Assembly: GCA_030704615.1 (NCBI GenBank) | Contig: CM060731.1 | Location: 18,042,001-18,106,000 of the forward strand | DNA: 64,000 bases | DNA from: Takakia lepidozioides | Lineage: Eukaryota > Plantae > Bryophyta | Reading direction: 5' to 3' | Part shown: in pieces, positions 1 through 64,000 of the stretch | How positions within the stretch are numbered: the first letter of the stretch is position 1 | Layout of the letters: every line of letters starts with the position of its first letter | Notes under the pieces: generated by a model | Database searches by the model: none | Told to the model about the DNA's origin: nothing | Seen by the model: the letters and a program-made list of their open reading frames with translations, nothing else | Made by a program: the position numbers and the translations under genes

Positions 1-372
1 TCGGAGCATGGTATTGTTGAACAAGAATGGATTGAGCAAAGCCCCCGCATAATGCAAGTCCGTTCGAACCATCGAACGACGGTCGTAAAATGCATCCTCA
101 GCACTGTCCGCAAGTTCAGGTTCCAAGGAGAATGGAGGATGCCTCAAGGATTGGACGTGTTTATCAAGATTTTGCAATAGAAACCATGTCTTGCCCATTA
201 CTGGTTGCTTTCCATCAAACTCCCGCAAGACGATTAACACCGGCTCAACCATATAAACAAAATTTTCACATTTCTTCCAGAAATCATCGCTGCGAATGTT
301 ATTTCGAACTTTTCGACTTTTGCCCAATGATTTGGCTTTTCTGGAGTCCCGCAATGTCCATGTGTACGCATC

Positions 373-1626
373 TCATTGAGGATCGATGATGGTGTGCTCC
401 AGACTGCTCTTCACCGTCACCAACCGATCCACCATCAAGAAGTTAGTGGCAAAACGAGTTTCGCCTGGATTGTGGAGGCTGTATTTGGGTTCGTGCCTCC
501 TATATAGTGTCAAATGGATGTGGTATGTGCGGATGAACGACACAACAGTCTTTGCTCGCTTGACAAGTTGTTTCACCCACTGTTCTTTTCCCCAATCTTC
601 CAAAAATAGGTCAAGGATATGAGCAGCACAACCTTGATAGTACATATGGGGATAACGTGCCAACAACATGTCTGCAGTGTTTTTCATGTTAGCGGCATTG
701 TCTGTGCATATTTGCACAATTCTATCACTTCCGACCTGTTCGATGAAGTCCGTCAATAGTTGGCATTGATAACGTCCATCTTTCTTCTCACCGCTAGTGT
801 CGACCGATCCCAAGAATTGTTCCCCAGCTGGACATACGAGCATGACATTGAACAACGGTCTGTTTGTGACAGAACTCCAACCATCGGCACATATAGTGCT
901 TACATATTTTCTGATGCACTCGCCCGTCCTATCGTTGACCTTTTGGGTAAGCTCAGTCATGGCGTCTTCCAGCAATCTTGTGCGGAGATTGTGATAAGTC
1001 GGAGGCACGTACGTGGATCTGGACTCCGAGGTTTCTCGAACAGCAGAAACAAATGCCAGAAGCCTTGCCACATTAAATGGTATGTTGGCCTCGAAGAAAA
1101 ACTGCACCCATTTTTTATCCAACTGTCTTTTCGCAGACAAGTTAAGACCTTCTTGCATGGATTGTTGTCGTAATTCTCTACTCCGTTGAAGTGTAGGGGT
1201 ACAAAGAGGTGTTGAAGCAGGTGTTGCTCCGGCACAACCCACTTGTCCAAGGACACCCGAAGCCTCACAAGAGTCGCTCTGGGTACTAATCGGGGCATCC
1301 TGACGGGAAGATGAAGTGTTCTGCTCAGAGGTCATGTCCGGATCCAAAGACATTGGAATATTGCCTCCACACTGGGCAAAGTGGTTTTTTACCCGCATAG
1401 CTGCTTTGGGGCATAAACCAACCCCAGCGCTCTTCACACCTTTATAGCCGAGGTGAGCGAGCAACCGATCCTTACGATAATAAAGCTTTAATCCACATAG
1501 GTTACACTCAACACTACCAGTGGCACTGACAATGTTCGGGATTGCCGTATACCAAGGGCTCCATTCCTCCCTCATCTTCACCCAATATCCACTCCCCTGG
1601 GACCTAGCGATGCAAGCAACAGTCAC
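373..1626 (-). mobile_element. hAT-superfamily transposase remnant (BED zinc finger + DUF659-type core), C-terminally truncated
   Basis: Motifs CNLC...LAHL (BED-like), FFFEANIPFN, TICADGWS, QICTDNAANM, CAAHILDL, ETRFAT. The ORF stops before the dimerisation domain. Confidence 0.85.
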
Positions 1627-3705
1627 CTATAAATGAACGTGTTGTGAATGTAGAGTGCAATGCGATAGCCCAACATTTCTACATCTGTCAGCAACCCAAG
1701 TGGATCGATGTGGGTTGTAGTGTTGAGCTTATACACAATCTGCTGAAGTGGCTTTGGTGGAAGCCACAACGGCAAAAGGTGCGCACCCTCCTCTTGGGCT
1801 ACATTCTCGTTCAATGGAAGAGAACATCCAAAGCAACCTCAAGTGTTTGCGCCAAAAGAAGTGAGGAGTTTGGTGACCCTCCTCCCTTATATATGATCCA
1901 AGAGGGATGAAAGTGAAATGAAAGTGAAATGAATAAATGACGAACCAATAGCGCCCACCCAAAAAGGCTGTACAACCATATTTGTTGTAATTTTGAAATT
2001 ATGCAACCACTATACTACGGTCCGTATTTTTATTTTATGAAAAACAAGCGACCGCCACTACTGCGGTCGCTTTTATTTCCTTTCATTTTGTGCAATATTG
2101 CGGTCACTTCTATTTTGTATATTTTTAAATTTAAGCGAGGTTCCGAAAAGAAATCGACGGACATAAAGGAACAACAAATCCATTGACCGTTACATATGGT
2201 TTGGCAATATAACAATTTTCATGCAAAGCAAAAGAATATCAGAAGAAGACTGAAATTTCATGGTCTTCACAATCAATTTTAAATAGTAAATTGTGTCCAC
2301 AGTAGGACGCGAATATTTACTTATCATTTACCCGGAAATCACGATATTGTGAATTGTCAACATAGTCAAGAAGAGGCTTGAATTGTGGATCGGTAACTTT
2401 GAAAGGTGAAAATTTTATTCTCCTTGCTTTCAAGAAGCTTGAGACGTTCTCAAATTTCAAGAAGCTAAGCAAGAAATCTCTAAGTTTGAGAAGGAAGAAA
2501 CCGTCGACGTCGATGTTCTCAAAAGACTTGAGAAGAAGACAAGATTCAGGAGGGTTCAGTAAACACTTCAAAGCCGTATGATCAATCAGCAGAGTGTTAC
2601 TCTGATTGTAAAAACCTTCAGAACTCTACCATACTTTAAGGAGTGGTTTCAAGAACACATGAGGTTGATCTTGTCTCGTTCGGTAATTTGGGTGCAGATT
2701 GCTTGGGCAAATGATACAATCCTCCTGCGACATGATGAACGTTGGCCGTGGAAGACCACATAGGAGCAAATCCAGAACGGCATTTAAGTTTTTAAGCACC
2801 ATGCAGCTCCAGATACCTAAAATGAAGTGCTTGTGTAGCTCTTGCCAAACTTCCCGGTACATCTTCCGTCTAAAGATTTGCCGATACCCAACAATAGCAG
2901 AAATGCTGTAATCAGATTCCGAAAAACGTGGAGCAGGTCCTAGGCTCTGGCACTTATCCCAATACATTCTCAAAACTAGTCACTTTAATATCCCATGTTC
3001 CACTTCCAGGGCCTCTAGATACTTTAATGTGCATCCCATTCCTCCTTGTTCTTAGGCCATGGAAAGTCCCAGCGATTAATGAATTTCACTCTAATATCCT
3101 GAAAGTAGATATCCTTAGGTATTCCAAAAAGGTTCTGAGTGTCCATTTTTGAATGCCTCAACTTCTCCAGGTGGGGCTTCAGATGACCCATCAGAAAATC
3201 ATCCTTGTATGGATCTACAAGTGCTTCGTATTTAGGTAGGAAGATGACCAGGCTCAGAGGATTGAGGAAAGACTTGTACATGTTCCCAACGACGTCGATA
3301 AGCAAGGTGTTAGACCTGTAGGCTTTTGAGTCGGGGTCTACGAACAAGTCGTAAAGTCGTTTGAAGTAGAGGCCTTAGGTAGAGTAGGCCAATATGTGTT
3401 GAAAGTAAGTCTATGTTCCACACATTGGTCGGAACTATAATGCATGACCTTGTGGGCGTTCCTCCCGAACAAGGCTGATTTGAAATCCACGACAGTCTCT
3501 TCTTTGCCAGTGTTCCATAAGATGACCCAAAACTTCTTGACGACCCATTTGAGGAAGTCTCCCACCTCATGTCGCATTGCTAACTTAAATCTTCCAGCGG
3601 AGATACAAGGTTGCGTTGCGGGAGGGGTTTTTGGCTCATTCTGGAGGTAGACCTCACATAGGAACCCGACATCCAGAACCAGGACATAATATCCGGGCTG
3701 ACATC

Positions 3706-4050
3706 TGTTAGAGGGCTGCTTGGGACTTAGACGCTTTTACGGGTTCTGTGGGGTACCCTTAATTTTTGCGCAGACTTATGAATGGTAGACTAAGACCAAC
3801 ATGAGCCCTAAGGGTGGCAGGCGCAGGCTTTAGGGGGGGTAGATAGCTTGTCACAGTCTATCACAGCCAGACACAGTCTGACACAGCTCGACACAGTTTC
3901 GCACAGCCAGTCACAGTCTGACACAGCTTTACACAGCCCGTCACAGTCTATCACAGCCAGACAAAGTCTGACACAGCCCGACACAGCCAATCACAGCCCA
4001 ACACAGCTTTACACAGCCCGTCACAGTCTATCACAGCCAGACACAGCCGA
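3706..4050 (+). repeat. Truncated 5' LTR containing a CACAGC-type ~10-bp minisatellite
   Basis: Matches 10188 onward, then breaks abruptly at 4050/4051. Confidence 0.85.
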
Positions 4051-4544
4051 TGTCGCGCACCTTACTTCGGTAAGCTCCCCTTCCAGTCATAGTTACTCGC
4101 TCTGATGCGCGCGCCTGACTCCCAACCTGGCCGCCGGGCCAACTTGGAGCTTCGGCTGCTCACCGGGACATAACGGTCCCCCTTCGCTCTCCCACTAAAC
4201 CCTCCACCTCTTTGGGCCTAGTGGAATTCCCTTTGGTAGTTGGCAGTCCGGAACAGCTCCTCACTCTTTGGTCGCTTTCCGGCTCGCTCGCTTACTCACT
4301 AGTTTTTGGTCACCAACGGGCTTGCACCGTTCTCGGGGTCACTACTCCCCTTATATATACTTCTGTAGCTGTCCGCGGGGGTTTCACAACCAGCCATGCC
4401 ATTTTATGGCGAACCACCACGAAAACCCTCGACTCCCGGTGGTGAGTCGCAGTGAGTCTCGGCCCACTCACCACGGCCCCTATGGACCGTGATGAGTCCC
4501 AAGACTCCCCACGACTCCCACCACAAGGTCTCCGCCCCCATGGC

Positions 4545-5300
4545 TGTCACAGCCCCTCACAGCCCCTCACAGCCTCAAAGGCCTCAGGCACGGCCTGTCA
4601 CAGCCCCTCACAGCCCCTCACAGCCTCAAAGGCCTCAGGCACGGCCTGTCACAGCCCCTCACAACCCATCACAGCCCCAAAGGCCATGGGCACAGCCTGT
4701 CATAGCCCCTCACAGCCCCTCACAGCCTCAAAGGCCTCAGGCATGGCCTGTCACAGCCCCTCACAGCCCCTCACAGCTCGCCACAGCCTGACACAGCCCG
4801 TCACAGCCCCACAGGGCACAGGGCACAGCCTGTCACAGCTCGCCACAGCCTGTCACAGCCCCTCATAGCCCGTCACAGCTTGCCACAGCCTGTCACAGCC
4901 CGTCACAGCCCCAGAGGCCACAGGGCACAGCCTGTCACAGCCCATCACAGCCCATCACAGCCTGTCACAGCTTGCCACAGCCTGTCACAGCCCGTCACAG
5001 CCCCAAAGGCCACAGGTCACAGCCTGTCACAGCCCGTCACAGCTCGCCACAGCCTGACACAGCTCCACAGGCCACAGGGCACAGCCTGTCACAGCCCCGC
5101 ACAGCCCGTCACAGCCCCACAGGCCACTTGGCACAGCCTGTCACAGCCCCTCATAGCCCGTCACAGCTCGCCACAGCCTGACACAGCCCGTCACAGCCCC
5201 ACAGGGCACAGGGCACAGCCTGTCACAGCTCGCCACAGCCTGTCACAGCCCCTCATAGCCCGTCACAGCTTGCCACAGCCTGTCACAGCCCGTCACAGTC
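4545..5300. repeat. Degenerate ~10-bp tandem array (TCACAGCCCG/TCACAGCCTG) with higher-order units
   Basis: Directly visible; gives rise to low-complexity HSPSQP-type ORFs. Confidence 0.9.
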
Positions 5301-6799
5301 CCACCCATGGCCGCTCTGGCAGTTTAGCCATTTCTCCAAGGGGTTTAGCCACGCCAAGCTAGGGTTTGTGTCTCTTGGACTCTAGGCTTCTTTCCACCGA
5401 GCTATGGTGGCTGTGAGGAAATCAGCAAGGTATCCTTGCTCTTTCGGCTCCCACACACCACCATAGTAGCCCTAAGCCATGAGGTGGTTGCCACAAACCA
5501 AGCCTTCTTTCTCACTTAGCCTCCCCAAACACGCCACTAAACTCAATGGCAAACAACCAAGCCCTGCTGGTTCCCAGCCCTTGTGAGCACTCATTCAAGC
5601 ACTCTCATTGGCCATAGCATCTGTCTTAGAGCCTATTCCAGCCCTCTACACCTGTTGCTTCAAGAGTTGCGCTCCCTTCAAGCTTGAAGTTGAAACCCCA
5701 ACTCACATAGGCCCTACAAGTGCTTTTCTTTCACTCCAAGTGGAAACCAGCCCTAGACCTTCCATTCTAGCTCTCTAAGGCTTGAAAACAAGAGCCTCAA
5801 TGGGCTGAAGGCATGCTCCACACATGCCCCACTCTCACCATAAGAGAATCAGCTCCTTTGCTTCATTTCTTGCACCCACAAACCTGAAAATACAAGCTTC
5901 AGCAGGCTGAAAGCATGCTTTACATGCCCTACAGGGAAACCAGCCCCTTCCTTCCTTTCTTGCACTCCCACACCTAAAAGTGCAAGCCTTCACCAGGCTG
6001 ATAGCATGCTCCCTCTTCCTTGCTTGCCCTCCAAGCTTGAAGATGGAAGCTTCAATGAGTTGAATACATGCTCCACACATGCAACCTCTTCACACAAGAG
6101 ATATCAGCCCCCTATCTTGGCTCCTTGGCTCCTTGATGCTCTCTAAGACAAGACTAAGCACTCCACAGCCTTTGCCAAGCTCTTGAAACCCTAAGGCTTA
6201 CATTTCCAGCCACAAGACACTTCTCTTGTGGTGCCAGAGCTCTTCTTCCAAGCTCTGAAACCCTAGGTGCACATTCCATGGCCTTGCCGCACCTCTTAGC
6301 TCATGTTCCAGCCCTTCTCTTGCCATGACAAGAGCCCTCTCAATGCTGAAGCTCGAGATTGAAACCCAATCTCACCATACTCCACAAAGTGCATTGATTT
6401 GCCCCAAGCCAAATCAGCCCTTTCGCTTGGTCTTGCAATCCTTCACACAATGAAAGCTCACATTCCCAGGTCCAGTTCTCAGCTTTGCACCCCAAAGCCA
6501 CTATAACTTGCTCTTGACTGGTCCTCTTCCCAATCGTGCTTGCTCATGCATGTACACAATCTGAGACCATCAAGGTGCTCTGGAATTACCTGCAGCATGG
6601 TGCTTTCATCTCTGAAGCTGAAGAGCGAATGCCAAGGTCTACCACCTCGTAACCCACATCGCCTCCGCTTCTAACAACCAAGAGCTCCATGGTGCTCCTT
6701 GCATAACAACTTGGTTTCTCTCATTCTCAAGCAAAAACCACAAGTGCTACAACTAACTCGTATCTGGCACTCACAGATACAAGCTCATCTTTCTCGAGT

Positions 6800-7115
6800 G
6801 ATAAATAAGAAGAATACAAGCACGAGCTCACAAATCTGAAGCATAAACTCATGCATATATAACCTCATCACTCAAATACAAGTCAAGCCAAGTGCACCCC
6901 ACGCCATGGGGAATCCACACTACGGCGCCATAGCTAGGCGCGGTGAGGCTCAACTCGAGAAAGATGAGCCTCCCGCGCTTGCCGTGAAGATAACCACTCC
7001 AGGGCCTAAATCTGCCTTGACCCCTGGATTGATACTTGGGCCAATCCCAAATGTCAATATGTAAAAGCTAGCTATTTCCTAGCTAGTTTCACACTAGTGG
7101 TAAAATAACTTGACA
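6800..7115 (-). repeat. Repeat A1 of element 1 (316 bp, starts TGTCAAGTTA)
   Basis: Near-identical inverted copy of 35906-36221. Confidence 0.95.
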
Positions 7116-10100
7116 GGGCACTTATGTGAAATCCCATGTTCCATCTACCCAATTGGCAGCTTTGAGGGAGGAACTTAGGAAGGAGTTTGAGACTCGAATT
7201 GCCATTGAGTGTGCTAACAAGGTAGATGAGGAGATCAATCTCAAGTTACAGCAAGAGTTGGAGGACACAAAGGCTGCCTTGCAGTTGGCTAAGGGACATT
7301 TGATTGAAGCAGGTCTCGAGCAGGACCAGTTGCATGAAGCACATAAACAACAGTTATACCAATTGCAGGTGAAGCATGAGGGCAAGTTGCAAGAAGTGAA
7401 TGTACTACATACAGAGTTGGAGGCAGTACATCAGAGGATAACCATACAATGTGCTACACTAACAACTGCTCTAGAGCAAACTGCATTAGAAGTTAACAGA
7501 CAAGGGGAGAGATGTATGATGGCAGAAGCTGAGATAATAGAGCAAGAGAAACTCATTGTTGATTTGCAGGCTACAATCTGTCGCAATGAGAATACTTTCC
7601 AACAGTACAGACAGGTTGAGGCTGACCAGGAGAGGTACATCTTGGAGTTGCAACAAACAGTCATGGTCAATAGAAATGAACTCTCTGTGGCTAACAAGGC
7701 TTGGAAGGAAGCCAATAATCTGGCTGCTGCCTATGCGGGCCTGGTTGAACCTCATGCAAAGCGCATGGAGGCTTTACAGCAGCAGTAGATGTGTACAGAC
7801 TCACAGAGGAGCAGACTCTCAGGGGTGCCACACAGGACTTGGTGGATAACCACCTTATGCAGGTATGGTTAGCACAAGGGCCGGTAGAAGGCAAAGCACC
7901 AAGGAAGCTCACTAAGGGCGAGATGAATGAGCTCAGATTGCAGGTGCAGAACATTGCCACAACTACTATAGACAATGTCTATAGTAGGATACTGGAGCTA
8001 CAGAAGGATGTGGAAGGCCTGCAGACTCAAGTGGATGACCTGAGTTCAAATATTGACAAGAGAGTCTTTGTTCCTGAGGAGCAGCTGATGGCTACTTATT
8101 TACATGCCATGACTCTAATTTTTCAGTCTTCTTCGCAGGGGGTGCAGGAGATGCCAGTGGTAGAAGGGCTAGTGGTACCAATACCACAGCAGGTGTCTGT
8201 GCAGGTAGCTGACCTTGTTGCTACTACAGCAAAACCACAGCCTGAGGTATGGGGGGATGCTGCTTTTAACCCACCTAGGACTCCTGCTGCACGGGAGTAG
8301 AGTCGGGCTATGATTATGCCCTTCAACCAAATTCCCATTGTGCTGGATTTGGCTTAGAAGAAATTTAGTCCTCCGCAGTCATTGGCACATCACTACCAGA
8401 TCATGCGCATTTGGTTGTCAGTGGCAACTCGGACTAAGGTTCTTCCGAACAATCGACCCATTGAGGATCATCACACTACAATAGATCGCGGTAGTTATGA
8501 CTGCCAAACCGTGGTAGTCATGGTTTTCATGACTTTGACCATGACTGCACCATGTTTTTATATGAAATTGACCTCTCGCAGTCGTTCATACGACTGTAGT
8601 CATATGAACGACTATCTAAATAGTCGTCTGTATGACTACATGACTCCGGAATGGGTGGAAGGCTGGTCAACGGCAATTGACCAGATTTAGCTCACCATTC
8701 ATAGTCATTTCCATGACTACAGTGTACATGGATGAGGTTACATAGTCATGATGACTACTAGGGATTTTGTAATTTGGTGTGTACAATTAAAACACCATAT
8801 GATCATATGAATGACTAATGGGTGTATTGGTTAACAGGTAGTGAACTATAACTCTTATAGTAAAGAGGTTGCAGGTTCAAACTCCTCTAAGTACAATCAA
8901 ATGGATAAGATGGCCCTAGGGTTAGTAGGCGAGCTAGGGATGTCACGTGGTTTTTTCATTATTATAAAATGCATTATGCCACGTGGCACAATGCGGTGCG
9001 ACACGGCGTTTGACATATGTTTTTTTTTTCTTAGTTTTTTTAATTTAATTTAATTTAATATTTTTTTAATCAATTGCGCCTCGCCACGTGGCACGGCAGC
9101 GGCGGCTGCAGTATGGTATATATGACTGCAATGAGCGATATCACTTAGTTCATATGACTGTAGTCATCCGGACCGTACCATCCTGTACTCATTGTATTGA
9201 CTTGGTTTGCACGACTTACAGTCATAGAAGTCATATGTACCGTTTATGACTGCAGAATAGTCATATATACAGTCATAAATACCACGATCTGTTGTAATGT
9301 CACTTTGCAAGGTACTGGTCTGAGGCAAATACCATGCTGAAGGAATTAATTGTCTTCCAGGTTGTACATGGGTACATCTATATCAAGACCAATGAGGTAT
9401 CTAGTATTGTCATGGGCTGTGGATTATACTATGTTGCTTGTTTTATGGCACGTTATCACATTGAGCAGCAGAAGATGCAATCACGATTTCTGAGTTATTC
9501 CAGTGGGGATCATTGGGTCTTACCTTCAGTGCCACCTCATATGTACCTGTATGATGCAAAAGTTATGATGCAGAAGGATTCCCAACTTCATTCATGGTTT
9601 AATTCGGCTTGGAACAATTTGGCAACAGAGAAATTTGGCCCTGATGATATTTTCTTTAAGGGACATGAAGCCTGGAAATACTTACACTGTTCCAAAGTCA
9701 TTGGCACACCTCTCACCTATACGGCTAAGGAGTTCAGGGCGTTCACTAATTTTGATTGCAAGCGCTTACAACAAGTCGTACAGTTTAAACTTCCAGACAT
9801 GGTGGGCCCACATTGTATGCCACGCAGGATTCCCGAGTAGCCACTTAAAGTTCGGCCGTTAAAACACCTAAGGGGGGACGAGGATTCTGATACTACTGGT
9901 TCTTCAGATGACTCTTTTGACATGGCAGAGGACTATGCACTTCAGATGGCAGAGAAGAAACGACGAGGATCTCTTATGCTTGAGAGGTTACCTCGTTATC
10001 AACCAAAAGAGGGTCAGACATTTCCAGGTAGTGCTCAATCGCCTCCATCAGCCAGTGACAGGACTCGGGCTCGCACACGGAGTCCTTCACAAGACTCTCA

Positions 10101-10149
10101 CCGACAGAAGGGCGCTCGCTCACAAAGGTTTGCTGATCCCAAACAGTAA
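7116..10149 (+). pseudogene. Degraded extra 3' ORF (coiled-coil-rich, function unknown) of the 3706-11393 LTR element
   Basis: ORF pieces 7126-7788, 7791-8300 and 9334-9840 lie between the element-1 insertion site and the PPT; interrupted by a CACTA insertion. Confidence 0.6.
8474..9299. mobile_element. Non-autonomous CACTA (EnSpm) element
   Basis: Left TIR CACTACAATAGATCGCGGTA; right end TACCACGATCTGTTGTAATG; 3-bp TSD TCA (8471-8473, 9300-9302); many ATGACT/AGTCAT subterminal repeats. Confidence 0.92.
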
Positions 10150-10170
10150 ACCGTGAGGACACGGCTTTTT

Positions 10171-10184
10171 GAGAGGGGGAGGGG
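10171..10184 (+). promoter_or_regulatory. Polypurine tract
   Basis: GAGAGGGGGAGGGG ends 3 nt before the 3' LTR TG. Confidence 0.85.
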
Positions 10185-10187
10185 TAA

Positions 10188-11393
10188 TGTTAGAGGGCTG
10201 CTTGGGACTTAGACGCTTTTACGGGTTCTGTGGGGTACCCTTAATTTTTGCGCAGACTTATGAATGGTAGACTGCGACCAGCAGGAGCCTTAGGGGTGGG
10301 AGGCGCAGGCTTTAGGGGGGGTAGACAGCTTGTCACAGTCTATCACAGCTAGACACAGTCTGACACAGCCCGACACTGCTTCGCACAGCCAGTCACAGCC
10401 CGACACAGCTTTACACAGCCCGTCACAGTCTATCACAGCCAGATACAGTCTGACACATCCGACACAGCTTCGCATAGCCAGTCACAGCTCAACACAGCTT
10501 TACACAGCCCGTCACAGTCTATCACAGCCAGACATAGCCCGACACAGCTTTGCACAGCCAGTCACAGCCCGACACAGCTTTACACAGCCCGTCACAGTCT
10601 ATCACAGCCAGACACAGTCTGACACAGCCGACACAGCTTTACACAGCCCGTCACAGTCTATCACAGCCAGACACAGTCTGACACAGCCCGACACAACTTC
10701 GCACAGCCAGTCACAGCCCGACACAACTTTACATAACCAGTCACAGCTCGGCACAACTTGACACAGCCTGTCACAGTGTACATGGGGAACAGTTATCATT
10801 GACAGGGAACGACTGTGTGGGTACGACATCTACAGAGGGAACGTGTTACTTCAAGGGTGACGGTTAATTAGTTAGGTGGTTAGAACAGCTTGCAGGTAGA
10901 TTAGACAGGGCGGCAACAGGAAGAGGATCACTTCTTGAGGAGGACGAGAAGGGGAGATGTAACGGAGAGTGGAAACAGTGAAGAGGAGATGATGACTTGA
11001 TTGAGGCTTAATTCACGCAAACTGTAAAATTATACAGTATGGTAGATTAGGGACACCATGGCATAAGCATGATACATGATTAATCTTAATCCGATATTGA
11101 ATCGATACAAACATATTGTGTAGAGAGACATGAGAGAAGCTGTGGAATGAATGCATGATTAATTGGAACTTAGTAGATACTGAAGCAATCTGATGCTTCA
11201 GTATACACGGTAAGGTAAATTGATAACATGAAGGCAAGAAGGAATACAAATAGGAAGCACAACCATGATTCACTAGCTGTAGGTCATGACTGATTGTTCT
11301 GAGCGGGCTGAGTGCTTAGAGATATCCAACTCTTCTATCTTGGAGTTTCCACCTCGGATAGCGAAGGGATGGGTGAGTAAAAGCCGCTCGACA
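10188..11393 (+). repeat. Complete 3' LTR (1206 bp, TG...CA) with internal (T/A)CACAGCC(C/T)G minisatellite at ~10330-10775
   Basis: PPT upstream, TSD downstream, imperfect inverted termini. Confidence 0.9.
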
Positions 11394-11500
11394 ACATCCA
11401 TTTGGACCCATTGGAAGAGCAAAGAAAACCGCGGGATTGACACTTGGGAATAGTCGTGTGGTGGATAGATCATATCATCCTGTCTATTAGGAAATAATTA

Positions 11501-14500
11501 TTAATTCATTGGAAGTTTTTCGCAATTGAATGCAGAAAAGAAAGCAAAAGGCGGAGAATGAAGTACCACCTTTGGCGGCACTTGCTCCAAGCCGGATGAG
11601 GTTTTTCCGCCAATTCCACCGGCGATGGGTCTTTCGCCGTCTGGTATGTTTTTGTCAACCCCTCCCATAAGTAACCTCGCGCGATCGCCCGCGGTTTCCG
11701 AAGCTGCCACCTTGGGCGACGATATCTTCACTCTCAAGTCGTATTGTTTCTTCATTGTACGCTGTTGTGTGTCGTTGGTTTTGGTATGTGTCACTTCCTC
11801 CGTATTGGACTCACGGATCTACAGAAAATGCGGGTGATTAGACTTCCGTATAAATTTCGATTCATTTACGAGACTATCACATAGCAATAGGTTATTAGTT
11901 CCATTGGTAAAAGATTTTGATATTATATCAAGTTTGTTATAAATTGGGTTTTACAAGTGTCAGGACAGCTCATAATCTTCAATACTCACGTCAACAGAGT
12001 TTTGATCACCGACCAATGCCCTAGAAGCCTGACCATCAACGATGTCTCTAACTTGTTGGCTTAAACGTTGATATGGTGACATCTGTAATGGCATATCCCC
12101 CTCTATAGGACTGAATCCCACCCCTGAGTCTATTTCTGAAATCTCCTTATCGAAGACGTCTCTAGAATCAGCGTTATCTTTTACATTGTCTCCCCCCACT
12201 TCTTCAGTGGAGGAAGACAACACAGTTGTCTCGGGATTATCTCCTTCACCGGTATTTGTCTGGGCCTATGGATGGTGGCTTTCTTTTGGTACTATCCTCC
12301 CTGCTTGTTCAGCTGGTGGATTTCTGCCTTGCTCAATTTTTTCTGTCTCCTCTTGCAAGAAATTGTTGACGGCATCATCGTGTTGGTAGTCGCCCTTGTC
12401 TTCCTCACCTCCCTCATGTTCTTCACTTTTCTCCAACGTTTCGTTTCCGTCACCTTCTTCTTGGTTTTGCTCTGTCTCCAGATTTCTTTGTTCGTCGTCT
12501 TCATCGTCATCGTCGTCGTCATTTCCTTTGCCATTGTGCCTGTGGGTCTCCTCCCCTCCCAATGTGTCATCACCAACCTCGGTTCCGTCCTCATTCTCCG
12601 TGTGGAGGAGTGTGTAGTTAACGGCAATCTTATTCGCACAAAATTTCTTTTTCAGGTCGTGATTTATATCGAGGACTTGGACGTTCCTAGCCTGCAACAG
12701 ATGCGAACCATTGAGTAAATAGAATGAACGTGTGATCGCGCGAGGTTCCAAAGATGTGTGTCGGAAATGGAAATGGAAAAGGAAATTGAATTGGAAATAT
12801 AAATGAAATGCTTACGTGGAGAGTCGATGTTAATATTACGCCTCCAAAAATGTTGACAACCGCCATCCCTTCGCCACAGAACAAGGACGCAATGTAGTCG
12901 CTCGACTCTGCCCGCAATTCGTGTTCATAAGCAGCACAATCTTTCTCGTGTTCCGTGAGCTCAGTGTCCGGAGCCTTAATCACTAGTTTAATGGGGCTAA
13001 ACATCAGCACTCCCTGTAGGTGCTCCACGTGGTTCTCAATCTGGGCAGCTATAGCAGGAGATACGTAATCAATGCACATGAGTGACATTGAAAATGACTT
13101 TGGCCGGCTCATGTAAGGATTGTCGAACTCTCCAGGAAGATACAACCCTGAAGCAGAATATACTTGTCCCGCCCCTCGCCAAACCTTATGTACGAAACCA
13201 GATTGGAAGAGGACCTATGCGTCGAGAAGAAAACAAATGCATTGGGGGCCGGGGCTCAGCTGTTGTTCGAAGAACGCATCGAAAATATTCTTGTAATTTC
13301 TTTGCATGAAAACAGTTGAATCATCGTCACAGACTGTGTTGACGAACACCATTGCCATGTTATTGAAATCCCTCTTTCTCACAATTTTCAACTGTGTTTT
13401 GGCATCCGTGAACCTCCACTTCCCTCCTATGCACTGGTAATGTGACTTGAAGGTATTCTTGAGGTTGCCCATTTCCTTCTCCATGTCTTCAACCCTTTTA
13501 TTACATGAAAGCACGTATTTGATGAAAGCGTCACTCACTTTCTCGGTCTTCATATGCATGTTCACTTTGCTTTTCATGTATTTGGCCCCCAGTTTCGATC
13601 GGAATGTCTCAAACTCCGACTTGTTGAACTTGTACTTTTTCTTCACTTCGAGCCATTGTGCTTTTGTGTATAGCTCTGGATGCTGCTTGCTCCTCGCATC
13701 AAATCCCAATACCACCATGGCATCATCGATGATAAACCGCTTGTCCTTTATTCGATCGATGTAATCGGACAGGCATAGAATCTTGGGGTCTTTTCCTTTG
13801 TAAGGACCACGAACGCAGATCTTCAAGTCCAAAATCTTCTGTGTAACCTTCTTCATTTGAAGGGGGTTCAATCCTTGGAGTTTGCAGACTCCGAAAGATG
13901 ATTCTCATAGAAGCAGAGAAGAATATAGAAGCACGCGCAATCGCGCGAGGTAAACGTTGATGTACTATACCTTTGCAGCCATAATTGTGTGCTGGCCTCC
14001 AATGACGAAGAATTTTGAATTGTTAATATCCTGCTGATGCCTTGTTTCATTGCAGACACCTGGGTTGGCACCTGTTTGTTCCTCGGCGCCAGATAGACGG
14101 GATGTTTCGTATCTAGAACCCGCAACTGGTACAAATGGGCTTTTACTTCATTTTTTTCATTAATATTCAGCGGACGATACACCATGCTTCTTGGAGCAAG
14201 TTCCATCCTTGAGATGTCAATTGAGATTATGTGGTTGAACCCAAAAAGGAACATGTCTTTGTAGTCATTCTGCAGACTTTGATTCATCGCCTCGCACTTC
14301 ACCTTGTCGAAAATGTCGCCAGCTTTTGGCTTCTTGTTGTCATTCATAAATACAATATCGAACTCTTCTTTCTTTTTCTTTTTCCCAGCTAGCTGCTCCT
14401 CCTCATTCTCAGTCTGAGAGGATCCCGCCGTGGACTTCCGTTTCCCTTTATCATTTGTCCCCTTCGCTACCTCATCGTCTCGTTGTTTTCTGTTGATGTT

Positions 14501-16414
14501 TCCCTGCGCATGGAGTACATCTTGGAAAATGCTCCAAGCTCGTACGAATCCCTGAGCAGTCAGGGCTGCACCACCTTCAGGGAAAGTGAATCCCATCTTT
14601 ACAGCTGGTTTCATCATTGCCTTGCGAATGCGATGAGATTCCAGACAAAAGCCAAACGTCTTTTTCGCTCTACCATCCTCCAATATGAAAACCACCATCA
14701 TTGGATTATCCACGTCAGACTCCATCTCAACATCTTTAACGTAGCCATAACTAAGCTCCTTCACCTCCGCTCCAATCTTGAAGAAAAACTTCAGTTGGTG
14801 GTATTCATGGTACCAGGCACTGGGGAGATCCTGTCAAGTTCCACGAAAACTAGGAATAACAGAGGAGTTAAGTCTGCAACACCTGGACATCAACTGGAGA
14901 AAGACAGTGCCAAGACTAATGCCCACTATGGGGAGACATTTGACATCGCAAGGAACAGTAGATCTATGTGATGAAGAATGCTTGCAAAGTATTAGTAGCA
15001 AACATATCGGTCTTCCCAAAATCCAACACCATCTCCTGAAGAGATTTTCTCACCACCACCTTCACTGGTTCGTCATTGGTTGCAGGGATCTCCTCAAAGG
15101 AGGTACACCCACATGATTTATTCCCCACTCGGAGATCGCCTGGTTAGCAGTATACAAAGCTACATGGTCTATACTGAAGTTTGACGATTTGTTGAGATGA
15201 ACTCCCCACATATCTCCTTGCATACGCCAACCAGGCAATCCGCCGATATGTTTGACTGACCACTGAACATGAAACACAACATTATGTTATCTGGATTAGA
15301 TATCTCATGGCATTATTTCAGGATTGAGAGGAAAGGCCGAAGTTTGAAACAAACCATAATGTTACGGATGCCAGGCCAATATACAAATGGGAATCCCCTT
15401 TGGAAGAAATGGAATTGAAAGAAACTAACTTACAATTAAGCTGGAATATGGGACATTCAATTGTGACTGCAATATGGAATAAATGGAATGGAATAAATCA
15501 AAGTCATAATTAAACTGGAAATCTCAAAAGCTGCAGATCATTAAATTGGTTTAAAAAATCGTGAAGAATACTTTATTATTCAACAGTGAAGAATGAAAAC
15601 GGAGACATCGTTGGCGTTTAAATGTACAATCATATATGCCTGCCTAAAACTGAGATGAAGGACTATATCATGGTGATTCAGGTCACCCCCATAAAGTGAT
15701 CCTACTGATTATTGTATGTATTCGATGGAACCACGTCGAGATTCTGAACTGGTTCAAGTACACTCCTGTGAGTCCGTGCAGAATCAATCTATTTCTGATG
15801 ATTCTGAAATGTCGGAACTTACAGTTGACCTAGGTGTGTACTGTGCCAAAAATGAGGCCAATGCAACCGACCCGAGTCTGAGGTGGCTAAAGTATCCTAT
15901 TGGCGAGTATTCTGGGGATCCCGGAGTATACTCTGGCGATGAGGGTGTATACTTTGGGGATGCCGGAGTGTACTCTGGGGTTGAGGGAGTGTACTCTGGT
16001 GATACGGGAGTATACTCCGGAGATCCGGGTGTATAATCTTGGGTATCTGGCGTATACGCGGTACATAGCGTAGAAATCATTTGATTATGCCGATACTTCA
16101 GCTACAGGATCTCTGGAAGACCCTCCAAAGTATTTTTCTAGAAAAGAACTTAAAGCTGCTGACCCGGGAGGAACGTCGCAAACATATCCTATTGGTGAAT
16201 AATTGTCCTAATCGTTTGATTCAGGGGAGTAGGTGTCAGGCTCCTCTGTGGATGGAATTGTAGAAACTGGAGATGATATAACATGAACTCCTTCGGAAGG
16301 TCCCGTCATAATAACCGCAGCTCCGCATTCACCTTGTGAGGAGGGTGAAAGCGTTGCCTTGTTTCCGGTATGTTCCATCTCCTTCTCCTCCCTCATCGAA
16401 CACGAATCCACCAC
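11501..16414 (-). pseudogene. Cluster of orphan, partly spliced and degraded ORFs (acidic/low-complexity; one segment with a ParB-like GGQH motif; one with CTD-like heptads), probably transposon cargo
   Basis: Co-oriented ORFs 13868-14764, 13215-13871, 12687-13145, 12266-12751. FFVIGGQHTIMAAK is followed by a GT donor near 13970. No recognisable host family. Confidence 0.4.
15900..16057 (-). repeat. 21-bp tandem repeat encoding YTPxSPE heptads
   Basis: [52 protein letters not shown]. Confidence 0.85.
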
Positions 16415-16828
16415 ACTGGAAGAATCCTCAAGAACTCGTGCTCAGTTATAGACTGTACAGAAGAAGACACGCGAAGAATGCACGATCGCGCGTATTTGGT
16501 CCACAATTTTCCCTCCAATAACATAAAATCCGATTGTAAGCAACAACGATGTTGCTAAGCATGGCGAACAAAATCCATATACATGACTTTGTTCTTTCAG
16601 TCATATAAGAGTATCTTGACATCTATTATCCCAAGAAAATTCTTCCAAGCTGTAGCAACATCAGAACCACGCGCGATCGCGCGTTATTGAGTTGAGGCAC
16701 AGATGAACTAATTTCATCCCACTGCGAGAAGTCTACCGGAATGACTATTAAAGTACATTGAGAACATTGAGGATTATCCAGCTGGGAGTCGTTTTTATTT
16801 ATATTTAGAATAAGACTAAAACGAAGAA

Positions 16829-18300
16829 GTCAAATTCGAGCTATTGCGCAAGGTTCAATAATTGCATAATCCTTAAAATTGAAAACTATGAGTTTATTGT
16901 CGTACTAATGAATGATTTCTTTGACCCCGTACAGTTTGGTATTAGCTACTGTTCGTTAGTTCTCATGTAGGTGTCGACTTGCACTGAATGAAGCACGCGC
17001 AATCGCACGCGCACCTTTAAACCATTCTTGGACATCACATCTTCACTGTCTAATCTGAAAGAGTGCTCGATATAATCGATGAACAACCTAAACGATGTTG
17101 ACGACAAGTAATATGTCAAACTGCCCTGGACTTTTGGATTGATATTTGGATACTATAGTATACTATTGTGTCCACACTGAACACCTTCGCCCATCATACA
17201 TAAGAGTGACAATGCCACCACATATATAGGAATTATAATACTCTGTGTGCATGGCAAGACATATATCCTCATATGTATCATCTAATCATCTGGGTATCAA
17301 TGGTGTTGTTGTGGTCGATAGAATACAAGTACCAACCAAATGAAGCATGCGCGATCGCGCGTGCTTCTTCAGGGCATTCTTTCGCATCACATCTTCAATT
17401 TCTCATCCAATGCAGTTTATGGAGTCAAATTCGCGCGATTGCGCAAAGATCAATAATTGCATAATCCTTAAAATTGAAAACACTGAGTTTATTGTCCTAC
17501 TAATGAATGATTTCTTCAACCACGTACAGTTTGGTATTAGCTACTGTTCGATAGGGCTTCTGTAGGTGATGACTTGCACTGAATAAATCACGCGCGATCG
17601 CGCGATCGCTCTTTTTAACCATTCTTGGACATCATATCTTTACTGTCTAATCTGAAAGAGTGCTCGACATAATCGATGAACAACCTAAGCGATGTTGACG
17701 ACAAGTAATATTTCAAACTGCCCTGGGCTTTTGGATTGATATTTGGATACTATTGTGTACTATTGTGTCCACACTGAACACCTCCATCCATCATACATAA
17801 GAGTGACCATGTCACCACATACAGGAATTATCACATTCTGTGTACATGGCAAGACAGATAAAGTGCGACGGAAGATTTTAGTTGACATTGTATAATGTGA
17901 ACTAATGTCTTCCGAAACACTTTACAGTTTTGAGTATGCACTCAGACATATCCTCATATGTGTCATCTAATCATCTGGGTATCAATGGTGTTCTTGTTGG
18001 TCGCTAGAATACAATTACCAACCAAATGAAGCACGCGCGATCGCGCGTGCTTCTTCAGGGCATTCTTTCGCATCACATCTTCAATTTCTCATCCAATGCA
18101 GTAAACTACGGAGTCAAATTAGCGTGATTATGCAAGGTTCAATAATTGCATAATCCTTAAAATTGAAAACACTGAGTTTATTGTCCTACTAATGAATGAT
18201 TTCTTCGACCCAGTTTGGTATTAGCTACTGTTCGTTAGTGCTCATGTAGGTGACGACTTTTACTGAATGAAGCACGCGCGATCGTGCGTGCTTCGTTCAG
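16829..18300. repeat. Tandem repeat of a ~600-700-bp unit (about 2.3 copies) carrying CGCGCGATCGCGCG palindromes
   Basis: GTCAAATT...CAATAATTGCATAATCCTTAAAATTGAAAAC recurs at ~16829, ~17422 and ~18111. Confidence 0.9.
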
Positions 18301-19952
18301 ACCATTCCCTTGAGGAAAGTGCTTATTGGCCTCACTCCAAGTCCTAACTAAACCATGTTTCGCAATACTATCACTGAAATAAACACGGGCGATCGCGCGA
18401 GGTTTCTCTACGGCTTACAAAATCACTATGAATCCCTATTTCGAGAGGCACATAATGCAGATCATGGAAATAATGTGCATAACCGAATCGAGCCAAAAAC
18501 ACAGTTTGGTATCCAGAACTGTACATGGTAAAATGAGTTCACACCATAGGCTGCAAAACCTAAACAGTTGCCAGCTATACCTACACACTCCCCCGCACAC
18601 GGTGAATTGCTCAAACCCACACTCACTCCAACTCACGCTCCCTCGATCTCTCACCCTCTCGCTTACTCGATCTCCACCTCTTTGCCTCTCTCGCTCAGTC
18701 GCTCTCTCGCACCTCTTCCTTGAGTCCAAAATTGAACAGGGCTTCCTCGTGTATCAAATGAATGCAAAAGGAGACTCCTTTCTGTCACTCCTTTCGGTCA
18801 CTCCTCCTTATATGCCTTACCACCTGTAATCTCAACCATCGGCGTTATGTCGCATCCTACGGTTTGTGGCCTCAATGCATGGATGAATGAAAGGCGGGAT
18901 GTTTCCCAACGGTTCGCTGAGGACCCCTAAATTTATGCAGGTACAATCAATGATGCGACATGACCCTGGAATTATTGCGGGTTCCCGTGACGGCGCTCAT
19001 CCATGAGGGGAGTTGAATCATCCACTAGGGCAGTCATCTCATCCAGTATACGTCTGTTTCATCCGTGAAAGCTCTTATTTCATCCAATGATAAAATATTT
19101 TTCATAGGTTCAATAATGAGGTGTCGGGACGTGCATCTGGGATTTGATCGGTCTCACGTTTTCTCTACCTACACCTCATCTACGGCCCCACGTTCATTGC
19201 GGCTACTTAATGTCACCATGCCATAGATGGCCATCGGCTCATCACAATGGCCTTAAGAGGCGGCCACTTTCGTCGCCGACTATTCCTTCTCTTGTATCAT
19301 TAATTCAACATTGGATTTTCTGCTTCTCTGGTGCTTTGGATGTTAGATTCCAGATCTCGAATTAGTTAGTTATTCGCATTGGACGCAATAACTTAGGGAC
19401 CCATTAATGTTCGTTGGATTTCAAACTCCTACTTGAATTTATGCGCTGGAGGACACATAATAGCCACTAGATTACACGAAAGAGCATATCCAGGGCGACA
19501 ATTTGTCGATCCATGACACTCCAAACGCACCGCTGTAATGTGAACACGTCGACCTTGTACTGTTTGACAATCTGTATAAGACCCTGCCCTGTGCACACTT
19601 GCCATTTTTTCCCTCTCAATTGCTCTGGCTCGATGATCTTCAGGACTGTCTGTTTTACGTTCATTCTTCCCTTTGTACTCCTGTCAATATTGAGAGCCTC
19701 TCCACATCATCTGGGTTTCTCTTCTGTCTCTCTGCTCCTCTGTTCCCATCCATTGTCTGCAAAGATCTTACATACACACCCGACCGTTTTATGTACTTTG
19801 AATGATCACTCGCACTCCAGCTATTTCGTTCATCCATGTTTCATTTATTCATCCATTTGCTTACTTGTCATCCGAAAGTCGTCTACCATTATTCATCTGT
19901 CCTTCATATTGTTATAGTGTCTTGCGATCCGGTGTCGTTGCCATATCCGCAC

Positions 19953-22471
19953 ATGGATGCGGACTCTTTGGGAGAAGCAATCGGAACACCTGTCGTTTGG
20001 GATGTGGTGCAAATTCAAAAAGATACTGGGACTGACACCAACACCAACAATGAGGTTCCTCGGTTCTCGGAGGTTGAATTGACATCTGCGGCTGATTACC
20101 ATCCAAAATTCAGTGAACAAATTGAATCTGACATGTCAAGGCCGTCTCCGAATAACGATGTTGCTATGGGTAGAGACAGTTGGAGAATTAAATTGTGTAT
20201 TCTCCTTGGAGATGAACAAAGTGCTTTGTACGAGGGAAGAATTCAAGCATGTTATCTTGACGAGGTGATACTTTGTGAAAAAGTTGGAGAACATCACGTC
20301 GGGGTGCTTGTTACAAGGATTTTGAATGGCGGTTCGACCAATCTCATGTGTCTCGTGAACTGGCCATTGACGCAGATTCGGTTGATTGATAGTGGCAGGA
20401 CATTGTCACATGAGCTTCAGAGGTTTATCAATAGCCGGGAACAAACAGATATTGGTCACAACGAGAAAGGTGTGAAAAAAGCAGCATACTGACATTTCAA
20501 CAGACAAAAAAAAATCCCGAAAAAAAACGATTCCAAAAAGATAAACACTCGCCTCTCTCTACAAGCAGTTCGAGAAGTCAGCAGCAAACAATATTGCAAT
20601 TTACAGTGTTGCCAATATTTTCGACTAGAGAAAAACACTTGCTATCCGGACCGCTTATTGGGGATCCTCTTACGACGAACGGAGAGAGCTCGGTTTTGAT
20701 GTTCCCAAAAGACTTCATCGAATCGACGAGGTTTCGACAAAGGCCTACATAACCATTGAGGGCGTTGATGTATGTGAGACAACTTGGTGGACAATTCACG
20801 GAATCGGTCGTTCAACCTACATGGAATACAAAAAACTAAGTAGAGAGGGTGTCGTTACATCGTTGCACGGGAATTCCGGAGTGAAACGACCCCGCGGCGT
20901 CCACAAACTCGTCAAGCTGAAAGAAACTTAATGTCGATTATAAATGGAAATTCCGATCTCATGCCTCATAAGACCCGATGTATTGGAGACGGACGGAGAG
21001 ATACTCTTCGAGTTCTACCACCTGAACTGAACTGGAAAAAAATTCGTGAGGAGTGTAATGAGGTCATTTTTTTTATTTTTTTACCACTTTCCGAATTTTT
21101 CCCAATGTCGAGGTTAGAAAAAGTGGTAGCATGTTTGCCAAATGTACAGACTGTGAGATGCTCAAAGACCTAATCAAAAAGTCGGTCAAACGTAGCGATG
21201 AGTAGGCCTCACACAAGAAAAACACTTGATAAGCACCTCAGGCTTTAAAGAGTCTTGCAGGAGACTCTATCACAGCTGGAGGAATGAGTCAGCTATGATG
21301 TCGTCCGAGTTCCTCTGCATCATTCATGACAAGATGGATCATCGAAAACAACTATTCCAAGGTTGCAGACGACGAACAAGATGGTCTCCAGCTTAGGTCA
21401 GCTTCCAATCTCTCTCAAGTTCTGCAATTTATTCCTCAAATCATTCAAGAGGTGCCAGATTTCAAGGCGTATGTGGACGGTTGCATTCTCGATGGAAAAG
21501 AGGCTTTAGTTGGGCAAACAAAAATGCATGTATTTCGATTCTATGTAGATGAAGATGGTTGGCATGTCATGAAGTTTAAGAAGTTTGCTACTGATTCTGA
21601 GTGGCTCCCCAAAAAATGTGCGGTGAAGATGTGGAAGTCGAATCCCGATGGATCTCCAAAGTTGCCTGTAGCAGTACAACCCAGGGCTGTAAAAAAAACA
21701 CCAATTTGGGGAGTGGGAGATGACTCATCCGATAAACAGTCTTTTATCAAAACTGGAATTAAAAAATACAGGGAGTTCTGGAAGAAGGGGATGTTGCTTG
21801 ACGATCATTATCGTGACATCATGATACAGTATGATCAATACTGGGAAGCAATCCTTGCAGAACTTGATCTTCCTATTTATGGAGAATCACAACATTCAAT
21901 CGCGCTTAAAGAGGGTTTTTGGCCCTCAACCAAGTGGGCTATCAACCACCACAGAGCCGGAATCCATACACCTGCAGTGGATGATCTGTCGGAAGAAGAT
22001 GAAGTCATGGAGCCGTATTGTGGCCCTCGGTGTGATAGACCGAAGTAGCCTCTAAATCCGTTCAAGGACATTGAGAACGGATTCTTCGTCTTGGTTCGAC
22101 TAGTAGATACTGTGATGTTTCCACTTTGGATGGGGATGGCAATATCGGATATGGTCCGCGACAGAGGATCCAGGAATTCTAATAAGGTTCACGTCGAATG
22201 GTGGAGACCCAAGAAAGGAGGTAGCCCTTCCGATTTGGACAGGTACAGAGATTGTTGGTCCAAAGTTTGGGAGTTCAATCCAGATGATCCCCCTCAGTGG
22301 ATACACATTAACTCTGTCGTTTGGACAATGCCTACAAGAAAAAACACGACACGTAATAGCTCTAAGAAAATTGCCGCGGTGGAGGCGGAAAAATCACCAG
22401 CAAATTTGGATGAGGCCAATCAACAGTCAGACAATGAAGACAATGCAACCTCGGGCGGAGAACAAGGTTGA
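19953..22471 (+). mobile_element. Degraded, internally deleted DNA-transposase-like gene (CxxC...H...LCIIHDKMD family; superfamily uncertain)
   Basis: Across frameshifts at 21130-21420 it reads FAKCTDCEMLK...KHL...RRLY...EFLCIIHDKMDH.KTTIPRL, then VPDFKAY...HVFRFYVD...MKFK; most of the catalytic core appears deleted. Confidence 0.5.
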
Positions 22472-23149
22472 CAAGGACATATTGTGGAAGTTCGTTCACT
22501 CCTCGACATGTTTTCAAGAATTAAACTAATGTTTACCTCCACTCTCCATTGTGTTATCACGTGTTCAAATATTAATCTACCTTCTTTGCCAGCCATCCAT
22601 TTTTTTCCGAACCTCATCTCTGTAACGTTTCAGGAACCTCGAGTGATTATCCGGAGTTCCTAGTTTTCCTGATGTCACTGCTTCCTTCTCTTTGCAGTTC
22701 CTCTCTCGCATTACACCCATTTCTTTTGGTTCTCTGGTTCTCACCAAAGTGTCTTCTCCTCAACAGATTTGCCCATCTCCTTCATTCTCGGTCCACATGA
22801 TCGTATTGTTAGGCTCAATATGATTGGTTTAAAAAATGTCATGAGTATAAACCGCGTGGCAATTGTGAAAGTTGTTGCTCAATGGACAAGTTTTCTCGCG
22901 GTTTACTGCTTGTGAATCTTTGTGAATCTTCTCCCATTACTCGTCAGTAGCTTTCTGTAAGTCTGGCTTCAAGTACAGAGTTACATTTCTTTTACTGCAT
23001 TTTCGGACTATCTTAAAATTCTTCTCAATTTTCTTCATCACTAATCAGTCCTGAACCTCGCTTTGCCACCCGTTATTCCGTGTCATCTCAGGTCAATTTA
23101 TCTTGGGTCTATTTATCTTATTAGGACCTTCTAAAGACAATACTTCTGG

Positions 23150-23650
23150 GGCCTTCAGTGCTTACATTGTCCTCACCTTAAACCATATACCCTAAACCTA
23201 ATTCGAATGTTTGATGCGCATTCTTCAAGGGTTACAAGGTTGGGCACAATAGAATGGCCCTTGGGATATTTCATTCAAGTCTAATTTCTTAGGTGACAAG
23301 TCACTTGTACACTTTCCCAAATTTTTGGTCCATTGATACCCAATAGTATGTTTACTACACTACTCAACTCCGTACCCTAAAACCTAATTCCAATGTCTGA
23401 TGCCTATTTAATTTATTGCTTCCAGTTTTGGGTGTGGTCGAAGTGGAGGGGATATTTCCTGAATTGTTGTACGACCTCCACGTAAAGACTCATATTCCAT
23501 AGTTGTTTGTCCATTTATAGTTCTCTAAACCCTAAACCCTAAGCCCTTAAACGTAACTCCATTGTTTGATGCGCATTCTTCATAGATTAGATACAATCTA
23601 TGGTTGGGAAATTTTATTCCCTAAACCCTAAATCAGAGGTGACAAGTCAG
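23150..23650. repeat. AT-rich dispersed repeat with AAACCCT-like motifs; related copy at ~37330-37810
   Basis: Shared CCCTAAA(A)CCTAATT..AATGT.TGATGC blocks in both regions. Confidence 0.7.
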
Positions 23651-23742
23651 TGCTGGAAGAATGCGAGCGTTTGTTGAAGCTCGCAAAGTACAACATTGCC
23701 AAAACTAGGAAACGGTATGAATGGCAAGCGTAACCTTGAGTC

Positions 23743-26163
23743 TTAAAGAAACTCCCTTCTTGGAACAGATTCCCTATCTGCAATCTTGCCCTGTTCCACG
23801 TCCACATGACCCGATGACAATTCGAACAATTGCTGCAGGTACTGGGGAGTAATTTCTATATCTACTCCCCTCACCTGGGTTACTCCCGGCCTAGGCTCAA
23901 AGTTCTGAAGAAATTGAAGCATATACTGTCGATGATGCAAGGACCAATCCTTGCGTAGCAGCCCCTCCAATCGCAACTCCCTCAGCAGCTGCACTGCCTG
24001 CAGTGTAGCAATTGTTTGCTTCTGCAGTATTGTGGTGCTCTTCACCCTGATATCCTCCATTCCCCTCACTCTCTTCATTCTAGACAAACAAAAAGGCCTT
24101 GTTTGAAACAGCTGAAGAAAAGCTTGCAGGGCACAGAGCATAAAGGTATGGTTGGCACAGAATGGAACAGGTAAGAGCGTGTAAGCCTGTGGGGCTTGCA
24201 AGTATCAAGTGAGAGAGAATGTACTCTCAATTCGTTTGTTCTTGCGCCACTGCGTGAGTAGTAAAGCGACCGTGTAATCTGTTATATCCGCCATAGCTAC
24301 AAAGCTATGGCTTTGATTGCCCCTCCCGTCGAGACACGGGCTATTCGGAGCCACCCCGACTCTTCCGCTCATAACTCTTCCGATTTCTTGTTTCTTGCTT
24401 TGGAGGGAACCACCTGCATGAAATTCTCGCTCCTGATTGGCTGTTGCCTGCATAGGTAACTTTTTAATTCTACCCCCCTCCGTGGACATTCCCACCTAGA
24501 ATGTCCAGTAGGACAGCACATGTGGTAAAAATCCCTCTTTTCTGTACTCGGAAAGGGTTCCGTTACCCCTGCCCCGAATGCATTAATGGGCCCACAAATA
24601 GTTTTGGCTGATGTACCGGGTAGGTACTTTGACGGCCTGATTTGTTCTCTTGCATGATGATACCCACTTCTGCAATTTATGCACAGCGGTGTGCTTCGCC
24701 CTAGTGACCACGTGTTTGTTTTTAGACGCCCCTCCGACTTCCCCTGTTTGCGTGGCACATTCTCCGAGTTTGACTTCCAAACTTCTCTTTCACTTGACGG
24801 CCACTTTTCTGACGTTAACCCGCGTCCACCTGTCACTGACCCTATGTACTGTGTAACCCGCATGGGCTGTGTTGAGCTGTGACAAGTTGTGTCTAACTGT
24901 GGTGGACTGTGATAGGCTGTGTGATGTTGTGGTGGGCTGTGATAACTGTGCGAACACCCGTGTTCTCCGCTCAGGCCATACACATTCGGCTTTACGACAA
25001 GTGCTTCATGCTCCGTTGGTATTACCGGTGCAGCCCGTGACTGTGTATGTGTTTCAATATGCAAATCGTGTTGCAAGGGTTTGTCGTGGATACCACTGTA
25101 TCCTTTCAACTTATTGGCATTGACTCTTCCCAACATCTCTTTGTTAATGGTTTGTAACATGGCGGTGTTGTTATCATACATCTTCTATATGACATAAGGT
25201 CCTTTCCATGGTGATTTAAGCTTAGAAGCCTTAATCTTCCCCTTCTTCTGCAACCACAGAACCAAATCACCCGTCTTAAAAGTTTTAGTTTACCTTCATC
25301 AAATTTATCCTTCATCTTAATCTGAATTCTGGTCATGTTATCTGCTGCATCAGCACGTAATTCTTCCACATGATATAATTCATGTTTCCTGACCTTGAAT
25401 CTTCCAATTCCATTCTCCTTCCCCATTCCGTTCTCATGGTAGGTAACAAGAACTCCACTAGAAGTAAAGCTTCCATACCATAAACTAATTGGAATGGTGT
25501 ATACTTAGTGGTGACTTTATATGAAGTCCTGTATGACCACGAAGCCGTCTACAGCTTTGTATCCCAATCTGTTCTGTTTGCATTGACTATCTTAGCCAAG
25601 ATAGTACATACTATTTTGTTGGTAGCCTCTGCCTGCCCATTCCCCTATGGGTAATAAGTTGTACTCTTCCTATGCACAATCATGAACTCTTTAGTCAATA
25701 GTTCTATGGTCTCATTAATGAAGTGACTTCCCTGGTCACTGATAAATTCCAGGGGACAGCCAAATCTTGTAAGTATGTTCTCATACATGAACCTTGCTGT
25801 GGACTTAGCTGTGTTGTCCCTCAGAGCTTTAGCTTCCACCCACTTTGTAGTATAATCAGTGGTTGTGATTATATATTTGTTCTGTGTATTCTTGGCTGGT
25901 GGGTTAATTGGTCCAACAAAGTCTAGTCCCCATTTCTCAAATGGTTCAGTAGGCATCATAGGATGCAAAGCCATCTTCCCAGATCTCTGCAATGGTCCTA
26001 GCCTCTGACACTCATCACAACTCTTACAATACTTGTGTACATCCTTGAACAAAGTATGCCACCAGTAACCTGCAAGTAGTATCTTTCTACTGGTAGTCTC
26101 TTCTCCAAAATGACCTCCAGCCACTCCTTTATGAACTTCCTCCAAAATGTGCAATAGAAACAA
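23743..26163 (-). mobile_element. Gypsy (Athila/Tat-like) integrase fragment plus downstream region and start of an extra ORF
   Basis: GGHFG...GYWW...CKSCDECQR, WGLDFVGP, DYTTKWVEA, ISDQGSHF. CACAGC repeats at ~24870-24950 resemble those in the LTR at 3706. Confidence 0.85.
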
Positions 26164-26239
26164 AGAAAAATAACTATACAGAGTCCTCCCTGCACCTTCA
26201 CCCTGACAGGCACCCAGCTAACAAGACTGGGCTTACATG

Positions 26240-28845
26240 GAAGTTGACCCTTGCCAAAGTTGGTAATGACAAGTCCAGGCTGAACAAAATTAGCAGTCAC
26301 ATTTGCTCCTTCGTCCTGCTCAATTGCAGCATGTTTTTCATGAGCACCATGTCTTTTCCAACACACAAATTCGTACTGACTAAGTCAATTCCCTAATTCC
26401 GCTTTGTCCTGACTCTCTCCCTTCCTAGCAAGTAATGCACAACCATTACATTACACAGACCCTCAGTCCAGTTTTTGCAGCCACAGTCTTGGCAGTCCCA
26501 GTTTGTAGCTTGTGACACTACTATCACATTAGAGGGCTAAAATCCTGAGGCCACATCAGCAAGTATGGTACATTGGAGAAGCTTAATTTCACTCGCCTGG
26601 CCAGGTTGTTACACTAAGCAACAGAGACTGTTGACTAACCTGGAGACGTTGAGCAAGCACTTTTGCATGAGAATGTTGGCCAGCTTGGATTGTCCATATG
26701 CAGACCAAGCTTTGTAACTGCTTACCCATGCCCACTGGCAAGAACTTCAGTTACTGCTTACCTGATAACCTTCGTTACGTCCACTCTGGTTTAGAATCTC
26801 TATTGCTCTTCTATGTCTGCCAATATCTGGCTTTTTCTCTGATATTGTGACTAGCTGTGCACAGCAGCAAAGTTTATCACCTTCGTTTCCATCTAAAGGA
26901 GTGTTGGAATCAAGCTTAATGCTTAGTAGTAGGATGTCAATACAGTGCATACATCAGAACTGCATTTGCTGTAACCGCATTGTTCAGGGTGTACAGGAGT
27001 ACAATGGCACTTCCGGTAGACTTTCGCATGTTTTTGGGGCCAAAAACGCCACAACTATCTAGGGGGTTGTCCAATGGGGTATGCCCTCAAAGGTACATTA
27101 TAGCCAACATTTGAAGACAGCCATCAATAAGTACATTCTGTTTCCATTACCAGAAAGGTGTAAAATCTTTGATGACTCTGTGACACTGGCTTAACCATGT
27201 TCTCTTTATACCTCTTTTCATCATTCAACTTGTCAAAGCGAATTCCTTCCTTGTATGCGGATTTGTGAGCCTCAGATGCCAAAATCACAATGCGCCCCTG
27301 CTCTCCAGTCTCCTTGGCCGTTGCTTTCAAGGTATCAAGCAGTAGATTGGTCAGAAGAAATGTACCTGCTTACAAAGACCAGGATTTCAATAAAGGTTCC
27401 TGCGGACCACCACCGAAAATTGGAACATTTCAATCATTCATCACCAGCTTAGCATCTTGAGACAAAATCACACCAAAAGAGAGAGAAAATGTACTCATGC
27501 AGTTTCCTGCGAGCACTGGCTTGCCAAGGTCATTGACCCCTCAGAAAACTAACCCTCCCGTAGCCTTTTATGGGATTGGCACCCACCAGGGAGAGAAAGA
27601 GACAATCTGACTTACCAATATGATTGGTGGCAAAAGTCTTCTCAAGACCGTCTTTTGACAGCTGGAAACTGGCCAACATTACCCTGCATTATTGCTGTTC
27701 ACATGCCATGCCACCTATGTAAGTTTACACAGCTTGGTCTCTATACCAGGTAAGAAGAGTTCACTGAGATCAAAGTTGTCTAATGTCATGCACAGCCAGG
27801 ACCAACTTCACTTCCATCCAAGCCCTCCTTCATCAACCCACCACAGTGACATCTGCACGAGTTCTGTGCATCAACATTAAGAGGAAAAAACCCTACATGA
27901 GGACATTGAGAGGGATATTTCTCGACTTGAAATCAGCTGCAAATTTGCGAACAGCTGAGAGAGAGTTGAGGTCGAGTTCCAAAACATCCAAGTGGGCAGT
28001 TGGTGTCGTCTCCAAAATCTTCGCTTTCACTTCCTCTCCTTTCTTTGTATTGCGGACAGCTATGATGACACGTGCCCTCTCTTTGCCAACACCCTTGCTG
28101 TCTCCACTCCTAAACCAGATGACGCTCCTGCACTCCATATCTGTGACTTTAGTGGCCACCACATTTTTCTCTCTTGTTCACACAAAGAAACTTCCTTCTG
28201 TAGTCGTCCCTTCTCTTTCCTTCTGATTCACCAATCAGAAGAATGGAATGTTTTGTCACACAAAGCTACTGAATGATTGTTCTTCCTGACTGTTCAAATT
28301 AGGAGCATAGATTGCATGAACTCAAATGTTTCACCTACGATCCTCCCCTTCTTCCGAATTCTTTCCTCCCTCTGTATATGTGTGTGTGCACTGTCTGAAT
28401 CTTAACATTAGAGCCAATTGGCAGGATTCAAGAATATATGCAAAGCAAGGTACTATGCAAGGGCTAATTCAAGTCACATGTGTATCATCCCTCTGTATTC
28501 CTCATTCCGTTTTCCTTCTCTCCGCCACCTATCTCTCACCTGCCTGGTTGTTTCCTTTCACATGAACCCTCTAAAAACTAATCCAGTGGGCAACTGCAAG
28601 CAGCTATGCAATTGGCTGGGTGCCAGGGCACTACACTGTAAAAAAACATCGATGGAACAAGCGACGCGTGAGATCAAGCCGGTGCAAACATGTCAAGAGT
28701 GAATTAGGTGATCATGAGACGCTAAGTTAACAAAGGAGGATGAAGAAATACCAGTAACCATCACAGTTTTCGAATGCAGGTCCAAACCGGCAGTTACATC
28801 CTCAGCGGTAGAACTGGATCCTAAGAAGCTCAGCGCTGAACCCAT
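26240..28845 (-). CDS. Tic32/retinol-dehydrogenase-like short-chain dehydrogenase/reductase; spliced, with three 1-nt frameshifts and no 3' exons (pseudogene or assembly errors)
   Basis: Exons ~28752-28845 ([32 protein letters not shown]), 27897-28127 ([15 protein letters not shown]), ~27617-27694 (NNAG...FATNHIG), ~27212-27365, ~26640-26718 (YGQSKLAN, YxxxK), ~26240-26316; GT-AG borders. Confidence 0.8.
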
Positions 28846-30316
28846 TTTCTTGGCTCAACCGATCTTCTTCAGAAGAACTCCATCCATGCAGCTTGGCTGC
28901 TTTGGCGATGACATTCCTGAATCGTTTCACGAATTTTGCATTCGCAGTCGAGCGCCCTTCCAAGGTCTAAGACCACCTTGATCAACGAGTAGACAACCTC
29001 TCTTTCCAACAGCGGGATTGGTGAACTTTTTCGCAATCTGAGACAAACATAACATTTCGGTGTTGCCCTCGACAACGAGAGGAAGATCAGCTACATCGTC
29101 CATTTCCTTGACTGCCATACTAACAACCCAATCTGACGCTCTCCTCTTTTTAAATGAGATCCAGCAAAAAAAACCTAAAGAAATTCATTGAGGCATTTTC
29201 GGTAAAGTGATGAAGATTCCGTTTGATGAGTACCTTAACAAATTCAAAAGGCCTAGTGGATCCAACATCATGCGTTATTTCAGTATAGATTTTAAGACCA
29301 AAGCCGACACGGCGTAAACAAATGATACGGTAAGATTCTTACCATAAACATATTTCTTTTTACAGTCCAATTCTTCATTCTCACATTAACTTTGGAAATA
29401 TATTATGAAAATCATTGGTGGCTATACAGTTGCTATCAGACGACATTTTGGGTGCCAACTTGGCTGAAGGACCTGCGGTGATTGGAAAGCCTCCAAGGAA
29501 AAGAAAAAAAACTGGTGGAAGTGGAGATCTTCACAATGAAACAGACATCACACAACCACATGATAGAGTAAAATTTGCACTAAAAATATACTTCTTTTTA
29601 ACAATCCAGTTCTTCCCTCTCAATAAATAGCTCATATGAGTTAGCGTAGCTAGTTATAATATATCGAAGGTTTAGAAGAAAGAACGTTCAGTGTGACATG
29701 TAAAATTGGCTAGCATTGGTTAGAGATGTACTATAGTTGTTTATTAATTTCAAACTTGATCTTAGTCATTATAACTATCTCCGCAGATTCCAAAGATTTT
29801 TCACAAGTTTCTATGGGAACTTGCATATGCAAAAAACATGCAATTTCTCGCAGTACAGACAATATATTGATCTATTAGCCTTCAAGCATGAAAAATGAGA
29901 CTTCAAGCATATTTCATTATATACCTCAACTAATAAATCAGCCATAAGTACATATTTGATCCCCGTTACAGAGATTTATCATTGGTGGGCAGTTTTGTAG
30001 GTCGCATAAGTGTCATCCGCATTGCTCACAATAGATTGGTCATTCCCTTGCTCATTAACTTGTATCTAAAGAATCATCCTTCAACGGGAATATAGGTCGC
30101 AGATCCCGAAACAATAAATAGTAGGAATATAGTGTTTGGAGGTACTAGTGGAGTTTTTGGGGCTGACATTTCATTACAAGACCTTGTCTTTGAACATGCT
30201 AGGATATTTTTAATGTCTTGAGCTTAAAACTTGATTTTTCAAGATTGGTTTATTATTCTCAAGGTCTATTTTGAAAACTGGTCAAGTCTGATTTTTTGTG
30301 GTTGAAGTCTAATTTA

Positions 30317-30590
30317 TAGAGTAGTGCCGGAGGGATCCTCGGATTTGAGGGTTAAGACTGCCACGGCGGCGCCATGGCAAGCTGCAGCTGCTAGGTTGAT
30401 GGAGCTGTCAGCTAGGCCAGCCATTGAGCGCGCCATGGTGACACCTGGAGTTGTCATGTTAGACAACCAGGATGACATTTTCTGTTTGAGTGGACCGGCG
30501 GGCAAGAGGTACCGGCCACTGCGGGTCTTGTTGGACTCGGGAGCTCAGCCACTGATGCTGGGCAGAGCTGCTATTGCAGGCTTGGGCAGA
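30317..30590 (+). pseudogene. Retroviral-type aspartic protease fragment, probably from element 1
   Basis: LRVLLDSGAQPLMLG; same strand as the pol at 33629. Confidence 0.7.
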
Positions 30591-33121
30591 GTAGCCCTCA
30601 CCTGTGGATGTTCCGCAATTCCATCTCTGATCCAAGGAAACACGTGGCGTCGAGAAGTTGACCCTGTCCGCCTATGGGAATCTGCATCCGATCCCGGAGG
30701 GGTGTCCAATTTCCGTTTGCAAGACCCGAATCTCTCTTCGCCTTCCAGATGGGGAACTCTTCCCACGAGAGGGGTGCCATCTGCACATATGCTCACTGCC
30801 CGCGCTATTTTGCTAGGATCCCCTGATCTTCCAGCTGCCCGCAACATCAACTCGCTCATGTCCGGACCTTTGCCCCTCAAGAATGACCTGTATCTAGTTT
30901 GCTGCTGTAGAGCACGAATAAGGTCATCGGCCGTCGCTGCATACAAATCTCTCCCTTTTTTGCCGGATTGCTGCAACCAGGCATTGTGCACTGTCTCCGC
31001 AAGATTGCAAGAAGGCATGTCCACCATCTCCTCAATGGACATATGCTGCAAGGCAAAAAAACACAAAGCCCATATTAGAGTTGGACCCTGAAAGATATAT
31101 TGGAAGCACCCAAACAAACTTTTGAATGCAAACCACTCACCGTTGTCATGGCCGCTCCCCACTGTCGGTAACGGAGTGCCAAAATGCGAACCAGTCTTGC
31201 AGTGCCCTCATGCTGTCCTCCGATGCCGCTCCAGATGAGTACCACCAGGCACGAATTGTCTGGAACAATGTATTCGCTTCCCCCATAGTTTTGGCGTCTT
31301 TGTACTGTTTGCACAGTTGACGATGCATACTCTGCATATCTGGCTTGATGTACGTCTTTGTGTGTTTGTCGAGGGATTGTGTCCAATGGAAAAGACACGT
31401 ACGTTCTCTTCTAGGCATTGGCACTTTTGGATCTCCCGACCCGAACACAATGCGGACAGCGTTGAAGTTAGCTTGAGCACTATCGGCCATGAAACCAACG
31501 AAATTGGGAGATGGGAGACCATTGGAGGCCATAACACGAATGAGAGCTTCCCACATGAGCTGCTGTGAGTCTGTGTCCTCTGACTGCATGTCACACACTG
31601 CAATTGTCATGACCCGCTGGTACACAGGGTCGTAAACATGACATGCCATTGTGGTCCAGTCTTTAACTCTCTTGACATGATCGAACATAAGGAAGCAGTT
31701 GCCAAGATCGCCACCCTTCTGCATACGTTTAACCAGGCTGACCCCGCTGCCCTCACCTTTTGTGGACATTTTGAACAAGAACACTTTCCTGGCTCCTTGT
31801 CCCGGGAAAACACTGTCTTGGATGTAGTCGTACATGCTCCTTTTCTTCAAATCCATAATATTGTCCATATAACCTCGGCTCCCAGAGCCCATTCTTAAAG
31901 CGTTCACCTGATTCCTAATGTTTGGAGAAGTCAAGCAGAGAAATGGTCCATAACAGTGTCCAAGCTGGTCCTTCCAGCATTCGTCCAACCGAATTTGATG
32001 CACACAGAATACGGCTTTCCAGAAAGGACTTGCTCGCCCCCATGGCAATTGCAGATGTGGTGCCAGTTGGATTGGTATCCAACTCTTGCCTTATCAGACG
32101 AGAGACTGTGTCAACGCTCTCCTATAATCCCCCTTGGACACAGGGTGGTTGTGAAAACCGAAATGGACACAGGCTCTAGTCAGGTTTTTGAATCGATGCA
32201 CCACATAATACATTCTGGCGCCACACAAAGCAAGGCAGCAAGGTGGTACCCTACAGAACTTGCACACAAAAGTGTTACTGTATGGTGGTGTTACCCCAGG
32301 CTTGAATGGATTCTCACTGACTCCATCCCATTCGCTTTGGTTTTGCACACCTGACAATGCGAAGTGTCTGCATTTCATGTTCTCGCATTTCAGGTGCCCA
32401 TTACAGACTGTTCGCCTGAATATGAGGTTGTCGTTGTTGTGAATATTGGATGTTTTTGTGCGGCACCAAGGGTGCCCATCGTGCTTTTTGTCCATTCCTT
32501 CCAGGAGACTGGAAATCCCCCCACGCGACCAGGAGGAGGCAGCTCAAAAACAGTATTACCATCAAACGATTCCGGCAAGAATGCCACCCTTTCAATATTG
32601 AAAGTGCTCCAGTCTATCCCCTCAACTCACTCTTGAATCCTGCCATCCCACCCATCGCTTTCAATTTAGGAATGACACTGGAGATCTCCTCCACATCTGG
32701 TTCTACATGTGGACATGGCTGATCCACAGGCGGAATTGCACATGTGTCATCGGAGGATGAGTCCGAAAGGTCAACTACAGTGTTAACGGCAGTCGCCTCC
32801 TTCTTCACAACCACTGGTGTCTTCTCCTGGGCCACTGATGCTGCCGTGCCAGGAGTTACGAACGATCCTGCAGACTGTCTCAGAGGAGCACTCAGCACCC
32901 TGTATCTGCCTGGAGGCACTCTCCATTGCGTGGTTGGTGCAGTTTGCGATGGTTTCTGGAACGCGTACTTGAGCAGTTTTCCATTGGCATCGTACACTTC
33001 CCTCTGAAGGAATAGACTACCATTTTCCAACCGAAACTGCGTTGCGAGGACGAGTTCATGAACCACCGCAAAACCATCATCTTCCACCTCATAAGAAAAT
33101 GGAACAGGGTGGTCGTCACTG
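30590..33121 (-). mobile_element. Mutator-like (MULE) transposase, frameshifted, with a GCM/WRKY-like Zn-binding region
   Basis: CNGHLKC...CKFC...CGAR...HNHP, then FLMFDHVK...FMADSAQA...CLFHW (DDE core with CxxH). Confidence 0.75.
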
Positions 33122-33621
33122 NNNNNNNNNNNNNNNNNNNNNNNNNNNNNNNNNNNNNNNNNNNNNNNNNNNNNNNNNNNNNNNNNNNNNNNNNNNNNNN
33201 NNNNNNNNNNNNNNNNNNNNNNNNNNNNNNNNNNNNNNNNNNNNNNNNNNNNNNNNNNNNNNNNNNNNNNNNNNNNNNNNNNNNNNNNNNNNNNNNNNNN
33301 NNNNNNNNNNNNNNNNNNNNNNNNNNNNNNNNNNNNNNNNNNNNNNNNNNNNNNNNNNNNNNNNNNNNNNNNNNNNNNNNNNNNNNNNNNNNNNNNNNNN
33401 NNNNNNNNNNNNNNNNNNNNNNNNNNNNNNNNNNNNNNNNNNNNNNNNNNNNNNNNNNNNNNNNNNNNNNNNNNNNNNNNNNNNNNNNNNNNNNNNNNNN
33501 NNNNNNNNNNNNNNNNNNNNNNNNNNNNNNNNNNNNNNNNNNNNNNNNNNNNNNNNNNNNNNNNNNNNNNNNNNNNNNNNNNNNNNNNNNNNNNNNNNNN
33601 NNNNNNNNNNNNNNNNNNNNN
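33122..33621. other. Assembly gap (500 N)
   Basis: Run of N. Confidence 1.
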
Positions 33622-35467
33622 GTGGGCCGTGGCACACTTCAGGTGCTATCTATACGGCAATCTTTTCACCCTTGTCACGGATCACCAGCCACTCAAGTGG
33701 TTGATGGAGTCAGACAAGCTTACGGGGAAGCTTGCACGGTGGGCACTTATACTCCAGGAGTATGACTTTCAGGTTGTGCATCGACCGGGTTTGGTCAATC
33801 GGGATGCGGATGGATTGAGTCGCAATCCATGCATGAGCCAGGAGGATGACACTGGAGCTCGGTGGCATGGTGAGACGGACGAGGAGATGGTGCCGGGATG
33901 GCACGCATCTGCATTTTTGTGTATCTTGGCATCGGGAGGTCAGATTGGACCTACAACAGGGATGACTGTAGACGGAGTGTCTGAGGACCCTGAGGCTAGT
34001 GATGAGCTAGGTGGTGCCAGAGATATACATGAGGATTCGGCTGTGTTGGACTACCTCCGCACGAGAGACACGGCAGCCATTGTGACTGCCAGGGAGAGGG
34101 ATCGGATCCTGCAACGAGCCAAGAGGTTCAAGTGGGAGGGGATACACCTACTTCGAGTGTGGGAGGATGGTTGGGTGAGGATTGTGCCTCACCCCACACA
34201 GCGTGCACGGTTAGTGCGCCATGCCCATGAGGAGTTGGGGCATTTTGGAGTGCGACGCACTCACAGTTTACTGCAGGGGCAGTATTGGTGGCGTGGTATG
34301 CATACAGAGGTGCAACAATTCGTGGCTAGGTGCATGGTGTGTGACAGGGTGCGTGCTTCATTCCACGCCCCTACACCACAGTTGCATCCTTTACCAATCA
34401 TGGGATTGGGCTACAGGTGGAGTCTTGACTTCGCAAGACCGTTGCCACTGACTATGCGCCACCACAGATATGTGTTGGTGATGGTGGAGCACTTCTCCAA
34501 GTGGATTGAGTTGGTTCAATTGCCTGACAAGGCTAGTGAGGGGGCTGCGTATGCATTCTTGGATCGTGTGCTTAGCCGATTTGGTGCTCCAGCTGAGGTA
34601 CTCACAGACCAAGGGAGAGAGTTCTTGGGGGAGTTTCAGGCTTTGTGTGATAAAGCCTTGATAGACCACCGCACCACTTCTCGGGATCATCCTGAGGCCG
34701 ATGGCTTAGCAGAGAGAGTTGTTCAGACGGTGAAGAGGGGTTTGCGCAAGTATGGCTTGCAGAAGGGACACCTAGGAGATTGGGATCTTCAGGTTCCTTG
34801 GTTAGCCCTGGGCTACAGGTTCAGCAAACAAGCATCACTTGCCTCCTTCTCACCATATTTCCTTCTCTTTGGCCGAGAGCCGGATTTGCCTGCAGCCATT
34901 CGTAGGGACATTGCTCAAGTCCTTAACCTTGACGACCCGGACGTGTGGGTACGTGCATGTGATCAGCGTGCAGAGTTGTTCAAGAAAGTCATGCCCATGG
35001 CTTTTGAGAACCTTGCCATTGCACAGCACCGTGATACGTTGAGGTATGCCACTATACGTGGTGGAGGATATCGTCCTGGGGTTCGGAGGTTTAGCCCTGG
35101 TGACTATGTTTATTTGCAGCAGACTGCTCCTACGACTCTGGATGTTACTGCAGGGCGTGTTATCCTGAGGGTTCGAGAGGTGTTGCCCTCAGGGGTCCTG
35201 ATCTTAGAGGGTCGGGATGGCATGACTTGGAAGGACCATGTGCGTAATTGTGCGCCATGTCACCTTCCCAATGTCGATGGCAGAGTTGACCCAAACTTGG
35301 CAGTGGTACCTGCAGGTTTGAGGTGCATGCTCTGTGGGTCTGCCAAAGGGGCAGCCACCATGCTGGTGTGTGATCGATGCTCAAGGGGTTGGCATATGGG
35401 ATGCTTGACACCACCTCTTGAGAAGGTTCCTGACGGAGATTGGTTGTGTCCACACTGCTTGGGATAG
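33622..35467 (+). CDS. Element 1 pol C-terminus: end of RNase H, integrase (HHCC + DDE), C-terminal PHD finger
   Basis: TDHQPL, DADGLSR; HEELGH...CMVC; LDFA...TDQG...AERVVQ; C4HC3 CMLC...CDRC..GWHMGC...WLCPHC. Confidence 0.93.
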
Positions 35468-35725
35468 TGGCAGTGGACATGACTGGAGGCAGCTAACAAG
35501 ACATGGGAGGCCAAGCTCATAGGAGTCAATACATGAGATCTCAAGCTCAAGTTCACAGGTTGTAAGACGGCAACTAATGATGGGGCAACTCTTGCACCCG
35601 GCCTCTTGATCTATCGAGTTTGAGTGTAGTAGGGATAGTGGTGGAGGACTTAGTGAGGCTATGGTCACTATCACATCTTGTGGCTACCTGGACTTAGAGG
35701 GACCTAAGCACCAGCTAGGGCGGCG

Positions 35726-36399
35726 ATTGTGTGGACTAGTGACTGCCATAGTGGGCAGCATAGTGGCAGCCTAGTGACTGACTAGTTGTAGCCTAGTGGT
35801 TGGACTAGTGCTGGACTAGTGGTATACTAGTGTGTGGTGTGCACATGTGTTGTGTGGTTTTGGACAGCGATGTAGTTGTGTAGCGATATGTATGCGCACG
35901 ACAGCTGTCAAGTTATTTTACCACTAGTGTGAAACTAGCTAGGAAATAGCTAGCTTTTACATATTGACATTTGGGATTGGCCCAAGTGTCAATCCAGGGG
36001 TCAAGGCAGATTTAGGCCCTGGAGTGGTTATCTTCACGGCAAGCGCGGGAGGCTCATCTTTCTCGAGTTGAGCCTCACCGCGCCTAGCTATGGCGCCGTA
36101 GTGTGGATTCCCCATGGCGTGGGGTTCACTTGGCTTGACTTGTATTTGAGTGATGAGGTTATATATGCATGAGTTTATGCTTCAGATTTGTGAGCTCGTG
36201 CTTGTATTCTTCTTCTTTATCATTGTGTGGACTAGTGACTGCCATAGTGGGTAGCATAGTGGCAGCCTAGTGACTGACTAGTTGTATCCTAGTGGTTGGA
36301 CTAGTGGTGGACTAGTGGTATACTAGTGTGTGGTGTGCACATGTGTTGTGTGGTTTTGGACAGCGATGTAGTTGTGTAGCGATATGTATGCGCACGACA
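35726..36399 (+). repeat. B1-GC-A2-B2 terminal block of element 1
   Basis: B1 35726-35903 and B2 36222-36399 are 178-bp direct repeats ending GCGCACGACA; A2 is 35906-36221. Confidence 0.95.
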
Positions 36400-37313
36400 G
36401 CCCAACAAATTGAGTGTCCTGCTTATGGAATCATAAGCATGGCCTGCTGGGGGTCATCATGGTGAACTTGCTGATGTTCTCCCTGATCCTCCACAGTGTG
36501 ATGCTTCACCAACCATTCAGGCCATTGCCCCACCAGATCCTCTTCCTGAACCACCTCATCCTCCACAGGTGCTGCAGTGTCCTAATATTCTACCTCTGGT
36601 ACCTCCGTCACAGGTGTGGGTATTACATGCACAGCAGGGATTTCCCTGGACAGACTCTGCACCTCTCGTACCACTGATTCCCTGACCAAGCCAGAGTTTT
36701 CATAGAGAAGGTCATCCTTCTCAATTTCTGCCACGACCAGCTCTGTAGTGGGAATGTCCAACCCTTCTCTTTCCAGAGCAATAGGTTCTGGTGGAACAAC
36801 ATGTACTAACTTAGGTACCTCTGAGACAACCGATTCAACTGGCTGTGATGGCTGTGGTACCGAAGTGACTTCTTCTTACCTCTCCAAAGGTCGTGCTTTT
36901 AGTAATAACAGCCCTCTGTGCTGTTTTGCCCCATCCTGCACAAGAGCTTGGGAAACATTATCTTGCGACTTTCTTGAAGCTAGTGGATCCGCCACTACAG
37001 TCATACCCCTCTTCTGTCTCTTAGACTGGTGTTGCTCTGCCAGTCCACCCTCACTATGTGAAGAACCTTGCTCCTCCATTGCAGTGGTTGCTGCCTCAAA
37101 CACTCCCATCTCCTTACGTTCTCGCGCATCAAGTATGCAAGAGTCAAGAATAATCTGAGCAATGACTGGGCCAGACACGATGATCGGAGACTTAGCAGCA
37201 GTGCCCTGTAACTTCTTCATCTCTTCCACCAGACCATTGTACATTAACTCTACCCAAGCTACATCCTCTCCTCGCAAGGCTTTCAGTATCTCCTCTGTGA
37301 ATGACCTGCTCAA
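36400..37313 (-). pseudogene. Displaced upstream part of the LTR-element extra ORF that continues at 7120 (+)
   Basis: Joining the reverse complement of 36400+ to 7120+ through one GGGC gives an open frame DSISRTLNLLG-TYVKSHVPSTQLAAL. Confidence 0.75.
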
Positions 37314-40300
37314 ATATTATTGGTTCTGTTTCATGGCAAACAGAACGTTCAGTATTTGGCCAACATCTCTTAGCCCTGGGTACTTCCCAATATTTTTTTT
37401 TCCATTCATACCGAGTTACTATGGTTAGTACCCTCGCAAACTCTATACCCTAAAACCTAATTTCAATGTTTGATGCTTATTTATTTATTACTTCCAATTT
37501 TGGGTACGGTCGAAGTGGTGGGGATAATATTTCATGAATTGTTCTACGTATGGGTAAAGACTCAAACTCTATAATTGTTTGTCCATTTACAGTTTTCTAA
37601 AACCCTAAACCCTAAACCAAACTCCACCGTTTGATTCACATTCCTCATAGAATTTTGGATACAATCTGTGGTTGGGATATTTCATTAACAAATTTTCATA
37701 GGTGCCAAGTCATCTGTACACTTTCCCATATTTTCTTTTCCATTCATACCAAGTACTATGTTTCAATGTACCCTAGCAAACTCTATAACCTAAAACCTAA
37801 TTCCAGCTTGGTTCAATGACTTTATAGCTGAATCTACATGACACTCTTCCACAATATTTGGTTGTCATATGAACATCGGAATGATCCCTAAATATTTTGA
37901 AACATAATTCACATGTTTCATTGAAATCCAACCTTATTCCATTCAACGTTTTAATCCATCAATTGAAAACTTGCAATATATTGGTTCATGGTACTACTAT
38001 AAGCATGATATGGATGTTTACTTTTCATTTGTATATTATCTTCTTGAATCATCTGTTTATATCATACATCTATCAATTTATTAATAACTTCATTCAATCG
38101 ATCTTATCTTTATAATTTTCTGATGCAAAGTACGTCATTCGACTTACCATTCGATGTTACATGAATGGGATTGTGCAACTTCACAAGTTAAATGACTGAA
38201 TATTCCACGATATTATTATTAATACCTGAATTAATTTTAATTATGTTATATATTAAGTTTGGTCCGGATTTAAGCCAAAAGTCCGGAATTACTTAAAATA
38301 GGGTTATGGAATAAACCACACCATGTATTTTGCCAGCGAAATATAGGTATCAAGAATCTAGATATTCCAAGATTGTATTAAAGGAAACTGGATGACATCC
38401 TCGTTGACGAGGTGTCACTTGACGTCAAGTTGATTTGTTTCGCTAACGAAATTTTACGCGATTGCTATGGTAGGTCGTAAGGCGGGGAGCGGCGGGGGGT
38501 AATGAAAGCGCAATAGGGGAGCAAGGAGACGGGGTATCGCAACAGGGGAGCGGTAACATAGGCTCACGAGGGGAGCATGGATACGGGGAAGCGCAACATG
38601 GGAGCGAATGAGGGGAACGGAGAACGCTGGGGAAGGTGGCAAGCAGGGACATAGACTCACGAGTGTGGGGAACGAAGAGCGGCGGGGGTGGGTGGGGGGG
38701 AGTGAAACAAAGGAGCTCAGACATGGGGGAGCGGAAACAGGGGAGCAAACAGGGAACGAGGGGAGCTAAATGGGGGAGCAATGAGAGAGGGGAGCGGAAG
38801 TTGGGGGGGGGGGGGGGGGTGTGGCGAATAAACATAATCTTATTATCTGGGGAAATGGGGCGGTCAGGGCAGGTCGGGGCATGGCGGGTCCTGGGGACGG
38901 GGCCAAGCGCAGGCGGCAGGTAGGTTGGGGATTTGACATGAACGCTGCAGGCAGCGCGTCAGAGGTGGTAAGCCTACGGCCAACGGGACCCGCACTCTCA
39001 TAGGCGCGCATTCAACTCCCCTTCTTATGTCTACATAGTGTAATTTTTTTTTGTGCTCATGCTTCCATTTTCTGCGCTCACGTGAGTTGTACTCACACGT
39101 GTGCTTATGTTCTACCAACCCTTAGCCAACCCAGCTATAAAAGTTATCCCCGGTCAACCGATCATTTAATCTGTGGATATCAGAGGGCTTCGAGTCTTCA
39201 CAACCAGGTTTGGACAACCACGTTACACCTTGATTACAATCTTTAGAAGGTGTCAACTTTCAAATGTTTTTGTGCATTTGTGGATGGTCCATGCATTGTT
39301 TCTAGTTCATAATTTTGTGTGTGTGTTGTGAAAGCAAGCTACGGTGTCTCAAAAAAGTCCACAAGGTGGCCTCTATCACAAGAATTCCCAAGGTTTTTCA
39401 TAGTTTTGATTGAAATAATTATGGAAAAGATATAGCCACTAGATTCATCCATGCTGAAAGATATGAAAAGATCTAAACCGTCTAAAGTTGTCAGTAACAG
39501 ACACTATGGCATTATTCCTATCAATATATGAAGGAAGGTAGTTTGTTTGTTTAGTTTATTTTGTAGTTTTATTTGTTTTGTTTGTTTTGTCACGTTGAGA
39601 TGTCCCGAACCGCGGGGCCCCAGCCCTGGTGCTTGGTACCGTTGGAAAGCCCTCAACAAGGAGGGGTGCACCGCTCTGGTCTCATGATTTTTGGACCTGA
39701 GGTGTGGGAGATACGGAATTTCAAGTACTTTTGTTCGCTGGAAATTCACAAAAAATAGCAAACTGGGCTTTCTTGGACTTTCCTGGAGTAATGATTGGCC
39801 CTTCAAGTGGGATATATGGAATTTCAAGTACTTTTGGTCACTGGAAATTCGCAAAAATTAGCATAGTGGATATCTCAATATATGAAGCCTCGATAGGGAG
39901 ATTGCAAAAATAGCAAAGTGGGCTTTGGGATTGCACTTGGACTTAGATGACATTGGACACTGGATGTCGCACTTGGGCCTCCACATAGGAGAAGCACTTG
40001 GATACATAGGAGATTGCACTTGGGCTTAGATTTCAATTCTTGACATATGGGTCAATGACATATGCTACCCTAGATCTCCCAAACTACAGGGTCTCTGGAT
40101 ACATATGAGATTGCATTTGGACTTAGATGACACTGGACGCTTGGGCCAACGGCACAGGCTCCCCTAGTTTTTCCTAGTAATATATCGCATAGTGACCCTC
40201 AAGCCTCAAGCTATTGTTCATCTACATGAAATGTACATTTTAAGCAAGTCCATTGTGTTACATTGTTTCTATGCATTTATGTATTTGATAAAAAATCGGT

Positions 40301-40759
40301 TTTTCGAGGCTCACATTCATATATAACAATAAAAAAAAAATCATTTTTTGATGTTTCATATAGGACTTCAGTATCTTTAAGAATAGAACAATACTCGTAT
40401 GAGTCCCAACTATCATATTTGTTTTCTATAGCGAGTGCAAAAAGTCCATAACACCTTTTCATATGGACTGTGACAATGTTGTATGCAATTTTCTAAAGTC
40501 CAATACTTCGACAAATCAACTTCATTCGTGGTGAGAATTTAAAAATTAGAGCTTGTAGTAGTTGGAAGCATAAGAGTCAGTCTCATGTCATCATTGTAAT
40601 AAAAATTTGTCTCTAAGCTGATACAATTGAATCAATCTATGTCATGTAAAAAACATGTTGTGGCAGGAAAATGTAGTCATTGTAGCTTGCTTTCACCTTG
40701 TGAAAATGTTGGGCGATTATTTAATTTTTTATGGGTTCCGCTGGCAGCTACGCCTCGTG

Positions 40760-41756
40760 TAGGCATGTCCTTGCCAAATCCAATGGTAACAACTCGCTCC
40801 TCCACCATGTTGAGCTCAATCCGCTCAGCCAGCAGAAACACATCTGCTAATGTGGGTTGGGCTGCTTGTAACAGGGTTGCATCTCGCACCCTTCTCTTGA
40901 GCTCCTTATCCAGAATTCCATACCAAAACTGGATTGCCTGAGCTTCAGTAACCCCTTGGGTCACACTTATCAAGCGTCTCATACGAGTGTACGCCTCTCG
41001 CAGGCTCTCATTGGGTTTGCGCTGGAAGTCTTGCAAACTTCGCAGCTTCTCTGTCCGTACACCTTGGTAGTTCCTCCGCAACTCCTGGAAAAACTCCACC
41101 ACCGGGTTGAATCTAGGCACATGTGTTGTAGTCGTGGCAGGAGGAGTAGTAGCACCTTTTGAACTGGTACCACCTGCAGAAGTACCAGCACTACTTGCTC
41201 CACTACTAGTGCTGGCAGTGGGAGCTATTGGTACTGATGCAGCTACTGGTCGCGTCGTGCCTCGAGTAATGGAGACGTAGTCAGGTGACCAATACATCCT
41301 CCACTCCTCAATCTCTACTTGATGTCCCCGCCTGAACTCGTGGTAATCGTCCATAGGCGGGCCTTCCAAATGCTGGAACAGTCCCTTCTACGCCATGAAT
41401 GGGGTGAATAGCTGTGGATTGCGCATCTGCTGCAAATCACACCAGCTGTCGAACTCCTGGATAAAGTCATCCAACTCGATTGTGCCCACAGCTCCAGAGT
41501 ACCTACGAGGCCCCTTGGTAGCTCCATACATCTCCTCCATGTCGTCCCACAACAATGGCGAATGAAACTGCACACCTGTTGATGAAGCCTCCGAGTCTGT
41601 GTCTGACTCTACAGTAGTTGAGGATGGCGGTGAAGGTGGTCTGAACCGAATACCTCGTCTTGTGAACCCACTCTCACTGGTACTGCTTGTAGCCTTACTC
41701 CCCTCAAAACCCTTGGGTAACTCCGTAATGACACTCACAATGTGCACCTCCTCCAC
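40760..41756 (-). pseudogene. Retrotransposon gag (capsid-like), one in-frame stop
   Basis: PRRYSG...DDFIQEFDSW, LQDFQRKPNESLREAYTRMRRL...FWYGILDKEL (major-homology-region-like); TAG at 41388-41390. Confidence 0.8.
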
Positions 41757-42275
41757 GTGACACTATAAGGCTCTAGTACTAATCTAATAGTGACACGGGT
41801 GGGCACCTGTTGCAGTCTAAGGGTCATATCCCAATGGCTCAGGGCACCTGCACCTGCATCCACCGCAAGAACTCCTATGGTTGGCTGGTCATCAACCCAG
41901 CCTCACCATAGAAGAAACACTGGTGGTCTTGCTGGTCATCACTCCAGCCTCACCACCGACAGCATACTCTAGGATTGACCGGTGATCAAATCCGGCCTAA
42001 TCCCTATGAAAGCAAGCGCCCACACAAAACCAACATGGCGCACAGTCAAGCATGCAGGTGTTGGGGGGGATCCAAACACAAGAAATCAGAATATCAACAC
42101 CCCCACACCAAAATCCAGCTGCAATGCTGATCCTGCAGAATATCCCAGCCCAAAACCCCGGACTGACTGGCCTCCACCAAGAGAGGCTTTGGCAACTACG
42201 AGTACAAGGTAATGAAAATAGTACAGAGATGGAGGGGAAGAATAGAAGCCCGCCCAAGCAAGATCTAATCCTGAT

Positions 42276-43025
42276 CTATGCTATCAACTTCCAGACTTCT
42301 CTCAAAGTGCCTCGCTCTGCATGATGGTAAGGTGTAGGAGGTATATCTATGTCCAGAAACCTGCCACTAACCTTGTCCCAAGCTACAGTAGCTCGCTCTA
42401 ACCAACCCTCCTCCTCTTTCTGCCAGGTAGAGACAAAACAATACTCCCCTATCTCCCGCTCACTGAACACTAAGGAAAACAAAGGTAGGGTCTGATAGTC
42501 TCTCAACTCGAAAGCTTTGAGACGGTTGCGGGTGTCCTCATTGCAAATGACTGCATCTCCTTCACGCACAACAAACGTGTCATTGCTAATGAACCCTCGC
42601 TTGTGGTTGCCCTGTGCAGAGCGTATCCGGCTGCAACCATGTCTGATTGCACAAACTTGTGTAGCTCCTGCTCCTCTGCTCCAGTACACCACAGCCTTGT
42701 GGCTGAACACCTTGGTCCCCGGGGTTGTCTTTGGCTGTGTTCCAAGCCTAGCTTTCACCCACTTTGGTATTTCACCTACAGCTGCAGAACTGCTGGCTCC
42801 AACAGAGTTCTGACTGTCCAAGGCGATATTGAGGCCCTCAATGCCAACTACAGCAGTCTGTTGTCTACTGCTAATGCCTGACTCCCAGTATGCAATCAAC
42901 TCGTCCAATTGTTCTCCACTCAAATCAGTCTGAGTTCCTTGGGAAACATAAATCCTGTCCCCTTGTGTGCACAGGCTAAGAGAAGAGACATGCCCTTCAA
43001 TTACGTCCTCATTTCCCCCAGCCAT
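42276..43025 (-). CDS. Orphan 249-aa ORF upstream of gag in element 2
   Basis: ATG-initiated open ORF in element sense; no recognisable motif. Confidence 0.45.
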   Translation of the reverse strand: MAGGNEDVIEGHVSSLSLCTQGDRIYVSQGTQTDLSGEQLDELIAYWESGISSRQQTAVVGIEGLNIALDSQNSVGASSSAAVGEIPKWVKARLGTQPKTTPGTKVFSHKAVVYWSRGAGATQVCAIRHGCSRIRSAQGNHKRGFISNDTFVVREGDAVICNEDTRNRLKAFELRDYQTLPLFSLVFSEREIGEYCFVSTWQKEEEGWLERATVAWDKVSGRFLDIDIPPTPYHHAERGTLREVWKLIA

Positions 43026-43771
43026 ACAAGGAGTACATCCACAGATTTGTCTCTCATATAGACCAGCACAGGTTCTAGAAACAGAATTGTGGATCTTTCA
43101 TGGCACACTCACACTCTAAAAATTCCATAGATTTTTAGCAGAGTCCTAAAAACAAAAACCAGGTCTAGATTGGTAGATTTCCCCTTTCTGCAGCTATCCC
43201 CACAAAAACTGAGTCAAACAGAGTTCATTTGACAAAGTTATGACCAATTAGGCTCTAAATCATTTAAATTAGATAAAAAACAAAAGTTTTTTTTTTATTT
43301 TTTTTTATTTTTTTAACACCAAAACGTTCTCGCCATTAAAAATTGTTCCCAGGTTACCTACGGGTTCCCGAGGCCGTTCCCCTCCAGGTCTATGCAAAAT
43401 CAAGCTGGTGTCGAACAACGCTCAAGTACTGGGGCTGTTAGGTCCTTCTGATCCTCACTGCGATCATGTGTCTTCAGTGCTACTTGCTTCTTCTTGCGTG
43501 CTCGCTGCCATGGACGCCCTGCATCATCTCCTCACTATGCCGCACAACGCCATTCCAATGGCTGGGGATGCTTATACATGCGGTATGAGGTCTTTCCCAC
43601 ATGTATTGATGTCTGTTGGGATTTAATATTCTGAAAGAGGTACTCAGGATTGAAGACCCAAAGTGCTTCTATCTCGCCTCACCAACAGCCGACTCTACTG
43701 CCTCCTTGCCTCTTTGCCGCTTGCCTGTGAAGCTGCACAGCGCGAGGATCGCTGCTGCGCGGGGATCCACC

Positions 43772-44062
43772 ATATCGCTCATCGCCAACGAAGATTTCCA
43801 GCACATTTTGCGAGTGCTCAACACAAATGTAGATGGACGGCAGAAGATCATGTTCGCTTTGACCTCCATCAAGGGAGTGGGGCGCCGTTTCGCTAACCTG
43901 GTCTGCAAGAAGGCGGACGTCGACACCAGCAAGAGAGCTGGTGAGCTGTCGGGTGCGGAGCTGGAGAACTTGATGGTGATTGTCGCGAATCCCCGGCAGT
44001 TCAAGATACCTGACTGGTTCTTGAACAGGAAGAAGGATCACAAGGACGGACGTTATTCGCAG
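43772..44062 (+). pseudogene. RPS18: Processed 40S ribosomal protein S18 (uS13) fragment inside element 2
   Basis: ATA in place of ATG, then [34 protein letters not shown]...[19 protein letters not shown]; no introns; C-terminal third missing. Confidence 0.9.
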
Positions 44063-45028
44063 GTCAAACTTTCTTCCAGACTGATCCAGGTCCTGTCAGT
44101 CCAAGTAAGTAACCTCTTCTAGAGGAGAACTAAAAGAGATTACGGGGAGGTAGGTTATATATGCACACAACTGGAGCTGGAACACCTGCCCTCCTGATCC
44201 ACCCCCACCATAACCTCGATAGGCAGAAGTAGCAGGGTACGGGTTTCCAATTAAGCCGTAATTCAGCTTCGAAGATGTTCAACTAGTGAAACACACAGCA
44301 GCTAAGAAAGATGCAACTGATGAAAGCCCTGCCATTCCTCACACCTCCACGCTCCCGGCATGCCCACCAAATGAAGACCTAGAAACAATATCGATCACCC
44401 GGCAACGTAACCCTGCAGCTTAAGCGACTGTCGACCATATAACGGCTAGCCAGTCAACGCAACGAGCTCCGCCCTGCTCTGATCTGCCAAAGAATCTTCA
44501 CCTATTCATCCTTTGCACTCCCAGGGTAAGACGAGACGAGCTAGTCCGTGGCCTGGGCTCCCTCCGCTTCAGGATTGTTGATCAAATGCAGCACCTTGGT
44601 TGTTGACCGGTCATATTCCCCGTGTCCTAGCTTGGACTCCAAGACTGCAAGAGTGCAGGTATCAGCGTTCACAGCTTGCCAGCGCTGCTCCATGCTGCAC
44701 GGTAGAGCTTCTCTATAAGCTTACTGGGGAGACAATCATCCAGCTTCAAGGATCACGCATAGGTGCCAACTAGCATTTGCTGCTGCATTTTTAAGTCTCT
44801 CCTCGTGTACTCCAAAGCCTCTGGTGACTTGGTAGCTTTAGCGACTGCAATAACAGTGGCGGCTCCGGCATCGTCATCCTCCAGGCGTTTCAGGGCACGC
44901 TGAATCTTGTGATCACATTCAATGATATGCTTCTCAAACTAAGCACTACTCACACACAGGTAATCTTGCAAGTGCTAACCCTCAACTCCTACCTTGTACT
45001 CACAGGTAAGAGATGATCTCTCTCGAGT

Positions 45029-45376
45029 GATAAACAACCCACGAACACATTGTTGACACAAAACATGAAAACCAAACCATCACTCTTAGAAATAGTAGTC
45101 GAGCCAGGGGCACCCCAAGCTATGGGGACTCCACCCCACAACAACCTACACTCCCATCATGAGTACACTCAGATCTAAACGCATGCAGGAGCTCGGTCGC
45201 GCAGGCTCAACTCGAGAGAGATGAGCTGCGCGATTGCCGCTCTCGTGAAGATAAGACGGACCAGGTGTCAAACTAAACTTGACACCTGAGTTAACACTTG
45301 ACCTAAATCCAAGTGTTAAATACAAATAACTAGTTTTATTCTAGCTGTTTTCACACTGTGCTTATTTAACTTGACA
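45029..45376 (-). repeat. Repeat A1 of element 2 (348 bp)
   Basis: Near-identical inverted copy of 53968-54315. Confidence 0.95.
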
Positions 45377-45542
45377 CATTGTATGGTCTTCCAAAGTCCA
45401 TAACGTTGTCATTTCTTATTGGATTCATGATTGGAGAGTTGCTATGGGTGCGTATTGAAGCTATGAATCCAATGACATATATAGTTACTGGTTTTAATGA
45501 GTTAATTCAAAAAAAATTGATGACACCATCAACTGCAGTCAT

Positions 45543-48500
45543 CTAAAGTTGTGTCGGTAACATCCATTTTGGTCCAGCCATTCCTGCATTCACCCAGAAC
45601 ATGTGGTGAGATGGCCAGGATGCAAAGATTTGGTCAGGTGGGGCCATCGGGTTCATATCTTTTTCAGGAGAAGACCATTGGCAATTCTGACAGGGGTAAA
45701 CTGTCCCCCAGAGATTGCGACTGGGATCATTGAATCCAGACGAGAACATTCGAGAGCAGGGGTTTAATGCTCAATGGCATCCCCATGAAATGGTCAGCCT
45801 GAGTAGAAGTGATGTAGATGACTCTATTGGGTAAGGATGTACACGAGGTGACCCAGTCTCCAGGGAGACAGCATCGAGGTCCAGAGGTGAGAGTGTGGAG
45901 GAATATTTTGGAGAATGATCTGATAGCCAAAGATGCCACGTTGGGGCCCTACTATGTGGTTGATGTGGTCTTGAGACACAAAGGCATGCATGTTCCAAAT
46001 ATCCTTTACTTGGGAAATTGACAGCCTGTCCCAGGCTGAAAAACTTGATGCTGATGAATCTCTTTGGGAAGGGGACGGAGCATTGGTATTCAAAGTCAGG
46101 AATTGACGCATGGTTTCCTCATAGTTAGTAGGTTCCAATTTTCTGAGGTGAGGTCTGATTGTTCCCCAAACTTCCCAAATTGTTTTCCAGAGAGAGGAAC
46201 CCATGGATTTCTGTTTGTAACCATGCACAATCTATCTGAGGGAGGGCCCCCAGACTTTGGATTTGAGGGGGGAGCTGCAGGAGACATTGTGTTGAAAGAT
46301 CATGAGTTTTCACCAACCCCCTTCAGTCCCAGGAGCCTCACCACCCATTTGCTAAGTAGGGCACTAATCTGTGTACCAGGGTCAATTACACCCAGCCCAC
46401 CTTTGTTTTTTGGGAGGCATATCTGGACCCATGAAACAACTGGTCTTGGGTTTTTTTTCCCAGGAATCAGCAAACAAAGTTTCGAATGGTTTGCTTAATT
46501 TCATTGATTTGATAGATGGAAGGGCTCCACACTCCAAGAGAATTTGGTTGGCCACAAGGGCCCGACCAATTAGAGATAGATGTCTTGATCCCCAATATAC
46601 GATTTTCTTTTATAGCCTCGCTCGTCATCTGTGAGGTTGATTCCGAACGGGTGGCCAAGCGGGGTAGTCAATTCACCTTCTTTTAATCATTTGAGGCCAA
46701 GATCCTAGCCCCAAGTAGGGGACTGAGATTGCCATGTCCCCCACAAGAACGGCAACTATCTTGGCCCAATTTACACAGAACCCTGACGCTTCACAGAAAA
46801 TTGAGAGCATGTTTATAGCTTCCATGAGGTTGGCATGGGAGGCCTGGAGGTAATTTAGCACTGTGTCATCCACGAACATTGAATCCTTAATTTCCAAGCC
46901 AGGGAGAGACTTGGAATTTGTTTTGAGTCCGGTACTTATGTTGGGGTTGTTATCCAATAGGTATCCATGTGAGTCAGCCACAATTAGAATGAGAAAAGGG
47001 GCCGGGGGGCAACCCTGGCGCACAGATCTTTCGAGGTTGAATGGTTTGGAGATAAACCCATTCATCGAGACCCTGCTAGTGGCATTGTGAAGTAGGATTT
47101 CCACCCATTAGCAGAAGCTTTCTAAGAGTCCAATTTTTCTGACGATTGCTAACAGCATAGGCCATTCGACCTTGTCGAACGCCTTCTCAATCGTGGAGCT
47201 CCACAATTCAGATGGCCAGCTTTATTCAGACCCAAAGCTTATGGTAACCATAGCTCACTCCCGTTTCCAGACTCTCTTCAAACAGAGGCCCCCTACCAGC
47301 AGTATGACCGCAGCCAGAGAAACATGCCTTCGCAGTCATCCAACAAAGCTGGACCATCTAGGTGCAGCCTCCCTTGATGGAGTCTTCACTCAGACATAAC
47401 TCTTCAAAGCTGTAGAAATCATGACCAATCACAAATCCTTGGGCTTCGACGGTATGCCAGTGGAATTTTATAAATCCCTATGGATGACAATTTCTGCTGA
47501 CTTCTGTGACATGGCCAATGAGTTCAAGAAGGTGGGGGCTATGCCTTAACTGATGGCTCAAGGGGTTATCGCTCTCCTGTACAAAAAAGGAGACAAGAAA
47601 CAGATCTCTAATTACAGGCCAATCACCCTTCTAAATGTCTCGTACAAGACAATTGCAAAAACCCTAGCTCTTAGGCTTCAACCACAACTTCTCCCATCGG
47701 TGGTCAAACCATGCCAGACTGGACTCATCAGAGGCAGCTACATACTAGACAACATCTTGCTGGCACAAGAAACCCCGATCTTTGCGGAAACCACTAGCCA
47801 ATCAATTGCAATGCTCCTTCTGGTTGGCCGGAGGCCCTTCTGACCTGGACCTTTTCGAAGAAGTACTTCGACATCTTTTCCCCTTTTGTTGACCAATTAA
47901 TGCCTGCTTGGAGCTTGAGCTTTTGCTCATTTAGGGATGAAATGGCTTCCAGATTTTGTCGGGCAACCCCACCCAAGCTGTTTCCAGGGCATGTTTGAAT
48001 GAGGGGATGGGAAGCAAGGAGGTGCTGAGCTTGAACAATCCTTTGCCACGTTTTGGGAGGTTCGGGAAGTTAATTTGGCATGAGATGCTGGCATGGTCGA
48101 ATTCCTGATGGATTGGTTCTTGAGGTAGCATTGATGACCATGAGGAAAGCTCTTGGGAGATGTAGAGCCTATCTAACCTGCCATACATATTTCAGAGCCC
48201 GATCTATTGTTAGTCCAGGTGTAGCATGGTTGGGAGCCAGTAATGTTGGTAACTTTCCTGGGCTCTGATAATGAGAAGTTGTATCGGATCCTTTGCCATG
48301 TCATTGCCTCACGTTGTCACCAAGTCCAGGTGCAACTGAACCCAGCCTATCTGCCTGTTGCTCAACCATATTGAAGTCTCCCATGAGTATCCATTGCTTG
48401 ACCGAGGTCTCCAATTCCATCTTAGTGTGAAGACCAGACCAGAAGGCCTCATGCTCACTGGGAGAGTTTGGTGCATATACATTGACTATGGATCCCCAGG

Positions 48501-48830
48501 GCCCCCGTGTCATTGGGCAGGACAATGGATAACAGCTCGGCCCTGCCTTGGAACCAGATTTCATCTTTTTGAGCCAGGGTGGCGATGGAAGGGGACAACA
48601 ATATTGTTGTCCCACCTCTTGTATCTTCAATGGTGGGTTTCCAGAAACTGAGGGCCGCTGGCCAAAGTTGATCACCCAAGGATGCTATTTTGATAGGGTC
48701 TAGTTTGTGTTCTTGCAAGAGAATGATGGCATTTGATGTAACAAGGGAGAAAGCCATGTTTTGAGTTTGGCTTTCTTGAGGGTGGTTTGTGTTGAACCAA
48801 TCCCCCGGATGTTCCACGAATGGATTTTAA
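45543..48830 (-). mobile_element. Degraded L1/Tx1-type LINE ORF2 (APE endonuclease + RT) with an internal ~640-bp inversion
   Basis: LLQEHKL, VNVYAPN, WILMGDFN, RLDRLY; EKAFDKVEW, SVRQGCP, FVDDT. The YRPITLLN segment is on the + strand at ~47188-47825. Confidence 0.88.
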
Positions 48831-49340
48831 CCAACATCAGTGGGAATGGATAGGCTGAGACAGATGGTCTCCTTTGATGGCCTTGAGGTTTGATATCTGA
48901 ACTTTGCTCTTTTGTCTGTTGGAAGTAGCAAGTTTTCCCATGTGAGGTTGGCTAGGGCCTTGTGGCATGTTGTGACCAGCTCAAGGAATAAAATGAGGAT
49001 GGGTTGGACAGTAGAAGTGGTGACTATCTTGGGTCTGAATTGCTTTGAGCAGACTAGCTAATTTGAGGAGTGGAGGGGGGTCTTGGAGAAGACCAAGTGA
49101 GGCCCCGATGCTGCACATTGAGGAGGCTGGCAGATTTAACCCCGTCAGTTGGCGAAGGGCCTGAGGCCCATGGTCGTGGGGGTTCCACCAAAGGACTGGA
49201 AGAGTTTTGACTTTTCTTAATGCCGTCTAGATGAAGGTTTCCTACACAAGACTTTGCATCTGACATTCAAGACAGATCATATGATATTTAGATGTCGTAA
49301 AATTTCAAATATTTGGAACTGATGGTCTTGAAAATATTTT

Positions 49341-52300
49341 CAACTGGGCAAGGTTGCCCAGCCCAAGTTCCATGGAGCTTACAGGGGACCTCAGGTGCAG
49401 AGGCCCGTGGCATCTTTTGCAGGCCAACAGCAACCAGGGGTGATATGTTGGACATGTGGAGGACCCCATGTCAAGAGAGATTGCCCAAAGAGTGGCAAAA
49501 GGCCGGCACAAGCACAGCCTGCACAGTTGCAGTGTGGGCATTGTGGCAAGTATGGGCATGGAGATGCCCAGTATTATGACTTGCATCCTGAGTTTTTGCG
49601 CTGCTTGCAGCTTCATCAAGCTGTATCTCCAGCATACATCTTGGAGAATGTACCATTGATGGGTGATTCTCGGGCCAGGGTGATGGCCAATGTGCATCAA
49701 GTCCGGTCGTGGCTTGGGTCAGCAGTGTTGCTGGATGCAGCTGCAGTGGGGTCTCGGGCTCATCGTCCACGGCTTTGGTGGACTAACTTGATGCCACCCG
49801 CACTACTCAAGCGTGCATTTGATGGGGTGCAGCGGCCAGCACACCTCACCGTGGATGGCATTTTGGACACAGGGAGGCAGTCTCAACGTGTGAGACACGA
49901 TGACCGTTCGCCTTTGGCAGTGGTCAACAGGGTGGGTCAACCATGAGCAGCATTACCTACACTGCTCAGCTTCCCAGGATCCCATGCTTTTCGGGATGGT
50001 GGACCTGGCCTCCTGTGGGATGCTCAGTTGCAGCAGTTAGTGGAGCCTAATGCCGATGAGCGAGAGCGGGCTATGGGGTTTTCCACTGGGACCACGACGG
50101 TGCCTTCTCTTTCTGAGGCATCACGGCGTCAGGTGTTGGGGCAAGCAATGGATCTCAATTGCTTGACTTGGATTATCAGCTTGGCTATGGCTGAGCAACG
50201 TAGAGTGCGGAGTGCATTCCCCTTCATGGTCGCTCTACCTACCGAGACGGTACAGGCAGGGAGTGGGGGCGAGCATGTGAGGACCGCGGGGTGTAGACAT
50301 CCATGGCACACGTGGGAGGTGCTCGAGGTCCAAAGGGAGTTGGCAGCCAAGGCAGCTGTGATGGATGAGGTTGGGGATTTTTCTCGGGTTGAGGAGGTTC
50401 TCAATGATGAGATGATGGGGCAGGATGAGGCCTTGTCATTGACTGAGCAGGAAGGGGGTACTGCTCAAGAGGTTGCAGCATAGCAACCACGGGACGCGTC
50501 CTCTACCTCTAAGCCCACTGGACTTAAGGTTGCAGTTACGGAGGACAATTGGGAGCCTGACATTGGACCCATTGTCACCGGAGGAGAGAGACAACGTATA
50601 CGGCGGTTCCTGAGGGCTTACAGGAATTGCTTTGCCTTCAGTTTGAAGGACTTGGGAGCACTGAAGGGTCAAGAGATCCGTATTGAGTTGGCCACTGACA
50701 CGCCAATCTTTCGGAGACCCTATAGATACAGTGACATGGAGAGGTCTTTGATTCAGATGAGGACTCAAGATCTCTGGGAGGCAGGTTTGGTGAAGCTCTC
50801 TGGTGGAGAGTATGCTTCAGCCACAGTGATGCCAGCTAAGAAGGATGTCTATGGCAATTGGACGGAGAGACGTATGTGCGGTGATTACCGGCCTGTAAAT
50901 CGTCAGACCAAGTCCGATAGGTATGCCATGCCAACACCAGAGGAAATCTTTGATGCCATTGGGCATTCCAAGGTCTTTAGCACGTTGGATTTACGATCCG
51001 GATATCACCAGTTGCCGATCAAGGAGGCGGATAAGCAAAAGACGGCATTCTGGGGGATCAATGAGCACGGGAAGGATTGCCTATACCAGTGGCGGTTCTT
51101 ACCATTTGGGCTTAAAAATGCTCCCGCTGAGTTTCAAAGAGTCATGGACAGGATTCTAGTAGGGGTGGAGTTTGCTCGGTGCTACATAGATGACATCATC
51201 ATCTTTAGTGCTACGGTGGAGGAGCATGAGAGACACCTTCAGGGGGTATTTGAGCGCTTAAGGACGCACGGATTGAAGTTACATCCGGGAAAGTGCAAGT
51301 TTTTCCACAACCAGATTGAGTATCTGGGTCACATGATATATCCTGGAGGATTGGGGGTACAACAGACTAAGGTAGAGTCCATTGCACAGGTTCCACGCCC
51401 CACGGATGTGAGCCGAGTTCGAGCTTTCATGGGGTTAGCAAACTATTACAGACGGTTTGTTAAGGGATTCAGTGCCATTGCAAAGGCTCTAACCAAGCTG
51501 ACCAAGGTGGACCAGGAGTGGTAGTGGGAAGATGAGCAAGAACAAGCTTTTCAAGAGCTCAAGGCGAGGTTGACCTCGGCACCCATCTTGAGACGACCTA
51601 TCAGGGGGCGTCCTTTTCAGCTGCATACAGATTGGAGCATGCTGGGGCTTGGAGCGGTGCTCACACAGGTGGATGATGAGGGAAGAGAGTTCGTAGTGGC
51701 TTATGCTAGCCGCTCGAACAATGCTGCAGAGTCTAAGTATAGCTCATATGAGGGAGAATGCTTAGCTGCAGTGTGGGCCGTGGCACACTTCAGGTGCTAT
51801 CTATATGGCAATCTCTTCACCCTTGTCACGGATCACCAACCACTCAAGTGGTTGATGGAGTCAGACAAGCTTACGGGGAAGCTTGCACGGTGGGCACTCA
51901 TCCTTCAAGAGTATGACTTCCAGGTGGTGCATCGACCGGGTTTGGTCAATCGCAATGCAGATGGGTTGAGTCGCAATCCATGCACGAGCCAACAGGATGA
52001 CACTGGAGCTCGGTGGAATGGTGAGACGGACGAGGAGATGGTGCCCGGATGGCATGCATCTGCATTTCTGTGTATCTTGGCAGCGGAAGGCCAGGTTGGA
52101 CCTGCAACAAGGATGACTGTAGATCAAGTGTCTGAGGACCCTGAGGCCAGCAATGAGCAAGATGGCGCCAAAGATATACATGAGGATTCAGTTGTGTTGG
52201 ACTACCTCCGCACTGGAGACACGACAGCCACTGTGACTGCCAAGGAGAGGGATCGGATCCTACAACGAGCCAAGAGGTTCAAGTGGGAGGGGACACACCT

Positions 52301-53617
52301 GCTCCGAGTGTGGGAGGATGGTCGAGTGAGGATTGTGCCTCACCCAACACAGCGGGCACGGTTAGTGCGCCATGCCCATGAGGAGTTGGGGCATTTTGGG
52401 GTGCGACGCACTCATAGTCTACTGCAGGGGCAGTATTGGTGGCGTGGTATGCACACAGAGGTGCAACAATTTGTGGCTAGGTGCATGGTGTGTGACAGGG
52501 TGCGTGCTTCATTCAACGCCCCTACTCCACAATTGCACCCTCTTCCGATCATGGGATTGGGCTACAGGTGGAGTCTTGACTTCGCAGGGCCGTTGCCACT
52601 GACCATGTGCCACAACAAGTACGTGTTGGTGATGGTGGAGCACTTCTCCAAGTGGATTGAATTGGTTCCATTGCTTGATAAGGCTAGTGAGGGAGCTGCG
52701 TATGCATTCCTGGATTGTGTGCTTAGCCGATTCGGTGCTCCAGCTGAGGTACTCACGGACCAAGGGAGAGAGTTCTTGGGGGAGTTTCAGGCTTTGTGTG
52801 ACAAGGCCTTGATAGACCACCGCACCACTTCTCGGGATCATCCTGAGGCCGATGGCTTGGCAGAGAGAGTTGTTCAGACAGTAAAGAGGGGTTTGCGCAA
52901 GTATGGCTTGCAGAAGGGACACCTAGGAGATTGGGACCTTCAGTTACCCTGGTTAGCCATGGGCTACAGGTTCAGCAAGCAAGCATCACTTGCCTCATTC
53001 TCACCATACTTTCTTCTCTTTGGCCGAGAGCCGGATTTGCCTACATCCATTCGCAGAGAAGCTGCTACAGTTCTTAACCTTGACAATCCGGACGTGTGGG
53101 CACGTGCATGTGAACAGCGTGCAGAGTTGTTCAAGAGAGTCATGCCCATGGCTTTCGAGAACCTTGCCATTGCACAACACCGTGATACGTTGAGGTATGC
53201 TACCATACGTGGTGGGGGCTATCGTCCTGGGGTTCGGAGATTCAACCCTGGTGACTATGTCTATCTGCAGCAGACTGCTCCTACGACCCTGGATGTGACT
53301 GCAGGACGTGTTATTTTGAGGTTCGAGAGGTCTTGCCCTCAGGCGTCTTGGTCTTGGAGGGTCGGGATGGCATAACTTGGAAGGACCATGTGCGTAATTG
53401 TGCGCCATGTCACCTTCCGAATGTCGATGGCAGGATTGACCCAAACCTGGCAGTGGTATCTGCAGGTTGAGGTGCATGTTGTGTGGGTCTGCTAAAGGGG
53501 CAGCCACCATGCTGGTGTGCGATCGATGCTCTAGAGGTTGGCATATGGGATGCTTGACTCCACCTCTTGAGATGGTTCCGGATGGGGATTGGTTATGTCC
53601 ACATTGCATTGGATAGT
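49341..53617 (+). pseudogene. Element 2 polyprotein: zinc knuckles - DNMT3-like MTase - RT - RNase H - integrase - PHD (single frame, few stops, two late frameshifts)
   Basis: ORFs at 49395, 50028, 50643 and 51570 share one frame. CWTCGGPHVKRDC; LENV; YIDD; LHTDWS/EGECLA; HHCC and DDE; PHD at ~53473-53608. Confidence 0.92.
49590..50190 (+). other. C-terminal part of a DNMT3-like C5 cytosine methyltransferase domain within the polyprotein
   Basis: EFLRCL...AYILENV (motif VI), LLDAAAVGSRAHRPRLWWTNL (motif VIII), ERERAMGF (IX), SRRQVLGQAMD (X); motifs I-IV removed by a deletion. Confidence 0.85.
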
Positions 53618-53878
53618 GGGAGTGGATACAACCATGGAAGGCTAACAAGAAACGCAAGGCCCAGCCAGCTACTAGGAGACCTTGAACACACGAGGTCCTG
53701 GCTCAAGTTCACAGATTGCAAGACGGCGACTAACGATGGGGCTACTCTTGTACCCGGCCTCTTGGTCTATAGAGTTTGAGTACAATAGGAACAGTGATAG
53801 AGGACTTAGTACGGCTGTGGCTATTACATCTTGTAGCTATCTGGAGGTAGAGGGACCTATCCACCAGCTAGGGGGGCG

Positions 53879-54403
53879 ATTGTGGCAGACTACTTTATTG
53901 TGCATATATGTGTGGTGTGGTTTGGACAGCGATGTAGTTGTGTAGCGATATGTATGCGCACGACAGCTGTCAAGTTAAATAAGCACAGTGTGAAAACAGC
54001 TAGAATAAAACTAGTTATTTGTATTTAACACTTGGATTTAGGTCAAGTGTTAACTCAGGTGTCAAGTTTAGTTTGACACCTGGTCCGTCTTATCTTCACA
54101 AGAGCGGCAGTCGCGCAGCTCATCTCTCTCGAGTTGAGCCTGCGCGACCGAGCTCCTGCATGCGTTTAGATCTGAGTGTACTCATGATGGGAGTGTAGGT
54201 TGTTGTGGGGTGGAGTCCCCATAGCTTGGGGTGCCCCTGGCTCGACTACTATTTCTAAGAGTGATGGTTTGGTTTTCATGTTTTGTGTCAACAGTGTGTT
54301 CGTGGGTTGTTTATCCATTGTGGCAGACTACTTTATTGTGCATATATGTGTGGTGTGGTTTGGACAGCGATATAGTTGTGTAGCGATATGTATGCGCACG
54401 ACA
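53879..54403 (+). repeat. B1-GC-A2-B2 terminal block of element 2
   Basis: B1 53879-53965 and B2 54317-54403 are 87-bp direct repeats ending GCGCACGACA; A2 is 53968-54315; G-rich tract AGGGGGG just before B1. Confidence 0.95.
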
Positions 54404-54925
54404 AATGGACTTGTTTCCGCAGTGAATGGAATTACAATGGACTCAAGAAGTCTTATTGCCATTGGTCAATTCCATTGAAATTTGGACATAAGGTGGCCAT
54501 TTTGGTCCACATCATAGGTATGGATTTGAAGTGGCAAAATCATTTGTCATTTGACTCATATGGACTAATATATGTAAAACAATAGGCATTTTTTGAAAAG
54601 TCCATAGCTCATCTTGTTTTTCGGATTTTGGGTGTCATTTTTTTTTTCTAAAGTATAAAAACCTATAATCTTCAATGGCTAGGTGGCATATTGCCAAATT
54701 TTTGTAAACTCCTAAATTTTAGTTTTTCATAATTTATCTAAATAACAGACTAAAATATTTAATAAATTATGTATTTAATATTTGGGGTAGGACTCTTTAC
54801 TAAATATGTTCAGTATACCATTATCTATCACTAAAAAACTATTTTGGATTTTATCCACAACTTGTTTTGTTTTGGTCATGGACTTTCATGGACTTGGATC
54901 TGCCGTTTTTGGTCCACTCAACCCT

Positions 54926-56215
54926 GCAACTGCCCTTCTAGCTACTCTGCCAAAGCGGCCTACCAAACCCTGATCAAGCCACAACACAGAAACATCTGGG
55001 TGACACTCTATCCAACTGAGCTACTGACTGTTGGTTTTTTAAAGGAAGGGTAGCGGTATCCCAGATTGCATTGCAGGAGGTGGAAAAATTAACCACCATG
55101 AAGGCCGTGAAGGCTGACAAGGTAAAGCTAAAACCCCGTAATCAACATGCAAAGCAAGGGAAAAGTGACCGTCGCCCATATCCATGTGCAATAAAAAAAA
55201 TGAATATAGAGTCAAGAATGGGCGGGTGTAGAATAATTGGGCGTGAGGCAGGTGCTTCCTAATGTTCAGCATAACCAAGAGCAGTCCAAGGGAAAAATCT
55301 AGAGAAGAGGCACGCAGAACATTGGGATTCCACAATGAGGTAGATCCAAGGATTAGAACTTCAGCTGAGCTTTGAAGTTGGGGTCTCGTGCGCGCCTATG
55401 ACGCCAGTTGCAGTCCCCTCTTCACCTTCTTCATAGGTCTTGCCAGGGGACGGAGTCTTTCCATTGAACACTTGAGTGGGAAACACGGGACCTGAGCAGA
55501 CTGCCCTTGCTCTAGGTGATATCAAAATCTTGGAGAAGCCATGGAAAAGTGGAATTCAAAATGGGCTGGCCACAATCTCCATCAAGCCAAGTGGGATCTC
55601 ATATGGGCAAACATTTGGAACATGCTCAGGCCATCCAAGATTGCTGCCTTCCTCTGGCAGATTGCCAACAAGGTATTCAAAGTGGGGGCTTGGCTGAATT
55701 TCACGGATGCAATAGTCTGTAAATGCTGCCACCTGGGAGTATCCGAATCGTTGGAGCATTGTCTAATCTATTGCACTATTCCCATGAAAACTTGGCCTAT
55801 TGTTCAACCATTGATGAGGGTCTGGAAACTAGGGCAGCCATCAACGATTAACTCTCTCCTCAATTATGACATAGTGCTCCGCCGGATTCACTGCCATTGC
55901 CCAGTGTTTGAAGCTTTCAGGTCAATCACACTTTGGAACATATGGAAAATTAGATGTCAATAGACCCTAGCTAAAGAGAAAACCAGCCTCTCTTGTCTGT
56001 TGGTCACTATCTTTCGTGAAGTTCAGATTGAAGCAAGAAGGGCATGGCATGCAAACATCTGTAGGGATCCAAAAGCTGAACCTGGGCTCCTCCGCAAATT
56101 CCAAGGCACCTGGGGGAAAGACAACATCCTATGCAGCTACGCTTCGTCATCAAGCTGTCATTGGGCGGGGCATCCCCCTCTCAGCTGGCAGGGGTCCTCA
56201 ACCACACTTCCATGA
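54926..56215 (+). mobile_element. LINE ORF2 C-terminal region (zf-RVT), interrupted
   Basis: SYSAKAAYQTL (~54940-54975); IWNMLRPSKIAAFLW...CKCC...ESLEHCLIYC...LWNIWKIRC. Confidence 0.75.
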
Positions 56216-58000
56216 CTCACCTGAGTTCGCCTTCGGATCAAGTGACACCATAATCTACACTTGCATCAGCAATGCGTCCACATTTTTTTTTTAACATATA
56301 GCATTTTTTAACAATTATTTATGATTAATAATCGGGTTGAGAATTGGAGCCTCACAAATGTCCCTCATTCCGGCTATCAATGATACTATAAAAAACTATC
56401 ATCCCAGGGTTTCAATACTTGACCGTTCTCTATTTTTCAAGTTACTTATAAAAAGACAAGATTTCAGGCTACATAACCGTCGGATATCTCGCCGGACATA
56501 CCCCAGAAACCAGCTGTTAGTAAACAATCAAATAACCTCAAATCCGCCCAACACTAGTCTTGACCTTCTTTTCTTTGGATTATTAGGTTGTCGTTATTCT
56601 AAAGAAAAGATCACACATAGTGTCAAAAATTGCTAAGTACCTTTTGTCACCTCCTCTCCTATGCTGAAAACTACTTCCATGATGTGCCTTCTCCACATAA
56701 CACCTCCCTTAGGTAACATTTTTATTATTGAACAATTTATGAAAAATAAATGGATGAATTTTCAAGTTTAGTATGATTCCACTATTTACAAAGAGGAGCC
56801 CCATACACGACTAGCAGCAGAACACAGCGTTCGTTCCGGACTCTTTTTTCTCTACAGCCCCAGGATAATTTCTGCCTAATGCAAGACACTGTATGGGTCG
56901 TTCCCGAGCGGTGTTTTTAAATCTGGCGAGACAAATCGTCAGATTTCGACCAGAAATGGGTCGGCTACTTTTATAAAGGAATTATCGGACTAAAAATAAA
57001 AAATTCGCCAGAAAGCCCCAATGGTTAGATATCAGGAGCCAGATTTTTCCTACGTGGACCTGTTAAAATGTGACACCTGTTATATAGCCACTTTTCTAAC
57101 CCTACCACCTCGTTATTCTCGCCACATAGGCACTGGGTAGAATTTACATGTAGCCTTTGTGGCGATTTTGGAAAAGTGAAGAAAAACAACTCTGTTCAGG
57201 AGTCTTTTTTCTTTACAGCTCCCTGAGGATAATTTCTGCCTAACGCAAGACACTGTATGGTGGTGAGGGGAACGCACAATTGCTGCATGGCTAAGGTTGA
57301 TTTTTCCTTTGTAAGTCATTTCGTTGAATAGCAAGCCATAAAGGGGTGGCTGGGTCAACCAGTTACGTTCCAGATAGTGTAGTTTTGGTGGGCTTTCAAT
57401 AGCATAATTTCCCAGCTACTCCTGTTATGCTGTGGAGCCCATGGGCTTGGGCGTAATCTGGCACGTTTTCCACACAATCTTAAATGCAGTTGCTCAAGAT
57501 TCCCACGCCCTCCGGGCTATGGAATCTTGATTAGCGTAAAGCCCTCCTTGCAGGACCTCACCTAATAGTTGTGGGGACTTTCAAATCCCCTTATGAAATA
57601 TGATCAGGAACTCCGCATGGAAGGCCCTCTTATGGAACGCCCTAGTGGGATGTCGAACCCACATGTACAATTTGATTGGCCGGCCCAGGCCCCACATTCC
57701 CTCGTTCCAGGGCTCTCGTATCATGGGGAAATGCCATGATTAGCGCCAATTGAGTCCTCATTCATTGAGACGGCCAAAACCAATTTAAGAAAAACAAATC
57801 CACAACGGCCTAACATTGGCACACGTTTCTTTCCCAATTTCCATTTCAACGTGCTGTAAAATCATATCTATCCCTACTAATAATTATAGGACGAAGTGTA
57901 GATATCCAGTTATATACCTGCACTACCTCAACTGTATCACTACACCCGCTCAAATGAGGCATCCACCGTCTAGTAACAATCTTACAATCTAACCATATTT

Positions 58001-60263
58001 TCACAAACTACTACCGTCAGAGCCCTTCAAATAAGAAGCCTCAGGTTCATCCCCACCCTGCCCAGATCCTCCATCTCTACCTGGGTGTCCAAGGGGAGAA
58101 GAAACCCCCATATCTGATCCACCTCCCGCTCCGCGCATGTCACCTCGCAAGCCCATGCTCGTCTGGATTCCATCTCTAGAGCCTCCAGGTCTGCCATGAT
58201 CTGACAACCCCCCGGACATCGGAGAGCCATTACCACCCATACCTGTATCGTTGGACAACATGTGCATTCCGCTACTTCCACCCGACACCATACCAGCTTG
58301 TTGGCTGTAGAACGATTGGTGTGACATGTGAGGCGAACCCTGCTGAGTTTGTTGCAGGTATTGAGGGATTGAAGTTCGTTGGCTCATCATGAGTTGTTGT
58401 TGTTGCTGCTGCAGGTACTGTTGTGCTGGTTGCATTGACTGCATTTGGGAAGCCTGCATCATCCCCTTCAAATTGTAGTTAGACATATAAAATCCGATCT
58501 CCAACAGATGGTTCAGTGCCCAGTGTGTGTTGTCAATCTTCAACAGATAAGACCTCCACATATATACAACCTCACCAACCCCTCGAATAAGGATCATTGT
58601 ACATCTATTTCTATCAGATGATCCCCCATCTGCACCGATACTTCCAAGTTACTTGCAGTCCCCACACTAAAGCCTTATGACTAGATCTATATGTTCATTT
58701 CTCTGTGCAGGTTTCAGGGAAGCACCTGAGGTGAAGTGTGACCTCCTTGTGGCTGTGCATCAGCTATGGCCGCCAGATACATAAGATTTTGCTGCAGCTT
58801 CGCTTGATACCTGTAAAACCTCCCTCACCATCATTCTGGATTCCATGACATCTAGGTAGTACATATAACATATTGGAAACTTAGCAGTCCAGGACATGCT
58901 AAGATTCGTTATGAATATCATGATCTATCGGGCGTTAACGATGCTCGCAGGAGAGAAATAATGCAACACAATCTCAAGCTTTCAGACTCTTAAACTGACA
59001 GTGTACATTGCAATGAGATGCGTAGCCATGTGCACCATCATCTCAGTGACTGTGCAGCAAAATCTCTTCCAAGCTACACAAGTTAGACTGCTTATAGGGA
59101 GCAAGGAAATTTTTAAAGTTGTGCCTATCTAAACCACGGACCCCTCCATCGTCATTGGAAGCCCAAACAAGCAGTCCAGCGGATGAAGCACTGTAACAAC
59201 ACGTGGTAAATCACTCAAACGATGTGGAATGGTGGCTGCGACCGGGGAACCTACGTCGCGCACTCATTGAGCTTGCCGAGGTTTTGGTTGTCAAGAATGG
59301 CAAGAATGAGCTGCTTGTTTTCGTCCAGATACTGCACCCGATCCCACATCATCCGCGCACATGATTAGACAGAAAGGACAATTTTCAACCAGGAGTGCAG
59401 TCATAGAAAACGGAGGGGGTACAAGATCAGATCTCGAGTAAGTCCTGATCATTGATTTACATTATTTTCCGGCGACTGTCATATTTCTACACGCTGAGGT
59501 ACAGTCTTACCACTCTCTCCTAACTGAATTCAGGGTTTAGGGCTTTGTTTGGAGTCCCTGAAAGGAAAGGATCTCTCTCTCTCCTCTCTTGTCACAGTTA
59601 GGAAGCGGAAACTCAGGCCCCAGCCAGTCCATGCAAGCCTGGCAGCATCAGGTTTCAACAGAGAGTTCTCGAGCTGCAACTCATTCCAGCTCACTGCCAA
59701 CTTTCACAAATCGTTTCCAGCGCCCTACAGGTACAACTATACATATCCCTCGGCCACCCGAGTTGCAGAGGCAAGCCTGGAAGTCTCTCAGGGATGAGTT
59801 CCAGTCTGACTTGAGACTGAAAATCAGAGTGTTGAGTACAACTAGATCTATAGGCCAAATGGACTAGTGTCTGGTATGGATCTCTGGTTTGAAAGAAGTG
59901 GCGCTCTTTGAGGGGAGTGCATTGGCCATTAGCTGCTGCTTCGCGAAGAATGCAGGAAAGCCAGAGACACGATTGGCCCGACATGTTAAACTTCAACTGG
60001 TTCGAAGTATCTGGATGATGCGAAGAAGAAAATATGAAGGGAGAGGATGATATACAGAGAGTTCCTAACAGTCGCAAGCATACCTGTAACTGACATATGA
60101 ATTGAACGAACTTACTCTGAGATTCCAAATGAATAAAGAAGCCGACAAGAAAGAAGATGACTATTCACCAGATGGCTTGGACAGCACTCCGGTGTCGGCT
60201 TTGAACGAAGGCTGCACCTTACTATCGCGTCAGTGCACGAAGTATGTGCTACATATCGACTCA

Positions 60264-60294
<31 letters not shown>

Positions 60295-60383
60295 CCTGGT
60301 CGTATCCACGGTAAAACAAGTACCTTCTGAATGAGTTCAGTGGTGATATTGTTGCTGGCGTACGCGGCCATTTGCTGCTGCAT
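58001..60383 (-). CDS. GIF: GRF-interacting factor (SSXT/SNH-domain transcriptional co-activator), 4 exons
   Basis: Exons 60324-60383, 59255-59331, 58726-58810, 58001-58453 with GT-AG borders and preserved frame: ITTELIQKYLDENKQLILAILDNQNLGKLNECATYQAKLQQNLMYLAAIAD plus a Q/G-rich tail. The exon 3/4 borders are best guesses. Confidence 0.92.
60268..60294. repeat. (CT)n microsatellite in GIF intron 1
   Basis: Directly visible. Confidence 0.9.
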
Positions 60384-61778
60384 GATAAACGCTCTCTCTA
60401 CATCCACACACGCTTACTAGGCTGACTCGCACAAGTATTTTGTCAAGGCAGAGTCACAGACAGACGCAGGCAAATCTCTGCGGTGGAAGAACTAAAAAGC
60501 ATGGACCGGGAGCCTGCAATGTTCTCCAAAAGCTACCGCAAGTTAACAAGCTGGCCAAGAGCGGTTGAGCGAGTGATGAGCGAAAGAGAGCAATAGAGAA
60601 ATATGCCTTGAATGCAGCTCAGCCAATTTCGGCTAAGAGCACGCAGTGTGTTTACGTATATATACTGCAAGGAAACAAACACAGCACAATCCCCGGGAGC
60701 CTGACAAGCCGGGGGAGAAACTTTAACACAGCACTGCACAGACACAAGGAACAAAGGCTGGATGCTGCTGCTTTAACCCCCTTCAACACTTCGGCGTCCA
60801 GAGTTTGCGCCGCAGCACCTAAACCCGCTCAAACACAAACTCTACCTCCACAACGTGAGGCGGCTACAGGTATCGTGAAATGCAAGTCCACTGAAGGAAG
60901 GTGAGAGGGGACACACGAAGCGATCGGCGCGCGGCGCGGGGGCTCGCAATGAATGCAACAGCGCCATGGCTGCCAAAGCTGCGCAGAGCACCTGCCTTTA
61001 CTACTCATCACTCTGCCACCATCTCTCCCACGCCTACTGCCGGTCCCCCCGCCCCCCCCGCTCTCCGGTCACCCCCCTCATGCCCACCGGCTCGCCCCGT
61101 CGCCTGAGCAGCCTTTATAGCCGCTGCGCCCGCGGCAGGGGACCATTCTCTCACTAACTACCCCTGCTAGCGCCCGCTTAGCATCTGATTAGCGATGGAT
61201 TAGTGACGCTGTTAGAGCATCTCCTGTTAGAGAGCAATAAGCAGGTGGGCAAGTTGATGGAGGAAGGAGGAAGGAGGGAGGAGGAAGGAGGAGGGTCTGT
61301 GGGAGCTGACAAGAGTTAAGGCAACAGTTAAGTGAGAAATAAAGAGGCAAGGTGCTTGATTTCTCAGATCCAGACATATGCTCTGACACATTTCATGTCT
61401 GCAAAAGGACGCATGTTGAATTTAAAGCCAAGCTAAATTTTGGCACACACTCTTCGTACTTTGTGATGCACTTATACCATCACTTTGACTCCAACCACTC
61501 TAATTAGAGGCCCGGTCAAAGAAAGCTTTGAAATGCTTGGAATCCCTGGAAGATAAAAGAGGAGAATGCTTTTGTAGGTAGGGAGGAGGATGGGAGCAAT
61601 GCAGGCACTGATGACTGGCCAGTGGCAGGGGGTGTGAATGTTGGGAATCAATGGAGATACTGGGCTTCAGGGTTGTGTGTCTGAAGCAGCGGTGGAAGGT
61701 TCGTTTGGGTCCATGGAGGAACCAAAGTGAGAACCATTTGGGGATACCTACCTTTTGTGCAGTATGAGAGGACAACTA

Positions 61779-62842
61779 CACTAGACCCTCTTTAAATGTT
61801 ACCTCCATATATGTTATATATCTTTTATTGTTACGTTTTTTACACTCTGTAGAATATTACACTAGGAAAGAGTCAAAGAGTGTTATTTGTTAAGTGTTAG
61901 GAAAGTCATACTCTCTATGGTGTAAAACCACCCTCTCTATTTGTTACATGTCATTATGCACCTCCAATTAGTTGGTGGGATTTGGAACCTCCGATTAAGA
62001 TCACAACCATAGTGATGTTGCCTCCCAATACAAACAGTAAGTGGCAACCTATGGATGCAGGAATCATAAGATGTTTCAAAGCTCATTACAAAAAGCTTTT
62101 TATTCATCATCAAATTGAGAGTTTAATGGCCGATAGAGCTCCCGCGGTTGATGCATACCAAACTGTCCAGATGGTTGAGCAAGCATGGAGCATCCATGTA
62201 AGTTGTGATACCATTAGGCATTGTTGGAGGCAATGTGGTTTGTTTCAAATGCCGAACCTGAATGGGCTCTCCGGAACGGAGATTGGTGATGCTTCTGGAT
62301 GAAGTACAAATGTAGAGTTGGATGAAATTGATGGACTTTTGTATCAGTTCGCTGAGCTTTCCGTCCTTCATGGTGTTGAGGCTCCGACCATGATGCCTTG
62401 GAGTTTCTTAATTTTGAGGCTCAGTTTGATTTAAACGAGCCATTTCAACCAAACGATGATGAGATTTGGGACGTGGTTGGTCCAACGGAAGAAGTCGAGG
62501 AACACGACGAAGAGGAAATTTTAATTCCACAAGAGTCCGCAGTATTATTTTCAAAAGTTAATGCCGCACCACATACTATTCAGCTTTATATCAAAATGTT
62601 ATCAATTCAAAAAGAATTGCACACCGCTAGGACATCCAATTCTAGACAAACGGACCTTTTTTCTTACTTAAATTTAAATTAATGTGTAAATGTTACTTTC
62701 CATCTAGTGGACCTCGTTTAAGTGTGACCTTTATAATTGTTAGGGTGGGATATTTTTCCCTCCTTTAGGGTTAGTTGTTATATATCTGTAAATGTTATGT
62801 TTTCCTTACTCTCCATGCATAACATTTAAAGAGGGCCGACTG
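61779..62842 (+). mobile_element. Internally deleted pogo/Tigger-like (Tc1/mariner) transposon
   Basis: TIRs CACTAGACCCTCTTTAAATGTTA and TAACATTTAAAGAGGGCCGACTG flanked by TA; LPPNTNSKWQPMDAGIIRCFKAHY (DDE_1). Confidence 0.9.
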
Positions 62843-64000
62843 TACAGTGCCTGTCTGGATTGGTAATGTATATACTCCAGGAAGATGTGCGGCGTCAGAG
62901 AGAAATATGGGCACATGTGAAGATGAAAGCCTACAGCAGAAACAACATCACATTCATGTGTGTGCCAGAGAGGGTCAGGTGCACCAGTCCCTTCCTCCAG
63001 TCCAATTAAGTCTTGTATGTAGTTAGCAGTGGCATCTCTTCAACCTTATGGGGAACCTGTTGGGCCAATCCAAACTTTCTCTTTTGCCAACAGATATTGA
63101 GGGCTGAAATATGAGAGGCATAGCTTCATTGCACAAGTATCTTGACTGAGCTGCCTCTGGTAGGTATGTGGATCAAGGGCTTGGAAGATAACAGCAGGGG
63201 AGGGAGGGAGGAGGTGAGGCAGAAGAGAGGACCGTGACAGTCAAAAGTGACAGAAGACAGTAGTTCACGAAACTCAGGAGTTGAGAAATTAAGCACGAGA
63301 TGGGTGGAAGGGGCTTGGAGGTGTAAGACAAAAGAGGACTTTCTGTGTGGTATTCTGTGCTCATAAATGAGAAAGTAAGAAAAAAGGAATGTTTGGAAAG
63401 AGAGCAATATACTTCAATACGTATGTGTGAATATACAGATATCGATGTATATTAAGTCATTTCTTCTGAAGTTGCTTCGTCTCTTCACTTTGGCAATGTG
63501 GCCCTCATGAAGCTGGGTGGCGGGTCCGGCGATAGGGACATAGTAACACACTAGACCTACCCATAAACGCCCTAAGGCACAGAATAGGGATGTACTCATC
63601 TGAACATATATGCTATAGACTTTAAGCTAGCACGAAGGGAAGTTAAGGAGGGTAGAATGGCTGTCAGTCAGTACCTCACACATGGGTTTCTCCTCCCAAG
63701 ACCAGCATCAATTAAAGTGAGGACATGCAAAATTATCCATGCTAAAGTGAACAAGAAGCTTCAAGATGGCGTTACAGATGCAAGCAAACATATGCAAGCA
63801 ATTTTTCTTTCATTGGAAACTAACTCAAATCACAAGTAAAACCTACTTACAAGGGGGCCGAGCAGAGTGGCACATGTGAGTGCCAGTCTCCATGATCCTA
63901 CGGGCAAATGATCTGTGTCCCAGATCTGGTGGGAACTAATGAGCAACTTCAAATTCAGAATGTCCTGCCTGACAGCAATGTGGAGAGAGGTCGTGTGAAA

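Follow-up and report, generated by a model that had tools for sequence, protein, structure and literature searches.

How can a Gypsy-type retrotransposon come to have its chromosomal ends inside its long terminal repeat (LTR)? The question is raised by the window, the 64,000-nucleotide stretch of Takakia lepidozioides DNA analysed here, in which an initial annotation recognised two elements laid out as A-internal-B-A-B and proposed that each had inserted from a 2-LTR circle opened inside one LTR. To our knowledge, internal cutting with the leftover ends rejoined is not the normal route of textbook LTR elements or retroviruses. The repeats, the B/A junctions and the 4-bp target duplications (GCCC for element 1, AATG for element 2) are present as described (Table 1). 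A1 and A2 agree in 315 of 319 aligned columns in element 1 and in 346 of 351 in element 2, B1 and B2 in 174 of 177 and 85 of 86, respectively, and a GC dinucleotide separates B1 from A2 in both elements.

What had gone unmentioned is that in this assembly A1 and A2 face in opposite directions in both elements. The order A...PPT-B-GC-A-B can thus be recognised in each copy, but 45029-54407 does not, as assembled, form a single A-internal-B-A-B element, because its A1 is inverted relative to A2 and flanking DNA lies inside it. From 45376 the 5' portion of element 2 extends leftward to about 40733, and since its two gag parts (41675-40686 on the minus strand, 49386 onward on the plus strand) adjoin in the intact relatives L054 and L067, a single inversion accounts for the arrangement. 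This inversion spans approximately 40732-49342 (8.6 kb, through gag), with a breakpoint microhomology of 2 bp (CA/TG). Element 1 contains a gap of 500 N (33122-33621), and a protease-region fragment at 30320-30600 probably belongs to this element. Copies of its host repeat on other contigs join the A1-side flank directly to the B2-side flank (four contigs each, runs X4 and X5), so both ends mark one insertion site; the reading frame of the rebuilt empty site is shifted by 1 nt, which is weak on its own, but the host-repeat contigs confirm the site. We rejected the idea that inversion is part of the element design, as intact relatives have the direct orientation. Two further fragments lie in the 5' internal region of element 2: at 43610-44119, on the plus strand, a piece of RPS18/S13 that lacks introns, and at 44544-44720 a weak MAD-like one.

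Table 1. Features of the two elements, in window positions.
Feature	Position	Strand	Remarks
Element 1 primer site, predicted	6783-6798		16 nt, self-complementary; adjoins A1
Element 1 A1	6799-7115	minus	317 bp
Element 1 left target duplication	7116-7119		GCCC on minus = GGGC on plus
Protease-region fragment, same family	30320-30600	+	54-62% identity to L054/L067
Element 1 RNase H-integrase-PHD	33622-35467	+	Open frame, 614 aa, after N gap
Element 1 polypurine tract (PPT)	35713-35726	+
Element 1 B1	35727-35903	+	Followed by GC
Element 1 A2	35906-36222	+
Element 1 B2	36223-36399	+
Element 1 right target duplication	36400-36403	+	GCCC
Element 2 gag, N-terminal part	40733-41760	minus	Retrotrans_gag E=2.6e-4; 51-54% identity to L054/L067; cut by inversion
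Element 2 5' internal region	41760-45015	minus
Element 2 primer-binding site (PBS)	45016-45027	minus	12 nt, perfect complement inside A; predicted self-priming
Element 2 A1	45028-45376	minus	349 bp; left terminus TGTC at 45376, end TATCA; inverted along with flank
Element 2 left target duplication	45377-45380	minus	AATG (minus) = CATT (plus)
Flank DNA inside element 2 span	45381-49340	.	LINE fragments in AT-rich repeat; not element sequence
Element 2 gag, C-terminal part	49341-49595	+	CCHC knuckle; then ~2 kb (protease, N-part of methyltransferase) missing
Element 2 C5 cytosine methyltransferase, C-terminal remnant	49596-50480	+	72% identity to P0124 (PF00145 carrier)
Element 2 reverse transcriptase + RNase H, Ty3/gypsy type	50484-52000	+	Single stop, 51522
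Element 2 integrase + C-terminal PHD finger	52300-53620	+	H2C2, D-D35-E intact; frameshift near end
Element 2 PPT	53866-53879	+	Same tract before B in relatives
Element 2 B1	53880-53965	+
Element 2 internal attachment palindrome GACA-GC-TGTC (putative)	53962-53971	.	Intact
Element 2 A2	53968-54317	+	One extra C at joint
Element 2 B2	54318-54403	+	Right terminus GACA
Element 2 right target duplication	54404-54407	+	AATG

By its sequence, the lineage is a Ty3/gypsy retrotransposon. The domains run gag, protease (PR), cytosine methyltransferase (DNMT), reverse transcriptase (RT), RNase H (RH), DDE integrase and PHD finger, and the order gag-PR-RT-RH-INT is found in the intact L067 and L054. The RT has its best solved matches in 4ol8 and 7q5b (Ty3-G; E ~1e-47), far above retroviral RTs, and the closest solved relatives of the integrase are those of Ty3 and foamy virus. 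The DDE integrase of the initial annotation is there, as an rve domain with D-D35-E whose triad is intact in both window copies, and its expectation that full-length copies would lack a tyrosine recombinase also held: we obtained no match in 74 stop-to-stop frames (at least 70-100 aa), 49 of them from L054, L046 and L067. No chromodomain match was obtained after the integrase, where a PHD finger stands instead. The methyltransferase in pol is assigned at the level of PF00145, which matches L054 with E=0.0019 and is carried by homologs. As is characteristic of Ty3/gypsy elements, a primer-binding site follows the 5' repeat, a PPT precedes the 3' repeat and 4 bp of target are duplicated, within the 4-6 bp expected of that group. 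Self-priming is predicted, with the complement inside A at the expected place in both window copies and six of seven loci, and in most loci a TATA-like box lies upstream of this complement. With the PPT directly before B and the primer site directly after A, B+GC+A is the apparent LTR unit of reverse transcription, much as had been supposed.

The layout is real and family-wide. Our survey covered 80 loci of relatives on metagenome contigs, and the intact ones among them settle the layout. Of the 80, 21 matched none of the three reference B units, being short contigs, loci with foreign insertions or members of other families, and were not counted by form. The 3' end is B-A-B in 29 loci (20 distinct flanks, and L077 added on visual inspection) and B alone in 24 (21 distinct after removal of two that end at a contig edge). 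About half of the 3' ends therefore have the form A-internal-B, which the initial annotation did not foresee. The locus set includes short-read chimeras such as L023, in which the switch lies inside B, and these may inflate the B-only count. Termini made of two complete direct LTRs, and hence any majority of ordinary (B+A)-internal-(B+A) proviruses, were not found: among the matches listed, B-A-flank (an ordinary LTR end) occurs in none of the 80 loci, and B lies upstream of none of the 12 5' A copies tested; L007 is ambiguous, since its order B-A-primer site would fit an ordinary 5' LTR and equally an assembly that had collapsed. The mirror form A-B-A-internal-B is likewise missing from 12 5' ends and from the five B-only copies whose left end is visible. 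Target duplications recur at the outer termini, as claimed, in both window copies and, exactly, in six of ten two-ended metagenome copies (L009, L054, L060, L021, L029 and L067); two have one mismatch (L002, L046) and two have none (L044, L065). At a chance of 0.005 per copy for an exact 4-bp duplication, six in ten corresponds to P ~4e-12. In the window's organism, 22 contigs carry unlike flanks upstream of the A start (agreement 0.40) and 30 carry unlike flanks downstream of the B end (agreement 0.36), and in eight contigs the end of A is followed by the primer site (agreement 0.92). L010/L011 and L042, though aberrant, likewise terminate at a half-site, and L075 has the palindrome, with a second B not found. 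A viral contig set gave two pattern matches, neither a relative.

The internal boundary and the A/B joint differ in precision. The spacer of the internal site GACA-NN-TGTC is exactly 2 nt in 27 of 27 copies (25 loci and both window copies), whereas of 22 A/B joints 11 are precise and 11 differ in length from a blunt join (length variation 11/22 versus 0/27, Fisher p=2.4e-5, joints classified by eye). The 25 loci span five families, with integrase identities to element 1 of 51-76%, and their spacers read GC in nine cases, the transitions AC, AT or GT in 15 and TC in one. In family c2, 4/6 small joint insertions (+A, +AT, +AT, +ATT) equal the first primer-site bases, and joints with such bases or with deletions differ between sister copies. 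The variable joint looks like end-joined cDNA ends.

We consider it rather probable that the DDE integrase cuts the palindrome inside the LTR instead of the cDNA ends, and that these ends are joined first, likely as a 2-LTR circle. The RNA would start about 150 nt into A1, use the site that follows A1 for self-priming and terminate in A2, and the positions of PPT and primer site suggest that ordinary reverse transcription would then yield a linear (B-GC-A)-internal-(B-GC-A). The end of A and the start of B would next be joined imprecisely, leaving the footprint seen at the joint. Integrated copies meet host DNA at GACA and TGTC, where the 2-nt spacer is lost and 4 bp are duplicated; integrase may nick after CA on both strands at the site in the LTR on the primer-site side. 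The result would be A-internal-B-GC-A-B, and no other form is predicted to retain the repeat needed for strand transfer. Copies with A-internal-B would be dead ends that arise from 1-LTR circles, from cutting at both sites or from homologous repair between the repeats. We infer both circle and cleavage from integrated copies. The earlier proposal of a 2-LTR circle opened inside one LTR fits the family-wide termini at the B/A boundary and the end-join-like joint, but it fails in its simplest version: a circle carries the same site twice, so that opening it at either one should also yield the mirror product A-B-A...B, which is never seen, and a bias that is so far unexplained has to be assumed. 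For the chemistry there is a precedent, since foamy-virus integrase is described in the consulted part of PMC1180852 as cleaving the palindromic junction of 2-LTR circles. There, and in the Panganiban and Temin model (cited in PMC3148978), integrase likewise acts on a continuous CA-NN-TG palindrome; in the retroviral case, however, the site is the LTR-LTR junction and a normal provirus results, whereas here the site lies inside the LTR and the junction is retained in the insert. The sections of PMC3148978 at hand describe the circle-precursor idea as disproven for retroviruses.

The same internal site could also be used without a circle, an account that we find unlikely though worth weighing: linear cDNA would be cut and both half-sites inserted, leaving the original ends as a chromosome break repaired in place, by end joining to give A-internal-B-A-B or by repeat annealing to give A-internal-B. 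The termini, duplications and variable joint would follow equally, annealing through the longer repeat A would eliminate the missing A-B-A form and could explain why the two forms are about equally frequent (21:21), and the fold-back copy L010/L011, with an A half-site as its right end, indicates that half-sites from different sites can pair. Such repair would demand a double-strand break at every insertion and is itself conjectural, and the inversion breakpoints in the window lie in gag and flank rather than at the A/B joint.

PAT/Ngaro elements are not known to carry an integrase and generally leave no target duplication. It is improbable, in our judgement, that the present elements propagate as those do, with the A-B-A-B end transcribed whole and copied by split-repeat template switches, the joint inherited and integrase merely replacing the recombinase. 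The repeat order is indeed that of split-direct-repeat elements (A1...B1-A2-B2 in PAT/Ngaro and SymbioDIRS, in the available text of PMC7192593 and PMC5890265), and 11 of the 22 joints are precise; yet the conserved PPT right before B1 and the primer site right after A1 fit ordinary LTR synthesis, and the differing joints of sister copies speak against inheritance. A Ty3-type RT, a DDE integrase, a regular 4-bp duplication and the lack of a recombinase in the 74 frames further set these elements apart. We give very little credence to the view that they are ordinary LTR elements, later recombined or misassembled, or mobilized by a tyrosine recombinase in trans. In its favour are the inversions in the two window copies, one of which spans an N gap, the occurrence of chimeric contigs, and L007 with its order B-A-primer site. 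This view is largely refuted by L009, L054 and L060, intact, in direct orientation and with exact duplications; the same termini and 4-bp duplications also occur in genomes that are unrelated and in families that do not share their repeat bodies, the ordinary end is missing from the 80 loci among the matches listed, the catalytic triad is conserved, and B-only copies show no greater age than B-A-B copies (c1, 7 versus 6 copies, p=0.29; c2, 11 versus 12 copies, p=0.44; chimera L023 included, low power).

The repeat layout has already been mentioned once, for KnitGypsy-Dnmt3 of Klebsormidium nitens (de Mendoza et al. 2018), whose repeats are given as DIRS-like, A-coding region-B-A-B (PMC5890265, Fig. 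4c legend). The layout thus has a precedent, although the initial annotation knew of no described DDE-integrase LTR element that does this routinely. In a search of openly readable article text we found no paper in which a Gypsy element integrates by an internal site or as a circle. KnitGypsy-Dnmt3 shares the Gypsy domains and the cytosine methyltransferase in pol, but the available portions of its account mention no target duplication, attachment palindrome, primer site, B-only form or mechanism (PMC5890265), and it belongs to K. nitens, whereas the present lineage is shown in liverworts and mosses. Integrase-PHD proteins of K. nitens are among our matches (47-53% identity), L075 is the sister locus of one of them and has the same palindrome, and a tree places K. 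nitens integrases among the palindrome families with deep-node support of 52-58; none of 103 DNMT matches bears a K. nitens name, and no match could be equated with a named KnitGypsy sequence. Domain order, DDE integrase, PPT, 4-bp duplication and predicted self-priming are shared with Ty3/gypsy, Tf1/sushi and the plant Tcn1 clade (as far as the text of PMC6317226 available to us goes). We rejected the predicted self-priming site as proof of Tcn1 membership. Termini inside the LTR and a DNMT in pol distinguish the lineage from Ty3/gypsy LTR retrotransposons, and a PHD finger in place of the chromodomain from chromoviruses. Volvox and Haematococcus integrase-PHD proteins fall within the wider group. 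In Chlamydomonas reinhardtii, the PHD-bearing Gypsy-7a_cRei is reported as active in laboratory strains, its left LTR lacking the final 8 bp of the right (PMC9940879, in part); its kinship to the present lineage is a lead only.

The prevailing view, as stated in the consulted part of PMC3148978, is that LTR circles are dead ends and linear cDNA the sole integration substrate. A broader proposal, on which we are evenly divided, is that these elements form an ancient green-lineage clade, from algae to mosses and liverworts, without end-based integration: its integrase would be a site-specific cutter of an internal palindrome, insertion would obligately use end-joined 2-LTR circles, these would be the only natural LTR retroelements with productive circles, the DIRS/Ngaro layout would have arisen by convergence, and the Chlamydomonas element may belong. 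LTR finders that require two terminal LTRs would presumably miss or mis-bound such bryophyte and algal elements. The lineage offers a test of the old circle-precursor question and, judging from its footprints, a natural integrase with internal, sequence-defined cleavage. Those genomic footprints point to a whole lineage that depends for its survival on joining its cDNA ends and cutting elsewhere.

In the two Gypsy copies of the window, elements 1 and 2, the repeats, tracts and duplications described in the initial annotation agree in position to within 1-2 bp. Its A-internal-B-A-B layout holds for the repeats and duplications but not for a direct A1, because A1 lies on the opposite strand to the remainder in both elements, which had been left unmentioned. 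The tract AGCTAGGG(G/C)GGCGA stands directly 5' of B1 in both elements, and B1 meets A2 at a GACA-GC-TGTC palindrome that occurs exactly twice in the window. The outer termini of both elements are the two halves of this palindrome, each adjoining a 4-bp duplication. Both inversions, which may be real or assembly errors, are secondary. In element 2 the gag halves lie on opposite strands, and they adjoin in intact relatives. Its inversion breakpoints have only CA/TG in common and fall at the edge of the flanking repeat's 16-bp palindrome. At the element 1 site the A1 flank joins the B2 flank directly in other copies of the host repeat (four contigs each from sequencing runs X4 and X5).

Across the window as a whole, inverted and fragmented elements seem unusually numerous. 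A LINE carries a second, nested inversion, and element 2 contains two possibly captured pieces of host mRNA, in a primer site-to-gag region about 2 kb longer than its counterpart in loci L054/L067. Another element, with a 91% identical LTR-like repeat pair, contains many tandem repeats of a 10-bp CACAGCCC type; the insertion site of element 1 is a coiled-coil frame belonging to it or to a related repeat.

Features of the window and their positions
Feature	Position	Remarks
GACA-GC-TGTC palindrome, element 1	35900-35909	
GACA-GC-TGTC palindrome, element 2	53962-53971	
gag, N-terminal part, element 2	41675-40686	minus strand
gag, C-terminal part, element 2	from 49386	plus strand
Palindrome of 16 bp, flanking repeat	49328-49343	perfect; at the right inversion breakpoint of element 2
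LINE	45450-49250	endonuclease and RT fragments, minus strand
LINE RT start	~47170-47840	plus strand
RPS18/S13 fragment	43610-44119	intronless; element 2, between primer site and gag; E=4.5e-27
MAD-like fragment	44544-44720	weak; element 2, between primer site and gag; E=0.041
Element with LTR-like pair	3706-4048 and 10188-10800, 4500-5300, 24864-24954	
DUF659 (hAT-like) frame	373-1626	
Second, distant Gypsy integrase	25393-26217	27% identity
Transposase-like region	30600-33121	interrupts element 1; without Pfam match

Pfam matches in the window elements comprise gag, RT, RNase H, H2C2, rve integrase and a PHD finger, and intact relatives add weak matches to a protease (E=0.01) and a C5 methyltransferase (E=0.0019), the C-terminal part of which is retained in the window. 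The DDE integrase of the initial annotation is borne out by this match and by an intact D-D-E triad in both copies, and no tyrosine recombinase was found among 74 frames searched. Ty3 provides the closest solved structures to the window RT and integrase. The copies cluster with bryophyte relatives, which makes a moss or liverwort the probable host; named relatives are Calypogeia, Riccia, Marchantia and Sphagnum (54-82% identity), Klebsormidium (47-53%), and Haematococcus and Volvox (47%). An annotated Marchantia gene (Mp_7g09570, protein match P0059) matches the DNMT and integrase-PHD regions of the family and may be what is left of an element after deletion, or possibly a domesticated gene. 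Sequence 3' of A1 is complementary to a site ~145-175 nt inside A, perfectly over 16 and 12 nt in the window, and a self-complementary primer site is at the expected place in 6/7 loci. This is the pattern of Tf1-type self-priming, which is predicted for these elements. Self-priming is described in Tcn1 (PMC6317226).

A metagenome survey covered the 80 best among 554 related stretches, and five of these loci (L009, L054, L044, L046, L060) contain A…B-A-B in direct orientation. Copy forms at all 80 were called by three reference unit sets, which 21 loci did not match. By these sets, B-A-B is present at 29 loci, with 20 distinct flanks among them and L077 as an addition made by eye, and B followed by flank at 24 (23 distinct, or 21 after removal of L027 and L047 at contig ends); two further loci have an internally deleted A-B end in common. 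B-A was found at three loci, of which L056 stops in A while L010/L011 are fold-backs through the primer site, and B-A-flank, as an ordinary provirus would show, at none of the best 80. Seven B-A-B insertions are each represented by two or more loci, and the B-only list contains no flank of theirs. B lies upstream of the 5' A in 0/12 copies tested, L021 being judged on 58 nt only. The 4-bp duplication at the A/B termini is exact in 6/10 two-ended copies, has one mismatch in two and is absent from two. Assembled contigs of the window's organism have diverse flanks before A (at least 22) and after B (at least 30), and the primer site after A (at least 8). Two contigs from one sample (X1 record 7, X4 record 22) span the PPT and B into unaligned DNA; thus, the B-only form is probably more than a metagenome artefact.

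Several surveyed loci are aberrant. L023 is a chimera, and L007 reads B-A-primer site. At the 3' end of L010/L011, 296-813 nt past the integrase match, B-GC-A-primer site is followed by the inverted first 180 nt of A, terminating on a half-site in two contigs, an apparent case of fold-back priming. The left end of L042, ~7800-7500 nt before the match end, has an inverted PPT-B segment fused to A's last bases and the primer site.

The two junctions between repeats differ in their constancy. The B|A site has a 2-nt spacer in 27/27 copies and a 7-bp inverted core (CACGACA/TGTCATG in families c1 and c2), conserved across families with unrelated repeat bodies. The A|B joint, classified by eye, unites the predicted cDNA ends bluntly in 11/22 copies and is different in 11/22, a variability that contrasts with the B|A spacer (p=2.4e-5). 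Deviating joints are longer by 1 to 3 nt, contain an insertion of ~19 nt that was copied from A (L013), or have deletions of ~5 and ~214 nt; among small c2 insertions, 4/6 equal the primer-site start and a fifth combines one primer-site base with one tract base. Such a spectrum would be expected if end joining acted on cDNA ends that had been trimmed imperfectly, and 2-LTR circles are described as end-joining products (PMC3148978). In c2, B starts without the usual TG, consistent with a cDNA end that is no longer an integrase substrate.

Internal attachment is very likely performed by the element's own integrase, a reading that is well supported. We favor, with less assurance, the circle route of the initial annotation, in which cleavage of a 2-LTR circle at the attachment site next to the primer site would give the observed A…B-A-B form. 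An identical form would result if linear cDNA were cleaved there and its ends repaired once inserted, which we consider less likely. Taken alone, each of the two models leaves the missing A-B-A…B form unexplained. Conversion via the longer repeat A would account for its absence and would agree with the 1:1 ratio in which the two forms occur. In B-only copies the 5' end of the transcript has no second copy downstream, and such copies are predicted dead ends.

Some of these features have counterparts in known systems. KnitGypsy-Dnmt3 has a repeat order like that of the present elements, remarked in one figure-legend sentence (PMC5890265). Foamy-virus integrase reportedly cleaves palindromic circle junctions (PMC1180852), and the active, PHD-bearing Gypsy-7a_cRei, a candidate relative, is described with a left LTR that is missing the last 8 bp of the right one (PMC9940879). 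Thus, the assertion that no such DDE-integrase LTR element had been described fails for the layout, glimpsed once, and stands for the mechanism: within the portions of the literature covered by our search, we found no published description of an internal-site or circle route for a Gypsy element. The elements are a Ty3/gypsy variant in which the whole lineage has genuinely departed from integration by the LTR ends.

Follow-up and report, generated by a model that had tools for sequence, protein, structure and literature searches.

The window, the 64,000-nucleotide stretch of Takakia lepidozioides DNA analysed here, carries a rearranged and deleted copy of a high-copy Ty3/Gypsy retrotransposon. 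Its intact relatives encode gag, protease and a DNMT3-type methyltransferase (DNMT) ahead of a putatively leaky stop codon. On balance we regard it as probable that this arrangement packages the enzyme in Gag-like amounts, and that the packaged enzyme likely methylates the cDNA of the element. The features on which this reading is based are as follows.

40758..41540, minus strand: N-terminal part of gag with one internal stop, inverted together with A1 (65% identity to residues 1-252 of Marchantia protein P0007; Retrotrans_gag E 3e-4).
41541..45028, minus strand: interval between A1 and gag, likely the 5' leader, with host-like fragments (MAD1-like, 44544-44720; antisense RPS18 exon, 43775-44062, plus strand).
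45029..45376, minus strand: 5' terminal repeat A1, starting with TG, inverted relative to the body, 99% match to A2.
49347..49595, plus strand: C-terminal part of gag with zinc knuckles, matching P0007 residues 270-354; loose contig ends at 49594.
49596..50201, plus strand: DNMT3-like C5 methyltransferase, C-terminal half from motif VI (ENV) onwards; motifs I-IV deleted; stop at 49944.
50481..50489, plus strand: conserved in-frame UAG followed by CAA CCA, closing ORF1 and fitting the CAR-YYA readthrough consensus.
50484..53372, plus strand: reverse transcriptase (RT), RNase H and integrase (Pfam RVT_1, RT_RNaseH, Integrase_H2C2, rve); stop at 51522.
53443..53613, plus strand: PHD finger at the integrase C-terminus (tblastn), out of frame here and intact in the second copy.
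53870..54403, plus strand: G-rich polypurine tract, B1, GC, A2 and B2; the B1/A2 junction is palindromic.
53879-53965, 53968-54315 and 54317-54403, plus strand: B1, A2 and B2 (the last ending in CA), respectively, from repeat comparison.
33622..36399, plus strand: second family member, preceded by an N gap and consisting of RNase H-integrase-PHD and B-A-B.
6799-7116, minus strand: A1 of the second copy, with a matching 4-bp duplication.
30393-30587: protease fragment of the second copy.

The reading frame at 49332-53372 (plus strand) contains the gag zinc knuckles, RT, RNase H and integrase, and is interrupted by stops at 49944, 50481 and 51522. The earlier note had placed four peptides resembling DNMT3A in the same frame as RT, RNase H and integrase, and this was borne out; phmmer aligned the peptides to the DNMT3A stretches that had been named, the fragment alone scoring weakly (E 0.07, with an X at 49944). 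Searches of the two halves against PDB with phmmer gave chance matches only, and no C5-methyltransferase Pfam match was obtained; both results are explained by the truncation of the fragment. Thus the proposed PF00145 match failed for the window fragment but held for most full-length relatives (63-75% identical among the best 15 rows).

The truncation is due to a deletion, which had been proposed near 49590 and was located at 49594. When Marchantia P0007 was compared with the window by tblastn, the match leapt from residue 354 to residue 1001 at 49595/49596. At 49594 contigs of other copies part from the window on either side, 27 on one and 23 on the other in run X1, with further cases in X7 and X8, and the letters of the diverging contigs agree by eye with the sequence of the relatives flanking the gap. 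The missing N-terminal half of the DNMT was not found elsewhere in the window (best E 1.2). Since the deletion, although in-frame, removed the protease and motifs I-IV, the window copy is dead, in agreement with the inactivity claimed earlier. The DNMT is further interrupted by the stop at 49944, where the relatives mostly carry Arg, and the coding region beyond it by a stop at 51522, which most copies lack, and by two frameshifts, one at 53319 and one at 53466.

The domain order gag-PR-RT-RH-INT is that of Ty3/Gypsy, and Ty3 RT is the best solved relative of the RT. The PHD finger of the second copy matched PF00628 (E 2e-10), and the solved PHD fingers closest to that of the integrase are those of CHD4, KDM5B, PHF12, KDM5A and ATXR5. 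Several of these fingers bind unmethylated H3K4.

The termini are split repeats rather than two full direct LTRs with a tRNA primer site. The arrangement A-coding-B-A-B, in direct orientation and complete over 9-10 kb, was found in four metagenome loci (L019, L072, L073, L080) of the 28 compared with themselves, most of the others being partial. The first bases of A are TG and the last of B are CA; together with the target duplication and the polypurine tract, these ends are of the Ty3/Gypsy type. The 4-bp target duplication was present in four of six copies, namely both window copies, L019 and L073, and was not recognisable in L072 and L080. These duplications point to insertion by a DDE integrase despite the DIRS-like repeats. 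The palindrome at the B1/A2 junction was found in both window copies, L019 and L080. No TGG-type tRNA primer site was seen by eye after A1 in six copies.

One block of the window element, made up of A1, the leader and the first half of gag, is inverted (45376 to 40758). Read in reverse complement, the flank at 45377-45380 gives the 4-bp duplication of 54404-54407; contigs connect 45380 on one strand with 54406 on the other, and 47620-49375 is spanned by a single-copy contig. These joins indicate that the window element is one insertion that was rearranged later, in at least one sample, perhaps the source of the window. No common sequence was found at the inversion breakpoints. In both window copies the 5' repeat is inverted and lies far from the body, with a matching 4-bp duplication; the second inversion might reflect how the scaffold was joined over the N gap (33122-33621).

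Several other observations were made in and around the two copies. In the leader, the RPS18 exon matched Ribosomal_S13 in Pfam (E 2e-27), the MAD1-like piece was weak (MAD, E 0.04), and 43775-44938 also holds a 61-aa piece. The best-scoring entries for the RPS18 exon are ribosomes of flowering plants, which suggests that the host is a land plant, probably outside the seed plants. Since the depth over 44500-44850 is ~140 times single copy, a subfamily may carry these host-like fragments. Also inside the leader, 42279-43097 (minus strand) is a 273-aa open frame without a Pfam match, possibly a separate insertion. Decayed pieces of an L1-like LINE (endonuclease, RT, C-terminal zinc finger) occupy both strands at 45503-48900 and 55400-56300. 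Between the protease fragment of the second copy and the N gap, transposase-like frames lie at 31149-32543 (minus strand), a 314-aa one having no Pfam match. A host short-chain dehydrogenase with introns and apparent breaks is at 27124-28900 (minus strand), and 58001-58648 (minus strand) is a Gln/Gly-rich host exon which we take to resemble the C-terminus of a GRF-interacting factor. The intervals 373-1626, 3843-5320, 10325-10811 and 25400-26217 hold tandem arrays with units of 10 bp and 51 bp, part of an unrelated Gypsy integrase and what is presumably a hAT-like transposase frame.

To place the DNMT fragment, its homologues among longer proteins were collected, which yielded 84 of 3693 candidates. 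They include Calypogeia fissa (75%), 20 Marchantia polymorpha proteins (up to 73%) and three Sphagnum proteins, and the contigs bearing these named land-plant homologues reach 29 Mb. The earlier note knew of no such elements characterised in land plants, where these homologues now put them; it had also pointed to an element of the alga Klebsormidium, and the Klebsormidium nitens protein GAQ93235.1 is indeed a gag-protease-DNMT protein 42% identical to the window fragment. Intact motifs, which the note had suggested recovering, were found in the relatives: all three of motifs I, IV and VI are present in 50 of the 84 (Marchantia 11/20, Calypogeia 2/2, Sphagnum 1/3). In these relatives motifs I, IV (PC) and VI (ENV) onwards follow the unrearranged order, of which the window copy lacks I-IV. 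Motifs I and IV were not seen directly in the other copies of the host.

A family profile built from 20 of the 84 homologues matched DNMT3A (4.7e-23) and DNMT3B (4e-21) in PDB, and more weakly DRM (2e-10 to 3e-8; DRM2 3e-8), M.HhaI (3e-7) and DNMT2 (1e-3). The AlphaFold model of the relative P0008 (mean pLDDT 66) had only DNMT3A/B/C among the Foldseek matches listed (E 3e-15, TM 0.78 by target). The DNMT3-like identity claimed earlier is thus supported, and the methyltransferase of the family is assigned to the DNMT3 clade on the basis of the profile and the model of a relative.

At E <= 1e-30 the profile retrieved 553 clusters (50% identity), and most long members of the best 150 are retroelement polyproteins. 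Among 20 clusters that were looked up, the named ones were from Scenedesmus (one), Closterium (five) and Klebsormidium nitens (GAQ93235.1). In a quick tree the window sequence grouped with Calypogeia, Marchantia and Sphagnum (SH-aLRT 93); this tree comprised 61 hand-picked C-half sequences of 243 proteins, was midpoint-rooted and left out cellular DNMTs, and is used for grouping only. Two layouts were recognised. The window clade, Closterium and K. nitens have gag-PR-DNMT before RT, and 41 of the 243 proteins, one of them named Scenedesmus, have RT-RH-DNMT-INT-PHD in one long ORF. The Scenedesmus member extends Gypsy-DNMT3 elements to chlorophytes. Examples of the second layout are P0156, P0072, P0075, L031, L051 and L055. 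In P0137, P0259 and P0236 (the last from Closterium), motif IV reads GWEC, with E replacing P, and the DNMT and RT frames are fused. The 55 loci on viral contigs contained only distant phage-type methyltransferases (best E 2e-12) and were set aside.

The DNMT of the relatives is under purifying selection as judged from a dN/dS comparison, a check that the earlier note had proposed. Between the DNMT half of the window and eight close loci, dN was 0.20-0.23 and dS exceeded 2, and the RT gave dN of 0.15-0.21 against the same loci where it could be aligned; the DNMT half appears about equally constrained as the RT, dN/dS ratios being rough with dS near saturation. Five further loci gave DNMT dN of 0.30-0.46. 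The common variants within the host were also compared by codon position: in the DNMT, 11 of 15 are synonymous changes at third positions (p 0.002), while in the linker 12 of 24 fall on third positions. The summed contig depth over the element in run X1 was 0.9-1.4 million, compared with ~62 for single-copy flanks; if summed depth, which is not itself a copy number, is read so, the abundance is of the order of 10^4 times single copy. The CpG o/e in the element (0.50-0.57) shows depletion no stronger than the window average (0.56).

The earlier note placed the DNMT inside a gag-pol polyprotein. The shared frame with RT stands, but a conserved stop at 50481-50483 ends ORF1 after the DNMT. In the window this stop has the context TAG CAA CCA. 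No variants of the stop or its context were found among the rows listed at >=35%, and an independent X8 contig (50109-52281, gapless) has both intact, all 19 differences lying elsewhere. Of 80 metagenome loci, 56 contained both the DNMT and the start of RT. Among the 24 close ones (RT identity at least 47%), 20 have a stop and CAR-YY immediately before RT: exact CARYYA in four (L022, L023, L024, L050) and CAA CCC in 16. L016, L025, L069 and L079 do not have the signal. The background frequencies after any stop triplet are 0.8% for CARYY and 0.2% for CARYYA. In alignment, the stop and the next bases form a conserved island, most flanking columns being variable. Since the 16 CAA CCC loci form a single Sphagnum-like family, partly duplicates, with an ATG at the third codon after the stop, the independent lineages with a readthrough-type stop would number about 3-5. 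The signal was present in none of the 32 distant loci, 10 of which carry an uninterrupted frame through DNMT and RT, as do P0137 and the Closterium protein P0236; within the window clade the DNMT is not in the ORF of RT. Bulk expression is thus not required to keep the DNMT.

The stop at 50481 is, on this comparative evidence, not a product of decay, and it is likely leaky, as in TMV-type readthrough. It is a UAG followed by CAR-YYA, in frame and conserved, as in a TMV-type site; a further 16 loci have only CAR-YY. In plants, CAR-YYA causes the TMV stop to be read through and is effective behind UAA as well (PMC2754532). In L023, an ORF of 1369 codons (gag-PR-DNMT) is followed by one TAG CAG TTA and then by an ORF of 1047 codons (RT-RH-INT-PHD). 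Gag-PR-DNMT proteins without RT make up 28 of the 243, some being cut short, and K. nitens GAQ93235.1 likewise terminates after the DNMT. From these three observations, the DNMT of the window clade is assigned to the abundant Gag-containing product.

Two other ways of expressing the same layout are considered unlikely: Ogre-type splicing that removes the stop from the RNA, and renewed initiation at an AUG beyond it. In Ogre elements the spacer between GAG-PROT and RT is spliced (PMC6317226), and the NCBI gene models of P0004, P0006, P0014 and P0051 connect the DNMT with RT. However, the stop of the window family is in frame without a spacer, within the conserved island amid variable flanks. 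No joint across 50481 was listed in run X8, which is possibly RNA but may be DNA, and this counts only weakly against splicing. Reinitiation could begin at an ATG that comes soon after the stop in the Sphagnum-like family (codon +3), L022 (codon +5) and L024 (codon +14); in the window, L023 and L050, by contrast, the first Met beyond the stop (at 85, 117 and 117) is already within RT. Readthrough thus remains the preferred explanation.

Under readthrough, the RNA would yield Gag-PR-DNMT3 in bulk, and RT-RNase H-integrase-PHD at low frequency. The protease would release the DNMT inside the particle, and the packaged enzyme would methylate the fresh cDNA de novo, as already proposed by de Mendoza et al. 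in their Discussion (PMC5890265). New insertions might then arrive pre-marked like host heterochromatin, which would temper their expression or detection, and the PHD finger of the integrase may read histone H3 tails and steer insertion. More speculatively, the palindrome at B1/A2 could serve the integrase in forming both ends, either as template or as the place of cleavage. A bolder version of this account is possible but doubtful: an ancient green-plant lineage, missed by standard LTR finders because of its split termini, would have reached ~10^4 copies in a land plant by filling its particles with Gag-like amounts of DNMT3 via a TMV-type leaky stop, with pre-methylated, PHD-steered insertions contributing a large share of the de novo methylation of the host and integration proceeding from the split repeats through the palindrome without a tRNA primer.

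It is rather improbable that the DNMT acts mainly in trans on host chromatin, at integration sites, on rival elements or across the genome, and so shapes the host methylome. Bulk Gag-linked expression could supply much enzyme for such action, the family is very abundant in its host, the PHD finger resembles H3-tail readers, and genome-wide effects of such enzymes in Symbiodinium are discussed in PMC5890265. On the other hand, an enzyme on the particle polyprotein favours encapsidation, which is established retroelement biology, and the methylome of K. nitens is described in the same source as plant-like although the alga carries such elements. A non-catalytic or RNA-directed role of the domain, such as nucleic-acid binding or particle scaffolding, is very unlikely. 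The fusion to Gag-protease would suit it, and SymbioLINE-Dnmt, one retrotransposon DNMT that was tested, left DNA unmethylated in yeast (PMC5890265 Discussion); but the SAM-binding motif I, the catalytic PC and ENV occur together in 50/84, and the fold is that of DNMT3. Least credible, to the point of being nearly negligible, is a passive one-off capture of a host DNMT3 fragment without a role in the element, the outcome that would have undone the claim of the earlier note. The window copy, truncated and without a Pfam match of its own, and the apparent host gene fragments in the leader could suggest it, but it is refuted by the 84 homologues sharing the domain, the 553 clusters with retroelement polyproteins prevailing among the long members of the best 150, the purifying selection and the intact motifs. 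Methylation of the element's own cDNA by the packaged enzyme is the reading that we consider most probable.

Why some retrotransposons carry a DNMT3 has been a question since 2018, and such elements had until now been seen only in algae that are hard to manipulate. Members with intact motifs among the annotated proteins of Marchantia polymorpha, a genetic model, make self-methylation directly testable, and the conserved stop predicts that the DNMT is a bulk particle component. Annotations of Marchantia, Sphagnum and Calypogeia list the loci as host genes, which can make DNMT counts too high. The split termini would evade LTR-pair finders such as that of REXdb (PMC6317226); the main text of the REXdb paper has no mention of PHD, methyltransferase or Marchantia. 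Later papers credit Gypsy-DNMT3 to 'streptophytes' with land plants unnamed (PMC12344493; bioRxiv 10.64898/2026.05.21.726589), and such elements go unmentioned in two papers on bryophyte DNMT3 (PMC10952607, PMC6453930), all as far as their accessible text extends. Our literature search, which did not extend to most subscription papers and key figures, found no report of a land-plant Gypsy-DNMT3 or of its readthrough site.

The closest known system is KnitGypsy-Dnmt3 of Klebsormidium nitens, described in 2018 by de Mendoza et al. (PMC5890265). Like the window family, it has Ty3/Gypsy domains plus a DNMT3-type domain that is unrearranged and evolves under purifying selection, and it shares the DIRS-like A-coding-B-A-B repeats (peer-review file of PMC5890265). 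Unlike it, the window element most likely has a land plant as its host and groups with liverwort and Sphagnum elements, and its depth of ~10^4 times single copy compares with 33 DNA-methylase genes listed in all for Klebsormidium. The DNMT of KnitGypsy-Dnmt3 was placed in the Pol ORF with RT (PMC5890265), whereas that of the window family lies at the end of ORF1 before the stop. The PHD finger of the window family has no mention in the main text of PMC5890265, and the TG...CA ends and 4-bp duplications also set the family apart from the description of KnitGypsy-Dnmt3. SymbioDIRS-Dnmt3 of Symbiodinium, a retrotransposon DNMT3 that methylates CG de novo, has the same split-repeat layout (PMC5890265), but it is a tyrosine-recombinase element of a dinoflagellate and an independent capture, whereas the window element has a DDE integrase. 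EpiLTRs of Cymbomonas and Euglena (bioRxiv 10.64898/2026.05.21.726589) are LTR elements too and likewise combine a chromatin reader with a cytosine methyltransferase; the latter, however, is a sister of DNMT4 and accompanied by DAM and a chromodomain, and the preprint separates EpiLTR from streptophyte Gypsy-DNMT3. Ogre shares the ORF break after the protease, but its spliced spacer is ~274 bp and it has no DNMT, in contrast to the single in-frame stop of the window family (PMC6317226). In-frame leaky stops are known from TMV (UAG-CAR-YYA), MuLV gag-pol, SIRE1 pol-env and Tca2 (PMC2754532, PMC2194720), and the 3' context in the window matches the TMV consensus; compared with these systems, the window stop follows the protease and the DNMT, which would put two enzymes in the abundant product. 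The kind of element is thus known; the novelty lies in the readthrough layout, in ends of the integrase type and in how widely the family extends across green plants.
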